From positions 1 to 41,268 of the forward strand of contig DASYXX010000833.1 in NCBI GenBank assembly GCA_035934395.1: a DNA stretch of 41,268 nucleotides, written 5' to 3'. The notes below the pieces were generated by a model. That model ran no database searches. It was given only the letters and a program-made list of their open reading frames with translations, and was not told the origin of the DNA. The stretch is from Streptosporangiaceae bacterium (GTDB taxonomy: Bacteria > Actinomycetota > Actinomycetes > Streptosporangiales > Streptosporangiaceae). A program made the position numbers and the translations under genes. How positions within the stretch are numbered: the first letter of the stretch is position 1; every line of letters starts with the position of its first letter. Shown here in pieces: positions 1-41,268 of the stretch.

Positions 1-1
1 C

Positions 2-925
2 GCGCCCGGTGGCTATACGGCCATCTACAAGGGCTGCCACTGGGGTGCGTGCACGCGCGGCAGCGGCTTGCCGATCCGGGTACAGGACATCCGCGCTCGC
101 AGGGTCACCACGAGCTGGAGCACGTCCCAGCCTGGCGGCAGCAACGCTTATGACGTGGCCTATGACATCTGGTTCAACCAGACCCCCAATGCCAGCGGCC
201 AGCCCGACGGCACCGAGCTGATGATCTGGCTGAACCACAACGGCCCGGTGCAGCCGTTCGGCGCCAAGGTCGCCAGCAACGTCAGCGTCGGCGGCCGCCG
301 CTACGACGTGTGGTTCGGCAGGCAGGCCTGGAATACCGTCTCCTACACGATGACCAGCGGCACCACCTCGGTCCGCAACCTGGACGTCGGCGCGGTGACC
401 GCGGACGCTGTCGAGCGCGGCTACATCCAGAAGTCGTGGTACCTCATTGACGTCGAGGCTGGCTTCGAACTGTGGCAGGGCGGCGCCGGCCTGGCGACCA
501 AATCCTTCTCCGTCAACCTCAACGGCCGCAGCCCAAGCCCCAGGCCGGCCCCTAGGCCAAGGCCCACGCCGGCCCCCAAGCCCGCCCCGTCGCCGGCACC
601 GGCCCCCACCATCTCCCTGCAGGCCATCTCGCCCGACCCGACGACACCGGGAACCGCGACGAACATCACGGTGGACTTCAGCAACACCGGCCCGGCCATG
701 GCCGCCAACCGGACCCTGATCATCGAAATCCGCAGCTCAGCGGGCACCGTCGTGGGCTCCCGGTCATGGCCGGGGCAAAACCTCGCGCCGCGGCAGACCC
801 TGAACAAGACCTTCACCTGGACGGCCGCCTCGCCGACCGGCACCTACACCATCGAAGGACTCGTGCAGAACTCCTCCGGGAAAACGCTCCAGCATGCGCA
901 GGCGGCAACCATCACCGTGAAGTGA
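2..925 (+). CDS. Glycoside hydrolase family 12 endo-beta-1,4-glucanase, 5'-truncated by the window edge. Catalytic domain, Pro-rich linker (527-610) and a C-terminal beta-sandwich-like domain of about 100 aa.
   Basis: The frame is open from nt 2 (APGGYTAIYKGCHWGACTRGSGLPIRV...), so the listed TTG at 68 is internal. GH12 hallmarks are 'DGTELMIWL' (Glu codon at 215-217) and 'IDVEAGFELW'. A PxP linker 'SPSPRPAPRPRPTPAPKPAPSPAPAP' follows, then 'TATNITVDFSNTG...GTYTIEGLV'. Confidence 0.85.
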   Translation, partial: APGGYTAIYKGCHWGACTRGSGLPIRVQDIRARRVTTSWSTSQPGGSNAYDVAYDIWFNQTPNASGQPDGTELMIWLNHNGPVQPFGAKVASNVSVGGRRYDVWFGRQAWNTVSYTMTSGTTSVRNLDVGAVTADAVERGYIQKSWYLIDVEAGFELWQGGAGLATKSFSVNLNGRSPSPRPAPRPRPTPAPKPAPSPAPAPTISLQAISPDPTTPGTATNITVDFSNTGPAMAANRTLIIEIRSSAGTVVGSRSWPGQNLAPRQTLNKTFTWTAASPTGTYTIEGLVQNSSGKTLQHAQAATITVK

Positions 926-1492
926 AGCCAAGCACGGATAGCAGACCAGACGCAGAGGCCCAGCCCGGCGGCTGGCGGGCCGCCACGGCGAACCCAGCCC
1001 GGCGGCTGGCGGCGGCGCCATGCGGCCTGCCGCCGCGGCACGCCCCCGCAGGCCTGCCAGCCTCTGGGTCCCGCGACGGCATGCGGCTAGCCAGGGCCGG
1101 CCGACACCAGGACCCTACGAGCGTCTGACCCGCCGGGCCAGTGGCGCATACGACAGGCTTGCTACCGTTTGCGTCATGCACGCTGGGTTGCTCGCCAGCG
1201 ACGGATGCGTCAGCTCGGGGTTGACCGAGCAGGGCCGCCGCGGGGGACCATCCTGGCCCCGTGTGGCACGACCCTCCTCAGTAGCGCCCGACCTGCGCCA
1301 CCCTCGTCCGTCGCCGGTTCACGGCGGCCCGGCCCGAGGCATGCGCCGGGCGGCCTCTGGCCGGGTAGCGCTGCGCTAACGCCGCCGCGCTAGCCGAGCG
1401 TTACCGGTCTCCGGCAGGTTCTTCTCGCCGGTGTCCACCTCGGTTGGCGCGTGTGATCCCCGCGGCTGACCCATGTCCCTGAAGGAGAGTTC

Positions 1493-1855
1493 GTGACACA
1501 ACGCCGTATCAGGCCTCAGCAAGGCCCGGCCACGGCCGCGGCGGCGAGCGTTATCCGGACTGAGCCTGACCGCCGAAAGACTACGAGGCTAGATTTTCTC
1601 AGCGATTCTGAGAAGTGTCGTCCGGTCAGCTTCACCGACCGCGAGACGTCCATCATCTGCCTGATCGCGGCCGGACTTACGAACGCGCAGGTGGCATGGA
1701 GACTTTGCATCAGCCACCACACGGTTGCCCAGCACGTGGCCGAGATGCTGCGTCGGTCCAGCGCCCGAAATCGCTGCGAACTCGTGGCCCGTGCCTATGC
1801 CGTCGGCTCCCTCCGAACTGGTGTCTGGCCCCCGCGCCACTCCAACGAGTACTGA
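1493..1855 (+). CDS. LuxR/GerE-family helix-turn-helix transcriptional regulator (small, no receiver domain)
   Basis: C-terminal 'FTDRETSIICLIAAGLTNAQVAWRLCISHHTVAQHVAEMLRRSSARNRCELVARAY' matches the GerE HTH pattern. GTG start is preceded by GAAGGAGAG. Confidence 0.8.
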   Translation: MTQRRIRPQQGPATAAAASVIRTEPDRRKTTRLDFLSDSEKCRPVSFTDRETSIICLIAAGLTNAQVAWRLCISHHTVAQHVAEMLRRSSARNRCELVARAYAVGSLRTGVWPPRHSNEY

Positions 1856-2126
1856 CCCCTGTTGCGCTGGTTGTACGACACGATATTGCCTCAGTTAGCC
1901 ATTCCAGCGCGCGCCGCGCCGGAACCGGGCCTAGTTGTGGTGTCTGTTTGGCCTGCGGTGGCGGTTGCACGGTGGTGCCCGGGTGCGCACCGGCTCCGGC
2001 CGCGCCGGGCTGTGCCTCTTTTCGTTTCGCTGAGGTGGTCCGTACTGGTCAGGCGGGTGGGGCGCAGGGCGCAGAGCCGCTGCCAGCAGGTCAGGGCGAC
2101 CAGGCTGACGAGCGTCTTCGCAGATG

Positions 2127-2921
2127 TCAGGCGATGCGGTCGAGCATGCGCACCAGCGCCTCGGCGCCCCTGGCCCGGTCGGCCGCGGGGGCCAGGCCGC
2201 CGCTTCCTTCTGCCTCGACGATCTCCGCGTCCCTGGCTCGCCTGGCGATCGCCTCCCCGTAAGACCGGTTGCGGGGCAGCACCACTGCCGTCACCGGAAT
2301 GGCGAGTTCCCCGAGGCGATCGATCCACGGCGACACAAGCCACGGCGGGTCCGGCTGCGGGCGCCTCTCGTCGGCCGCCGCCTTGATGGCCCGCAGGTCT
2401 GCGAAATACTCCTGAGCGTGATCGCTGTATATGGCGACGCCAAGCTCGAGTTCGGCCGGGTCGATGTCCCGCGCCGCGTCGCGCAGGAGTGCCGCGAACA
2501 TCTCTCGCTGCCGCTCAGGGTCGTCCTCGACGAGGGCTGTGTCAGCAAACGGCTGATAGACGTTCGCCAGATCGTCTGTCAGCCTGTCCAGGTCATCGGC
2601 TGTGATGTTAATGTCGACGTCGTCAGGGATGCTGTCAATAGACGGCTGGAAGAACACCACGCCCTTCGCCAGTCCGGCCTCCGCGAGGGCAAATGCGAAC
2701 CGGGCGGCTTGGCCTGCCGCAACCACGATGTCAAAGCCGCTGTTACCAGCGAGGCGCCGCGCCGTGTCCAGGAAGTCGCCATTAACCGACGACCAGGGCA
2801 CTTGTTCGTGCTGGTCGTAGTGAATCACAAGGGCGCGGCCTTGAAGGCGTTCAGGAATGTCATGCCACAATCGATAGTCCGTATACTGATCAGGAATGAA
2901 GAGAACTCTCGGGGAATTCAT
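2127..2921 (-). CDS. alpha/beta-hydrolase-fold-like protein without a recognisable nucleophile serine (probable pseudoenzyme or orphan)
   Basis: The N-terminal layout 'RVLFIPDQYTDYRLW...ALVIHYD...FDIVVAAGQAARFAFALAEAGLAKGVVFFQP' mirrors beta-strand / HG-like / nucleophile-elbow / helix C of alpha/beta hydrolases. The elbow reads AAGQAA and has no Ser. Many A/T-ending codons. Confidence 0.5.
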   Translation of the reverse strand: MNSPRVLFIPDQYTDYRLWHDIPERLQGRALVIHYDQHEQVPWSSVNGDFLDTARRLAGNSGFDIVVAAGQAARFAFALAEAGLAKGVVFFQPSIDSIPDDVDINITADDLDRLTDDLANVYQPFADTALVEDDPERQREMFAALLRDAARDIDPAELELGVAIYSDHAQEYFADLRAIKAAADERRPQPDPPWLVSPWIDRLGELAIPVTAVVLPRNRSYGEAIARRARDAEIVEAEGSGGLAPAADRARGAEALVRMLDRIA

Positions 2922-2999
2922 TTGATTATTCTAGCACCAGGAGAGCCACGATGTCGAGCTTCACGGCTTAGGCCGATTGACGCTGAGCCTGCATGAATT

Positions 3000-3968
3000 C
3001 TACGGCTTCCCGAAGGCGTCCTTGGCGCACCTGACCGCATACGGGCCAGCGCAGACTCCGCACTTCACACAGTTGACGTATGAGGGCAAGCCACCATGCT
3101 GGCCGCAGCTAATGCAGGCCTGCGCACAGTCTGAGTTTGTGTGCCTAATGATGCAATCGATAAATAGGATCAGTTGCGCCGCCGAGGGAGCGTCCGGGCC
3201 ATTGGGCCCGCTGGGAGCGGGGCTTACCCGCACGCGATCTCCTGACACCGTGACGTCGGCCAGCGGAACTCCGCCCACGGTGTGATATCTGAGCGTGCCC
3301 CCGGCATCGGGCAGCACGCCCATGCTCAGGGCGACAGGCCTGTTCCGCAGCGCCCCAGGCGAGCTGTCGACGAAGGTGAGAATCCCCTGCTGAGGGTGAC
3401 TCAGGGCAAGCACGCTCTGCCCGCCACCGTTAGCGATATAGGCGGTATCCTCGACCGGTCCCCAGGTACGTATGGCTTGCTGGACCGAGGCGGCCCCCAG
3501 CGCCGCCCTGACGTGTGCCGGATCAGCGGGCGTCAGACCGGTTGGCTCATCTCCTCGGCGGAGCGGATCGACTGCCGAGCCTGACACGACAGCCCAGCCG
3601 ACCACGCCGGCGATCGCGCTGCCGATCACCCCTCGGCGAGACGGGGCATGCGGCTGCGCCGACGTTGCCAGCCGCGCCCGGTACTCGGCCGCGAGCAGGC
3701 GGATGATTGCACCCGAACGGCGCCATCCCACGAGAGCAGCGAGGCGCCTGCGCATTCCCCATCCACTGAGCACACGCAGGTCGTCCTCGTCGACGACCAT
3801 TAAGGAGGGACGGCCTGGGATCGGCAGCCCTGACTTGCTCAGCAGCGCTGAAACCTCTGGGTCGTCCAGCGGACTGGCCTCGAGGCCGGGTATCGAGAGA
3901 TCGCGGACCATCCTGGCGACGTTGGAACACGGGCGGCAGCTGTGCTGGAAGAGAACGATGTATCTCAT
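3000..3968 (-). CDS. Orphan single-pass membrane protein. N-terminal CxxC thioredoxin/DCC-like domain, internal twin-arginine-like motif plus TM helix, unknown domain, and a C-terminal 8-Cys module.
   Basis: Preferred start is ATG at 3968 ('MRYIVLFQHSCRPCSNVARMV'), preceded by GGAG. The listed start at 4013 would add 15 aa. 'PSRRGVIGSAIAGVVGWAVVSGSA' is the internal RR motif plus hydrophobic segment. The tail is C-x8-C-x3-C-x2-C-x11-C-x2-C-x2-C-x7-C. Confidence 0.6.
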   Translation of the reverse strand: MRYIVLFQHSCRPCSNVARMVRDLSIPGLEASPLDDPEVSALLSKSGLPIPGRPSLMVVDEDDLRVLSGWGMRRRLAALVGWRRSGAIIRLLAAEYRARLATSAQPHAPSRRGVIGSAIAGVVGWAVVSGSAVDPLRRGDEPTGLTPADPAHVRAALGAASVQQAIRTWGPVEDTAYIANGGGQSVLALSHPQQGILTFVDSSPGALRNRPVALSMGVLPDAGGTLRYHTVGGVPLADVTVSGDRVRVSPAPSGPNGPDAPSAAQLILFIDCIIRHTNSDCAQACISCGQHGGLPSYVNCVKCGVCAGPYAVRCAKDAFGKP

Positions 3969-4142
3969 GGAGGTCTCCGTGTCGTCTAGGCCGACTCTCA
4001 AGGCACGTCGCAATGCACGCCGGACCGCTGCCCAGAGGCATGCTCTGTGCTCTTCAGCACGCGAAGAGCCTGCGCTCGCGCCCCTGGTGGCGCACCTCCC
4101 TGCATGGCCAGGGCTGCCATTACTGTGACACCTGACATACGG

Positions 4143-4287
4143 GGGGAGTAATCCCTAAATCTTCTAGACTTGATGGATACAGGGCGAGTTCTCGCAGGTG
4201 GTGATGGTGCGTCCGCCGGAGGTGTCCGTCCGCCCGGCCTCGAGGTCACGCCCCGACTCAGAAGTACGCGATTTAGGGATACTCCCC
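4143..4287. repeat. ~19-bp inverted repeat pair flanking a 108-bp spacer in a divergent intergenic region
   Basis: GGGGAGTAATCCCTAAATC (4143-4161) versus GATTTAGGGATACTCCCC (4270-4287). The arms are complementary except for one missing T. Confidence 0.7.
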
Positions 4288-4346
4288 GCGCCGATCAGGC
4301 GAGATGCTGGCTGGCTATGAGGCCCACCGCGCCTAGGAGGTTCCCC

Positions 4347-4865
4347 ATGACAATTCGACGACGGTCCGTCATCCTCGCCACGGCGGCCGCGGCGGCCGCG
4401 GCGGCGGGGGCTGTGATGGCTCTGGGCGCCGCCCTGGCCGCACCGGCTCCCTCATCGGCCGAAGCCCTGACTGCGGCCCGGAGCTCGGCCCAGCAGACGG
4501 CCGCGCCCGTAACGATAACCCCGGCACCGATAACGGATGCGCCAAACCCGCCTACCGGCCCTCCTGTGCAGAGGGTGAAAATCGCGGGTGATTACCTGGA
4601 GTGCTTTACCCCGGGAGCCATCCTCTTCGTGACCCAGAACAATATCCACATCAGGGAGCTGCCGAATGGCGCAAACATAGCCCCAATCAACAGGGGGGCG
4701 TGGTTTGACAGCAGCGTGTTCATCAACGGCAAGGGCCCGTACCACTGCATGACGAGCCAGTATACGGCCAGAACACTGTGGGTATTTGGCTTCGCAAACC
4801 ACAACCACAAACTCATCGGCTACGTCGGTTTTAACTGGCTCAACTTCCGTAGCTACCTTAAGTAA
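4347..4865 (+). CDS. Small secreted protein of unknown function. Signal peptide, Pro/Thr-rich spacer, and a C-terminal domain of about 100 aa with an SH3b-like segment.
   Basis: ATG at 4347 is preceded by TAGGAGG with a 6-nt spacer. 'MTIRRRSVILATAAAAAAAAGAVMALGAALAAPAPS' is signal-like. 'FVTQNNIHIRELPNGANIAPINRGAWF' resembles the bacterial SH3 core. There are two Cys. The listed start at 4170 is an unlikely 5' extension. Confidence 0.65.
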   Translation: MTIRRRSVILATAAAAAAAAGAVMALGAALAAPAPSSAEALTAARSSAQQTAAPVTITPAPITDAPNPPTGPPVQRVKIAGDYLECFTPGAILFVTQNNIHIRELPNGANIAPINRGAWFDSSVFINGKGPYHCMTSQYTARTLWVFGFANHNHKLIGYVGFNWLNFRSYLK

Positions 4866-5072
4866 CTCCGTTTATCCTCAATCGTTCAGGTGCCTTGAGG
4901 TGCGGTTACTGGTGGCTGGGGGAGGAAGCGACGGCGCCGCAGCGCAGGTCAGGAACCCCTCGCATTGTGGATCAGCTTGGCCTCCACCATCGATGACCAA
5001 ACGTGTCGCGTCGGCCTCCCCGCAGGACAGGCCCGCCTCGCGCGGCAGCATGCCGCACGTGGCTAACCACGA

Positions 5073-5513
5073 CTAGGCCTCCGAGGTTGACCGTCCGGGG
5101 TCGCAGTGGGGCGGATCGCCGACGGCGCCGAGGGCGCGAGCCAGTCCGTGGTAGCGGTCGGCCTGGTCCCAGTCGGCGTTGCACGGATCGCAGAGCGAAT
5201 CTGCGCAGCGTGGGCACGGCCGGTCTTGATGCTGGCGCCAGGCGATAGCGTCGGCGAGGGCCTGTGAGAGCAGCCCGGTTGGCGGGTCCATGGGTGGCAA
5301 GTCGGTGGCCAGGAGCGCGGTGAGAGCCTGCTGGAAGCGACCGATGAGGTACCGGGGGTCGGTCTCGAGCGCGGTGACCGTGTCCGACCCGACAGTGGCC
5401 GCGCCGACTGCCTCGGCTAGCTGCGGACTGGCCGGCCATGTCCGGTCGAGAAGGGCCAGGGCCACTGACACCGCGCCGTCGCGGCGGGGCGGGGTGCGTG
5501 AAGTGTCGGTCAT
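5073..5513 (-). CDS. Hypothetical protein with a CxxC...CxxC motif, translationally coupled to the upstream HATPase gene
   Basis: ATGA stop/start overlap at 5510-5513. The motif is 'DRPCPRCADSLCDPCNADW'. No family recognised. Confidence 0.55.
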   Translation of the reverse strand: MTDTSRTPPRRDGAVSVALALLDRTWPASPQLAEAVGAATVGSDTVTALETDPRYLIGRFQQALTALLATDLPPMDPPTGLLSQALADAIAWRQHQDRPCPRCADSLCDPCNADWDQADRYHGLARALGAVGDPPHCDPGRSTSEA

Positions 5514-6019
5514 AGATAGTCCTCTCGCCGATTGGCCCGGCCCGGGCCTGAGTCGGGGCTGTCCGTGCGGTGATCTCGACTACTGGCCAGCCCCCACACC
5601 ACCTTGCCGCCCGCCGTCCGGTACGCGCCCCAGTCCTCGGCGAGCGTGTCTACCAGCAGCAGGCCGCGGCCGCACTCGGAATCCGGCCCCGCGTCCCGTC
5701 GCACGGGCATCTGGCTGCTGCCGTCCCATACGTGAATGACCACGCAGCGGCCGTCCGAGACCAGCCGCAGCCGGACTGTCGGCGACGTCAGGCCTGCCGA
5801 CGCGCGGACGGCGTTCGTCGTTAATTCCGAGACGAGCAATTCCGTGGTGTCCGCGAGTTCCGCCAGGCCCCATTCGATGACCACCTGCCTGGCGTGCATC
5901 CGGGCGCACGGCACCGCCGTGGGCAGGGCGCCCAGCTCGAGGTGGCTCTGGAACGGCCACTCACGGGCACTGGAACGTTGCCCGGGCGCCGATCTCACCG
6001 CGAAGGGAACGCCGCTCAT
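5510..6019 (-). CDS. HATPase_c-type ATP-binding protein (RsbW/SpoIIAB-like anti-sigma-factor/serine kinase fold; AbaA-cluster type)
   Basis: N-box-like 'ELLVSELTTNAVRAS' and G-box-like 'CGRGLLLVDTLAEDWG'. Size is about 170 aa. It is divergent from an XRE/DUF397 pair, as in WhiJ-type loci. Confidence 0.75.
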   Translation of the reverse strand: MSGVPFAVRSAPGQRSSAREWPFQSHLELGALPTAVPCARMHARQVVIEWGLAELADTTELLVSELTTNAVRASAGLTSPTVRLRLVSDGRCVVIHVWDGSSQMPVRRDAGPDSECGRGLLLVDTLAEDWGAYRTAGGKVVWGLASSRDHRTDSPDSGPGRANRREDYL

Positions 6020-6056
6020 GAGTCAGAGTCAATCACTCCGATGAACCAATCTGCAA

Positions 6057-6135
6057 GCTTTCATAATGAAGTATCGACAATCAGAGCCCGATGAGGTAAA
6101 ACCATTGCGAAGCGTGCGTGGAGATGCTTTCATAA
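6057..6135. promoter_or_regulatory. Two copies of GCTTTCATAA, 69 bp apart, in the AT-rich divergent HATPase/XRE promoter region (candidate operator half-sites)
   Basis: 6057-6066 and 6126-6135 are identical 10-mers. Each is followed by (T/C)G. Confidence 0.3.
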
Positions 6136-6173
6136 CGGGTGAGAGCAGTCCTCGCTCAGGAAGAAGGCGAGCG

Positions 6174-7061
6174 ATGACCGAGCAGACGACGGGCTCGACG
6201 GTGCCGCGCCGGCAGTTGGGCCGCTACTTACGAGATCTCCGTAACGCCCAGCGCCTGACCGTCCGGGCGGCCGCGGAGCGGCTGGAGTGGTCGGAGGCCA
6301 AGATCTGGCGCATCGAGACCGGCCAGGTCGGCCTGCGCAGCCTGGACGTGGAGGCGATGTGCCGGATCTACGGCGCGGCGCCCGACCTGACCGAGGCCCT
6401 CATGGGCCTGGCCAAGGAGACAAAGGCCAAGGGCTGGTGGCACTCCTACGGCGACGTCATCCCCGAGGGCTTCGACGTCTACATCGGCCTCGAAGAGGCC
6501 GCGGCCAGCTTCTCCTGGTACGAATCGGAACTCGTGCCAGGCCTGCTGCAAACCGAGGGCTACGCCCGCGCGGTCATAGCAGCCGACAAACCCGGAGTTG
6601 AAGAAGAAGAAATAGATCGTCGCGTCCACGTCAGGATCGCGCGGCAGGCTCTACTGACCCGAGTGACTGCCGCCCCAGAGCTGCGCATCGTGCTCAATGA
6701 GGCCATCGTCAGACGGCCCGTGGGCGGTGCGATGGTCATGGCGGCCCAGCTCCGGCGGCTACTGGACGCCAGTAACCTTCCGAACGTGGCGCTGCGCATC
6801 ATGCCGTTCAGCGCTGGGCTGCATCTCGGGGTAATGTCCGGGCCGTTCGAGATCCTGCGCTTCCCGCTGAACGGAGACGGCCGGGCGAGCGAGCCGCCCA
6901 CGGTCTACGTGGATGGCTTCACGGGCGACCTGTACCTGGACAAGCCGAAGGAGATTCAGCGCTACGACGAGGCGTTCCAATCGATATGGTCGGCCGCCCT
7001 GAGCGAAGGGGCGTCGCAGGATCTGCTGAACCGAGCCTCGAAGGAGATACCGTTATGTTGA
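6174..7061 (+). CDS. XRE-family HTH regulator with a C-terminal DUF5753-like domain (WhiJ-like / Scr1-type antitoxin-like regulator)
   Basis: 'LGRYLRDLRNAQRLTVRAAAERLEWSEAKIWRIETGQ' is an XRE HTH. The long C-terminal domain ('WWHSYGDVIPEGF...YIGLEEAA...') is typical of this family. ATG at 6174 follows AGGAAGAAGG. The listed start at 6066 lies in AT-rich intergenic DNA. Confidence 0.8.
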   Translation: MTEQTTGSTVPRRQLGRYLRDLRNAQRLTVRAAAERLEWSEAKIWRIETGQVGLRSLDVEAMCRIYGAAPDLTEALMGLAKETKAKGWWHSYGDVIPEGFDVYIGLEEAAASFSWYESELVPGLLQTEGYARAVIAADKPGVEEEEIDRRVHVRIARQALLTRVTAAPELRIVLNEAIVRRPVGGAMVMAAQLRRLLDASNLPNVALRIMPFSAGLHLGVMSGPFEILRFPLNGDGRASEPPTVYVDGFTGDLYLDKPKEIQRYDEAFQSIWSAALSEGASQDLLNRASKEIPLC

Positions 7062-7306
7062 CCCAGGAATGGCGCAAGAGTTCTTACAGCAACAGCAGCT
7101 CTAACTGCGTCGAGGTCGCGGGCGCGTGGCACAAGAGCAGCCACAGCAACAGCAACTCTAACTGCGTGGAGGTCCGGGCCGGCCAGCCCGATGCGGTGGC
7201 CGTGCGGGACTCCAAGGACCGCGGCGGGCCGGAGCTGGGCTTCACCGCCGGCGCGTGGGCGGCGTTCGTGCGGGGTGTCAAGCAGGGCGAGTTCGACCTG
7301 GCGTGA
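7055..7306 (+). CDS. DUF397 (BldB-like) domain protein with a duplicated N-terminal motif
   Basis: 'WRKSSYSNSSSNCVEVAG' and 'WHKSSHSNSNSNCVEVRAG' are followed by 'AVAVRDSKDRGGPELGFTAGAWAAFVRGVKQGEF'. The ATG at 7055 lies 7 nt inside the 3' end of the upstream XRE gene (stop 7059-7061). Confidence 0.85.
   Translation: MLTQEWRKSSYSNSSSNCVEVAGAWHKSSHSNSNSNCVEVRAGQPDAVAVRDSKDRGGPELGFTAGAWAAFVRGVKQGEFDLA
7070..7174 (+). repeat. In-frame 57-bp-period tandem duplication inside the DUF397 gene
   Basis: 7070-7117 'TGGCGCAAGAGTTCTTACAGCAACAGCAGCTCTAACTGCGTCGAGGTC' versus 7127-7174 'TGGCACAAGAGCAGCCACAGCAACAGCAACTCTAACTGCGTGGAGGTC'. Confidence 0.85.
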
Positions 7307-7529
7307 CCGGGCCGATCTGACGGCGCGCGCCGGCCCGCGGCCGCGCCGGCCGATGCGCATCACACGAGAGGTCTGGCAACGGTCAGCTATCTGCTGATCG
7401 TTGACGCCCGGCTCGACCGCCCGGAGCTAGTCGTGCACGATGGCTGTCGCGGCGCGCTCCGCCGCTGCCCGTTTCGTCGGCTTTACGGCGGGGCTCACCT
7501 CCAGGCGAACCGCATCTATGTTCCATCGA

Positions 7530-7559
7530 TGCGGCTGCGGTTGCGGTTGCCGCTGCGGG
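7530..7559. repeat. Hexanucleotide microsatellite (TGCGGY-like) x5
   Basis: TGCGGC TGCGGT TGCGGT TGCCGC TGCGGG, in non-coding DNA 3' of the small membrane-protein gene. Confidence 0.8.
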
Positions 7560-7604
7560 GACGTACGGGAGAAACCAGTGGGGCAGACGGTCGCGCGAAG
7601 CGGG

Positions 7605-7829
7605 TTACCGGGTCCCCCGGGTGGCTTTCGCCTGGCGCGACAGGAACATGCCGAGCTGGAAGAGCGCTACCTCCACGATCGCTATGCCCCAGCAGGCAAG
7701 TGCCGTCGCGTACCACGGGAGATGCGCGCGCACGACGGCGACCGTGCCCCAGATTCCGACACCCATCGCGGCAAACACGACCGGGAGTGCCCGGGCGTAG
7801 GCCCACAGCCTGCGTGAATGGGTCCTCAT
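7605..7829 (-). CDS. Small two-TM membrane protein (74 aa), unknown function
   Basis: Reading the codons by hand gives a strong G/C third-position bias in this frame. Two hydrophobic helices: 'ALPVVFAAMGVGIWGTVAVV' and 'ALACWGIAIVEVALFQLGMFL'. Competing ORFs at 7440-7817(+) and 7516-7869(-) look like noise. Confidence 0.5.
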   Translation of the reverse strand: MRTHSRRLWAYARALPVVFAAMGVGIWGTVAVVRAHLPWYATALACWGIAIVEVALFQLGMFLSRQAKATRGTR

Positions 7830-7986
7830 GCCGTGGGCGCCCGTAGACGAGGCGGAAGAAATGACTCATAGTGGCACAATGGCCGAGGCGGTACAGACAT
7901 CCGGGACCGGCGGCCAGCCCGGGACAGGTGGCTGCCCGGAGCCGGACGCGGATTCCGACGGCGCGCGCGGCGATCGTGGACGTCGC

Positions 7987-8814
7987 TCACGGCGCCTCAG
8001 CCTCAGCAGCCGCGCCTCGGTAGGCGCCGTCGACCTCTCCGCGCTCCAGCCGGGCCAGGAACGGCGTGGTGTACTCGACCCGGCCGGTGAGCCGCGCCGG
8101 GTCGCCGCTGCACAGCTCGAGCACGGTGCGGCAGATCAGCGAGATGTCCTCGGTCTCGTCCTGGGCCAGGTCGAGGGCACGGGCTCCGGCTGTCGCGACC
8201 GGGAGGAGCGGCGCCGCGGCGTTGACGGCGATGTTCCCCGAATAGAGCTCGGCGGCAAGCGACGACGTCAGGCGGTCGACCGCCGCCTTGACCGTGCCGT
8301 AGACGCCGAACCCGGCCGAGGTCGCGAAGGCGTCGAACGGCGGTCCCTCGGCGCGCTGCGCGCCCACGGACGTGAGGTTCACGATCCAGCCCGCGCCGGC
8401 CGCCCGCATCCCGGGCGCCAGGAGCTGGCTGAGCCGCAGCGGGGTGAGCAGGTGCAGGTTGAGCATCACCTGCACCCGACGGAGCGGGAAGTCCGCCAGC
8501 GGCCGCAGAAACGTGACCGCCGCGCTGTTCACCAGCACCGTCGGCTCGCCCGCCCGCGCACGCACCTCGGCCACGAGATCGTCGCACCGGCCGGGATCGG
8601 ACAGGTCCGCCGCGAAGGCGGTGGCCTGTCCTCCGGCGCCGCGGATCTCGTCCACGGTCTGCCTGAGCGAGCCTGGCTGCCCGTCCCGGGCCTCCAGGGT
8701 GCGCGCCACCACGGCGACGTGCGCGCCGTGCGCGGCGAGGGTGCCGGCGATCGCCTGGCCCAGCCCGCGGCTGGCCCCGGTGACGAGCGCGACCCGTCCC
8801 TCCAGTCGGCTCAT
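7987..8814 (-). CDS. SDR-family oxidoreductase
   Basis: 'GRVALVTGASRGLGQAIA' (TGxxxGxG) and 'YGTVKAAV' (YxxxK). ATG at 8814 is preceded by AGGAGA. The listed start at 8853 is a 13-aa extension. Confidence 0.85.
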   Translation of the reverse strand: MSRLEGRVALVTGASRGLGQAIAGTLAAHGAHVAVVARTLEARDGQPGSLRQTVDEIRGAGGQATAFAADLSDPGRCDDLVAEVRARAGEPTVLVNSAAVTFLRPLADFPLRRVQVMLNLHLLTPLRLSQLLAPGMRAAGAGWIVNLTSVGAQRAEGPPFDAFATSAGFGVYGTVKAAVDRLTSSLAAELYSGNIAVNAAAPLLPVATAGARALDLAQDETEDISLICRTVLELCSGDPARLTGRVEYTTPFLARLERGEVDGAYRGAAAEAEAP

Positions 8815-8903
8815 GTGATCATCTCCTGGCTGTGCCTCGGCGGGGGCCCGCATCGCCCGGTACGATGCCGCCGTCGAAGTCGGATTACTGCCGTGGATTC
8901 CCG

Positions 8904-9704
8904 ATGCCGAGCCTGCGCGTAGACCGTGACACCCCGGACGTCGCCCTGCTGACCATGTCGCGCCCGGCGTCGCTCAACGCCCTCGACTCCAGGCTCATGG
9001 CCGAGCTGTACGACACGCTCGCCGGCCTCGGCCAGGACCCCGGCGTCCGGGTCGTCATCCTCACTGGGGAGGGCCGTGGCTTCTGTGCCGGCCTGGACGT
9101 CCGAGACTTCGGCGGCCCCGTCCCCGCGGTGACCGACGGGCCAGACGCGCTGCTGGCCTTCCAGCAGTACATGAGCCAGATCGTCGCCGTGGTGCGCGAC
9201 CTGCCGCAGCCCGTCATCGCCGCGGTGAACGGGGCGGCCGTCGGCGGCGGCATGGCCCTGGCCTGCGCGGCCGACATCCGGCTGGCCGCACCCGGTGCCC
9301 GGTTCGGCGTCGGCGCGGTGCGCCTGGGGCTGAGCGGGTGCGAGATGGGGCTGAGCTACCACCTGCCCCGCCTGGTGGGCATGAGCGCCGCGGCGGAGTG
9401 GATGCTTACCGGCCGACTGGTCGGCGCCGACGAGGCCCTCGCGGCCGGGCTGGTCAGCAGGGTGGTCGCCGCGCCGCAGCTGCTGGCCGCCGCGGGGGAG
9501 CTGGCCGCCGCGATCATCGGGAACGCCCCGTTCGGCATCCGGATGACCAAGCGGGTCATGTGGGCCAACCTCGGCGAGGCGGACCTGGCCCGCGCGCTCG
9601 ACCGGGAGAACAAAGCCCAGGTCCTCGCGGTGACGACGCGGGACGCCGAGGAGGCGCGGGCGGCCTTCCTCGAGCGCCGGCCGCCGCGATTCACCGATCG
9701 CTGA
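8904..9704 (+). CDS. Enoyl-CoA hydratase/isomerase (crotonase) family protein
   Basis: 'VVILTGEGRGFCAGLDV' and 'PVIAAVNGAAVGGGMALACAADIRLA' are crotonase oxyanion-hole motifs. Start chosen at 'MPSLRVDRD'. Confidence 0.85.
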   Translation: MPSLRVDRDTPDVALLTMSRPASLNALDSRLMAELYDTLAGLGQDPGVRVVILTGEGRGFCAGLDVRDFGGPVPAVTDGPDALLAFQQYMSQIVAVVRDLPQPVIAAVNGAAVGGGMALACAADIRLAAPGARFGVGAVRLGLSGCEMGLSYHLPRLVGMSAAAEWMLTGRLVGADEALAAGLVSRVVAAPQLLAAAGELAAAIIGNAPFGIRMTKRVMWANLGEADLARALDRENKAQVLAVTTRDAEEARAAFLERRPPRFTDR

Positions 9705-9829
9705 TCCCACCCGCTCTGCCTCGCTCCGGGCCGCGCCGGACAGTTCCAATATCGACATCGAAATTGTAAGTTGGCAGGTACGTTGCCCGCAATCTGCTCG
9801 AGCTGACACACGGGCCGGGAGGATCGCCG

Positions 9830-10255
9830 ATGAGCTGGGACTTCCAGACCGAACCCGAATTCCAGCAGGTGCTCGACTGGGCGGATCAGTTCGTCCGCGA
9901 CGAGGTCGAGCCCTTGGACTACGTGGTGGCCTCTGCCTATGACCGCGACGACCCGGTGCGGCAGGCCCTCATCCCGCCGCTGCAGGGGATGGTCAGGGAG
10001 CACGGCCTGTGGGCGACCCACCTTGGGCCGGAGCACGGCGGGCCGGGCTACGGCCAGGTGAAGCTCGGCCTGCTCAACGAGATACTCGGCGCGGACGGGC
10101 CGACCGAGGTGCACAAGATGACCGTCGCGCGGGAGCTACTGCGCGACATGAAGCCAGCGGAGAGCGCGTTCCCCAGTGAGCACGTCCCGGCGCGCCGGGC
10201 GGCGGCGATGGCGAAATACGCCGACGTCCTGGCCAGGGTGCAGGCCGGTGGCTGA
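9830..10255 (+). pseudogene. Acyl-CoA dehydrogenase remnant. The N-terminal ~85 aa are joined in frame to the last ~55 aa, so the internal ~250 aa are missing.
   Basis: 'MSWDFQTEPEFQQVLDWADQFVRDEVEPLD...GYGQVKLGLLNEILG' is a FadE-type N-terminus. It is followed directly by 'ADGPTEVHKMTVARELLRDMKP...', the C-terminal helix motif. The total is only 141 aa, against roughly 390-410 expected. Confidence 0.65.
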
Positions 10256-11297
10256 TCCCGGGCCGCCCGTGGCCAGTGCCGTGGCCGCGGCGTTCGAGCC
10301 GGACGCCGCGGACCTTGCCCGCCGGCTGTCCGCAGCCGCCCAGCGGTGGCAGCCCGGCGCCATGGTGACGGGCGTGCGCAGGCTGCCCGGCGGCGAGTCC
10401 AGCCTCACCTACCTGGCAACGGTCGACTCCGCGCCGTGCGACCGGATCGTCGTCAAGGTCGCGCCGCCGGGCCTCCCGGCGACCCGCAACCGCAACGTGC
10501 TTCGCCAGGCACAGCTGCTGGCAGAGCTGCACGGCACGCCCGTGCCCGTGCCCGAGGTGCTGTTCACCGACGACGGTGCGCTCCGCCACGGGCCGATGTT
10601 CGCGATGAGCTTCTGCGAGGGGGATAGCCTCGAGCCGAATATCGACGAGGCTCCTGGTCCGGCGCCGCCTCCGCCAGAGCTGGCCGCCCGGGCCCGCCAT
10701 GCCGCCCGGATCCTGGCGGACCTGCACGGGCGCGACGTGCGGGCGGCGTGGTTCACCGCGGAGCGCCCGCTATCGCTGTCGGGCGAGATCGCTCGCTGGG
10801 AGCGAGCCCTGAGCACTCTTCCGGCCGACTTCGGCCTGGCCTGGGAAGGCATGTGCGCGCGGCTGCGGGCCACCGAGCCGCAGCCGGTCGCCGCCTGCCT
10901 GACTCACGGTGATTTCCGCCTCGGGAACACGCTCTGCCGGGGCGGGCGCGTTACCGCCGTCCTGGACTGGGAGATCTGGTCGCGCGGCGATCCCCGGCTC
11001 GATCTCGCGTGGTTCCTGCTGTCCCTCGACGGCGGGGCACACCCTGCTTCCGTCCGGGCCGCACCGGGGATTCCCGGCACCGGGGAGCTGATCGGGGAGT
11101 ACGAGGCGGCACGGGGCTCGGCCGTCGGATCCCTTTCCTGGTTCACGGCGCTCAGCCTGCTCAAGCTGACGGCGACGACCGGGCTCATCGCCAAGCACGC
11201 CTTGCGGCGCGGGGATACCTCGAACTGGGGGGTGCGCATGCTTCCCCGGCTGCGCCGGATGCTCGCCGACCCGGGCCGTGCCCTCGGCGAGCCGTGA
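10248..11297 (+). CDS. Phosphotransferase (APH/choline-kinase-like) family protein
   Basis: Brenner-type 'LTHGDFRLGNTL' and 'VLDWEIWSRGDPRLDLAW'. The GTG start overlaps the upstream stop (GTGGCTGA, 10248-10255). Confidence 0.8.
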   Translation: MADPGPPVASAVAAAFEPDAADLARRLSAAAQRWQPGAMVTGVRRLPGGESSLTYLATVDSAPCDRIVVKVAPPGLPATRNRNVLRQAQLLAELHGTPVPVPEVLFTDDGALRHGPMFAMSFCEGDSLEPNIDEAPGPAPPPPELAARARHAARILADLHGRDVRAAWFTAERPLSLSGEIARWERALSTLPADFGLAWEGMCARLRATEPQPVAACLTHGDFRLGNTLCRGGRVTAVLDWEIWSRGDPRLDLAWFLLSLDGGAHPASVRAAPGIPGTGELIGEYEAARGSAVGSLSWFTALSLLKLTATTGLIAKHALRRGDTSNWGVRMLPRLRRMLADPGRALGEP

Positions 11298-11394
11298 GCA
11301 CCGAGCGCGCCGGAGTCAGTCACTGAGCACGCCCACATCCCGCCGGGCCTAATGAGTGCCTTTCACCATGCAGGACCCACCGCTGCCACCGGTC

Positions 11395-12345
11395 CTACGT
11401 GCCCGACAGCCCGCGGGGCGGAGGATCGCGATGAGCGCAGGCGCCGGACTGGTTCTCCCGGGCCAGCGCGCACTCCTCGGCGAACGCCAGGACCTTGAGG
11501 TGGTAGGCCGGCGCCGCCAGCCCGAGGCTCAGGTTGTGGCCGCTGCCCGGCTGCTCCTCGGTTACGACCCGCGGCGAGGCGGTGAACAGGGCCGCGATCT
11601 CGGCGAGCGCTGGCGGGCCGGACCGCCACACGGTCTCGTGATCGCCGAGGCAGTAGCGGACCGGGATGCGGACGCGGGCGGCGAGCGCCGGGGCCTCCCG
11701 CGGCCAGCGCCCGATCTCATCGCCCTCGAACGGGGGGCTGGGTGAGTACATGCCGTCGCCGGCGCCCGCGGGGTACAGCCGGTCCGGTCCCCAGATCATG
11801 TCCCGCACGGCGGTCACCGGCCCGTCTCGCGCCGGCGCGTCCAGCATGTCGCTGCGCAGCACTCTCGTCCGCAGGGCGGCCCCGAAACGGGGCTGGTACT
11901 GCCGCCCGATGCCGGCGATCTCCAGGCCCAGCAGGTCCGTCCCGCGCTCGTCGGCCGCCATCCGCACCGCCAGGACGCAGCCCAGCGAGTGCGCCGCCAG
12001 GAACACGCCGGCCCCCCTCGGGCGCTCCGCCAGCAGGCGGTCGACCGCCGCATAGGCGAGGTCCACCCGCCGGCCGGCGGACGCCATCTGGTCCGCGTGC
12101 GGGGCGGAGCTCCCGTATCCCGGCCGGTCGAGGGCGATGACCGTGAACCCGAGCGCCGCGCCGGTCCGCAGCAGTGAGTGCCGCGGCTGGCCCGGGGCGT
12201 CGAAGTACGCGGACGTGACCGCGCCGCCGTGCAGCGCGACGACGACCGCCCGGGGGCGGCGGACCTCGGCCAGCCGCCCCGACATCGGGATGCCGTCGGC
12301 GTCGACGACGCGGGAGGAGGTGACGAAGCTCTCGGCTGGCGTCAC
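11395..12345 (-). CDS. alpha/beta hydrolase
   Basis: 'AVVVALHGGAVTSAYF', 'ALDRPGYGSS' and the nucleophile elbow 'AAHSLGC'. GTG at 12345 overlaps the upstream stop (GTGA). The 488-aa listed ORF is a spurious N-terminal extension. Confidence 0.8.
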   Translation of the reverse strand: MTPAESFVTSSRVVDADGIPMSGRLAEVRRPRAVVVALHGGAVTSAYFDAPGQPRHSLLRTGAALGFTVIALDRPGYGSSAPHADQMASAGRRVDLAYAAVDRLLAERPRGAGVFLAAHSLGCVLAVRMAADERGTDLLGLEIAGIGRQYQPRFGAALRTRVLRSDMLDAPARDGPVTAVRDMIWGPDRLYPAGAGDGMYSPSPPFEGDEIGRWPREAPALAARVRIPVRYCLGDHETVWRSGPPALAEIAALFTASPRVVTEEQPGSGHNLSLGLAAPAYHLKVLAFAEECALARENQSGACAHRDPPPRGLSGT

Positions 12346-14012
12346 GCGTCCGTCCGGAACAGGATGACGCCGCTGGGCGTGAGGCCGCCCGAGCTCACCA
12401 CGGCGACCCGGGCTCCCGGCACCTGCCGTTCCCCGCCCTCGCCGCGCAGCTGGACGATCGCCTCGTGGACCAGGCCCATGCCGTGGGTGCGGCCGTGGGA
12501 GAGCTGGCCGCCGTGGGTGTTCAGCGGCAGCAGGCCGTCCCGGGCGATGTTCTTCCCGCCGTCGAGGAAGTCCCTGGCCTCGCCGATGCCGCAGAAGCCC
12601 AGCGCCTCGATCCAGGACAGGCAGTTGAACGTGTAGCCGTCGTAGAGCTCGGCCACGTCCACGTCGCCGGGACGCAGCGACGTGCGGGTCCACAGGTGCG
12701 CGGACTGCCCCAGGACCTGCGGCTCGTGGGTCAGCGTGCTCTGGTCCCACTCGAGCCGCTCGATGATCTGGGTGCCGACGGCCTCCACCAGGACGGGCGT
12801 CTTGGCCAGGTCCCGTGCCGTGTCCCTGGCCGATACGATCACGGCGATCGCTGCGTCGCACGGCACGTCGCAGTCGTATAGCCCGAACGGCGTGGTGATC
12901 ATCCGCGCGTTCAGGTAGTCATCCATCGTCAGCGGGTCGCGGTAGATCGCCGTCGGGTTCAGCGCGGCGTTCGCCCGCTGGTTCAGCGCGATCCAGCCCA
13001 GCGTCTCGCGCGTGGTTCCGTAACGGTGGAAGTGCCGGTGCGCGCTCTGGGCCAGGGTGTGTGCCGCCGACGTCGCCCCGAACGGCATCGACCAGCCCAT
13101 CAGGCCCGCGGCACGCCCGGCGTTCTGCGTGATCTTGCCCTGGCGGACAAGCTCGTCGTGCGTGGCCTGCCACAGGGTCCGGAAGCAGAGCACGTGCCGG
13201 ACCAGCCCGCCGGCGACCGCCAGCATCGCCGCGATCACCGAGCCGCCCGGCCCGAACGTCTCGCCGCCGCCGTTGTACCAGGTCGGCCGGATGCCGAGGG
13301 CGTCCTCCAGCGCGGTCACCCCGCCCTCGCTGAACGGGCCCGCCAGGCCGCCCGGGTAGGTGGACAGGCCGTCGATGTCGTTCATGGTGAGCCCGGCGTC
13401 CGCGATCGCGCGCTCGCAGGCCTGCACGGTCAGCGAGAGCGGGGGGACCATCAGCCGCCGCCCGATCTCCGACATCCCGATCCCGGTGATCGCGACCTTG
13501 TCCTCGAACTTCTCGCGCGTGGCCATCGGGCGCACGTGGCGCCGCATCTGGTCCGGCTCGATCTCGTCCGACGGCAGCGGCGCCGGCTCGCCTTGCTCTT
13601 CCGCGGGCCGGAACAGCGGCAGCCACACGTCCTCGGCCTGCTCGAACACCACCTCCATGCGCATGCCAAGCTCGAGCCGCTCCGGATCGCACCCGACCAC
13701 GTTCGTGGTGAGCCGGACCCGCGGGTCCTCCTCGATCGCGACCTGCGCCACCACGTACGGCGCGGGCAGCCCGGGCAGGCTGAACCGGTGGTTGACCGTG
13801 AACCCGATGAGCGTCGCGTAACCGGAGACCGCGCGCACGCCCATCTGGCGCCCGCGGCAGTACCGGCAGACCGGCTGCGGCGGATGGATCAGCGCCTTAC
13901 ACGACTCACACTCGGTGAACCGCAGCCGGCCGTCGGCTCCCGACCTCCAGAAGAACTCGTTCTCCGGCGTGACCAGCGGCAGCAGGCGGCCGGGCTGAGA
14001 ATCAGTGGCCAA
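12342..14012 (-). CDS. Fusion of a DUF35 (Zn-ribbon + OB-fold) domain and an SCP-x/Ltp-type thiolase-like domain
   Basis: N-terminus 'FFWRSGADGRLRFTECESCKALIHPPQPVCRYCRG' is the rubredoxin-like Zn ribbon of DUF35. From 'KVAITGIGMSEIGRR' onward it is thiolase-like ('LPLNTHGGQLSHGRTHGMG'). The TTG start at 14012 overlaps the P450 stop by 11 nt. Confidence 0.8.
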   Translation of the reverse strand: MATDSQPGRLLPLVTPENEFFWRSGADGRLRFTECESCKALIHPPQPVCRYCRGRQMGVRAVSGYATLIGFTVNHRFSLPGLPAPYVVAQVAIEEDPRVRLTTNVVGCDPERLELGMRMEVVFEQAEDVWLPLFRPAEEQGEPAPLPSDEIEPDQMRRHVRPMATREKFEDKVAITGIGMSEIGRRLMVPPLSLTVQACERAIADAGLTMNDIDGLSTYPGGLAGPFSEGGVTALEDALGIRPTWYNGGGETFGPGGSVIAAMLAVAGGLVRHVLCFRTLWQATHDELVRQGKITQNAGRAAGLMGWSMPFGATSAAHTLAQSAHRHFHRYGTTRETLGWIALNQRANAALNPTAIYRDPLTMDDYLNARMITTPFGLYDCDVPCDAAIAVIVSARDTARDLAKTPVLVEAVGTQIIERLEWDQSTLTHEPQVLGQSAHLWTRTSLRPGDVDVAELYDGYTFNCLSWIEALGFCGIGEARDFLDGGKNIARDGLLPLNTHGGQLSHGRTHGMGLVHEAIVQLRGEGGERQVPGARVAVVSSGGLTPSGVILFRTDA

Positions 14013-15369
14013 TCTGAGCCTTGGCCTTCCGCACGGTCACCGGCTCGGCGAGGCCCTGCTCGTCGCAGAGCCGCTGGAGCATCTCGATGGTCTCGTCGAG
14101 CCCGGCGCCCAGCCTGGGTCCGGGGGTGAACGTGGCCGGGAGGTGTTGCATGCCCTGGATGACCCCGATGGTCTCGTAGTGCACCGCCCCGGCCGGGTCG
14201 CACCGGAAGTCGGGCATACGGTCGAGCACCGCGGTGATCATCCGCTTGAACACCATGCGGGCCACGTTCGAGCCGATGCACCGGTGCAGGCCCAGCCCGA
14301 AGCTGAAGTGCCTGTTGCCGGTGCGGGCCATCTCGATCTCGTTCGGGTTGTCGAACAGTGCGGGATCGCGGTTGGCCATGGCCCAGGACAGCCATATCCG
14401 CTCGCCCTCCTTGAACCGGGTGCCGGCGATCTCGCAGTCCTGTGAGATCGTGCGCCCGTCCCCGGGGGCGGGCGTATAGAACCGCAGAAACTCCTCGGTC
14501 GCCGGGTCCAGCAGCGTGTCCCGCTCCCTGGACAGGCGCTCCCGCTGGTCGGGGTGCTCGGACAGCCACTCCAGCGCGTGCGCGGTCAGCGAGGTGGTCG
14601 TGTCGAACCCGCCGCCGATGAGCAGGAGCAGCACCCCGAACAGCTCCATGTCGGGGGGCGTCTTGCCGTTGATCTTCGCGCGGACGAGCGCGTCCACCAG
14701 GCCGGGCCGGGGATGCTCCCGGATCTGGGCGATCTGGTTGAACAGGTCCTCGCCCATCGCGACCTGGATCTGCCGCACCCGGGCCATGTCCGGCGAGTCG
14801 GGGGGCGTGTACACCGCGGCGTGGGTCGGCTCGCAGTAGATCGTCCAGCTCTTCAGCGGCATGCCCAGCATGGCGAGCGTCAGCACGGCCGGAACCACGT
14901 TGGCCAGGTCGTCGACGAAGTCGATCCGGCCGGTCTCGATCTTCTCGTTCAGGCAGGCGCGGACCAGCTCCTCGACCACGGGGACCCACCGGGCCACGGC
15001 GGCCGGGGACAGGTAGGGATTGAGCGCCTGGCGGTACTCGCGCTGCTCGGGCGGGTCCATCTCCAGGAACCCGCCCTGGATCGGCATCTCGTCCTGCGTC
15101 GGGACGCTGATGCCCTTGTAGCCGCGCCGCACGCCCTCGATGTCGTGGTCGTTGGACAGGTACTGGGCGGAGCGAGCGAGTTCGAATACCTCGCTGGCTC
15201 CGGCGGCGACCCAGTGCCCGCCGTATGTGTCGCTCCAGGCCACGGGGCACCTGGCCTGCATCTCCTGGGTGATCGCCTCGAACTGGTGCCGGTATTCCGG
15301 CGCGTGACGGGCGAAGTGGTAGCTGCGCTTCTTGCGGTCAGCGTCGAGGGGGATTTCTTCTACGCTCAC
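14002..15369 (-). CDS. Cytochrome P450 monooxygenase
   Basis: Heme loop 'FSFGLGLHRCIG', I-helix 'LLLIGGGFDTTTS' and ExxR 'EEFLR'. GTG start is preceded by AAGGAGA. Confidence 0.92.
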   Translation of the reverse strand: MSVEEIPLDADRKKRSYHFARHAPEYRHQFEAITQEMQARCPVAWSDTYGGHWVAAGASEVFELARSAQYLSNDHDIEGVRRGYKGISVPTQDEMPIQGGFLEMDPPEQREYRQALNPYLSPAAVARWVPVVEELVRACLNEKIETGRIDFVDDLANVVPAVLTLAMLGMPLKSWTIYCEPTHAAVYTPPDSPDMARVRQIQVAMGEDLFNQIAQIREHPRPGLVDALVRAKINGKTPPDMELFGVLLLLIGGGFDTTTSLTAHALEWLSEHPDQRERLSRERDTLLDPATEEFLRFYTPAPGDGRTISQDCEIAGTRFKEGERIWLSWAMANRDPALFDNPNEIEMARTGNRHFSFGLGLHRCIGSNVARMVFKRMITAVLDRMPDFRCDPAGAVHYETIGVIQGMQHLPATFTPGPRLGAGLDETIEMLQRLCDEQGLAEPVTVRKAKAQIGH

Positions 15370-15405
15370 GCCGTACTTCTCCTTGCTGCGGCCGGGCCGG
15401 TGGCG

Positions 15406-15597
15406 TTATGAAATTGAAATCGCTTGTTCCGGGCAGGAGCGCACGGCCTCGGCCACCTTGTCCTCCTGGTCGGCCGGGACTTCCTCGCTCAGCGGCGAGG
15501 AATGCCCGTCGATCTCATCGAGCTGGAACATCTTCGGGGCGATCATGTTGCAGAGCGTGTGACCCTGGCAGCGCTCGGGGTCTACGTGAACCTTCAT
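15406..15597 (-). CDS. Small ferredoxin (single-cluster, 3Fe-4S-type CxxHxxC...CP)
   Basis: 'CQGHTLC' ... 'SCPEQAISI'. It is 63 aa and lies immediately upstream of the P450, as for actinobacterial P450 redox partners. Confidence 0.85.
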   Translation of the reverse strand: MKVHVDPERCQGHTLCNMIAPKMFQLDEIDGHSSPLSEEVPADQEDKVAEAVRSCPEQAISIS

Positions 15598-15609
15598 GCC
15601 ACTCTCCCC

Positions 15610-16470
15610 TTACAGGTGGAAGTCGTACAACTTGAGGTAGCCGCCCGCGTCCACCCTAAGCTGCATGCCGGTGATGTAGCGGGCCTCATCGGAGGCCAGG
15701 AACAGCACGGCGTTGGAGATGTCCACCGGCTCGATGTAGGGGATCGGCATGGCCTGCTGCACGGGGAACGCCATCTCGGCATCCTGGCGTGTGGGGTGCT
15801 CCAGGTCCGGGCGGAATGCCTTGTACATCGGCTCGCTGAACAGCATGTCCGTGGCGACGTTGGTGGGGTGTATGACGTTGGCCCGGATCTTCCTGGGGGC
15901 CAGCTCGCGCGCCAGGTCGTGCACGTACTGCGACAGCATCCGCTTGGCCACCATGTAGCCCACGCCGCCGGGGTCCGTGCCTACCTGCATCATGGGCAGC
16001 GCGTTGATGTATGCCGCGGTCGAGCCGGTCGCGATGACCGAGGCGCCCTCGGCCAGGTGCGGCAGCGCCACGTGGATCGCGTTGATCGTCCCGAGCAGGT
16101 TGGTGTCCAGCACGTCGGCCCAGGCCTGCATCGGCGGATCACCCTGCATCGCGGCGATCCCCGCCTGCGCCACGACGATGTCGAGCCGGCCCAGCTCGGC
16201 GAGGCCCGAGTCCAGAGCGTCGCGCAGCTGGGCCCGCTCGCGCACGTCGGCCTGCACGGCCACGATGCGGCGGTCCTGCGCCTCGACCAGGCGGACGGTC
16301 TCCTTCAGGTCGTCCGGCCCGGCCAGGGAGTACTTGATCGACTCGATGTCGTGGCAGAGGTCTACCGCGATGATGTCGGCGCCTTCCTGCGCCAGCCGCA
16401 CCGCGTGACTGCGGCCCTGGCCGCGCGCGGCACCCGTGATGAAGGCGATCTTGCCCTGAACACGTCCCAT
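15610..16470 (-). CDS. SDR oxidoreductase of the mycofactocin-coupled (carveol-dehydrogenase-like) subfamily
   Basis: 'KIAFITGAARGQGRSHAVRLAQEGADIIAVDLC' is the signature N-terminus of that subfamily. Also 'YMVAKRML' (YxxxK), with C-terminus 'RVDAGGYLK'. Confidence 0.8.
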   Translation of the reverse strand: MGRVQGKIAFITGAARGQGRSHAVRLAQEGADIIAVDLCHDIESIKYSLAGPDDLKETVRLVEAQDRRIVAVQADVRERAQLRDALDSGLAELGRLDIVVAQAGIAAMQGDPPMQAWADVLDTNLLGTINAIHVALPHLAEGASVIATGSTAAYINALPMMQVGTDPGGVGYMVAKRMLSQYVHDLARELAPRKIRANVIHPTNVATDMLFSEPMYKAFRPDLEHPTRQDAEMAFPVQQAMPIPYIEPVDISNAVLFLASDEARYITGMQLRVDAGGYLKLYDFHL

Positions 16471-16497
16471 TGGCGGGAGTCCTTTCTGTGTTTGCCG

Positions 16498-16818
16498 CTA
16501 TACCCGGGGCTCGACCACGAGGTCGAGGTAGGCGGCGCCGCTGTCGGGCACCCGCGCCTGCTTCCATACCTCGACCGGGAACGAGACCATGACAAGGGAG
16601 TACATCAGGTACAGCAGGTTGCGCTCGGCCTCGGGTAGCTCGTGCAGCGGGAACGTGTCCAGGTGCGCCATGGCCGGCTCGAGCAGGGGGAAGGCGGCGT
16701 CGTAGAGGGCCTGCATCTCCTCCATGGACGACGCGAGCCGCTTGGCGTAACGCTCGGGCTCGGTGGCCAGGACCCAGTCGCTGAAGCGCTCCAGGGCCGC
16801 GAACTCAGCGGGCAGCAC
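16498..16818 (-). CDS. Small acidic hypothetical protein (106 aa) overlapping the Rieske gene's 3' end
   Basis: GTG at 16818 overlaps the Rieske stop (16805-16807) by 14 nt. It sits in the same operon. No family recognised. Confidence 0.5.
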   Translation of the reverse strand: MLPAEFAALERFSDWVLATEPERYAKRLASSMEEMQALYDAAFPLLEPAMAHLDTFPLHELPEAERNLLYLMYSLVMVSFPVEVWKQARVPDSGAAYLDLVVEPRV

Positions 16819-18076
16819 CGGCGTGCTCCCTGACGTAGTCCCCGGCGGTCTTGTGCAGGTGCCGGAGCAGGATCTCCTGGTCGTTGAGGGGGAACTCGGT
16901 GACCGCGCGGCTCTTCAGCATCATCTGGGTGGCCTCCAGGGTGTTGCCGTCCTGGAGCGCGTACTCCTTGAACGTGACCGCGGCGATCTCGCGGGCGAGC
17001 CGCTCGCTCGCGGTCCTCGACGGGACGAAGTACAGGCCACCCTCGAACAGGTGCCTGTCCACCGCGGTGGGCCAGTAGTGGTAGGTCAGGTACCATCCCG
17101 GCGCCCAGATCAGCATCTGGAAGTTGGGGAAGAAGAAGAACGAGTCCATGCCCCAGGCCTTGTTCCGGGCCGGGTTGATGCCGGCCGGCAGCGGGTCCAG
17201 GCCGTCGACGGCGGGCCGGTCCCAGGGGCCGAACAGGCCGCTGCGCAGCACCCGCTCGATCGGCTTGACCATGTTCAGGTCCTTGGGCGGTGCCATGCCG
17301 CCCCAGGAGGAGAGCATCGAGTGCCGGCCGTACAGCTCGTAGTGCAGCCCCTCGTAGCCATAGCCGAGCAGCTTGTCCGCCTCCTGTTTGACCGCCTGTT
17401 TCTGATGCAGCACCGGCGCGTGGTAGAACTCGGCGAACGCGTCGATGAACAGCTTCCAGTTGCTGCCGACCTCCGCCTTGTAGCTGAACACCTCGGTCAT
17501 CTCGTGGAACGGCCAGCCCTCGAGGCCCTTGGCCATCTCGCCGAGGTAGTCGGTCAGCGGCTGCGCCTGCGGGTCCAGGTTGACGAAGATGAACCCCTCC
17601 CAGATCTCGCAGCGCACGGGCCTGAGGCCGTACTGGCTCTTGTCGACGCCGAAGAACTCACTTTCCTGCTGGATGAACGTGTTCTCGCCGTCCAGGCCGT
17701 ACCGCCAGCCGTGGTACTTGCAGGTGAACTGCCGGCATGTGCCTGCCGTCTCCTCCCGCGGGAAGTCGTTCCAGACCAGCTTGTTGCCCCGGTGCCGGCA
17801 GATGTTGTGGAACGCCCGGATCTGGCCGTCCCGGCCCCGCACGATGATCAGCGAGGTGTCGGCGACCGCGAGTTCCCTGGTGAAGTAGCTGCCGGTCCTC
17901 GGCAGCCGCTCCACCCGGCCGACGTTCAGCCAGGTCCGCTTGAAGATGGCCTCGCGCTCGGCCTCGTAGTGAGCCGGATCGATGGAGTCGGAGTAATCGA
18001 CGGGGCCGGTGCCGAGCTCGGGGTAGTGCTCGGTCCAGCTTCCCTCCGCTGGCTTGCCGAAATGCGGCATGATCAT
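16805..18076 (-). CDS. Rieske [2Fe-2S] non-heme-iron oxygenase, alpha-subunit type (no beta subunit present)
   Basis: Rieske ligands 'CRHRG...CKYHGW'. Mononuclear-iron region 'NWKLFIDAFAEFYHAPVLH'. Confidence 0.9.
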   Translation of the reverse strand: MIMPHFGKPAEGSWTEHYPELGTGPVDYSDSIDPAHYEAEREAIFKRTWLNVGRVERLPRTGSYFTRELAVADTSLIIVRGRDGQIRAFHNICRHRGNKLVWNDFPREETAGTCRQFTCKYHGWRYGLDGENTFIQQESEFFGVDKSQYGLRPVRCEIWEGFIFVNLDPQAQPLTDYLGEMAKGLEGWPFHEMTEVFSYKAEVGSNWKLFIDAFAEFYHAPVLHQKQAVKQEADKLLGYGYEGLHYELYGRHSMLSSWGGMAPPKDLNMVKPIERVLRSGLFGPWDRPAVDGLDPLPAGINPARNKAWGMDSFFFFPNFQMLIWAPGWYLTYHYWPTAVDRHLFEGGLYFVPSRTASERLAREIAAVTFKEYALQDGNTLEATQMMLKSRAVTEFPLNDQEILLRHLHKTAGDYVREHAGAAR

Positions 18077-18615
18077 GTTCCCTTCTCGAAGTCACCGTCG
18101 GGAAGGCCCGGCTCGAGTTCCACCCCGAACGTGTTGAAGGCCATGGCCAGCAGGCCGTAGGTGCCGATCGTGAAGACCAGGTCCATGAGCTGGCGGTCGT
18201 CCAGCTCGGCGGCGAGCTCCCGGTAGGTCTCATCCGAGAGGCAGGAGTCGTCGTCGAGCTCGTCAACCGCCCGGCTGATCAGCGTCGCGTCCCCGGCGCG
18301 GATGCCGGCGATCTCCTCGTCGGTGATCCCGGCCCGCCTGGCGATCTGCACGTGCTGCGCCCACTCGTACCGGCAGCGCCGCCGCCAGGCGATCTGCAGG
18401 ATGGCCAGCTCGCGGGTGCGGGCCGGCAGCGCGGAGGCGGTCAGCAGGTGGACGTTGAAGGTCAGGAACGCCCTGGCCAGCGCGGGATGCTGGGCCAGCA
18501 GCCCCAGGACGTTGTTCGGCGGGAGCTTGCGCCCGCCGGAGATCGCCGACAGCGCGTCGGTGTCCCACTGGTCGTAGGGCAGCGGGGGGATCCGCGGGGT
18601 CGTCACCCGGCTCAC
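18073..18615 (-). CDS. Carboxymuconolactone decarboxylase (AhpD-like) family protein
   Basis: 'ARTRELAILQIAWRRRCRYEWAQHVQIARRAGITDEEI' is the CMD-domain core. GTG at 18615 overlaps the upstream stop (GTGA) and its stop overlaps the Rieske ATG (ATGA). The listed 503-aa ORF is an artefactual extension. Confidence 0.75.
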   Translation of the reverse strand: MSRVTTPRIPPLPYDQWDTDALSAISGGRKLPPNNVLGLLAQHPALARAFLTFNVHLLTASALPARTRELAILQIAWRRRCRYEWAQHVQIARRAGITDEEIAGIRAGDATLISRAVDELDDDSCLSDETYRELAAELDDRQLMDLVFTIGTYGLLAMAFNTFGVELEPGLPDGDFEKGT

Positions 18616-19331
18616 GTGTTCCGTCCGCCGTTCACGCCGATGAGCTGGCCGGTGATGTACCCGGCCTCCTCGGAGACCAGGAACGCGCACGCAGCGGCGA
18701 TGTCCTCGGGCCTTCCGACCCGGCGAACGGGCGTGCGTTCGATATGATCTTCGATTTTTCCGCCGAGCCGGCCGCGCGCCTCGGCCCTGCGCAGCATCGG
18801 GGTGTCGATGAAGCCGGGCGGGACCGCGTTGACCGTGATCCCGGACGGGCCGAGCTCCAGGGCCAGCGACTTGGTCAGCCCGTTGACCGCCGACTTGGCC
18901 GCCACGTAGTGGGCCATGAACGGCTGGCCCGAGTGCGTGCTGGAGGACGAGATGTTGACGATCCGCCCCCAGCCCGTCTCGAGCATGTCCGGGAGCACGG
19001 CCTGGATGCAGTGGAAGACGCCGTTCAGGTTGACGTCGATCACCCGCTGCCAGGCCTCGAACGTCAGGTCCGCGAACCGCTTGAAGCCGTCCACCCCGGC
19101 CGCGTTGACCAGGATCGTCACCGGGCCGAGCCGCTCCCTGACCGCGGCCAGCGCGGCGTCCACCTGAGCCCGGTCGGTCACGTCGGCCACCAGGCCGAAG
19201 CCCGCTCCCGACGGGTTGAGGTCGAGCGCGGCGACCTGGCACCCGTCCTTGCTCAGCCGCTCGGCGATGGCCAGGCCGATGCCCGATGCACCGCCGGTGA
19301 CGACGGCGTTTCTGGTGATGGTGTTCCTCAT
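18612..19331 (-). CDS. SDR oxidoreductase (FabG-like 3-oxoacyl reductase type)
   Basis: 'AVVTGGASGIGLAIA', 'NISSSS' and 'YVAAKSAV'. Confidence 0.88.
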   Translation of the reverse strand: MRNTITRNAVVTGGASGIGLAIAERLSKDGCQVAALDLNPSGAGFGLVADVTDRAQVDAALAAVRERLGPVTILVNAAGVDGFKRFADLTFEAWQRVIDVNLNGVFHCIQAVLPDMLETGWGRIVNISSSSTHSGQPFMAHYVAAKSAVNGLTKSLALELGPSGITVNAVPPGFIDTPMLRRAEARGRLGGKIEDHIERTPVRRVGRPEDIAAACAFLVSEEAGYITGQLIGVNGGRNT

Positions 19332-20134
19332 GACCAGGGCTCGTCGCCCACGATCGTGGTCCGGTGCAGGGTCCGCTCCGAGGATGCCTCGTATGGCTGG
19401 GCGCGGTGCAGCATGCCGGTGTTGTCCCAGACCACCAGGTCACCGACCTGCCAGTCGTGGGTGTAGCAGAATCGTTCCTGGGTGGACCAGGCCAGCAGCT
19501 CGTCGAGCAGCGCCCGGCTCTCGGCGGGCTCCAGCCCTGCGATGTGGTCGGCGGTCGCGCCGATGACCAGGGACCGCCGGCCATCGCGGCGCCGCCAGAC
19601 CAGCGACGTCTCGTGCGTGGGCACCCTGCGCCAGCCCGCGACCTCCTGCTCGGTGGGGTCCGGCTTCACCAGCCGCTGCGACGCCTCGAAGCTGTGCACC
19701 ACGCGCAGCCCCTCGTACCGCTTGCGCTCGGCGTCGGGCAGGTTCTCGTAGGCCGCGTAGGTGCTGGCGAACTCGGTGCCGCCGCCCACCGCGGCCACGT
19801 GCCGGGCCGTCAGCGTGGTCGCCTGCACCGGCACCTTGATCGTGGTGCCGTCGATGTGCCAGTGGAAGGTGCCCTTGAGGTACTCGGCCTGGTCGGTCTT
19901 GGCCGGGTCCAGTGACACCGTGAAGATCTCCCTGCCGCGCAGCGCCACCACGTGGCCCAGCCTCCGGCTGAACGCGAGCTGCCCCTCGTCGTCCAGGTGC
20001 AGGCCGCGGATGAGCAGCACGCCGCGCCACTTCAGCGCCTCCACGCAGCGGCTGATCGCCGCGTCGTCGAACCCGCCGTCGACGCCGGTGACCGCTACGC
20101 CCAGGTGCGGGCTCAGCGCCCTGGTCTCGATCAT
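19328..20134 (-). CDS. TauD/TfdA-family Fe(II)/2-oxoglutarate-dependent dioxygenase
   Basis: 'FHWHIDG' (HxD facial triad) and 'VVWDNTGMLHRAQPY...RTLHRTTI'. ATG at 20134 is preceded by GGGAGA. The listed 598-aa ORF runs on into the antisense of the neighbouring gene. Confidence 0.85.
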   Translation of the reverse strand: MIETRALSPHLGVAVTGVDGGFDDAAISRCVEALKWRGVLLIRGLHLDDEGQLAFSRRLGHVVALRGREIFTVSLDPAKTDQAEYLKGTFHWHIDGTTIKVPVQATTLTARHVAAVGGGTEFASTYAAYENLPDAERKRYEGLRVVHSFEASQRLVKPDPTEQEVAGWRRVPTHETSLVWRRRDGRRSLVIGATADHIAGLEPAESRALLDELLAWSTQERFCYTHDWQVGDLVVWDNTGMLHRAQPYEASSERTLHRTTIVGDEPWS

Positions 20135-20248
20135 GGAAATCTCCCTTTCGGTGTGTGAGAATACTACTCTCATTGTTAAGGGAGCCGGAAGAGGAGACAG
20201 GGATGCAAAGGAGTTCCTGCAGCGCAAGACCCTGGCTACGGTGATCTC

Positions 20249-21451
20249 ATGAAACCACTCGAGGGGATCCGCGTCCTCGAGGTGGCCATGTACGGCTTCG
20301 TCCCGTCGGGCGGGGCCGTGCTGGCCGACTGGGGCGCGGACGTGATCAAGGTAGAGCACGCCGTCACCGGCGACCCGCAGCGCGGGCTGCGGATGATCGG
20401 CGCGTTCCGGGTCGAGGGCGACCCGAACCCCAACGTCGATCACTTCAACCGGGGCAAGCGCAGCATCGGCCTGCACCTGGGCACGCCCGGGGGCCGGGAG
20501 GTCCTCTACGAGCTGGCCCGCCGGGCGGACGTGTTCCTGACCAGCTTCCTGCCCGCGGCCCGGCGCAAGTTCGGCATGGACGTGGACGACATCAGGGCGG
20601 TGAACCCGGAGATCATCTACGCGCGGGGCAGCGCGCTGGGCCCGCGCGGCGCGGAAGCGGACAAGGGCGGCTACGACTTCACGGCCTTCTGGTGCCGGGG
20701 CACCCACGCCGCCAGCCTCACCCCGCCCAACATCGAAGGGCTGATCAGCCCGGCGCCCGCCTACGGTGACACGATCTCCGGCACCAACCTGGCTGGCGGG
20801 ATCGCTGCCGCGCTCTTCCGGCGCGAGCGCACGGGGGAGCCGTCGGTCGTGGACGTCTCCCTGCTCGGCAGCGGCCTGTGGACCCTGGGCCACGCGCTCG
20901 CGCTCTCGCTGCACCTCGGCATGCCCTGGGTGCCGCCGCCGCAGGGCTCCCACGGCGCGATGGCCAACCCGCTGTCCGGGCTGTACCGCACCGCCGACGG
21001 CCGGTACCTCTCGTTCGTCATGCTCCAGCCCGGCAAGTTCTGGGCCGACGTGTGCCAGCACATCGACCGACCCGGGCTGGCCGACGATCCCCGGTTCGGC
21101 ACCGCCGAGCAGATCGCCGCCCACACCGACGAGGCGGTCAAGATCCTGCAGGAGGTGATCGCCACCCGCACGCTCGCGGAGTGGACCGAGCGGTTCGCGA
21201 CCCTGGCCGGCCCCTGGGCGCCCGTGCAGGACACCTTGCAGGCCGCCGCCGACGCGCAGGTCCGGGCCAACGAGTACATCCTGCGGTCCGGCGAGCTCGA
21301 GCTGGCCTCGAGCCCGGTGCAGTTCGACGTCAGCCCGCCGCAGCTCGGCCCGGCGCCCGAGTTCGCCGCGCAGACCGAGGAGATCCTGCTCGAGCTCGGC
21401 CTGGACTGGGACCGCATCACGGAGCTCAAGGAGGCGGGCGCGGTCACCTGA
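20249..21451 (+). CDS. Family III CoA-transferase (CaiB/BaiF/Frc type)
   Basis: 'LEGIRVLEVAMYGFVPSGGAVLADWGADVIKVE', 'NRGKRSIGLHL', and a full-length C-terminus '...EFAAQTEEILLELGLDWDRITELKEAGAV'. Confidence 0.88.
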   Translation: MKPLEGIRVLEVAMYGFVPSGGAVLADWGADVIKVEHAVTGDPQRGLRMIGAFRVEGDPNPNVDHFNRGKRSIGLHLGTPGGREVLYELARRADVFLTSFLPAARRKFGMDVDDIRAVNPEIIYARGSALGPRGAEADKGGYDFTAFWCRGTHAASLTPPNIEGLISPAPAYGDTISGTNLAGGIAAALFRRERTGEPSVVDVSLLGSGLWTLGHALALSLHLGMPWVPPPQGSHGAMANPLSGLYRTADGRYLSFVMLQPGKFWADVCQHIDRPGLADDPRFGTAEQIAAHTDEAVKILQEVIATRTLAEWTERFATLAGPWAPVQDTLQAAADAQVRANEYILRSGELELASSPVQFDVSPPQLGPAPEFAAQTEEILLELGLDWDRITELKEAGAVT

Positions 21452-21455
21452 TCCG

Positions 21456-23633
21456 ATGAGCGATAACGTCTCCGGCCCCGCCGGATCGGCCTTCGACGCC
21501 GCGCTGGCGGCGGTGCGGGCCGGCGCCGACCCCGTCCAGCAGGCCAGGAACCTCTACGAGCTGCTCAGCCAGACCGAGCGGCTCGGGCTGCTGGACGGCG
21601 ACGCCCCGTTCTGGGCCGGGCTGGCGAAGCTGCGCGCGGCGCGTTACGGCTCGCGGCCGTACGTGCACGGCGCCGTGACGCGCCTGGGCATCCCGGGGAT
21701 CCGCTTCGTCGACGGCCCGCGCGGCTGCGTCGCGGGGGACGGGACCGCGTTTCCCGTGTCGATGGCGCGGGGCGCCACCTGGGACCCGGGCCTGGAGCAG
21801 CGGGTCGGTGAGGCGATCGGCGCCGAGGTCCGCGCCCAGGGCGGAAACTTCTTCGGCGGGGTCTGCATCAACCTGCCGCGTCACCCCGCCTGGGGCCGGG
21901 TGCAGGAGACCTACGGCGACGACCCGCTGCACCTGGGCGCGTTCGGCGCGGCGCTGGCCCGCGGGGCGCAGCGGCACGTCATGGCGTGCGCCAAGCACTA
22001 CGCGCTCAACTCGATGGAGAACGCCCGCTTCAAGGTCGACGTGACCATCGACGAGGGCGCGCTGCACGAGGTGTACCTGCCGCATTTCAGGCGCGTCGCG
22101 GGCGAGGGCGTCGCCGGCATCATGGCCGCCTACAACTCGGTGAACGGCGAGTGGGCGGGCCAGAACCGGTACCTGCTCACCGAGGTCCTGCGCGACCGGT
22201 GGCACTGGGACGGCATCACGGTCAGCGACTTCGTCTTCGGGCTGCGGGACGCGGCGGCGTCGCTCAACGCGGGCCTGGACCTCGAGGAGCCGTTCGCGCA
22301 GCAGCGCGCCCAGCACCTGCGGTCGCAGATCGCCCGGGGCGAGACCGGCTGGGAGATGGTCGAGCGGTCCGGGGTCCGGCTCATCGCGGCCCAGCTGCGC
22401 TGCTACGCCGGCCGGACCGCGGCCGAGCCGGGCGCGGAGGTCATGGCCAGCGCCGGGCACCGCGCGCTGGCGCGTGAGGTGGCCGCCCGCGCCATGGTCC
22501 TGCTGAGGAACGAGCCGGTGGCGGGCATGCCGGTGCTCCCCCTGGACCCGGCGGCCACGGGGCGCGTCGCCGTCATCGGCGCGCTCGCGACCGCCGCGAA
22601 CATGGGCGACTTCGGCTCCTCCCGGGTCCACCCGCCCGGGCACGTGACACCGCTGGAGGGCATCCGGGCCGCCTTCCCCGGAAGCGAGGTCACGCTCGTC
22701 GACGGGGATGACCCGGTCCGCGCCGCCGAGGCGGCGCGCCAGGCCGACGCGGCGGTGGTGGTCGTGGGCTACGACGGGCACGACGAGGGCGAGTACGTCG
22801 ACGTGGCGGGGATGGCGACGCCGGAGCTGCTCGCGCTGTTCCCGCCCCTGCCGCCCGGCGAGGCGCTGCCCGCGCTGGACGCGGATGACACCGGCATGAC
22901 CGGAGGTGACCGTGCCTCGCTGCGGCTGCACCCGGGCGACGAGGAGCTCGTCCGCACGGTCGCGCAGGCTTGCCCGCGCACCGTGGTCTGCGTCGTCGCC
23001 GGCGGTGCCGTGATCATGGAAGCGTGGCGGCACGACGTCCCCGCCATCCTGATCATGTGGTATGCCGGCATGGAGGGCGGCCACGCGCTGGCCGACGTCC
23101 TCACCGGCGCGCACAACCCGTCCGGCCGCCTCCCGTTCTCGGTCCCCACCTCCGAGGAGCACCTGCCGTCCTTCGACCGGGACGCCAGCTCGGTCACCTA
23201 CGACCGCTTCCACGGCCAGCGGCTGCTCGACAAGCTCGGCGCGGACGCCGCCTACCCGCACGGGTTCGGCCTCTCGTACACGACGTTCGCCGTGGAGACT
23301 GCCGCCGCGGGCATGCCCGCGGGCGGGAAGGTGCCGGTCACCGCCCGGGTGCGCAACACCGGCGGGCGTGACGGCTGGCACGTGGTCCAGGTGTACGGCC
23401 AGCGCGCCGTGGGCGAGCGCGCGGGCGAGAGCGCCCTGGTCGGCTTCGCCGCCGCCGAGGTCCCGGCGGGCCGGACCGTCGAGGTCGAGGTGGACTGCTC
23501 GCTCGACCCCCTCGCCATCTGGAACCCGCGGACCCGCCAGCTCGACCCGCCCGCCCGGACCACCGTCGCCCTCGAGGTAGCCGCCCACGCCCACGACCCC
23601 GCCGCGCTCACCCTCCAGGTGGCGCTGCCCTAA
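21456..23633 (+). CDS. Glycoside hydrolase family 3 (beta-glucosidase-like), no signal peptide
   Basis: 'FVDGPRG', 'KHYALNSMENAR', 'GITVSDF' (nucleophile Asp region), and a C-terminal Fn3-like 'VTARVRNTGGRDGWHVVQVY'. It starts 4 nt after the CoA-transferase stop. Confidence 0.88.
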   Translation: MSDNVSGPAGSAFDAALAAVRAGADPVQQARNLYELLSQTERLGLLDGDAPFWAGLAKLRAARYGSRPYVHGAVTRLGIPGIRFVDGPRGCVAGDGTAFPVSMARGATWDPGLEQRVGEAIGAEVRAQGGNFFGGVCINLPRHPAWGRVQETYGDDPLHLGAFGAALARGAQRHVMACAKHYALNSMENARFKVDVTIDEGALHEVYLPHFRRVAGEGVAGIMAAYNSVNGEWAGQNRYLLTEVLRDRWHWDGITVSDFVFGLRDAAASLNAGLDLEEPFAQQRAQHLRSQIARGETGWEMVERSGVRLIAAQLRCYAGRTAAEPGAEVMASAGHRALAREVAARAMVLLRNEPVAGMPVLPLDPAATGRVAVIGALATAANMGDFGSSRVHPPGHVTPLEGIRAAFPGSEVTLVDGDDPVRAAEAARQADAAVVVVGYDGHDEGEYVDVAGMATPELLALFPPLPPGEALPALDADDTGMTGGDRASLRLHPGDEELVRTVAQACPRTVVCVVAGGAVIMEAWRHDVPAILIMWYAGMEGGHALADVLTGAHNPSGRLPFSVPTSEEHLPSFDRDASSVTYDRFHGQRLLDKLGADAAYPHGFGLSYTTFAVETAAAGMPAGGKVPVTARVRNTGGRDGWHVVQVYGQRAVGERAGESALVGFAAAEVPAGRTVEVEVDCSLDPLAIWNPRTRQLDPPARTTVALEVAAHAHDPAALTLQVALP

Positions 23634-23641
23634 AGCGGCAG

Positions 23642-25180
23642 TTACCCGCCGACACTGGACGCGGCCGCCGCGTCGATGAGCTCGTCCGCGTCGGCCGGGC
23701 GGATGAACCCGTCCCGAGCGTTATCGATGGTGTCGCGGGCCCACCTCTTGACGAACCGCGCGTGAGTCGGGTACAGGGCGGCCAGCTTGGCGGCGCTGAA
23801 CGGGACGGTCGTGCCGAACAGGAAGCAGAACGAGGATCCCGACTGGCCCAGGCCGGACAGGGTGGCGACCGGGACATCGACCGCCGGGGTGCGGATGCCT
23901 CCCTCGACGTTGCCGTTGGCGTCGAGCACGAAGGACGGCGGCGACGTGGACGTGTTCACCTGCAGGCGAGGGGCCCGGGGCGGGGCGTCCCCGGTTCTCA
24001 CCCACCGGTTCAGCCAGAACTGGGCGGCGTCCAGCACGACGTGCTCCTCGCCGGTGTTGATCGGCGTGGCGCAGGTGAGGCCCGCGGCGCCGGCCGGCGG
24101 ATTGAGCATCGAGTTGAGTTCTTTCAGGCCCTGGGCGGCGCTGCCGCCGGCGTCGGCGGCGCCGATGTTCGTCTCGTAGTTGTCGGCGTGCGCGGTGCCG
24201 GCCATCTCCCACAGGCGGAAGCGGTGGAAGTCGGCCTGCTGGGCCGCCAGGTAGCCAAGCTCCAGCAGATCGGTCTCCGTCTCCACCGCGAGGACGGGCG
24301 CGCTCAGGTCTGACCGGAAGAGGGCAACCGGCGGGGTGAGGACGAGCGTCTGGGGTGGCTGCGACAGCGCCGCGCTCCCGGCGAACCGGCTGTGCACCAG
24401 GAAGCCGTCGTACTCGTGCACCAGGGGCTGGATGGCGTCGATGTAGGTGGTGAGCCGGGTAGCGGACTGCGACTCGCCTTCGGCCAGCAAGCGCCGCGGG
24501 CGCAGGCCGCCAAGGATCTGGGACGCCTCGTCCCGTACGGCCTGCCCGGCCTGGGAGAAGATGTCGTAGGAGTAGCTGTCCCCGGGATGGGACAGGGCCG
24601 CGTAGCGAGCCGGGTCCGCGGCCTTGAGGGCGGAGACTCCCAGGCCCTGGGCCGAGACGCCGACGTAGGCGAAGCCATCGCGGATCATCTCGTTGTGGGA
24701 GTAGAGCCATTCCGCTGCCGCGTCCACCCCGGCGCTGACGTTCAGCCATTCGACCACGACGGTCCCGTTGAAGCGGGCCGGGTCCGCCGGCCGGTAGACG
24801 ACGATCCTGGTGGTATACGGCGCGGTGGTCGCTGGCGCCACCTGCCACTGCCCGTCGGAGCCGAGGGGAGCCGTCGGCGCGTAAGAACTGGCCTGGCCGG
24901 AGATGAAGAACTCCGATTGCGTGTACGCCACGCTGCTCAGGCTGAAGGTGGTCGTCCCGGGCAGCACGATGGCGCCCTTTCCGCCCGTCACCGGCCCGGT
25001 CACCGTCGGATTCGCGGCCGACGGATGCGGCCTGTGCGCGTGCCCGCTGCTGGCGTACGAGGCTGTCGCGCCAGCGGCCCCGAGGACGGACGCGACGATG
25101 ACTGTCGCGGCTGCCGCCCTCAGGGCTCGCGATCTGGTAGTCACGGTCATGCGGCTGCGCCTTGACCTCATGGCTTGCAC
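23642..25180 (-). CDS. Secreted alpha/beta-hydrolase-domain protein
   Basis: N-terminus 'MRSRRSRMTVTTRSRALRAAAATVIVASVLGAAGATASYA' is signal-like (possibly Tat). 'LLAEGESQSATRL' is a GxSxG elbow. The exact start (25180, 25171 or 25150) is uncertain. Confidence 0.7.
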   Translation of the reverse strand: MQAMRSRRSRMTVTTRSRALRAAAATVIVASVLGAAGATASYASSGHAHRPHPSAANPTVTGPVTGGKGAIVLPGTTTFSLSSVAYTQSEFFISGQASSYAPTAPLGSDGQWQVAPATTAPYTTRIVVYRPADPARFNGTVVVEWLNVSAGVDAAAEWLYSHNEMIRDGFAYVGVSAQGLGVSALKAADPARYAALSHPGDSYSYDIFSQAGQAVRDEASQILGGLRPRRLLAEGESQSATRLTTYIDAIQPLVHEYDGFLVHSRFAGSAALSQPPQTLVLTPPVALFRSDLSAPVLAVETETDLLELGYLAAQQADFHRFRLWEMAGTAHADNYETNIGAADAGGSAAQGLKELNSMLNPPAGAAGLTCATPINTGEEHVVLDAAQFWLNRWVRTGDAPPRAPRLQVNTSTSPPSFVLDANGNVEGGIRTPAVDVPVATLSGLGQSGSSFCFLFGTTVPFSAAKLAALYPTHARFVKRWARDTIDNARDGFIRPADADELIDAAAASSVGG

Positions 25181-25226
25181 CTTTCACGGGATGCCGGGGA
25201 TTGTGGCCCGCACCGAGTGCCCGAGA

Positions 25227-25255
25227 ACGGTAACGCCGCTACTGACGACCGTCAA
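25227..25255 (-). promoter_or_regulatory. Candidate sigma-70-type promoter for the secreted hydrolase gene
   Basis: On the minus strand: TTGACG (25255-25250), 17-nt spacer, TACCGT (25232-25227; TAnnnT). It lies about 45 nt upstream of the 25180 start, in an AT-richer gap. Confidence 0.3.
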
Positions 25256-25336
25256 GTCTGTTGTCATAAAATGCGATACAAGCTTCTCGTCAGTCATGAG
25301 TATCGCTTCCGACGGCCCGGGTGGCGAGCGGGTGCC

Positions 25337-26335
25337 TCAGTCCTCGTAGACCACGGTGACGTGCGGGGTTACGGGCTCGCCCTGGCAGGTCAGGATCCAG
25401 CCCTCGGCGACCTCGTCGTCGTCGAGCGCGTTGTTCGCGCGCATCTTGGCCTCGCCCTCGGTGACCCGGGCCATGCACGTGGCGCAGTTCCCCGCCTCGC
25501 AGGAGAACGGCGGGGCGAGGCCGGCCCGGCGCGCGCTCTCCAGCAGGGTCTCGCCGGCGTGCTGCGCGACCGTGCGCCGGGTCCCGGACAGGAGGATGCT
25601 GACCGTGCCCTCCTGCTCCGGGCCCTCGGGCCCGCCGGGCGCCTGCTCGAAACGCTCGGCGAAGATCTGCCCGGGATCGGCGCCGTGCGCGAGCAGGGCG
25701 CGCTGGACCAGGTCCATGAACGGCGCCGGCCCGCACAGGTAAAAATGGGCGGCCCGGTCGCGGTCAACGAAGTCTCGCGCCTGGCGTTCCGTTACGAATC
25801 CGGTTTTGATGTCCAGATGGTGGCGGACCTCGAGTCGGGACGGGTATCGTCCGGCCAGCCCGGCCAGGGCGGACGCGAAGATGACCGAGCCGGCGTCCCG
25901 GTTGGCGGCCAGCACCCGGACCTGCCGGTCCGTGGTGGCCAGGGCGCTCTTGGCCAGCGAGAGGATCGGCGTGATGCCGCTGCCCGCGCCGAACGCCAGC
26001 AGCGGGGCGGGGGTCTCTCGCAGGCAGAAGACCCCGGCCGGGAGCGTGACCTCGATGACGTCGCCGGGCACCAGATGATCATGCATCCAGTTCGAGACCA
26101 GGCCCCCGGTGACCCGCTTCACGGTCACCATCAGCTCGTCATCGGTGTCGGGGGAGCTCGACATGGAGTAGCTGCGCAGGGTCCCGCAGGCCCGGACGGT
26201 GAGGAACTGCCCGGCGCGGTAGCTGAACGGCGACGGCGGGGCCGGCCGCGCGTCGAGCACGTACGTGCGGGTGTCCGGCGTCTCCTGGATGATCCGGGTG
26301 ATCCGGACCGAGTGGAAGCCGTGGTCCCGCGCCAT
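25337..26335 (-). CDS. Oxygenase reductase: FNR-like FAD/NAD(P)H domain fused to a C-terminal plant-type [2Fe-2S] ferredoxin (PDR/KshB/PaaE class)
   Basis: 'RSYS' (FAD), 'FGAGSGITP' (NAD) and 'CEAGNCATCMARV...LTC' (2Fe-2S). Confidence 0.9.
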   Translation of the reverse strand: MARDHGFHSVRITRIIQETPDTRTYVLDARPAPPSPFSYRAGQFLTVRACGTLRSYSMSSSPDTDDELMVTVKRVTGGLVSNWMHDHLVPGDVIEVTLPAGVFCLRETPAPLLAFGAGSGITPILSLAKSALATTDRQVRVLAANRDAGSVIFASALAGLAGRYPSRLEVRHHLDIKTGFVTERQARDFVDRDRAAHFYLCGPAPFMDLVQRALLAHGADPGQIFAERFEQAPGGPEGPEQEGTVSILLSGTRRTVAQHAGETLLESARRAGLAPPFSCEAGNCATCMARVTEGEAKMRANNALDDDEVAEGWILTCQGEPVTPHVTVVYED

Positions 26336-26398
26336 GTATGGAATTTAGCTTCTCTCTTTGGAAGAATGCAATTACCATAGTCATAACGGAGCGGCGCG

Positions 26399-27958
26399 AT
26401 GCGAACCATCCCAGCGGATCTGGTCCGGCGGTACGAACTCGAGGGCTGGTGGACCCGGGACACCATGGGCGACCTGCTGGCCCGCGGCCTCGCCGCCGCG
26501 CCGGAGACCGAGTTCCGCGTGCACTCGGCCGTGCGGCCGTGGTCGGGGACGTTCGGCGACGTCGAGCGGGTGGCGCGCAGGCTGGCCGGGGGACTGCGGG
26601 CGCGCGGGGTCGGTCCGGGTGACGTGGTCGCGTTCCAGCTGCCCAACTGGATGGAAGCCGCCGCGGTGTTCTGGGCCTCGGCGTTCCTCGGGGCGGTCGT
26701 GGTGCCGATCGTGCACTTCTACGGCCGCAAGGAGGTCGGGTACATCCTGGAGAGCGTAAGGCCCCGGGTGTTCGTGACCGCCGAGCGGTTCGGGCGACTG
26801 GAGTACCAGGCGGACCTGTCCGCGGGCGTGCCGGTCGTCGGTGTGGTCGGGCGCGATTTCGATGACCTGCTCGACGCCGACCCCATGCCGGGCACGGTCG
26901 CGGCCGACCCGGCGGGCCCCGCGCTGATCGCGTTCACCTCGGGCACCACGCGCGACCCCAAGGGCGTGATCCACAGCCACCAGACGCTCGGCTGCGAGAC
27001 CCGCCAGCTCGCCGAGCACTTCCCGGCCGGCGGGGGAGCGCTGCTCACCGTGGCCCCGGTCGGGCACTTCATCGGCATGGTGAGCGCGCTGCTGATCCCC
27101 GTGCTGGACGCCGCGCCGGTGAACCTGGCCGACGTCTGGGATCCGGCCCGGGTGCTGGCGCTGATGCGCAGCGACGGGCTCACCGTCGGGGGCGGCGCGC
27201 CGTACTACCTCACGAGCCTGCTCGACCATCCCGATTTCACGCCGGAGGATGTGGCGCACGTGAAGTACGCCGGCCTGGGGGGAGCGCCGGTTCCCGCGGC
27301 GGTCACCACCCGGCTGGCCGGGCTCGGCATCACGGCGTGGCGCTCCTACGGCAGCACCGAGCATCCGTCGATCACGGCCTGCCACTGGACGGCGCCCGAG
27401 CCCAAGCGGCTGTTCACGGACGGGAGCGCCTGCCCCGGCGTGGAGATCAGGCTGGCCGATGACGGCGAGATCCTCAGCCGGGGACCGGACCTGTGCCTGG
27501 GCTACACAGACCCGGTCCTGACCGAGCGGGCCTTCGACGACGAGGGCTGGTACCGCACAAGCGACGTCGGCGTGCTCGACGAGGACGGCTACCTCACGAT
27601 CACCGACCGCAAGTCCGACGTCATCATCCGCGGCGGCGAGAACATCAGCGCCGCGGAGGTCGAGGAGCTGCTGCTCGGCATGCCCGCCGTCGCGGAGGCG
27701 GCGGTCGTGGCCGCCCCGGACGCCCGGCTCGGCGAGCACGCCGCGGCCGTCTTGCGCCTCCGGCCGGGGCACCCGGCGCCCGGGCTCGGCGAGATCCGGG
27801 CCCGCCTGGAGCAGGCGGGGCTGGCCCGGCAGAAGTGGCCGGAGGAGGTGCACGTGGTGGCGGATTTCCCGCGTACCCCGAGCGGCAAGGTCCAGAAGTT
27901 CGTCCTGCGCAGAGACATTGCAGCGCACCAGATTGCAGCGCACCGAACGGGAGAATAG
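26399..27958 (+). CDS. AMP-dependent acyl-CoA synthetase/ligase
   Basis: 'IAFTSGTTRDPKGVIHSH', 'WYRTSDVGVLDEDGYLTITDRKSDVIIRGGENI' and the C-terminal 'PRTPSGKVQKF'. Confidence 0.9.
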   Translation: MRTIPADLVRRYELEGWWTRDTMGDLLARGLAAAPETEFRVHSAVRPWSGTFGDVERVARRLAGGLRARGVGPGDVVAFQLPNWMEAAAVFWASAFLGAVVVPIVHFYGRKEVGYILESVRPRVFVTAERFGRLEYQADLSAGVPVVGVVGRDFDDLLDADPMPGTVAADPAGPALIAFTSGTTRDPKGVIHSHQTLGCETRQLAEHFPAGGGALLTVAPVGHFIGMVSALLIPVLDAAPVNLADVWDPARVLALMRSDGLTVGGGAPYYLTSLLDHPDFTPEDVAHVKYAGLGGAPVPAAVTTRLAGLGITAWRSYGSTEHPSITACHWTAPEPKRLFTDGSACPGVEIRLADDGEILSRGPDLCLGYTDPVLTERAFDDEGWYRTSDVGVLDEDGYLTITDRKSDVIIRGGENISAAEVEELLLGMPAVAEAAVVAAPDARLGEHAAAVLRLRPGHPAPGLGEIRARLEQAGLARQKWPEEVHVVADFPRTPSGKVQKFVLRRDIAAHQIAAHRTGE

Positions 27959-27987
27959 GATTCTCCTAACTAGCGAGGGAGGATCTC

Positions 27988-29175
27988 ATGCCGTCACGCG
28001 TGCCGCCGTATCCGCTGTTCGACGCGGACAACCACCTGTATGAGACCCAGGAGGCGTTCACCAGGTACCTCCCCAGGGAGTACGAGAGCGCGATCCAGTA
28101 CGTGCAGATCAGGGGCCGTACCAAGATCGCGGTCCGCGGCCAGATCAGCGAGTACATCCCCAACCCCACCTTCGAGGTGGTCGCGCGCCCGGGCGCCATG
28201 GAGGAGTACTTCGCGCACGGCAACCCGGACGGCAAGTCCCGCCGGGAGATCTTCGGCGAGCCGATGCGCTCGATCCCCGCCTTCCGCGAGCCCGCGCCGC
28301 GCCTGGAGCTCATGGACGAGCTCGGCATCGAGCGGACGCTGATGTTCCCGACCCTGGCCAGCCTGCTCGAGGAGCGCATGCGCGACGACCCGGAGCTGAT
28401 CCACGCGGTCGTGCACGCGCTTAACCAGTGGATCGACGAGGTCTGGTCGTTCAACTACTCCGGCCGGATCTTCACCACGCCGGTGATCAGCCTGCCGATC
28501 GTGGAGAAGGCGATCGAGGAACTCGACTGGTGCGTCGAGCGCGGGGCCCGCGTGATCCTGGTCCGCCCGGCTCCGGTGCCCGGCTTCCGGAGCTCGCGCT
28601 CGTTCGCGCTGCCGGAGTTCGACCGGTTCTGGAAGCGGGTCACCGAGCACGGCGTGCTGGTCGCGATGCACTCCTCGGACAGCGGCTACGCCCGGTACGC
28701 GCAGGACTGGGAGGGCTCCGGCACGGAGATGCTGCCGTTCGTGGCCAACGCGTTCCGGATGGTTGGTGAGTGGCGCCCGGTCACCGACGCGGTGGCCTCC
28801 TGGGTCTGCCACGGCGCCCTGTTCCGGTTCCCCGAGCTCAAGGTGTGCGTGATCGAGAACGGCTCGGCCTGGCTGGTGCCGCTGCTGGACCAGCTCGCCG
28901 ATGTCTACAAGAAGGTGCCGAACCTGTTCCCCGGCGACCCGGTGGAAGAGATCCGCACCCGGATCCACATCAGCCCGTTCTGGGAGGACAACCTGGGCGA
29001 GCTGGCCGGCATCGTCGGCGTCGAGCGGGTGCTGTTCGGCTCCGACTACCCGCACCCGGAGGGCCTGGCCGAGCCGGTCAGGTACATTGACGTGCTCAAC
29101 GAGCGGACCAAGCTGACCGAGGAGGAGAAGGCCAAGGTCATGGGCGGCAACCTGGCCCGGCTGATGGCCGCCTGA
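27988..29175 (+). CDS. Amidohydrolase-2 (ACMSD-like metal-dependent hydrolase/decarboxylase) family protein
   Basis: 'LFDADNHLYE' at the N-terminus and 'VLFGSDYPHPEG' near the C-terminus. RBS is GGGAGGA. Confidence 0.8.
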   Translation: MPSRVPPYPLFDADNHLYETQEAFTRYLPREYESAIQYVQIRGRTKIAVRGQISEYIPNPTFEVVARPGAMEEYFAHGNPDGKSRREIFGEPMRSIPAFREPAPRLELMDELGIERTLMFPTLASLLEERMRDDPELIHAVVHALNQWIDEVWSFNYSGRIFTTPVISLPIVEKAIEELDWCVERGARVILVRPAPVPGFRSSRSFALPEFDRFWKRVTEHGVLVAMHSSDSGYARYAQDWEGSGTEMLPFVANAFRMVGEWRPVTDAVASWVCHGALFRFPELKVCVIENGSAWLVPLLDQLADVYKKVPNLFPGDPVEEIRTRIHISPFWEDNLGELAGIVGVERVLFGSDYPHPEGLAEPVRYIDVLNERTKLTEEEKAKVMGGNLARLMAA

Positions 29176-29192
29176 GCGACCGAGCGACGGCC

Positions 29193-30620
29193 ATGACCTG
29201 GGACACCATCCCGCGGATGGTGCTGAGCGCGGCCGACCGCTTCGGCACCGCCGAGGCGGTCGTGGACGGGCCGGCCCGGCTCACGTTCGCCGAGCTGGCC
29301 GACCGGGTCCGGGTGGCCGCGGGCGCGTTCGCGTCGGCCGGGATCGAGCCGGGCGACCGGGTGGCGATCTGGGCGCCCAACTCCGCCGAGTGGATCATCG
29401 CGGCGTTCGGCCTGCTGACCGCCGGCGGGGTGCTGGTCCCGGTCAACACCCGGTTCAAGGCCGACGAGGCAGGCGACATCATCCGCCGCAGCGGTGCCAG
29501 GGCCGTGCTGGTCCAGAAGGGGTTTCTGGGCCTGGAGTACGAGGGACCGCCGGGCGTGCCGGTGATCCCGCTGACGTCGGGCTTCCTGTCCAGCGGCGCG
29601 CCGCTCGAGCGCGAGGTGAGCGGCGACGACGTGTGCGACATCGTGTTCACCTCGGGGACCACGGGCCGGCCCAAGGGCGTCATGATGACCCACGCCCAGA
29701 ACCTGCGGTGGACGCAGACCTGGTGCGACACGGTCGGGCTGCGCGAAGGCGACCGGTACCTGATCGTCAACCCGTTCTTCCACATGTTCGGCTACAAGGC
29801 GGGCTGCATCACCTCGCTGATGCGCGGCGCCACCATCCTGCCGGTGCCGGTGTTCGACGTCGCCCACGTGCTCGACCTGGTGGAGCGCGAGAAGGTGACC
29901 GTGCTGCCTGGCCCGCCCACGCTCTATCACTCGCTGCTGTCGGCCGGCGGCGGGTCGGACCTGTCGTCACTGCGGCTGGCCGTGACCGGTGCCGCCGACA
30001 TCCCGGTCGAGCTGATCCGCAGGGTCCGCAGCGAGCTGCCCTTCCAGGCCATCTTCACCGGGTACGGCCTCACCGAGGCCGGGACCGTCACCCTCTCCCG
30101 GCCGGGTGACTCGTTCGAGGCCATCGCGAGCACGGTCGGCACGCCCTGTGACGGCTACGAGGTGCGCATCGCCGGCGACAGCGAGGTGCTGGTCCGCGGC
30201 GAGTGCGTGATGAAGGGCTATCTCGACGACCCGGCGGCGACCGCCGAGGCCATCGATGCCGACGGCTGGCTGCACACCGGGGATCTCGGCACGTTTGACG
30301 ATGGCGGCCGCCTCCGGATCGTCGGCCGCAAGAAGGACATGTTCATCGTGGGCGGTTTCAACGCCTACCCGGCCGAGATCGAGGGCTTCCTGCTGGAGCA
30401 TCCGCGGGTGGCCCAGGTCGCCGTGATCGGCGTGCCCGACGAGCGGCTCGGCCAGGTGGGAAAGGCGTTCGTGGTCCGCAGCGGCCTCGTGTCCGCCGAG
30501 GAGCTCGTCACCTGGAGCCGGGACCGGATGGCCGGCTTCAAGGTGCCCAGGTACGTCGAGTTCCTCGACGAGCTCCCCCTGAACGCCACCGGCAAAGTAA
30601 TGAAAGACCAACTCCGCTGA
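29193..30620 (+). CDS. AMP-dependent acyl-CoA synthetase (short FadD3-like type)
   Basis: 'TIPRMVLSAADRFGTAEAVVD', 'IVFTSGTTGRPKGVMMTH', 'GWLHTGDLGTFDDGGRLRIVGRKKDMFIVGGFN' and 'LNATGKVMK'. Confidence 0.88.
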   Translation: MTWDTIPRMVLSAADRFGTAEAVVDGPARLTFAELADRVRVAAGAFASAGIEPGDRVAIWAPNSAEWIIAAFGLLTAGGVLVPVNTRFKADEAGDIIRRSGARAVLVQKGFLGLEYEGPPGVPVIPLTSGFLSSGAPLEREVSGDDVCDIVFTSGTTGRPKGVMMTHAQNLRWTQTWCDTVGLREGDRYLIVNPFFHMFGYKAGCITSLMRGATILPVPVFDVAHVLDLVEREKVTVLPGPPTLYHSLLSAGGGSDLSSLRLAVTGAADIPVELIRRVRSELPFQAIFTGYGLTEAGTVTLSRPGDSFEAIASTVGTPCDGYEVRIAGDSEVLVRGECVMKGYLDDPAATAEAIDADGWLHTGDLGTFDDGGRLRIVGRKKDMFIVGGFNAYPAEIEGFLLEHPRVAQVAVIGVPDERLGQVGKAFVVRSGLVSAEELVTWSRDRMAGFKVPRYVEFLDELPLNATGKVMKDQLR

Positions 30621-30638
30621 GGGACCCGCACGCTGGGC

Positions 30639-30678
30639 GTGTGGAGTAGTGGTCGTGATAGCAGCCACTACTCCACAC
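30639..30678 (+). terminator. Perfect 14-bp stem / 12-nt loop hairpin 18 nt downstream of the ligase stop (candidate intrinsic terminator, no U-tract)
   Basis: GTGTGGAGTAGTGG (30639-30652), loop TCGTGATAGCAG, CCACTACTCCACAC (30665-30678). Confidence 0.5.
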
Positions 30679-30787
30679 ACGCTTGAATGGCAATTCGTTG
30701 TGCACAGATGAGCGGTAGCGGCGGGGGTTATCCACAGGGGGACGCCGGCGGTGGCGACGGCTGACTGCACCGGGCAATCGTTGCCGC

Positions 30788-31714
30788 ATGGCCGAGACCG
30801 ATATGCCGCCGGAGTTAGCTGCCGACCTGCAACAGCAGTGCGGAGTGGTGACGATTGCTTCGGCCGTCCGCTGGCTCGGCAGGGCGGTTGTCCGCTGGCG
30901 CCTCGAGCGCGGCCGCTGGCAGCAGCCGTGCCGTGGGGTCGTCGTCACGCGTTCCGGGCCGCTCAGCCCAGACGAGATGCTCTGGGTCGTCGTGCTCGGG
31001 GCCGGGACGGGCGCCGTGCTCGGCGGCATGACCGCCGCCCGGCTAGACGGTCTGACCGGGTTCGACGACGGCCGGGTTCATGTGTTGGTGCCCGCGTCTC
31101 GCCAGGTTGAGGCGAACCTGTCGGACGCCGCCGTGGTACACCGGTCGCGGTTGCTTGGGCCGGCCGATGTCCATCCGGCGCGGCGACCGCCCCGAACGCG
31201 GACGCCGCGATCGATCCTCGATGCCGCCTCTTGGATGCGGACCGAGAACGGCACGCGGGCGGTGCTAGCGGCGGGCGTGCAGCAGCGGCTGGTCCGCGCC
31301 GAGCACCTTGCGGCCGCGCTGGCCCGGCGAGGGCCCGTGCCGCGGCGGGCGCTGATCCGGGCCACCCTTGCCGACATCGCAAGCGGGGCCCAGGCGCTCT
31401 CGGAGCTCGACTTCTGCCGGCTGACCCGGCGCTTCGGGCTGCCCGAGCCCAGTCGGCAGGCGCTGCGCAAGGACAAGCGTGGCCGCGTGCGGTGGCTGGA
31501 CGCCTGCTGGGAGCGGGCGCGACTCGTCGTCGAGGTAGACGGGCTCTGGCACATGGATGCCGCCGCCTGGTGGGCCGATATGCACCGCGACAACGAGCTC
31601 ACGCTCAGCGGGTACCGGGTGCTGCGGTTCCCGGCCTTCGCCGTTCGTGATCAGCCTGAGGTCGTGGCCGCGCAGATCGCGGATGCTTTGCGGCTCGCTG
31701 CTGAGCACGGCTGA
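30788..31714 (+). CDS. DUF559 (Vsr-like endonuclease fold) domain protein
   Basis: C-terminus 'RVRWLDACWERARLVVEVDGLWHMDAAAWWADMHRDNELTLSGYRVLRFPAFAVRDQPEVVAAQI' is the classic DUF559 core. The N-terminal region is typical of the actinobacterial expansions of this family. Confidence 0.8.
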   Translation: MAETDMPPELAADLQQQCGVVTIASAVRWLGRAVVRWRLERGRWQQPCRGVVVTRSGPLSPDEMLWVVVLGAGTGAVLGGMTAARLDGLTGFDDGRVHVLVPASRQVEANLSDAAVVHRSRLLGPADVHPARRPPRTRTPRSILDAASWMRTENGTRAVLAAGVQQRLVRAEHLAAALARRGPVPRRALIRATLADIASGAQALSELDFCRLTRRFGLPEPSRQALRKDKRGRVRWLDACWERARLVVEVDGLWHMDAAAWWADMHRDNELTLSGYRVLRFPAFAVRDQPEVVAAQIADALRLAAEHG

Positions 31715-31720
31715 GGTGAG

Positions 31721-32461
31721 TCAGGAGCGGCCAGTGAGGCCGTCGGCGGCGGCCCAGTGGGCGTCGGCGGTCCAGAGGGTGGCGAACGCGTCGGCGGCGG
31801 GCTGCTCGAGGCCGGGGTGGTGGTGCGGGGCGGCCGGGGCGATGAGCGACTTGATCGGGCGGGCGGGGGAGGCGGCGATCTGTCTCGCCAGGGCCCGCCA
31901 GGACTCGTCGAACGCCTCGCGCGGGTAGACCCGGTCGATCAGGCCGATGCGATGGGCCTCGGCCGTGTCCAGCCGGTCGCCGGTGGTGACCAGCAGCAGG
32001 GCCTGGGCGCGGCCGACCAGGGCGGCGAGCCGCTCGGCGCCGCCCCAGGCCGGCATGATCGCCAGCGTGGCCTGGGTGAAGCCGATCCGTACGTCGTCGG
32101 CCGCGACGCGGATGTCGGCAGCGACCGCGACCTCTGCGCCGCCGCCCAGGGCGTGGCCGTTGAGCGCCGCGATGACCGGGCCGGGGAACGTGGCGATGCG
32201 GTCGCAGAGGCGGCGCATCCGGACGGCCATGGCGACGGCGGCCTCGTGGGTGCGGACCTTCGCGAGCTCCTTGAGGTCACCGCCGGAGATGAACGCGCGG
32301 TCGCCGCGGCCGCGGATAACCAGCACGTCGGCGTCGGCCGCTGCGTCCAGGGCCCGCTCGAGGGCGTCCATGGTCGCCGGGCTGATCGCGTTGCGTACCT
32401 CGGGCCGGTCCACGGTCAGGATCGCGACGCTTTCCTGCCTGTCGAGCACTACCTCGGTCAT
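31721..32461 (-). CDS. Enoyl-CoA hydratase/isomerase family protein
   Basis: 'VLVIRGRGDRAFISGGDLKE' and 'PVIAALNGHALGGGAEVAVAADIRVA'. Start chosen at 'MTEVVLDRQ'. Confidence 0.85.
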   Translation of the reverse strand: MTEVVLDRQESVAILTVDRPEVRNAISPATMDALERALDAAADADVLVIRGRGDRAFISGGDLKELAKVRTHEAAVAMAVRMRRLCDRIATFPGPVIAALNGHALGGGAEVAVAADIRVAADDVRIGFTQATLAIMPAWGGAERLAALVGRAQALLLVTTGDRLDTAEAHRIGLIDRVYPREAFDESWRALARQIAASPARPIKSLIAPAAPHHHPGLEQPAADAFATLWTADAHWAAADGLTGRS

Positions 32462-32582
32462 GTGACCCCTCCGCGGCGGCAGGGCTCCGCCCGCCGCCAT
32501 CGAGCGCAGCGTACTGCCCGCCCCCGTCGAGCAGCGTTACTGGTATTGGCATTCTCTTTTTTGGCAAGTAACGTATCCCAGG

Positions 32583-34160
32583 ATGGATGACTCCGCCCAG
32601 ACCCCGTCCGGCCTCCCGCTTCAGCCGGTCTACGGACCGGGGGACCGGCGCGGCGAGCCGCCCGACCCGGGGTGCTTTCCGTTCACGCGCGGCAACTACC
32701 CCTCGGGTTACCGGGGGCGGCTGTGGACGATCCGGCAGTACTCGGGGTTCGGCACCGCGGAGGAGTCCAACCGCCGCTACCGATACCTGCTCGGGCAGGG
32801 CGGCACCGGGCTGTCGGTGGCGCTCGACCTGCCCACCCAGTGCGGCTATGACTCCGACGACCCCGAGGTGGGCGAGGAGGTGGGCCGGGTCGGCGTCGCG
32901 ATCGACACGCTGGCCGACGCCGAAATACTGTTCGATGGCATTCCCCTCGACCGGATCAGCACGAGCTTCACCATCAACGGGACCGCCGCGATCCTGCTGG
33001 CGTTCTATGTGGCCGTGGCCGAGCGCGGCGGCGTGCCCCGGGCCAGGCTCACCGGCACGATACAGAACGACATCCTCAAGGAGTACGCCTCCCGCGGCAC
33101 CTGGATCTGGCCCCCGGAGCCCTCCCTGCGGCTCATCGCCGACACCATCGAGTTCTGCGCGGCCGAGGTGCCGAGGTTCAACGCGATCTCGGTGGCCGGC
33201 GCTCACTTCCGCGACGCGGGGGCCAACGCGGTGCAGGAGATGGCGTTCACCCTCGCCGACGGGGTGACCTACTGCGACACCGTGCTGGCCCGCGGCCGGA
33301 TGACGATCGAGCAGTTCGCCCCGCAGGTCTCGTTCTTCTTCTACACGCACGGCGACTTCTTCGAGGAGATCGCCAAGTACCGCGCGGGACGGCGGCGCTG
33401 GGCGACGATCGTCAGGGAACGGTACGGGGCGACCGCGGACAAAGCGTCGATGTTCCGCTTCGGCTGCGTCGCGGGCGGCGCCTCCCTCTACGCCCCGCAG
33501 GCACGGAACAACGTCGTCCGCGTGGCGTACGAGGCGCTGGCCTCGGTGCTTGGCGGGGTCCAGTCCATGTTCACCGCCGCGTGGGACGAGCCGTTCGCGC
33601 TGCCCAGCGAGGAGTCGGCGACGCTGGCGCTGCGCACCCAGCAGATCCTCGCCTACGAGACCGGCGTCGCCCGGGTGGCGGATCCGCTCGGCGGCTCCTA
33701 CTTCGTCGAGGCCCTCACCGACGCCACCGAGGCGCGCATCATCGAGATCATGGCCGACCTCGACGCCCACGGCGGCATGGTGCGGGCCATCGAGGACGGC
33801 TACCTGCAGGGCCTCATCGCCGACGAGGCCTACCGGACGCATCAGGAGATCGAGGCGGGCACTCGCCCGGTCGTCGGCGTCAACCGGTTCGTCACCGACG
33901 AGCCCGCCCCCGACCTGGTGACCTACGAGCTGGACGCGGACGGCCGCGACCGGCAGCTCAAGCGGCTCGCGCAGGTGAAGGCGGACCGCGACGACGCGGC
34001 CGTGCGCGCCCGGCTGGCCGGCCTGTCCCGCGCCGCGGAGGGCACCGGCAACCTCATGGGGCCCCTGATCGACTGCGCCACCGCCTACTGCACGGTCGGC
34101 GAGATGGTCACCGCGCTCAAGGCGGTCTGGGGCGAGTTCCAGCAGCCCGTGGTGTTCTGA
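32583..34160 (+). CDS. Acyl-CoA mutase large (substrate-binding TIM-barrel) subunit, methylmalonyl-CoA-mutase family
   Basis: 'FPFTRGNYPSGYRGRLWTIRQYSGFGTAEESNRRYRYLLGQGGTGLSVALDLPTQCGYDSD' and 'GTIQNDILKEYASRGTWIWPP'. Confidence 0.9.
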   Translation: MDDSAQTPSGLPLQPVYGPGDRRGEPPDPGCFPFTRGNYPSGYRGRLWTIRQYSGFGTAEESNRRYRYLLGQGGTGLSVALDLPTQCGYDSDDPEVGEEVGRVGVAIDTLADAEILFDGIPLDRISTSFTINGTAAILLAFYVAVAERGGVPRARLTGTIQNDILKEYASRGTWIWPPEPSLRLIADTIEFCAAEVPRFNAISVAGAHFRDAGANAVQEMAFTLADGVTYCDTVLARGRMTIEQFAPQVSFFFYTHGDFFEEIAKYRAGRRRWATIVRERYGATADKASMFRFGCVAGGASLYAPQARNNVVRVAYEALASVLGGVQSMFTAAWDEPFALPSEESATLALRTQQILAYETGVARVADPLGGSYFVEALTDATEARIIEIMADLDAHGGMVRAIEDGYLQGLIADEAYRTHQEIEAGTRPVVGVNRFVTDEPAPDLVTYELDADGRDRQLKRLAQVKADRDDAAVRARLAGLSRAAEGTGNLMGPLIDCATAYCTVGEMVTALKAVWGEFQQPVVF

Positions 34161-34627
34161 TGGCGGCCCGGGTCCTGATCGCCAAGCCTGGCCTCGACGG
34201 GCACGACCGCGGGGCCAAGATCGTCGCCCGCGCGCTGCGCGACGCCGGGTTCGAGGTCATCTTCACCGGCATCCGCCAGCGCGTGGCGGCCATCGTGGCG
34301 ATCGCCGTGCAGGAGGACGTCGCCGTCGTCGGCCTCAGCATCCTGTCCGGCGCGCATCTCGCGCTGACCACTGCCGCGATCGAGGGCCTCAGGGCCGCCG
34401 GGGCCGGCGACATCGCCGTGATCGTCGGCGGCACCATCCCGCCGGCCGACGTGCCCCGGCTGCGGGCCGCGGGCGCCGCAGCCGTCTTCCCCACGGGCAC
34501 GCCCCTCGAGGCCATCGTCGCCGCGACCCGGGCCCTGACGTCGAGACAGCTGGAGGGGCACTTGAGCGAGCCGGAGGGCTCAAGAGCGCCCGGAGGCGAG
34601 CGGGAGGCACAGTGCGAGTCGGTGTGA
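34160..34627 (+). CDS. Acyl-CoA mutase small subunit (cobalamin-binding domain)
   Basis: 'RVLIAKPGLDGHDRGAKIVARAL' (DxHxxG), 'GLSILSG' and 'VIVGGTIP'. The ATG overlaps the large-subunit stop (TGATG). The last ~20 codons run through a repeat element (see findings). Confidence 0.85.
   Translation: MAARVLIAKPGLDGHDRGAKIVARALRDAGFEVIFTGIRQRVAAIVAIAVQEDVAVVGLSILSGAHLALTTAAIEGLRAAGAGDIAVIVGGTIPPADVPRLRAAGAAAVFPTGTPLEAIVAATRALTSRQLEGHLSEPEGSRAPGGEREAQCESV
34568..34612 (+). repeat. Copy 1 of a GAGCG/CGGAGG-rich junction repeat (compact form, 45 nt)
   Basis: GAGCCGGAGGG + CTCAAGAGCGCCCGGAGGCGAGCGGGAGGCACAG. Compare 36662-36672 + 36736-36770. Confidence 0.75.
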
Positions 34628-35568
34628 TGATCGGGCCGGAGCGTGGCGACCCCGCGCGGAAGGTCCCGCGGATGATCGAGGACGCGCTGTGGGCCGACGA
34701 CGCCGGGCTGGACACCGCGTGGGTGCCGCAGATCCCCGGGGACTTCGACGCGCTGATCGCCGTGGCGCTGCTGGGGATGCGGACGGCGCGGATCGAGCTG
34801 GGGACCGCGGTCGTCCCGGTACACTTGCAGCACCCGGTCGCGCTGGCGCGCCAGGCGCTGTCCGCGCAGGCCGCCGCCGGCGGGCGGCTGGCGCTCGGCC
34901 TCGGTCCCTCGCACCACTGGATCGTGCACGACATGCTCGGGCTGTCCTATGACCGGCCCGCCGCATTCACCCGCGACTACCTGGAGGTCCTGGACGCCGC
35001 GCTGCGCGGGCCAGGGCCGGTCGACGTGGAGAACGCGACGTTCGCGGTGCACAACCCGCTCGATCTCGGCGCGGTCGGCCCGCTGCCCGTGCTGCTTGCC
35101 GCGCTCGGCCCGGTCATGCTGGCGCTCGCGGGTGAGCGGGCCGACGGGACCGTGTTGTGGATGGCGGACGAGCGGGCGGTCGCCGAGCACGTCGTGCCCC
35201 GGATCAGCAAGGCCGCCGCGGGCGCGGGGCGCCCGGCGCCGCGCGTGGTCGCGGGCATCCCGGTCTGCCTGTGCCGGCCGTCGGAGGTCGATGCGGCGCG
35301 CGAGCGCGCGAACCGGATCCTCGGCGAGGCGGAGATCTCACCCAACTACCAGCGGCTGCTCTCCCGCGGTGACGCCAGGGACGTCGGCGACCTGTGCGCG
35401 GCCGGTGACGAGGCGGCGATCGCGGCCCGGTTCCGGCGGTTCGCCGATGCCGGGGTCACCGATCTTTCGGCCCGGCTCCTGCCGATCGGCCACGGCCGGG
35501 ACGAACTGGTGGCCTCCAAGCACCGGACCCGGGACCTCCTGGCCAGCCTGGCCTCGGATTTCCGATGA
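34612..35568 (+). CDS. Luciferase-like monooxygenase (LLM) class, F420-dependent-oxidoreductase type
   Basis: 'RVGVMIG...DDAGLDTAWVPQIPGDFDALIAVALLGMRTARIELGTAVVPV' and the overall length (318 aa) match the TIM-barrel LLM family. GTG start follows GGGAGG. Confidence 0.75.
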   Translation: MRVGVMIGPERGDPARKVPRMIEDALWADDAGLDTAWVPQIPGDFDALIAVALLGMRTARIELGTAVVPVHLQHPVALARQALSAQAAAGGRLALGLGPSHHWIVHDMLGLSYDRPAAFTRDYLEVLDAALRGPGPVDVENATFAVHNPLDLGAVGPLPVLLAALGPVMLALAGERADGTVLWMADERAVAEHVVPRISKAAAGAGRPAPRVVAGIPVCLCRPSEVDAARERANRILGEAEISPNYQRLLSRGDARDVGDLCAAGDEAAIAARFRRFADAGVTDLSARLLPIGHGRDELVASKHRTRDLLASLASDFR

Positions 35569-36650
35569 GCGGGCCGCTGGCCGGCATCCGGATCCTCGAG
35601 GTCGGCCACATGCTGGCGGGCCCCTACGCCACGATGCTGCTCGCCGATCTCGGCGCCGAGGTGACCAAGATCGAGCCACCGGGCGGCGACATCTCCAGGC
35701 AGGTGGGCGACAGCTATTTCGCCAGCCTCAACCGGGGCAAGCGCAGCGTCTGCCTCGACCTGACCTCGGCCGCGGGCCAGGCGCGCCTGCATGAGCTGGT
35801 GTCCGGGGCCCACGCGCTGCTGGTCAACCTGAAGCCGTCGGCGATTCACCGGCTCGGGCTCAGCTACGAGGCCCTGCGGCCCTGGAACGAGCGGATCGTC
35901 TGCGTCGCGGTTACCGGCTTCGGCCTGGCCGCGGGGGACGAGCCGGCCTTCGACTACGTGATCCAGGCGGCCACCGGGGTCGCCGCCCTCACCGGTGATC
36001 CCGCGGGCCCGCCCACCCTGCCCGGGTACTCCTCGGCCGACAACTCGGCCGGGCTGACCGCAGCGCTCGGCCTGCTGGCCCAGATCGTCTCCGGGCGCGG
36101 CGGCCAGGTCGAGGTCTCGCTGCGCGACGTGATGCTGTCCCAGCTCAACTACCACGCATCCGCCTACCTGAACGAGGGAGCGGAGCCGCAGCGCCGCCCC
36201 TTCGGGGCGCATTCGTACTACGTCCCGGCGCAGCTGTTCCCGACCGCCGGGGGATACCTGGCCCTGTTCGTCACGCACGACGGGTTCTGGAAGTCGTTCG
36301 CGGCGGAGGCGGGCGTGGCCGGCTTCCTGACCATGGCCGAGCGGGTGGCGCGGCGCGACGAGGTGCTGGCCGCGGTGACCGCCGCGCTGGCCGGCGACAC
36401 CGCCCGGGGCTGGGAGTCCAGGCTCCGGCCGCTGGGTGTCCCGGCCGCGGCCGTGCGGACCCTGCCGGAGGCCCTGGCCGCGGCCCCCGACGCGATCGTG
36501 ACGGCCGGAACGTTCCGGCTGGTCGGCAGCCCGGTCCGGGTCGCAGGCCACGACCCCGGCTACGGGCCGCCGCCCCGCCTGGGCGAGCACGGCGGGGGGG
36601 TCTGGGGGGGTCGTCCCCCCGCGGGCGAGCACGGCGGGGACGGGACATGA
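35565..36650 (+). CDS. Family III CoA-transferase with an aberrant, shortened C-terminus
   Basis: 'LAGIRILEVGHMLAGPYATMLLADLGAEVTKIE', 'NRGKRSVCLDL' and 'FDYVIQAATG'. It ends '...PPPRLGEHGGGVWGGRPPAGEHGGDGT' and lacks the usual ~25-aa tail after LGEH. Confidence 0.8.
   Translation: MSGPLAGIRILEVGHMLAGPYATMLLADLGAEVTKIEPPGGDISRQVGDSYFASLNRGKRSVCLDLTSAAGQARLHELVSGAHALLVNLKPSAIHRLGLSYEALRPWNERIVCVAVTGFGLAAGDEPAFDYVIQAATGVAALTGDPAGPPTLPGYSSADNSAGLTAALGLLAQIVSGRGGQVEVSLRDVMLSQLNYHASAYLNEGAEPQRRPFGAHSYYVPAQLFPTAGGYLALFVTHDGFWKSFAAEAGVAGFLTMAERVARRDEVLAAVTAALAGDTARGWESRLRPLGVPAAAVRTLPEALAAAPDAIVTAGTFRLVGSPVRVAGHDPGYGPPPRLGEHGGGVWGGRPPAGEHGGDGT
36581..36639 (+). repeat. Perfect 17-bp direct repeat (42-bp period) bracketing a G7/C6 hairpin
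   Basis: GGGCGAGCACGGCGGGG at 36581-36597 and 36623-36639. GGGGGGG TCGT CCCCCC lies at 36604-36620. Confidence 0.85.
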
Positions 36651-38155
36651 CCGAGCGGACCGAGCCGGAGGGGCGCGGCGCCGCCTGGACTGAGGAGCGA
36701 GGAGCGAAGCGACGAGCGACGAGGGAAGGCGGTGCCTCAAAGGCGCCCCGGAGGCGAGCGGGAGACACGGCGCTGGCCTTCGATGAGCGGGAGTACAGCC
36801 TGCCGAGGCTGGACGCGCTGGCTGGCGCGCTGGCCGGGGTCCTGGCCCGGCGCGGGGTGCGGGCCGGGAGCCGGGTCGCGCTGATGTCGTCCAACCGCCC
36901 GGAGCTCGTGGTGGCGTTGCGGGCGATCTGGCGGCTGGGCGCGGCCGTGGTGCTGTTCAGCCCGGCATGGAAGCAGGCCGAGGTCGAGCACGCCCTGGCG
37001 ATCACCGAGCCGGCGCACGCGGTGGGCGACCATCCGGTGCTGGCCGGGCTGATGCCGATGCTGCACCTCGACGAGCCGGTCACGCCGGCACGCGGCCCGC
37101 TCGCGGAACCCGATCCCGCCGCGGATGCCGTGCTGGTGTTCAGCTCCGGCACCACGGGCATGCCGAAGGCGGTCCGGCACACGCATGCGTCGCTCGGGGC
37201 CGCCGTGGGCCACTGGCAGAACGCGCTGGGACTCACGGCCGCGGACCGGATGCAGGTCACCACGCCGCCCTCGCACATTCTTGGCCTGCTCAACATCGTC
37301 ACGGCCCTGGAGACCGGCGCCTGGCTGCGGCTGCACCGCCGGTTCGACCTCGACCTGATGCTGCATTACATCGAGGCCGACCGGATCACCGTGGAGATGG
37401 CCGTCGCGCCGATCGCGCTGGCGCTCGCGTCCCACCCGAAGCTCGAGTCGTACGACCTCTCCTCGCTGCGTTACATCATGTGGGGCGCCACGCCGGTGAC
37501 GCCGAGCGTCGCCGAGACCGTCACCCGCCGGACCGGGGTCGGCTGGCTGCCCGCCTACGGGGCGAGCGAACTGCCGGTCATCGCGTGTAACCCGCTGGAC
37601 GGGCCGCGCCTGGACAGCGCGGGCCGGGCCGTGCCGGGAGTGAGCCTGCGCGTGGTGTCGCTGGAGACCGGCGAGCCGGCCGGGCCGGGGGAGGCCGGCG
37701 AGATCCAGGCGCGGTCGGACTCGCTGATGGCCGGCTACCTGCCGGCCGACGCGACCGCTGAGGCGTTCTGCGATGGCTGGTACCGGACCGGCGACGTCGG
37801 CACCATCGACTCCGGGGGCTGGCTGCGGCTGACCGACCGGTCCAAGGAAATGATCAAGGTGCGCGGGTTCCAGGTCGCGCCCGCCGAGGTCGAGGCCGTG
37901 CTGCACGGCCATCCGGCCGTCGCCGACTGCGCGGTGTTCGGCGTCCCCGACCCGGCCAGCGGGGAGGCGGTCATCGCGGCCGTCACCCCGGCGAGCTCGG
38001 TCGATGCCGCGGAACTGGTCACGCTGGTCGGCGACCGACTGGCCTCCTACAAGCGGCCCAGCCGCGTGGTGATCGTGGACGAGATCCCGCGCCTGGGGTC
38101 GGGCAAGGTGCTGCGGCGCGTTCTCCGGGAGCGTTATGAGCGAGGGGTGATATGA
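36647..38155 (+). CDS. AMP-dependent acyl-CoA synthetase. The first ~42 codons are encoded by a repeat element.
   Basis: 'LVFSSGTTGMPKAVRHTH', 'GWYRTGDVGTIDSGGWLRLTDRSKEMIKVRGFQV' and 'LGSGKVLRR'. ATG 36647 (ATGA overlap) is the only in-frame ATG/GTG/TTG upstream of the conserved core. Confidence 0.8.
   Translation: MTERTEPEGRGAAWTEERGAKRRATREGGASKAPRRRAGDTALAFDEREYSLPRLDALAGALAGVLARRGVRAGSRVALMSSNRPELVVALRAIWRLGAAVVLFSPAWKQAEVEHALAITEPAHAVGDHPVLAGLMPMLHLDEPVTPARGPLAEPDPAADAVLVFSSGTTGMPKAVRHTHASLGAAVGHWQNALGLTAADRMQVTTPPSHILGLLNIVTALETGAWLRLHRRFDLDLMLHYIEADRITVEMAVAPIALALASHPKLESYDLSSLRYIMWGATPVTPSVAETVTRRTGVGWLPAYGASELPVIACNPLDGPRLDSAGRAVPGVSLRVVSLETGEPAGPGEAGEIQARSDSLMAGYLPADATAEAFCDGWYRTGDVGTIDSGGWLRLTDRSKEMIKVRGFQVAPAEVEAVLHGHPAVADCAVFGVPDPASGEAVIAAVTPASSVDAAELVTLVGDRLASYKRPSRVVIVDEIPRLGSGKVLRRVLRERYERGVI
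36662..36770 (+). repeat. Copy 2 of the junction repeat (same two half-motifs, split by a 63-nt purine-rich GAGCGA-type insert)
   Basis: GAGCCGGAGGG (36662-36672) ... CTCAAAGGCGCCCCGGAGGCGAGCGGGAGACACGG (36736-36770). Confidence 0.75.
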
Positions 38156-39195
38156 GCGACGCCAGACCGCCGTACCGGGTCGTCCAGTGGGCCACAGGGA
38201 ACATCGGGACGCGCGCCCTGCGCCACGTCATCGAGCATCCGGAGCTGACCCTGGCCGGGCTGTACGTGCACACGCCGGCCAAGGCCGGGAAGGATGCCGG
38301 CGACCTGTGCGGGCTCGGTCCCACCGGGATCGTCGCCACCGGGGACATCGGCGAGATCCTGGCGCTCGGCGCCGACTGCGTCCTGTACATGCCCGCCGCC
38401 TGCGACATGGACGAGGTGTGCACGCTGCTGGCCTCCGGCGCGAACATCGTCACCACCCGGGGCGAGTTCCACCGCGCGGGCAGCATGAAGCCCGCGGTCC
38501 GCCAGCGGGTCGAGGCGGCCTGCGAGCGCGGCGGCACCTCGATCCACAGCACCGGGAGCAGCCCCGGGTTCATCACCGAGGCCCTCCCGCTCGTGCTGAC
38601 CTCGATCCAGCGGCGGCTCGACGGCCTGACCATCAGCGAGTTCGCCGACCTGTCCCAGCGTGACTCGCCGGAGATGCTGTTCGACGTCATCGGCTTCGGG
38701 AAGCCGCTCGACCAGTTCGATGCGCGCCGGCTCTCCTACGGGCGGGTGAGCTTCGGGCCGTCGCTGCAGCTCCTCGCCGACGCGCTGGGGATGCCGCTCG
38801 ACACGGTCGAGGCGAGCGGGGAGGTCGCGGCGGCCCGCCACGAGGTGCGCATCGCAGCCGGGACGCTGGAGGCCGGCACCATGGCCGCGCTGCGGATGAC
38901 GGTGTCGGGCATCCGCGCCGGCCGGCCGTTGCTGTCCATGCGCACCATCTGGTACTGCACCGCCGACCTGGACCCCGCGTGGGACATCCGCGCGACCGGC
39001 TGGCATGTCGCGGTCGACGGCGACGCGCCGCTGGACATCGACATCCGCTTCCCCGTGCCGCTCGAGCGGATGGCCGCGACCACGCCCGGGTACACGGCCA
39101 ACCGCGCGGTCAACGCCGTGCCGTTCGTCTGCGCCGCCGAGCCGGGCATCCGCTCCACGCTCGACTTGCCGCAGATCATCGCCAGGCTCGGCTGA
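38152..39195 (+). CDS. NAD(P)-binding DapB-N-like oxidoreductase (dihydrodipicolinate-reductase / amine-dehydrogenase-like family)
   Basis: 'YRVVQWATGNIGTRALRHVIEHPELTLAGLYVH', 'GANIVTT' and 'IHSTGSSPGF'. ATGA overlap with the upstream ligase. Confidence 0.7.
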   Translation: MSDARPPYRVVQWATGNIGTRALRHVIEHPELTLAGLYVHTPAKAGKDAGDLCGLGPTGIVATGDIGEILALGADCVLYMPAACDMDEVCTLLASGANIVTTRGEFHRAGSMKPAVRQRVEAACERGGTSIHSTGSSPGFITEALPLVLTSIQRRLDGLTISEFADLSQRDSPEMLFDVIGFGKPLDQFDARRLSYGRVSFGPSLQLLADALGMPLDTVEASGEVAAARHEVRIAAGTLEAGTMAALRMTVSGIRAGRPLLSMRTIWYCTADLDPAWDIRATGWHVAVDGDAPLDIDIRFPVPLERMAATTPGYTANRAVNAVPFVCAAEPGIRSTLDLPQIIARLG

Positions 39196-39211
39196 GCCGC
39201 CGCCTCGCCCG

Positions 39212-39973
39212 CTACTTGGGCGGGAACCTGAGGGCGCCGTCGAGGCGGATGACCTCGCCGTTGAGGTAGTCGTTCTCGCAGATGCTCTGCACGAGCGCGG
39301 CGTACTCGGCGGGCCGGCCCATGCGCCTGGGATGCGGAACCTGGGGCCCCCAGTAGGCCTCGAGCTGGTCGCCGGCCTGGCCGTAGGCCGGGGTCAGGAT
39401 CGTGCCCGGGGCGATCGTGACCACGCGGATGCCGACCGGGGACAGGTCGCGGGCCGCGACCAGGGTCATGCTCGCCACCCCGCCCTTGGCCGCGGCGTAG
39501 GGGAGCTGCCCGGTCTGCCCCTCGAAGGCGGCGATCGACGCGGTGTTGACGATGACGCCGCGGCCGCTGTCGACCGGCTCCTGCCTGGCGATGGCCGCGG
39601 CGGCCAGCCGCATGACGTTGAATACGGCGGTCAGGTAGTACTTGATCGTGGTCTCGAAGCCGGCCAGGTCCATCGGCTCGCCGGCCTTGCTGAGCAGCCG
39701 GCCCCCGCTCGCCGGCCCGCCATGGGTGTCGACCGAGATCCGCAGCGGCCCCATCGCTTCCGCCTCGGCCACCGCCGCCCGCACGTCGTCCTCAGCGGTG
39801 GCGTCGGTCCGCACGTAGCGGACGCCCAGCTCCTGCTCCAGCGCCTTGCCCTTGTCGTCGGCGACGTCGGCGACGACCACCTTCGCTCCCGCCGCGTGCA
39901 GGCGTCGTACAGTTGCCTCACCGAGCCCGCCCGTGCCGCCGACGACGACCGCTGAGCACCCGCTGATCTCCAC
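39212..39973 (-). CDS. SDR, 3-hydroxyacyl-CoA dehydrogenase type-2-like
   Basis: '[19 protein letters not shown]', '[24 protein letters not shown]' and '[16 protein letters not shown]'. GTG at 39973 is preceded by GGGAGG. The rest of the listed 670-aa ORF is antisense shadow of the next gene. Confidence 0.85.
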
Positions 39974-40001
39974 ACATGCCTCCCTGCCTTGTGAGCTGTG
40001 A

Positions 40002-40016
40002 TCTCTCCGGGAGAGA
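40002..40016. promoter_or_regulatory. Perfect 15-bp palindrome in a 54-bp divergent intergenic region (candidate operator)
   Basis: TCTCTCC G GGAGAGA at 40002-40016, between the SDR start (39973, minus strand) and the ligase start (40028, plus strand). Confidence 0.45.
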
Positions 40017-40027
40017 ATAACATTCTC

Positions 40028-41268
40028 ATGAACATCACCATGATCCTCGAGATGGCCGCCTCGGCCGGCGACCGCCCCGCGGTCACGGCCGACGGCCGTT
40101 CGCTGACCCCCGCCGAGCTCCTGCGCCTGGCCCACGCCGCGGCCGGCCGGTTCCGCGGCCATCCTGCCGTGCTTTATCAGGGAACCAGCCATCTTGCCTA
40201 TCCTGTCGCGCTGTTCGGGGCGGCCGTGGCGGGCGTTCCCTTCGTTCCCCTCAACTACCGGCTGGGCGGTCAGCAGCTCGACGCCCTGGTGAACCGCCAT
40301 CCCGGGGCCCTGGTCATCCGCCCCTCCGACCTCGAGGGCCTGCTCGAGCCCGCGGGGCCCCCGGCGCCGGACGGGGAACCGGCCCCCGAGGACGGCGACC
40401 CCGCCGCGGTGCTGCTCTACACGAGCGGGACCACCGCCGAGCCCAAGGCGGCCGTGCTGCGGCACCGGCACCTGCTCGCGTACGTGCTGAACACGGTCGA
40501 GTTCGGGTCCGCCGCGGAGGAGGACGCGGCGCTGGTGGCGGTTCCCCCGTACCACGTCGCCGGGCTGGCCAACCTGCTGACCAGCCTCTATGCCGGGCGC
40601 CGCGTGGTGTACCTGGCGACGTTCGACGCGGGCGGGTGGCTGGAGACCGTCCGGCGCGAGCGGATCACGCACGCGATGCTGGTGCCCACCATGCTGGCGC
40701 GGATCGTCGCTCAGGTGCCGGGCGACGACGCCGGCACGCCGACGCTGCGCAGCCTCGCCTACGGCGGGGCCCGGATGCCGCGGCCCGTCCTGGAGCGGGC
40801 GCTGCGGATCTTTCCGGGGACCGGTTTCGTCAACGCCTACGGGCTCACCGAGACCGCCTCGTCGATCGCGGTCCTGTCGCCCGACGACCACCGCGCAGCG
40901 CTCACGTCGAGCGATCCGGCGGTACGCGACCGGCTCGGGTCGGTCGGCCGGGCGCTGCCCGGCGTCGAGTTCCAGATCCGGGCGGACGACGGCCAGCCGG
41001 CGGCCGCTGGGGAGAGCGGGCTGGTGTTCGTGCGGGGGGAGCAGATCTCCGGCGAGTACCGCGGGCAGAGCAGCCTGGACTCCGACGGGTGGTTCGCCAC
41101 CCGCGACCGGGGGCGGCTCGACGCCGACGGCTACCTGTTCATCGAGGGACGCGCCGACGACACCATCATCCGGGGCGGCGAGAACATCGCTCCCGCCGAG
41201 GTCGAGGACGTTCTCCTCGCCCACCCGCAGATCGCCGAGGCCGCGGTGATCGGCGTGCCGGATCCCGA
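40028..41268 (+). CDS. AMP-dependent acyl-CoA synthetase, 3'-truncated by the window edge (not in the supplied ORF track)
   Basis: Hand translation from ATG 40028 gives 'MNITMILEMAASAGDRPAVTADGRSLTPAELLRLA...LLYTSGTTAEPKAAVLRHRHL...AYGLTETAS...GWFATRDRGRLDADGYLFIEGRADDTIIRGGENIAPAEVEDVLLAHPQIAEAAVIGVPDP'. The frame is open to nt 41268. Confidence 0.88.
   Translation, partial: MNITMILEMAASAGDRPAVTADGRSLTPAELLRLAHAAAGRFRGHPAVLYQGTSHLAYPVALFGAAVAGVPFVPLNYRLGGQQLDALVNRHPGALVIRPSDLEGLLEPAGPPAPDGEPAPEDGDPAAVLLYTSGTTAEPKAAVLRHRHLLAYVLNTVEFGSAAEEDAALVAVPPYHVAGLANLLTSLYAGRRVVYLATFDAGGWLETVRRERITHAMLVPTMLARIVAQVPGDDAGTPTLRSLAYGGARMPRPVLERALRIFPGTGFVNAYGLTETASSIAVLSPDDHRAALTSSDPAVRDRLGSVGRALPGVEFQIRADDGQPAAAGESGLVFVRGEQISGEYRGQSSLDSDGWFATRDRGRLDADGYLFIEGRADDTIIRGGENIAPAEVEDVLLAHPQIAEAAVIGVPDP

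Follow-up and report, generated by a model that had tools for sequence, protein, structure and literature searches.

The window analyzed here, that is, the entire 41,268-nucleotide stretch of Streptosporangiaceae DNA, contains on its minus strand a complete open reading frame (ORF; positions 3000 to 3968, with the ATG at 3968 and the stop codon at 3000 to 3002) that encodes a protein of 322 amino acids. A GGAG that resembles a Shine-Dalgarno site can be read in the sequence 6 nt 5′ of the ATG (3975 to 3978, minus strand), and the start Met occupies a position common to most homologues in the alignment. A longer ORF, starting from the TTG at position 4013, was ruled out, as nearly all homologues begin with MRY or MKY and the GGAG precedes the ATG at 3968. 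The first 271 residues of the protein include only two cysteines, both in a CXXC motif. The features that had been singled out in a preliminary description of this gene are all present: the string MRYIVLFQHSCRPCSNVARMV with its CXXC motif (C11 and C14), the twin-arginine string PSRRGVIGSAIAGVVGWAVVSGSA (residues 109 to 132), and eight cysteines within the last 51 residues (positions 272, 281, 285, 288, 300, 303, 306, and 314), in exactly the spacing quoted.

The gene located directly downstream (2127 to 2921, minus strand) codes for a 264-aa protein, referred to below as the partner, in which a cap domain accompanies an α/β-hydrolase fold (AlphaFold [AF2] model with a pLDDT of 88) and which has no signal peptide. 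Convergent with this operon is a gene for a small GerE/LuxR-type helix-turn-helix (HTH) regulator (1493 to 1855, plus strand; Pfam ID PF00196, E value of 4.8e-12), and the divergent gene on the upstream side (4347 to 4865, plus strand) encodes a small secreted protein of 172 aa with an RRR-containing signal. Neither the partner nor the 172-aa protein has a Pfam match.

The 322-aa protein had been described as an orphan, which is not the case: we found 70 full-length homologues with 39 to 99% identity, and a profile search returned 614 clusters at 50% identity (E ≤ 1e-3), almost all with the same layout. The gene is a member of an uncharacterized, widespread actinobacterial family, consisting of hundreds of sequence clusters from Actinomycetota, with a Chloroflexota source label on some relatives. 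In a genome scan, 4 of 185,579 species representatives were found to carry the gene, all 4 loci coming from metagenome-assembled genomes. One distant relative adjoins transposases. Neither Pfam nor NCBIfam provided a family match for the protein or its homologues, including any confident match to the protein as a whole; scans against Pfam, NCBIfam, and PADLOC assigned no family to the target, the partner gene, or the upstream gene, and PDB sequence searches with the full protein and with an N-domain profile produced only noise or weak thioredoxins. [quoted passage not shown] The conservation counts given below rest on an alignment of 110 diverse relatives. Because C11 and C14, R111 and R112, and the tail cysteines are conserved across these relatives, the respective motifs are not chance features.

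Domain organization of the protein family

The AF2 model (pLDDT of ~90) shows residues 1 to 104 (3657 to 3968, minus strand) as a thioredoxin-fold, DCC-like domain, predicted to be cytoplasmic, with a β-α-β-α-β-β-α order of elements (strands 2 to 7, 29 to 33, 55 to 59, and 64 to 68; helices 16 to 24, 37 to 45, and 69 to 80) that continues into a long Arg-rich helix. The active-site-like motif C11-R-P-C14 (3927 to 3938, minus strand) is at the β1/α1 junction, each Cys being retained in 108 of the 110 relatives, and P54 (3807 to 3809, minus strand), a candidate cis-proline that immediately precedes β3 (AF2 strand 55 to 59), is invariant (110/110). Foldseek searches of PDB and BFVD with the model of this head matched only Trx, Grx, PDI, and KaiB-type folds, at weak E values of 4e-3 to 0.07. 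The sole recurrent Pfam family is PF04134 (DCC1-like; DUF393, COG3011, including YuxK of Bacillus subtilis), which aligns from profile position 1 and in the correct register in 26 of the 110 relatives at E ≤ 0.1, all of them well short of a confident match: the best relative scores 24.3 bits (E value of 7.8e-5) against a gathering score of 27.8 bits, which none reaches among the matches listed. The target itself has no PF04134 match in the Pfam scan even at E ≤ 1, and none of the 47 short relatives obtained with the N-domain profile bears a precomputed PF04134 label; several relatives, some of these 47 among them, have been named DCC/YuxK by JGI. As in the DCC1-like proteins, the thioredoxin-like domain is N terminal and ~100 aa long, and the D-X-X-C-X-X-C motif directly follows β1 in the majority of the family (D-X-X-C-X-X-C[S/T] in 85/110). 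The target has Q8-H-S-C11, with Gln8 replacing the Asp at position −3; judging from the alignment, the DCC motif fits the family as a whole and the target has lost its Asp. The model and the fold matches strongly indicate that residues 1 to 104 constitute a soluble thioredoxin-fold domain, remotely DCC1-like, much as had been proposed from the CXXC motif. We know of no description of a DCC protein fused to a signal peptide and an exported cargo.

The head is followed by an internal twin-arginine signal (residues 109 to 132; 3573 to 3644, minus strand), in which S110-R111-R112-G-V-I leads into 20 uncharged, Gly/Ala-rich residues. This is the only hydrophobic segment of the protein (113 to 132), and it is free of Cys. 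R111 is retained in 109 and R112 in 102 of the 110 relatives. A logo of 159 members has S or T at position −1 (117 members), R (157), R (154), and then x, V/L/F, L/I, G, and G; the uncharged run after the Arg pair has a median of 23 residues, and the best 19-residue Kyte-Doolittle mean a median of 1.51. An AXA motif 23 to 29 residues beyond the first Arg of the pair is found in 135 of these 159 members, compared to 27 of 159 in a control window; the candidate signal peptidase site of the target, G130-S-A132, is acceptable but not AXA. Distant members have the canonical motifs SRRDFLKKG or TRRRLLKGAG, one subclade has single-Arg SR[GAS]xFLKG variants, and the Pfam TAT_signal entry gives subthreshold matches in 4 of the 110 relatives. 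In the AF2 model, residues 105 to 142 have a pLDDT of <50 and the RR segment is nonhelical; the linker after the predicted cleavage site (residues 133 to 144; 3537 to 3572, minus strand) is of low confidence as well, and it is variable in the alignment.

The logo, the low hydrophobicity, and the AXA peak strongly indicate that residues 109 to 132 are a twin-arginine signal and suggest that it behaves as a cleavable one. It shares with canonical Tat signals (PF10518/TIGR01409) the S/T-R-R-x-Φ-Φ motif and a weakly hydrophobic h-region rich in Gly, Ala, Ser, and Thr, and most family members also have AXA ~25 residues after the Arg pair, but the signal sits behind a folded soluble domain of ~105 residues, with S110 far from the extreme N terminus. 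The preliminary description had likewise seen a genuine, if internal, Tat signal; its comparison with the dual Sec/Tat insertion of the Rieske protein did not survive. Residues 1 to 108 contain no hydrophobic segment or transmembrane helix and are modeled by AF2 as soluble and thioredoxin-like, whereas the known dual-targeted families have 2 to 4 Sec-inserted transmembrane domains ahead of the RR motif (PMC5449189). The dual Sec/Tat proteins (actinobacterial Rieske QcrA/Sco2149, Sco3746, polyferredoxins, and the YkuE family; PMC5449189, PMC3471235) are alike in having an internal RR directly before a weakly hydrophobic final segment and in exporting a folded domain. However, they combine upstream Sec-inserted transmembrane domains with exported domains that bind cofactors, while the 322-aa protein would need no Sec step and its exported cysteines behave as disulfides. 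Residues 69 to 112 have a median net charge of +8 across the family; with about +8 on the N-terminal side of the signal, the head should be cytoplasmic and the C-terminal 190 residues translocated. We hold this architecture and topology with considerable confidence, Tat dependence and cleavage being read from the signal statistics.

The exported part would begin with an α/β domain of two helices and seven strands (residues 145 to 260; 3189 to 3536, minus strand; pLDDT of ~90) that has no match in PDB or Pfam, nor in Foldseek searches of PDB and BFVD among the matches listed. It is followed by a helical hairpin (residues 261 to 322; 3003 to 3188, minus strand) for which Foldseek also listed no match in PDB or BFVD among its matches. 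All eight tail cysteines lie on its confidently modeled helices (263 to 276, 279 to 289, and 294 to 319), and each is kept in 86 to 95% of the 110 relatives, consistent with the earlier suggestion that a Cys-rich portion lies beyond the signal and is exported. Cysteines are mostly 8 or 10 in number in the mature part, all within the last 75 residues, and they covary in presence and absence as the pairs 272-314, 281-306, 285-303, and 288-300, with 268-318 as an additional pair in most relatives (Fisher p values of 3e-6 to 2e-12 for the five pairs among the 110 relatives, with kinship ignored and the most distant tail alignments uncertain). All ten cysteines are present in 71 sequences, and each of the five pairs has been dropped as a unit in separate lineages that keep other pairs: 288/300 is missing in 7 sequences, which retain 285/303; 268/318 in 4 (plus 2 more); 281/306 in 3; 272/314 in 2; and 272/314 together with 285/303 in 2. 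We infer that the eight cysteines of the target form four nested disulfides, C272-C314, C281-C306, C285-C303, and C288-C300, and it is strongly indicated that the exported part consists of a β-rich domain and a disulfide-stapled helical hairpin.

The CXXCXXC...C pattern had previously been taken as metal- or Fe-S-cluster-like. That view is not supported: the cysteines are on confident helices and come and go two at a time, in five nested pairs independent of one another rather than in fours, and the readings of the tail as an Fe-S, Zn(Cys)4, or Cu storage site were rejected in view of the paired losses. Here a helix bears the sequence C-X2-C-X2-C-A-G-P, the ferredoxin signature CXXCXXCXXXCP is absent, and the alignment shows no conserved His, Met, or Asp co-ligands in the tail. 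Nested Cys pairs between antiparallel helices, with i/i+3-4 and i/i+8-9 spacing, are also a feature of plant α-hairpinins, CHCH twin-CX9C proteins, and saposin-like folds. In contrast to those, which have two or three rungs, the family hairpin has four to five, is bacterial, Tat targeted, and joined to a β-rich domain, and shows no sequence similarity to them and, among the matches listed, no Foldseek similarity.

Gene neighborhoods and the partner protein

The partner gene is found directly 3′ of the target homologue in 7 of the 9 loci that were fetched, and an ORF with an N terminus truncated by the contig end in an additional locus (L015) looks similar to it in sequence, as judged by eye. 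Target and partner are codirectional, overlapping in L001 and separated by a gap of 78 bp in the window; a separate promoter may serve the partner. An obligate pairing of the two is weakened by the loci L016 and L017, in which a member of the partner family has no target-like neighbor, and by L010 and L014, in which distant target relatives have no partner. L003, L006, and L008 each have a homologue of the small 172-aa protein, detected by tblastn and again placed divergently. GerE genes flank the target-partner pair in L003 to L005, and loci with such a gene make up only about half of the total.

In Foldseek searches, the partner matched 252 PDB entries at E ≤ 1e-3, among them dehalogenases, HOD, MenH, and RsbQ, with an E value of ~2e-7, and also KAI2; for the core with its cap, E values are ~1e-6 to 1e-7. 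It lacks the catalytic triad, with no Ser, Asp, or His where these residues would canonically sit; the elbow after the strand 65 to 69 reads A-G-Q71-A-A, and no His follows the strand 232 to 236 (positions assigned by eye). With its α/β-hydrolase core, helical cap, and genetic linkage to regulators, the partner resembles noncatalytic proteins of this fold and the α/β-hydrolase receptors RsbQ and KAI2/D14; however, RsbQ and KAI2 are active hydrolases, whereas the partner lacks the triad and has Gln71 at the nucleophile elbow. A comparable arrangement is seen in Rubrobacter (L018), where a GerE response regulator is encoded upstream. The gene order in Rubrobacter naiadicus is a HisKA_3 kinase and the GerE response regulator, a head-plus-signal protein, and an Abhydrolase_6 protein without the Ser and His. 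Homology of the latter to the partner is not demonstrable (BLASTP E value of 0.16; hhalign probability of 4%), the fold class and the missing triad being all that the two have in common. The target probably forms one module with the triad-less α/β-hydrolase and the GerE regulators.

Possible roles of the head and its cargo

In our tentative view, the gene encodes a precursor whose exported part reaches the envelope or the outside of the cell by way of Tat and whose signal is preceded by a folded cytoplasmic redox domain, a reading to which we would give close to an even chance. The layout suggests that redox control of folding is built into a Tat substrate. The exported part would fold in the cytoplasm, as Tat requires, while the tethered CXXC domain would work on the Cys ladder before transport by forming, checking, or holding its thiols or disulfides; only a correctly paired module would then pass Tat proofreading, and signal peptidase would release a mature protein of ~190 aa, with the head staying on the signal remnant. 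Such an action of the head in cis is a possibility that we put forward with greater reserve. Without CyDisCo to make its disulfides in the cytoplasm, a disulfide-dependent scFv is rejected by Tat (PMC6708511), and in engineered Escherichia coli that combines CyDisCo with Tat (PMC6350376, PMC6708511), a thiol oxidoreductase makes cytoplasmic disulfides so that the cargo passes proofreading. That system is artificial, acts in trans, and needs the sulfhydryl oxidase Erv1p, whereas the catalyst of this family would be fused in cis; no oxidase was identified in the family. Conditions in the actinobacterial cytoplasm are reducing, and no oxidant for the CXXC domain is evident. Extracytoplasmic systems of the DsbA or VKOR type could equally well introduce the disulfides once the protein has been exported.

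A survey of relatives sharing only the head and the signal with the target shows unrelated Cys-rich exported modules in several of them (P0185, P0210, P0213, P0200, and P0347, the last with a cargo of ~58 aa that includes 14 Cys). Other relatives combine the head and signal with a short exported tail free of Cys (P0359 of Rubrobacter naiadicus and P0339), so that Cys-rich cargo cannot be the sole client of the head. A natural, self-contained device for oxidative folding before export, in which the cis oxidoreductase installs or proofreads the nested ladder of its own cargo and the head, left behind or released once signal peptidase has cut, might tell the pseudo-α/β-hydrolase and the GerE proteins that export has succeeded, is a possibility that we consider doubtful.

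The same gene cluster lends itself to a reading, in our view rather unlikely, as a bitopic (type II) membrane sensor anchored by an uncleaved RR segment, in which the Cys ladder ectodomain would sense the redox state of the envelope or a ligand and the head would signal with the partner to GerE/LuxR regulators; in a variant of this scheme, cleavage followed by proteolysis of the signal remnant would free the head as an export-coupled signal. The location of the pseudohydrolase (7 of 9 loci, plus the partner-like truncated ORF in L015), the GerE regulators close by in the window and in L003 to L005, and the presence of the hydrolase-type receptors RsbQ and KAI2 among the structural matches of the partner all agree with it, as does the gene order kept at class-level distance in Rubrobacter naiadicus, whose ectodomain is only ~45 aa long, making the head and the membrane segment the conserved core. 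A best 19-residue hydrophobicity of ~1.5 to 1.6 is borderline for a membrane anchor, but AF2 predicts a nonhelical, low-confidence segment and not a transmembrane helix, and cleavage at the AXA that is enriched at the expected position would cut the sensor from the head. A known signaling domain is absent, the partner family also occurs away from target-like genes, and half of the loci or so manage without GerE. The independence of the partner family, the distant relatives without a partner, and the possible separate promoter also tell against an escort role, in which the target would bind the signal-less partner or a small neighboring protein in the cytoplasm and carry the folded complex across, as in the Tat hitchhiker pairs MelC1/MelC2 and HybO/HybC. 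This idea would account for the tight codirectional gene pair, for a partner that is well folded and globular in the AF2 model, and for the use of Tat, which implies export of something prefolded, but it leaves the CXXC head and the Cys ladder unexplained, and we find it improbable.

Just as improbable is a secreted membrane-active or antimicrobial effector, with a hairpin similar in function to α-hairpinins or saposin-like peptides and an N-domain of pro- or immunity type that would hold it inactive or reduced within the producing cell. Nested disulfides in a hairpin, the small and very Cys-rich peptide that makes up the entire cargo of P0347, small secreted proteins among the neighbors, and the patchy spread of the gene, with its transposase-flanked distant relative, would suit such an effector; however, Pfam, NCBIfam, PADLOC, and Foldseek revealed no similarity to toxin or bacteriocin families, a dedicated immunity or transporter gene is absent, and the hairpin of the target is joined to a 115-residue β-rich domain. 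The model advanced in the preliminary description, a tail loaded with Fe-S or metal in the cytoplasm, exported by Tat, and linked to the CXXC head in a transmembrane thiol or electron relay, we now regard as most improbable, along with the related notion of Cu(I)-thiolate storage in the manner of Csp1, a helix bundle exported by Tat. Proteins loaded with a cofactor usually travel by Tat, in Csp proteins Cu(I) is bound by helices lined with Cys, and the C-X2-C-X2-C spacing is there, but loss of 288/300 with 285/303 retained is incompatible with Cys4 sites, and the long confident helices, lack of the ferredoxin signature, and lack of conserved co-ligands point the same way. Known transmembrane thiol relays (DsbD/CcdA/VKOR) have a multihelix membrane core with redox cysteines or a quinone site; a single Gly/Ala-rich segment without Cys or a cofactor site cannot pass electrons or thiol exchange through the membrane, and AXA cleavage would part the two halves.

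To our knowledge, it is the signal at the N terminus that defines a Tat substrate, and internal Tat motifs are known only behind membrane helices inserted by Sec. The present family has instead a folded redox domain before the Tat signal and Cys-rich modules behind it. Even with the mechanism set aside, its domain architecture and the fold of its exported part are new, and for the hairpin a disulfide ladder of four or five rungs is predicted with its connectivity spelled out. If the folding-device reading is true, the family would be the first natural counterpart of CyDisCo plus Tat, and its N-terminally extended Tat precursors would form a new class. If the head does act on its cargo, the arrangement would reveal how bacteria square the prefolded state of Tat cargo with disulfide-dependent folds in a reducing cytoplasm and would supply a concrete substrate for the poorly understood DCC/DUF393 superfamily, and a compact fusion tag for Tat export of disulfide-rich proteins could follow.

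The family and its thioredoxin-like head

The protein encoded at positions 3000..3968 of the minus strand (322 aa; ATG at 3968, stop codon at 3000-3002) is preceded by GGAG, 6 nt upstream of the start, and has no match in Pfam, NCBIfam, PADLOC, or PDB sequence searches. The preliminary description of it as an orphan has to be abandoned, as homology search retrieved 70 full-length relatives (39-99% identity, ~300-360 aa, mostly 93-100% query coverage), and a profile run against 1.84 billion cluster representatives matched 614 clusters at E ≤ 1e-3, of which 190 reached E ≤ 1e-10, nearly all matches being 300-350 aa long and aligned end to end. Named sources are few, namely, Streptosporangiaceae, Rugosimonospora, and unclassified Actinomycetota metagenome-assembled genomes, and a close relative is encoded in only 4 of 185,579 species-representative genomes; thus, most of what is known of the family comes from soil metagenomes. 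For shorter sequences related to the head, the named sources are Rubrobacter naiadicus, Thermoflexus hugenholtzii, and a Chloroflexi metagenome-assembled genome.

In the AlphaFold2 (AF2) model, built with a 27-sequence alignment, the head (residues 1-104; pLDDT ~90) consists of β1 (2-7), α1 (16-24), β2 (29-33), α2 (37-45), β3 (55-59), β4 (64-68), and α3 (69-80), followed by a long Arg-rich helix (82-103). This modeled order is that of the thioredoxin topology, and the Foldseek matches of the head, all with weak E-values, are exclusively to thioredoxin, glutaredoxin, PDI, and KaiB folds. As previously noted, a CxxC motif (C11-R-P-C14) follows the first β-strand; these are the sole cysteines within residues 1-271, and each is kept in 108 of 110 diverse relatives. 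P54, which is invariant in the same alignment, immediately precedes β3, the position of the cis-Pro in thioredoxin folds; G69 is likewise invariant. A second G-x-R-R motif (residues 81-84; positions 3717..3728, minus strand), with G81 found in 109, R83 in 87, and R84 in 77 of the 110 relatives, opens the Arg-rich helix, which is amphipathic and lies before the Tat signal.

An Asp at -3 from the first Cys, seen in 85 of the 110 relatives, yields the D-x-x-C-x-x-C[S/T] signature that most of them share with DCC proteins, whereas the protein studied here has Gln8 in its place. When each member was scanned, DCC1-like (PF04134) was the sole recurrent Pfam family (26 of 110 relatives, best E-value 7.8e-5); its alignments begin at profile position 1 in every match with coordinates shown and score below the gathering score in every match displayed. 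Several relatives carry the COG-based JGI name “DCC family thiol-disulfide oxidoreductase YuxK.” We conclude that the head is a thioredoxin-fold CxxC domain, remotely related to DCC1-like but outside that family by curated criteria.

The twin-arginine segment and the tail cysteines

The Tat-like string reported earlier is indeed present and reads P109-S-R111-R112-G-V-I-G-S-A-I-A-G-V-V-G-W-A-V-V-S-G-S-A132. Among 159 members, the two arginines (found in 157 and 154) are preceded by S/T in 117 and followed by x, V/L/F, L/I, G, G. The uncharged run after them has a median length of 23 residues and is weakly hydrophobic (median of the best 19-residue Kyte-Doolittle mean, 1.51), and A-x-A occurs at +23 to +29 from the first Arg in 135 of 159 members versus 27 of 159 in a control window further downstream. 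Distant members display textbook motifs (SRRDFLKKG, TRRRLLKGAG, PRRRFLTHTG), and some relatives match Pfam TAT_signal below the threshold. Median net charge is +8 over the 44 residues up to and including RR versus 0 past the hydrophobic segment; therefore, an N-in, C-out orientation is predicted. Residues 105-142 are unstructured in the AF2 model (pLDDT <50), which is more typical of a signal peptide than of a membrane helix. Judging from its sequence, the segment appears to match a cleavable Tat signal in every property but its location, with ~108 residues of folded protein N-terminal to it. The c-region G-S-A132, the predicted cleavage site, is tolerable for signal peptidase but falls short of the canonical AxA. 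A subclade with the single-arginine motif SR[G/A/S]xFLKG (P0140, P0192, P0196, P0201, P0360, and P0366) retains FLK and has lost the second Arg, and one relative (P0087) is entirely devoid of a hydrophobic signal segment.

Proteins co-inserted by Sec and Tat account for the known internal Tat motifs: the actinobacterial Rieske protein, Sco3746, polyferredoxins, and YkuE-type proteins. In each of them, the motif comes after at least two helices inserted by Sec (PMC5449189, PMC3471235). In contrast, nothing upstream of the RR is hydrophobic here, so the Rieske-type dual Sec/Tat insertion that had been proposed fails as an analogy and no Sec step is needed.

Past the signal, residues 145-260 are confidently modeled as two helices and seven strands, and none of the hits that Foldseek listed from PDB and BFVD covers them. 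The remainder (residues 261-322) is modeled as helices 263-276, 279-289, and 294-319, which bear every tail Cys: 272, 281, 285, 288, 300, 303, 306, and 314, with the spacing read previously. Most relatives have ten, the extra two aligning with L268 and A318. With Cys columns scored as present or absent over the 110 sequences, the best partners of each column form a perfectly nested set: 268-318 (Fisher p, without phylogenetic correction, 3e-8), 272-314 (3e-6), 281-306 (1e-6), 285-303 (6e-6), and 288-300 (2e-12). All ten are kept in 71 sequences; 288 and 300 alone are lost in 7, 268 and 318 in 4 (including the protein studied here, plus 2 with an alignment slip), 281 and 306 in 3, and 272 and 314 in 2, while 2 more lack both 272/314 and 285/303. 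The spacings on both sides of the hairpin (3/3, 3/4, 8/9, and 4/4) fit antiparallel helices in register. Such independent loss of pairs is expected of disulfides, unlike Cys4 Zn sites or Fe-S clusters; even the quartet 285/288/300/303 (CxxC...CxxC) sheds 288/300 alone. The ferredoxin CxxCxxCxxxCP signature is absent from the tail, and the alignment of relatives contains no conserved His, Met, or Asp there. These observations argue against the metal- or Fe-S-like tail suggested initially. Because the pairs are nested and lost independently, four disulfides are predicted for the tail: C272-C314, C281-C306, C285-C303, and C288-C300.

In relatives matching only the head and signal, the exported parts end in quite different Cys-rich modules: P0185 has 18 Cys, P0210 and P0213 are CxC/CC-rich, others are found in P0200, P0201, P0172, and P0198, and in P0347 an AxA-type site is immediately followed by the whole cargo, a ~58-aa peptide containing 14 Cys. 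The case for the CxxC head serving the Cys-rich cargo rests mainly on this recurrent pairing, to which there are exceptions: in P0359 from R. naiadicus and in P0339, the head and signal are followed by short Cys-free tails.

Gene neighborhood

The next gene (2127..2921, minus strand; 264 aa) starts 78 bp after the target gene, and of the 9 loci fetched, 7 have a homolog of it at this place; at one more locus (L015), a 31%-identical target relative is followed by a truncated ORF whose N terminus looks similar by eye. The two match lists share 14 pairs of homologs on contigs of equal size. In its AF2 model (pLDDT 88) and Foldseek matches (E ~2e-7), this partner shows the α/β-hydrolase fold and a cap domain. 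It is probably noncatalytic, since the modeled nucleophile elbow has the sequence A-G-Q71-A-A and the last strand is not followed by a His. All three catalytic positions are replaced, and invariant D100, D134, D167-H168, and E171 are kept. The partner family (>140 members, no Pfam model) is also found without a target-like neighbor (L016, L017). The 78-bp gap contains a sigma-70-like match (TCGACA-18-TAGAAT with a TG extension, 10/12; 2928..2957, minus strand), unique in positions 1400..5000 versus 0.3 expected, which suggests that the partner may have its own promoter.

Small secreted proteins of two different recurrent families adjoin the target homologs, both without a Pfam match. The divergent gene at 4347..4865 (plus strand; homologs at L003 6949-7314, L006 5158-5628, and L008 5132-5704) encodes a 172-aa protein with an RRR-containing signal, an Ala/Pro-rich linker (with a tandem AAPVA repeat in L008), and a conserved ~100-aa C-terminal domain with two Cys. 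The other family (127-139 aa; L001 7618-8001, L002 1043-1426, L009 1766-2185) has four Cys in the motif FCNGNYLCV...YCATAW...GY.C and is encoded directly upstream of the target homolog in the same direction, its stop overlapping the start of the latter in L001 and L002. GC content drops to ~0.56, versus a local background of 0.65-0.75, at 2600..3200 (the Cys-hairpin coding region and the 5′ end of the partner gene) and at 4600..5000 (the 3′ end of the 172-aa protein gene).

Small GerE/LuxR genes are found near the target (1493..1855) and its homologs in L003-L005. At the R. naiadicus locus (L018, 1678-5583), genes for a HisKA_3 kinase and a GerE response regulator come first, next that for a 191-aa head-plus-signal protein with a 45-aa Cys-free tail, and last that for an Abhydrolase_6 protein that lacks the Ser and the catalytic His and has Glu at the nucleophile position. 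The gene order of the window recurs here at class-level distance; sequence homology between this hydrolase and the partner could not be shown. Further away are a WhiJ-type trio typical of actinomycetes, comprising HATPase_c_2 (5510..6019, minus strand), an HTH_31+DUF5753 regulator (6066..7061, plus strand), and a two-copy DUF397 protein (6986..7306, plus strand) whose ORF overlaps that of the regulator, and a secreted protein (68..925, plus strand) in which a Pro-rich linker joins a glycoside hydrolase family 12 domain to a weak CARDB-like one that follows it; the N terminus of this protein appears cut by the start of the sequence, since the Pfam match begins at profile position 57.

Possible functions

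The protein very likely combines a cytoplasmic CxxC head of thioredoxin fold with a Tat-type signal (N-in/C-out orientation, probable cleavage site) and an exported domain whose last part is a hairpin with a four-rung disulfide ladder. The Tat system transports folded proteins. It refuses a disulfide-dependent scFv unless the disulfides have been formed in the cytoplasm (PMC6708511). Because of these two constraints, the head would most plausibly act on its own cargo: while tethered, it could form, check, or hold the cargo cysteines before transport, and would stay behind after signal cleavage. We put this forward tentatively, given that the reducing cytoplasm offers the head no evident oxidant, that oxidation outside the cytoplasm after export is equally possible, and that Cys-free relatives exist.

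In the main rival, which we regard as rather unlikely, the protein would stay uncleaved as a bitopic sensor, or give an export-coupled signal, and work with the pseudo-hydrolase and the GerE regulators; the kinase and response regulator of R. naiadicus are in keeping with it, and the A-x-A sites speak for cleavage. It seems improbable that the protein is a Tat escort for the partner, a conserved neighbor whose family also occurs separately, and just as improbable that it is a secreted membrane-active effector, a role that would suit the disulfide-stapled hairpin. The trans-membrane metal or Fe-S relay proposed at the outset drew on the clustered tail cysteines and, given their pairwise loss, is very improbable.

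Taken one by one, the modules belong to known types, namely, thioredoxin/DCC-like domain, Tat signal, and disulfide-stapled helical hairpin. For their combination, in which a folded and soluble redox domain is placed ahead of a Tat signal and coupled to Cys-rich cargo, we found no description in the libraries and literature searched. It comes with a clear hypothesis that can be tested and with a disulfide map predicted pair by pair.

Follow-up and report, generated by a model that had tools for sequence, protein, structure and literature searches.

A ten-gene block combining three O2-using enzyme classes, probably a compacted catabolic gene set of Actinomycetota

Gene content and junctions

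The window, by which we mean the whole 41,268-nt stretch of DNA analysed here, belongs to a fragmented 5.5-Mb MAG with 6% contamination. Between positions 11395 and 20134 it carries ten genes, all on the minus strand, lettered A to J from the first gene of the block to the last.

19328-20134, minus strand: gene A, TauD/TfdA-family Fe(II)/2-oxoglutarate dioxygenase, 268 aa (Pfam TauD, E 1e-57)
18612-19331, minus strand: gene B, FabG-like short-chain dehydrogenase, 239 aa (Pfam adh_short_C2, E 1e-61; NCBIfam FabG subfamily, 233 bits)
18073-18615, minus strand: gene C, CMD/AhpD-fold protein, 180 aa (Pfam CMD, E 1.5e-14)
16805-18076, minus strand: gene D, Rieske non-haem iron oxygenase alpha subunit, 423 aa (Pfam Rieske and Ring_hydroxyl_A)
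16498-16818, minus strand: gene E, 106-aa helical protein, following the Rieske gene
15610-16470, minus strand: gene F, mycofactocin-coupled SDR of carveol-dehydrogenase type, 286 aa (TIGR03971, 347.7 bits against a cut-off of 300)
15406-15597, minus strand: gene G, 63-aa single-cluster ferredoxin (Pfam Fer4_15, E 7e-17)
14002-15369, minus strand: gene H, cytochrome P450, 455 aa (Pfam p450)
12342-14012, minus strand: gene I, DUF35 (Cys4 zinc ribbon plus OB fold) fused to a thiolase-like domain, 556 aa (Pfam zf-ChsH2, OB_ChsH2, Thiolase_C_1)
11395-12345, minus strand: gene J, alpha/beta-fold hydrolase, 316 aa (Pfam Abhydrolase_6 and Hydrolase_4)

Gene limits and domain assignments agreed with the initial annotation when the open reading frames were re-read and searched against Pfam and NCBIfam, and an independent GC3-based gene caller drew nine of the genes with identical limits, missing only the 63-aa ferredoxin. 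The junctions reported there, six overlaps and three gaps, were exact.

19328-19331, minus strand: A/B overlap, ATGA
18612-18615, minus strand: B/C overlap, GTGA
18073-18076, minus strand: C/D overlap, ATGA
16805-16818, minus strand: D/E overlap, 14 nt
14002-14012, minus strand: H/I overlap, 11 nt
12342-12345, minus strand: I/J overlap, GTGA

The remaining gaps measure 27, 12 and 36 nt, and a Shine-Dalgarno-like purine run lies ahead of each downstream gene. No sigma-70-like promoter or intrinsic terminator of the kind that might divide the block, as the initial annotation had allowed, was detected inside it on the minus strand, by a scan that is weak for high-GC actinomycetes. Two runs labelled transcriptomic gave a flat read depth resembling that of DNA runs. 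Taken jointly with the catabolic and regulatory reading developed below, the region is probably a genuine, translationally coupled operon of ten genes.

The enzymes and their nearest relatives

The motifs of gene A are readable in its sequence (WHIDG for HxD, MLHRA for the distal His, and RTLHR), and its closest solved structures are TfdA-like 2,4-D dioxygenases, TauD, AtsK and Rv3406. It resembles the group II TauD/TfdA enzymes (TauD, TfdA, SdpA/RdpA, AtsK, Rv3406) in its full-length TauD fold, intact HxD...H triad and best PDB matches, but differs from them in that all NCBIfam equivalog scores fall far under cut-off (taurine dioxygenase, 112 against 313) and in that its relatives are recurrently encoded directly after pairs of a Rieske gene and a 106-aa gene (Rieske-p106). 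Across 400 class genomes, 25 of the 61 TauD homologs have a same-strand Rieske homolog no more than 1.5 kb away; in 20 of these close pairs, found in 19 genomes, the TauD gene is 300-500 bp downstream, a spacing that leaves room for the 106-aa partner gene and hence for a Rieske-p106-TauD triad. The searchable literature yielded no published description of TauD directly after Rieske-p106 pairs. Orthologs of gene A occupy the same head position at L017 (78% identity) and G144 (71%).

The invariant core of the system is the Rieske oxygenase together with a 106-aa helical protein that has no known fold relative. Gene D keeps CRHRG...CKYHGW, NWK..DAFAEFYHAPVLH and LQDGNT across 85 homologs, and homologs 72-84% identical occur in many actinomycete genera, with an ortholog in only 1 of 15 genomes of the same genus. 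Like the two-component alpha-only Rieske mono-oxygenases with FNR/2Fe-2S reductases (KshAB, CntAB, GbcAB, VanAB), it is an alpha subunit alone, accompanied by no NTF2-type beta subunit; its Rieske and mononuclear-iron motifs are intact, and a class-IA-like reductase gene lies nearby. It departs from them in that alignment with solved oxygenases (HcaE, CntA; E about 1e-30) covers the N-terminal half only, and in its invariable coupling to the small helical protein; KshA was absent among the solved structures matched. Of 81 loci, 80 have the 106-aa gene behind the Rieske gene, and 82 of 84 such gene pairs overlap. Gene E had no Pfam, NCBIfam or PDB sequence match; its AlphaFold model (pLDDT 88.7) comprises four helices and a conserved low-confidence C-terminal tail and returned no Foldseek match with E < 1. 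Upstream, orthologs of gene B precede CMD-Rieske at L001, L002, L003, L009 and other loci (77-87% identity), and 56 of 81 loci have a CMD gene upstream of the Rieske gene; in gene C a conserved C-x-Y-E-x3-H motif stands where CxxC would be.

Orthologs of gene F are 81-85% identical at L001, L002 and L021 and 67% identical in the G177 island, where the order is SDRb-mftSDR-Fdx-P450, and an MftC fragment is present on contig C114 of the same genome. Gene G has three cysteines only, in the pattern C10-x2-H-x2-C16...C55-P, consistent with a 3Fe-4S cluster. It is presumed to be the redox partner of the P450, and in relatives the ferredoxin gene always adjoins the P450 gene. The P450 itself shows FSFGLGLHRCIG, EEFLR and GGFDTTT, and among solved structures it comes closest to P450cin and CYP125 ancestors (E about 1e-50).

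Both halves of gene I match the Ltp2-ChsH2(DUF35) complex 6ok1 (E 3e-54 and 5.5e-19), and comparison to the Ltp2-ChsH2 and Sal-Shy(DUF35) steroid side-chain aldolases, with residue roles taken from PMC12329534, suggests how it may act. It does not look like a thiolase: the nucleophile cysteine is absent (GPGGS) and the tyrosine base is kept. In both features, the latter within a YDxF/Y motif, the protein is like these aldolases, as it is in its Cys4 zinc-ribbon/OB DUF35 partner domain and in a CoA-thioester setting that includes a P450 and hydratases. It differs in that DUF35 is fused N-terminally rather than being a separate protein or hydratase tail, in that the motif reads YDGY, neither the YDHF of Ltp2 nor YDCY, and in that no steroid-nucleus genes lie nearby. 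An arginine stands at the position of Ltp2 Tyr344; the protein has the second residue of neither catalytic pair, Tyr344 in Ltp2 and Cys304 in Sal. From these residues, gene I looks like a candidate retro-aldolase of the Ltp2/Sal type. Gene J has the nucleophile elbow AHSLG, and its orthologs adjoin gene I at L021 and in seven Streptomyces-class genomes (57-66% identity), with homologs of 49-52% in the G177, G439 and G404 islands.

Conservation, neighbouring genes and a shared operator

The block is not unique to this genome: L001 keeps B to I, L021 keeps B to J, L017 has A to F in order and L002 has B to G in order up to a contig end. The exact ten-gene order was found nowhere else among the compared genomes. 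The set recurs in at least four arrangements, including two others in Streptomyces-like genomes. Seven Streptomyces/Streptacidiphilus loci have J-I-H-G on the opposite strand beside B-C-D-E; at G144, A-B-C is divergent from G-H-I-J...D-E within 18 kb; and in one probably mycobacterial genus the set extends across some 75 kb. Each of the ten genes has a homolog in the G177 island (A 49%, B 78%, C 50%, D 69%, E 59-62%, F 67%, G 68%, H 65%, I 73%, J 52%). In the 400 class genomes, D and I occur together in 33, D alone in 1, I alone in 8 and neither in 358 (Fisher 1.5e-39, with kinship ignored), and D and TauD occur together in 22, D alone in 12, TauD alone in 2 and neither in 364; D is carried by 10 of 175 genera and I by 13. 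Orthologs of gene H (64-70%) are present in 14 of the 400. Disparate gene origins, which the initial annotation had thought might undo its proposal, did not emerge, the six gene trees, including that of the CoA-transferase described below, being congruent.

The operon is at the same time a mosaic of three modules with differing distributions, namely TauD, SDR-CMD-Rieske-106aa and mftSDR-Fdx-P450-fusion-hydrolase. Within 10 kb on either side, about 70 of 80 Rieske-p106 loci are without G-H-I-J and have amidohydrolase-SnoaL-ACAD genes, which indicates that the modules can work apart. The proposal that the ten genes serve one pathway stands in that they behave as one functional set by synteny, recurring content and congruent trees, and is qualified by this mosaic structure. 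Likewise, the combination of three oxygenases, called unusual at the outset, has few counterparts in characterised pathways yet is an association that recurs in Actinomycetota.

The functional unit reaches past 11395-20134, to a divergent CoA-transferase, an FNR/2Fe-2S reductase, CoA ligases and an amidohydrolase; the list also gives the two genes that flank the third operator copy.

20249-21451, plus strand: family III CoA-transferase, divergent from the operon (Pfam CoA_transf_3, E 1e-77)
25337-26344, minus strand: FNR-type reductase with C-terminal 2Fe-2S domain (Pfam FAD_binding_6, NAD_binding_1, Fer2)
26399-27958, plus strand: AMP-forming acyl-CoA ligase (Pfam AMP-binding)
27988-29175, plus strand: Amidohydro_2-family protein (Pfam)
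29193-30620, plus strand: second acyl-CoA ligase (Pfam)
39212-39973, minus strand: SDR gene, divergent from the next and flanking the third operator copy
40028 onward, plus strand: AMP-binding gene, flanking the third operator copy

The CoA-transferase is closer to Rv3272, Frc and SUGCT than to MCR racemases, and its orthologs (72-84%) stand beside the cluster in 10 loci as well as G177 and G144. The reductase is presumed to be the electron donor to the Rieske oxygenase; its orthologs (67-76%) lie near the cluster at L001, L014, L017 and L031, and in G177 a 49% homolog is directly upstream of SDRb-Rieske-p106-TauD. Orthologs of the first ligase are 69-81% identical at L001, L014, L017, L021 and L031, and those of the Amidohydro_2 protein 75-84% at L001, L011 and L017. 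In all, the window provides a CoA context of three CoA ligases, two CoA-transferases, two enoyl-CoA hydratases and one B12 mutase; neither steroid-nucleus genes nor a KstR-type operator were seen in it.

The 5.5-Mb genome contains four copies of a palindrome, GAGAAT-N3-ATTCTC, where 0.014 would be expected, and three of them are in the window.

20157-20171: operator-like palindrome, GAGAGT-AGT-ATTCTC on the minus strand, one position off consensus, 22 nt ahead of the start codon of the TauD gene and within the divergent promoter region of 114 bp
27951-27965: second copy, GAGAATAGGATTCTC, before the Amidohydro_2 and CoA-ligase genes
40013-40027: third copy, GAGAATAACATTCTC, between the divergent SDR and AMP-binding genes

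The fourth copy is on contig C638, 19 bp before an Amidohydro_1-TetR_f8 operon. The operon's 15-mer is identical ahead of SDRb at L002 and L100, and close variants occur at L001, L014, L021, L031 and G144. Overall, 131 sites were found in 80 loci, against 0-1 in shuffles, and 125 of the 131 are intergenic, mostly before CMD, Rieske and TetR_f8 genes. The initial annotation saw no pathway-specific regulator in the operon, and indeed no regulator gene lies inside it; because the same operator precedes the TetR gene on C638 and occurs in the operon promoter region, that TetR is, by this co-location, the likely regulator. In its TetR fold, and in a palindromic operator repeated before several catabolic operons and its own gene, the arrangement is like the lipid and steroid regulons of actinomycetes (KstR, KstR2, FasR and FadR types), but the protein scores far below the family cut-offs (38 bits against 330 for FasR, its nearest relative, and 19.7 against 280 for KstR). 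We take the consensus, (T)GAGAAT-N3-ATTCTC(A), to be unlike the KstR and KstR2 motifs.

One oxidative pathway and its alternatives

We favour, as the probable explanation, that the operon represents, in compacted form, an oxidative catabolic gene set that is conserved in Actinomycetota, acts on a CoA-activated hydrophobic carboxylic acid and is probably TetR-controlled. The pathway is present in about 8% of the sampled actinomycete species and combines three O2-using enzyme classes; a search of the accessible literature returned no description of the whole system.

That independent Rieske, P450/aldolase and stray TauD modules for different substrates were concatenated by chance, with nothing but a promoter shared between them, seems unlikely. 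The module distributions do differ: a TauD gene takes the head position in the window, L017 and G144 alone, about 10 of 80 loci have G-H-I-J no more than 10 kb from the Rieske gene, the standard partners of Rieske-p106 (amidohydrolase, SnoaL and the ACAD pair) are absent from the operon, and a fusion protein 65% identical to gene I occurs in G017 without a Rieske gene. Against this, 33 of 34 genomes with D also have I and all 14 with an H ortholog have both D and I, the 20 triad-spaced Rieske-TauD pairs recur, the same set has been re-assembled in at least four orders, the gene trees agree and the operator is common to the modules. Slightly less likely again is that the operon carries out a modified breakdown of steroid or bile-acid side chains, in which a CYP125-like P450 would act on the terminal methyl, an Ltp2-like aldolase would take the last side-chain unit and the Rieske enzyme would replace KshA. 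The best structural relatives of the fusion (Ltp2-ChsH2(DUF35) and a second lipid-transfer-protein/dehydratase pair), the proximity of the P450 to CYP125 ancestors and CYP142, and the frequency of paired ACAD genes and enoyl-CoA hydratases in related clusters would suit it. However, KshA was absent from the solved structures that the Rieske protein matched, no KstD, Hsa or Mce-type genes were seen in the window or the 80 loci, the operator and the weak KstR score of the candidate regulator presumably set it apart from KstR/KstR2 control, the Ltp2 catalytic pair is only half conserved, and P450cin, a monoterpene enzyme, scores equal to CYP125.

An aryl-alkanoic acid pathway like that of the ipf genes appears improbable. 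There, CoA activation, ipso/ortho ring dioxygenation by the Rieske enzyme and thiolase-like/DUF35 side-chain removal would lead to a catechol, and the logic of ipfABDEF (Rieske, thiolase-like/DUF35 and CoA ligase, with propionyl-CoA released; PMC9195938) fits, as do the adjacent ligases and reductase. But the NTF2-type beta subunit is absent, no extradiol or intradiol ring-cleavage dioxygenase was seen in the window or related loci, the reductase is of the two-component type usual for monooxygenases and demethylases, and the commonest companions are ACADs, hydratases and amidohydrolases. Least credible is a tailoring set for a secondary metabolite, even though TauD-type enzymes, P450s and Rieske oxygenases are common in that role and weak NCBIfam similarity to pentalenolactone enzymes exists: no PKS, NRPS, terpene synthase or other scaffold gene was found in the window or related loci, the neighbouring genes are of beta-oxidation type or encode CoA ligases, CoA-transferases and a B12 mutase, with an ABC uptake system in relatives, and every NCBIfam equivalog score is far below cut-off.

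For the favoured catabolic set, the order of reactions is inferred from family membership. The P450 and 3Fe-4S ferredoxin would hydroxylate an unactivated carbon and the mycofactocin-type SDR would oxidize the alcohol, relatives carrying an aldehyde dehydrogenase for the next step; the CoA thioester may then be made by the family III CoA-transferase or the neighbouring ligases. The two-component Rieske oxygenase with the reductase at 25337-26344, aided by its obligatory partner E, would hydroxylate a position that blocks ordinary beta-oxidation, and the TauD-type enzyme a second position, possibly a carbon beside a heteroatom, as is the case for its closest relatives. The resulting hydroxy or keto intermediate would be handled by SDR B and the CMD-fold protein, after which the fusion protein may catalyze retro-aldol cleavage of a beta-hydroxyacyl-CoA, as Ltp2 and Sal do, with hydrolase J finishing. 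Binding of the C638 TetR to GAGAAT-N3-ATTCTC in the promoter region would probably repress expression. The coupling of a Rieske oxygenase, a thiolase-like/DUF35 pair and a CoA ligase has precedent in the ipfABDEF(GHI) upper pathway for ibuprofen in Sphingomonadaceae, whose cluster also includes a reductase and whose oxygenase likewise readies an acyl-CoA for C-C cleavage (PMC9195938). That pathway uses a dioxygenase of the classical alpha/beta type, with genes for catechol meta-cleavage downstream, whereas the operon lacks ring-cleavage genes, has the helical 106-aa partner in place of a beta subunit and adds the P450, TauD and CMD proteins.

Structure and setting of the operon

The operon represents one compact layout of a conserved multi-oxygenase regulon that is apparently undescribed, of the kind of an oxidative, CoA-dependent catabolic cluster. 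It lies in actinomycete DNA of 70% GC, on contig C809 of a soil-derived MAG that is fragmented into 967 contigs totalling 5.5 Mb, with 87% completeness and 6% contamination.

Genes of the operon (window 11395-20134, all minus strand), in order from the promoter, and of its surroundings
A: TauD-type Fe/2OG dioxygenase
B: SDR
C: CMD-family protein
D: Rieske oxygenase
E: 106-aa protein (p106)
F: mycofactocin-type SDR (mftSDR)
G: 3Fe-4S ferredoxin
H: P450
I: DUF35-thiolase-like fusion
J: alpha/beta hydrolase
Divergent from the operon across a 114-bp gap (20135-20248): family III CoA-transferase
Beyond the CoA-transferase: GH3 glycosidase; Abhydrolase_10 protein; FNR-type reductase with a C-terminal 2Fe-2S domain (25337-26344)
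Farther out: Amidohydro_2 protein between two acyl-CoA ligases; enoyl-CoA hydratase; B12 mutase
Next: mutase small subunit; luciferase-like monooxygenase; another CoA-transferase; ligase; DAP-dehydrogenase-like protein; SDR; further ligase
Opposite flank of the operon: APH-like kinase; hydratase; SDR

All ten open reading frames described in the initial annotation are present, their domain assignments were confirmed with Pfam and NCBIfam, including the lack of a family for the 106-aa protein, and recomputing the junctions gave the same positions and overlap lengths. Six junctions overlap by 4-14 nt, four of them as ATGA (19328-19331 and 18073-18076) or GTGA (18612-18615 and 12342-12345) and two over 14 nt (16805-16818) and 11 nt (14002-14012), and a purine-rich ribosome-binding stretch is present in every remaining gap (27, 12 and 36 nt). 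An independent gene caller (GC3 suffix-score) reproduced the boundaries of nine of the ten genes, the 63-aa ferredoxin being its sole miss. Internal promoters or terminators, which had been named as grounds for splitting the block into unrelated units, were not detected: a simple consensus scan, weak evidence in DNA of 70% GC, gave no site resembling a promoter or a terminator on the operon strand. With all genes in one direction, their junctions short or overlapping and no terminator detected between them, the block looks as an operon should. Two soil runs labelled TRANSCRIPTOMIC (X5 and X13) contain window positions 10800-21600 as assembled contigs, with a depth as flat as in the DNA run X1 over genes, intergenic spacers and convergent neighbors alike; these runs probably contain DNA or are mislabelled.

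The operon is set in CoA-thioester catabolism. The window gene annotation holds no biosynthetic scaffold gene in the surroundings, and an Rfam scan of the window found neither a riboswitch nor another RNA family. The divergent CoA-transferase is predicted to be a true transferase and not an MCR racemase, a reading that was rejected when true transferases scored far better. The GH3 gene and the convergent Abhydrolase_10 gene (21456-25183), between the CoA-transferase and the reductase, have no counterpart in 80 related loci (family size 1) and look like an insertion into the cluster specific to this genome.

Conservation and re-assembly of the gene set

Using the Rieske protein as anchor and one genome per species, we collected 80 loci at 72-84% identity, onto which the window proteins were mapped by tblastn together with de novo clustering of all called genes. 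The loci come from Streptosporangiales, Streptomyces, Nocardia, Mycobacterium, Rhodococcus, Gordonia, Frankia and others. Cultured carriers include Streptomyces geranii A301, Streptomyces sp. NBC_01390 and Actinomadura rifamycini DSM 43936. The invariant core of the loci is a Rieske gene with the 106-aa gene behind it, a pair present in 80 of 81 loci; in 82 of 84 pairs the two genes overlap (by 4-80 nt), and a CMD gene usually lies upstream (56 loci).

Arrangements of the gene set
Canonical, most genera: CMD-Rieske-p106-Amidohydro_1-SnoaL-ACAD-ACAD
Streptomyces class (7 loci), one strand: J, I, H, G, binding protein, CoA-transferase, aldehyde dehydrogenase, SDR
Streptomyces class, divergent strand: SDR B-CMD-Rieske-p106-amidohydrolase
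Window class: B-C-D-E-F-G-H-I in locus L001; the same plus J in L021; B to G, then the contig end, in L002
Genus g79, block: CMD-Rieske-p106-amidohydrolase-SnoaL-ACAD
Genus g79, block: reductase-SDR-Rieske-p106-TauD-P450-ferredoxin
Genus g79, block: hydrolase J-fusion I
Genus g79, block: SDR B (78%)-mftSDR (67%)-ferredoxin (68%)-P450 H (65%), divergent from aldehyde dehydrogenase and CoA-transferase (72%)
Genome G144, one side: TauD-SDR B-CMD and a DAP-dehydrogenase-like gene (65% to window 38152-39195)
Genome G144, divergent side: SDR-ALDH-CoA-transferase-binding protein-ferredoxin-P450-fusion-hydrolase...Rieske-p106-amidohydrolase

The conserved synteny that the initial annotation proposed to search for is found in the window class, where the loci listed share the operon's gene order. 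A CoA-transferase, an SDR, an ACAD and a Liv-type ABC importer are encoded divergently from the canonical block, which also has an enoyl-CoA hydratase, a second pair of ACAD genes and a TetR gene in its vicinity. Orthologs of J (58-66%) were confirmed adjoining I in the Streptomyces class, and a TauD gene heads the operon only in the window, locus L017 (78%) and G144 (71%). Across the ten loci that hold all of them, trees of the Rieske, P450, fusion, CoA-transferase, CMD and SDR proteins show the same groupings, so that the disparate gene origins that would have spoken against a single unit are not seen. Tandem duplicated Rieske-p106 pairs occur in loci L037, L064, L066 and L068 and in genome G130 (contig C87, 95337-99156); between the copies lie a P450 and a ferredoxin in Rhodococcus and a TauD gene in G130.

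The same association appears at the level of whole genomes. In a 400-genome sample of the class, used for all four proteins, full-length fusion I (50-82% identity) was found in 41 genomes, Rieske D (E <= 1e-100) in 34, TauD (at least 40% identity) in 24 and an ortholog of P450 H (64-70% identity) in 14, all 14 of which also hold D and I. By a Fisher statistic that ignores kinship, D and I co-occur (33 genomes with both, 1 with D alone, 8 with I alone and 358 with neither; 1.5e-39), as do D and TauD (22, 12, 2 and 364, respectively; 1.6e-25, with the same disregard of kinship). Physical spacing adds independent weight beyond co-occurrence: 25 of 61 TauD homologs lie less than 1.5 kb from a Rieske homolog on the same strand, and 20 of these 25 are 300-500 bp downstream of it, which leaves room for a p106 gene. 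Judged by spacing, Rieske-p106-TauD triads occur in 19 genomes.

Two genomes show how far the order can vary. In genus g79 (GC 66-68%), probably mycobacterial since its proteins are 75-91% identical to those of Mycobacterium sp. loci, an island of roughly 75 kb in genome G177 holds homologs of all ten genes in separate blocks. The complete Streptomyces-like genome G144 has a fourth layout, within 18 kb. That the same gene set has been rebuilt in different orders argues strongly for its functional linkage. The distribution is patchy: the Rieske ortholog is present in 1 of 15 same-genus genomes and absent from the sampled same-family genera, genome G017 has a 65% fusion homolog without a Rieske ortholog, and only 9-13 of 175 genera carry these genes. 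A plasmid collection held the Rieske gene on one Streptomyces megaplasmid only, so the module is not typically plasmid-borne.

Some neighbors in the window recur elsewhere. The block at 32466-39195 (large and small B12 mutase subunits, luciferase-like monooxygenase, CoA-transferase, ligase and DAP-dehydrogenase-like protein) may be part of the same pathway; the ortholog of its DAP-dehydrogenase-like gene directly follows CMD in G144 (locus L118, 749-1774), and orthologs of the B12 mutase (86-88%) lie near a Rieske gene in L006, L029 and L039. The hydratase at 8865-9704 and the 141-aa truncated ACAD-like ORF at 9830-10255 are matched by homologs of 51% and 56% identity where the G177 island ends (L105, 18941-19903), which makes it possible that the short ORF is conserved and not a deletion remnant. 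The G177 island (L110, L105 and L115) also contains a sulfotransferase, a Rieske-type ferredoxin adjoining a Nuo51-like FMN/4Fe-4S protein, an AveC-like protein, a CbbQ/VWA ATPase pair and a MarR regulator. A sulfotransferase next to TauD-type (alkyl-sulfatase-like) genes may point to sulfated substrates.

A shared operator and its candidate regulator

The promoter region of the operon contains, on the operon strand, the palindrome GAGAGT-AGT-ATTCTC, which ends 22 nt before the TauD start. An identical 15-mer precedes SDR B in L002, near variants precede SDR B in L001, L014, L021 and L031, and G144 has a variant before TauD. The consensus (T)GAGAAT-N3-ATTCTC(A) occurs at 131 sites in the 80 loci versus 0-1 in 20 shuffles, and 125 of these sites are intergenic; the genes most often behind them are CMD (33), the TetR family TetR_f8 (33), Rieske (21), ACAD (15) and binding protein (14). 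The whole 5.5-Mb genome has four sites against 0.014 expected, placing the operon within a small, sharply defined regulon.

Operator sites in the genome
Window 20157-20171: operon promoter region
Window 27951-27965: before Amidohydro_2
Window 40013-40027: between divergent SDR and ligase
Contig C638, 2393-2407: 19 bp before an operon of Amidohydro_1 (76%) and TetR_f8 (70%)

One palindrome thus stands, far above chance, before several operons and a regulator gene, as in a TetR regulon. From this co-location, the regulator of the operon is probably the predicted TetR protein encoded at C638 344-973. Its nearest characterized relative, FasR, is not close (PDB E 1e-7; 38 bits versus a cut-off of 330), and it scores 19.7 bits against the KstR model (cut-off 280). 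On its other, divergent side the C638 site faces the genes Amidohydro_2-hydratase-ACAD-TetR_f33 (TetR_f33 being a second TetR family). C638 344-7356 appears as a second piece of the same regulon; it also holds a 158-aa family protein with no assigned function, and the 76% identity of its Amidohydro_1 is to the canonical partner of Rieske-p106.

Pathway model and its enzymes

The initial annotation had interpreted the operon as a pathway for stepwise oxidation of one hydrophobic substrate. This interpretation is partly supported, in that the genes form one conserved, re-assembled set with congruent trees, and it now extends to a regulon sharing an operator. In the model we propose, the P450 and ferredoxin would hydroxylate the substrate and an SDR would then oxidize it, with an aldehyde dehydrogenase continuing to the acid in relatives; CoA-transferase or ligases would activate the product with CoA. 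Rieske/p106 and TauD would hydroxylate the substrate where beta-oxidation is blocked, SDR B and CMD would process the intermediate, fusion I would cleave the C-C bond of a beta-hydroxyacyl-CoA by retro-aldol reaction, and J would carry out a hydrolysis. There is precedent in the ipf pathway, in which a thiolase-like/DUF35 pair cleaves an acyl-CoA that a Rieske oxygenase has made ready (PMC9195938). A full-text literature search for the gene combination returned no description of the cluster, and useful precedents came from Ltp2/Sal and ipf only.

The lack of ring-cleavage dioxygenases and of steroid-nucleus genes in the window and the related loci argues against a substrate that is simply aromatic or simply a steroid. 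Nor does a KstR-type steroid regulon fit, as the candidate regulator scores far below the KstR cut-off and the window holds no KshA, KstD or Hsa genes. There is also a broader reading, to which we would give somewhat less than an even chance: that roughly 8% of sampled actinomycete species (probable environmental mycobacteria among them, along with Nocardia, Rhodococcus, Streptomyces and Actinomadura) share an undescribed multi-oxygenase pathway, with the operon as its most compact known form; that the core of this pathway is a new quaternary Rieske type, in which a 106-aa helical subunit with a novel fold joins the alpha subunit, teamed with a dedicated TauD-type Fe/2OG dioxygenase in the Rieske-p106-TauD triads; that this core feeds a fused DUF35-thiolase-like aldolase with a new catalytic pair; that an uncharacterized acyl-CoA-sensing TetR repressor governs the system from GAGAAT-N3-ATTCTC; and that the substrate is a common soil lipid, broken down by a route yet to be discovered. 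If this reading holds, a widespread actinomycete catabolic system with its own regulator and operator has been overlooked, along with an unrecognized partner of the Rieske protein and the repeated association of Rieske with Fe/2OG oxygenases. Because the enzymes are gathered in one predicted transcription unit of 8.7 kb, the operon is a handy piece for heterologous expression, substrate discovery and functional tests of the 106-aa protein and the fused aldolase, and the operator offers an easy way into the whole regulon across hundreds of genomes, by computation as well as experiment, for example in predicting members.

Rieske D matches Pfam Rieske and Ring_hydroxyl_A and has what is expected of an alpha subunit, the Rieske ligands (CRHRG...CKYHGW) and the His-x4-His part of the facial triad (EFYHAPVLH), both kept in 85 homologs. 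It aligns to solved oxygenases in its N-terminal half only; in the C-terminal half, unaligned to solved structures, a conserved Asp in LQDGNT is the candidate carboxylate iron ligand. A KshA-like reading was rejected, KshA being missing from the solved-structure matches. The reductase near the operon has the FAD-NAD-2Fe2S layout seen in two-component systems. In alpha3-beta3 ring-hydroxylating dioxygenases the beta subunit has an NTF2 fold, whereas the protein downstream of D has 106 residues and is modeled as four helices (pLDDT 88.7); it is not an NTF2-type beta subunit. No Foldseek PDB match at E < 1 and no Pfam hit were found for it. Its C-terminal tail, FPVEVWKQxRVPDSGAA, is strongly conserved yet of low confidence in the model, which suggests that it may fold on a partner.

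In TauD, the HxD...H triad and the 2OG-binding Arg are readable in WHIDG, MLHRA and RTLHR, and a full-length Pfam match of 196 bits identifies a TauD/TfdA Fe(II)/2OG dioxygenase. It falls short of the taurine dioxygenase equivalog NF007104 (112 bits versus a cut-off of 313). Its nearest relatives, TfdA, SdpA, TauD, AtsK and Rv3406, cleave C-O or C-S bonds by hydroxylating the neighboring carbon.

Both halves of fusion I match the Ltp2-ChsH2(DUF35) aldolase complex. Its DUF35 part consists of N-terminally fused zf-ChsH2 and OB_ChsH2 domains with a conserved CESC...CRYC and matches the ChsH2(DUF35) chain 6ok1_B at E 5.5e-19. The nucleophile Cys is absent (the aligned position reads GPGGS, kept in 10 orthologs) and the Tyr base is kept, YDGY aligning to Y294DHF of TcLtp2. 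In characterized enzymes the Tyr base lies in YD(H/C)(F/Y) and the second residue is Tyr344 (Ltp2) or Cys304 of YDCY (Sal) (PMC12329534). Fusion I has Arg at the Ltp2 Tyr344 position and Gly at the Sal Cys/His position, so a different proton donor would be needed. The missing nucleophile, kept Tyr and Ltp2 complex match make I a candidate aldolase-like enzyme, yet one without a defining feature of both characterized subfamilies.

P450 H carries a haem-thiolate motif (FSFGLGLHRCIG), an ExxR motif (EEFLR) and an I-helix motif (GGFDTTT), and its gene is preceded at 36 nt by that of a three-Cys ferredoxin, as expected of a class I system; no reductase for this ferredoxin was found in the window. 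H is about equally near to P450cin and to the CYP125 ancestors. The mftSDR passes TIGR03971 (347.7 bits versus 300). Judged from its genes, the organism probably makes mycofactocin: contig C114 of the same genome encodes, at 1495-1803, a C-terminal MftC fragment that scores 189 bits over model positions 236-338 (103 positions; whole-protein cut-off 265), a match probably cut by the contig end since it stops at base 1803, the end of locus L085.
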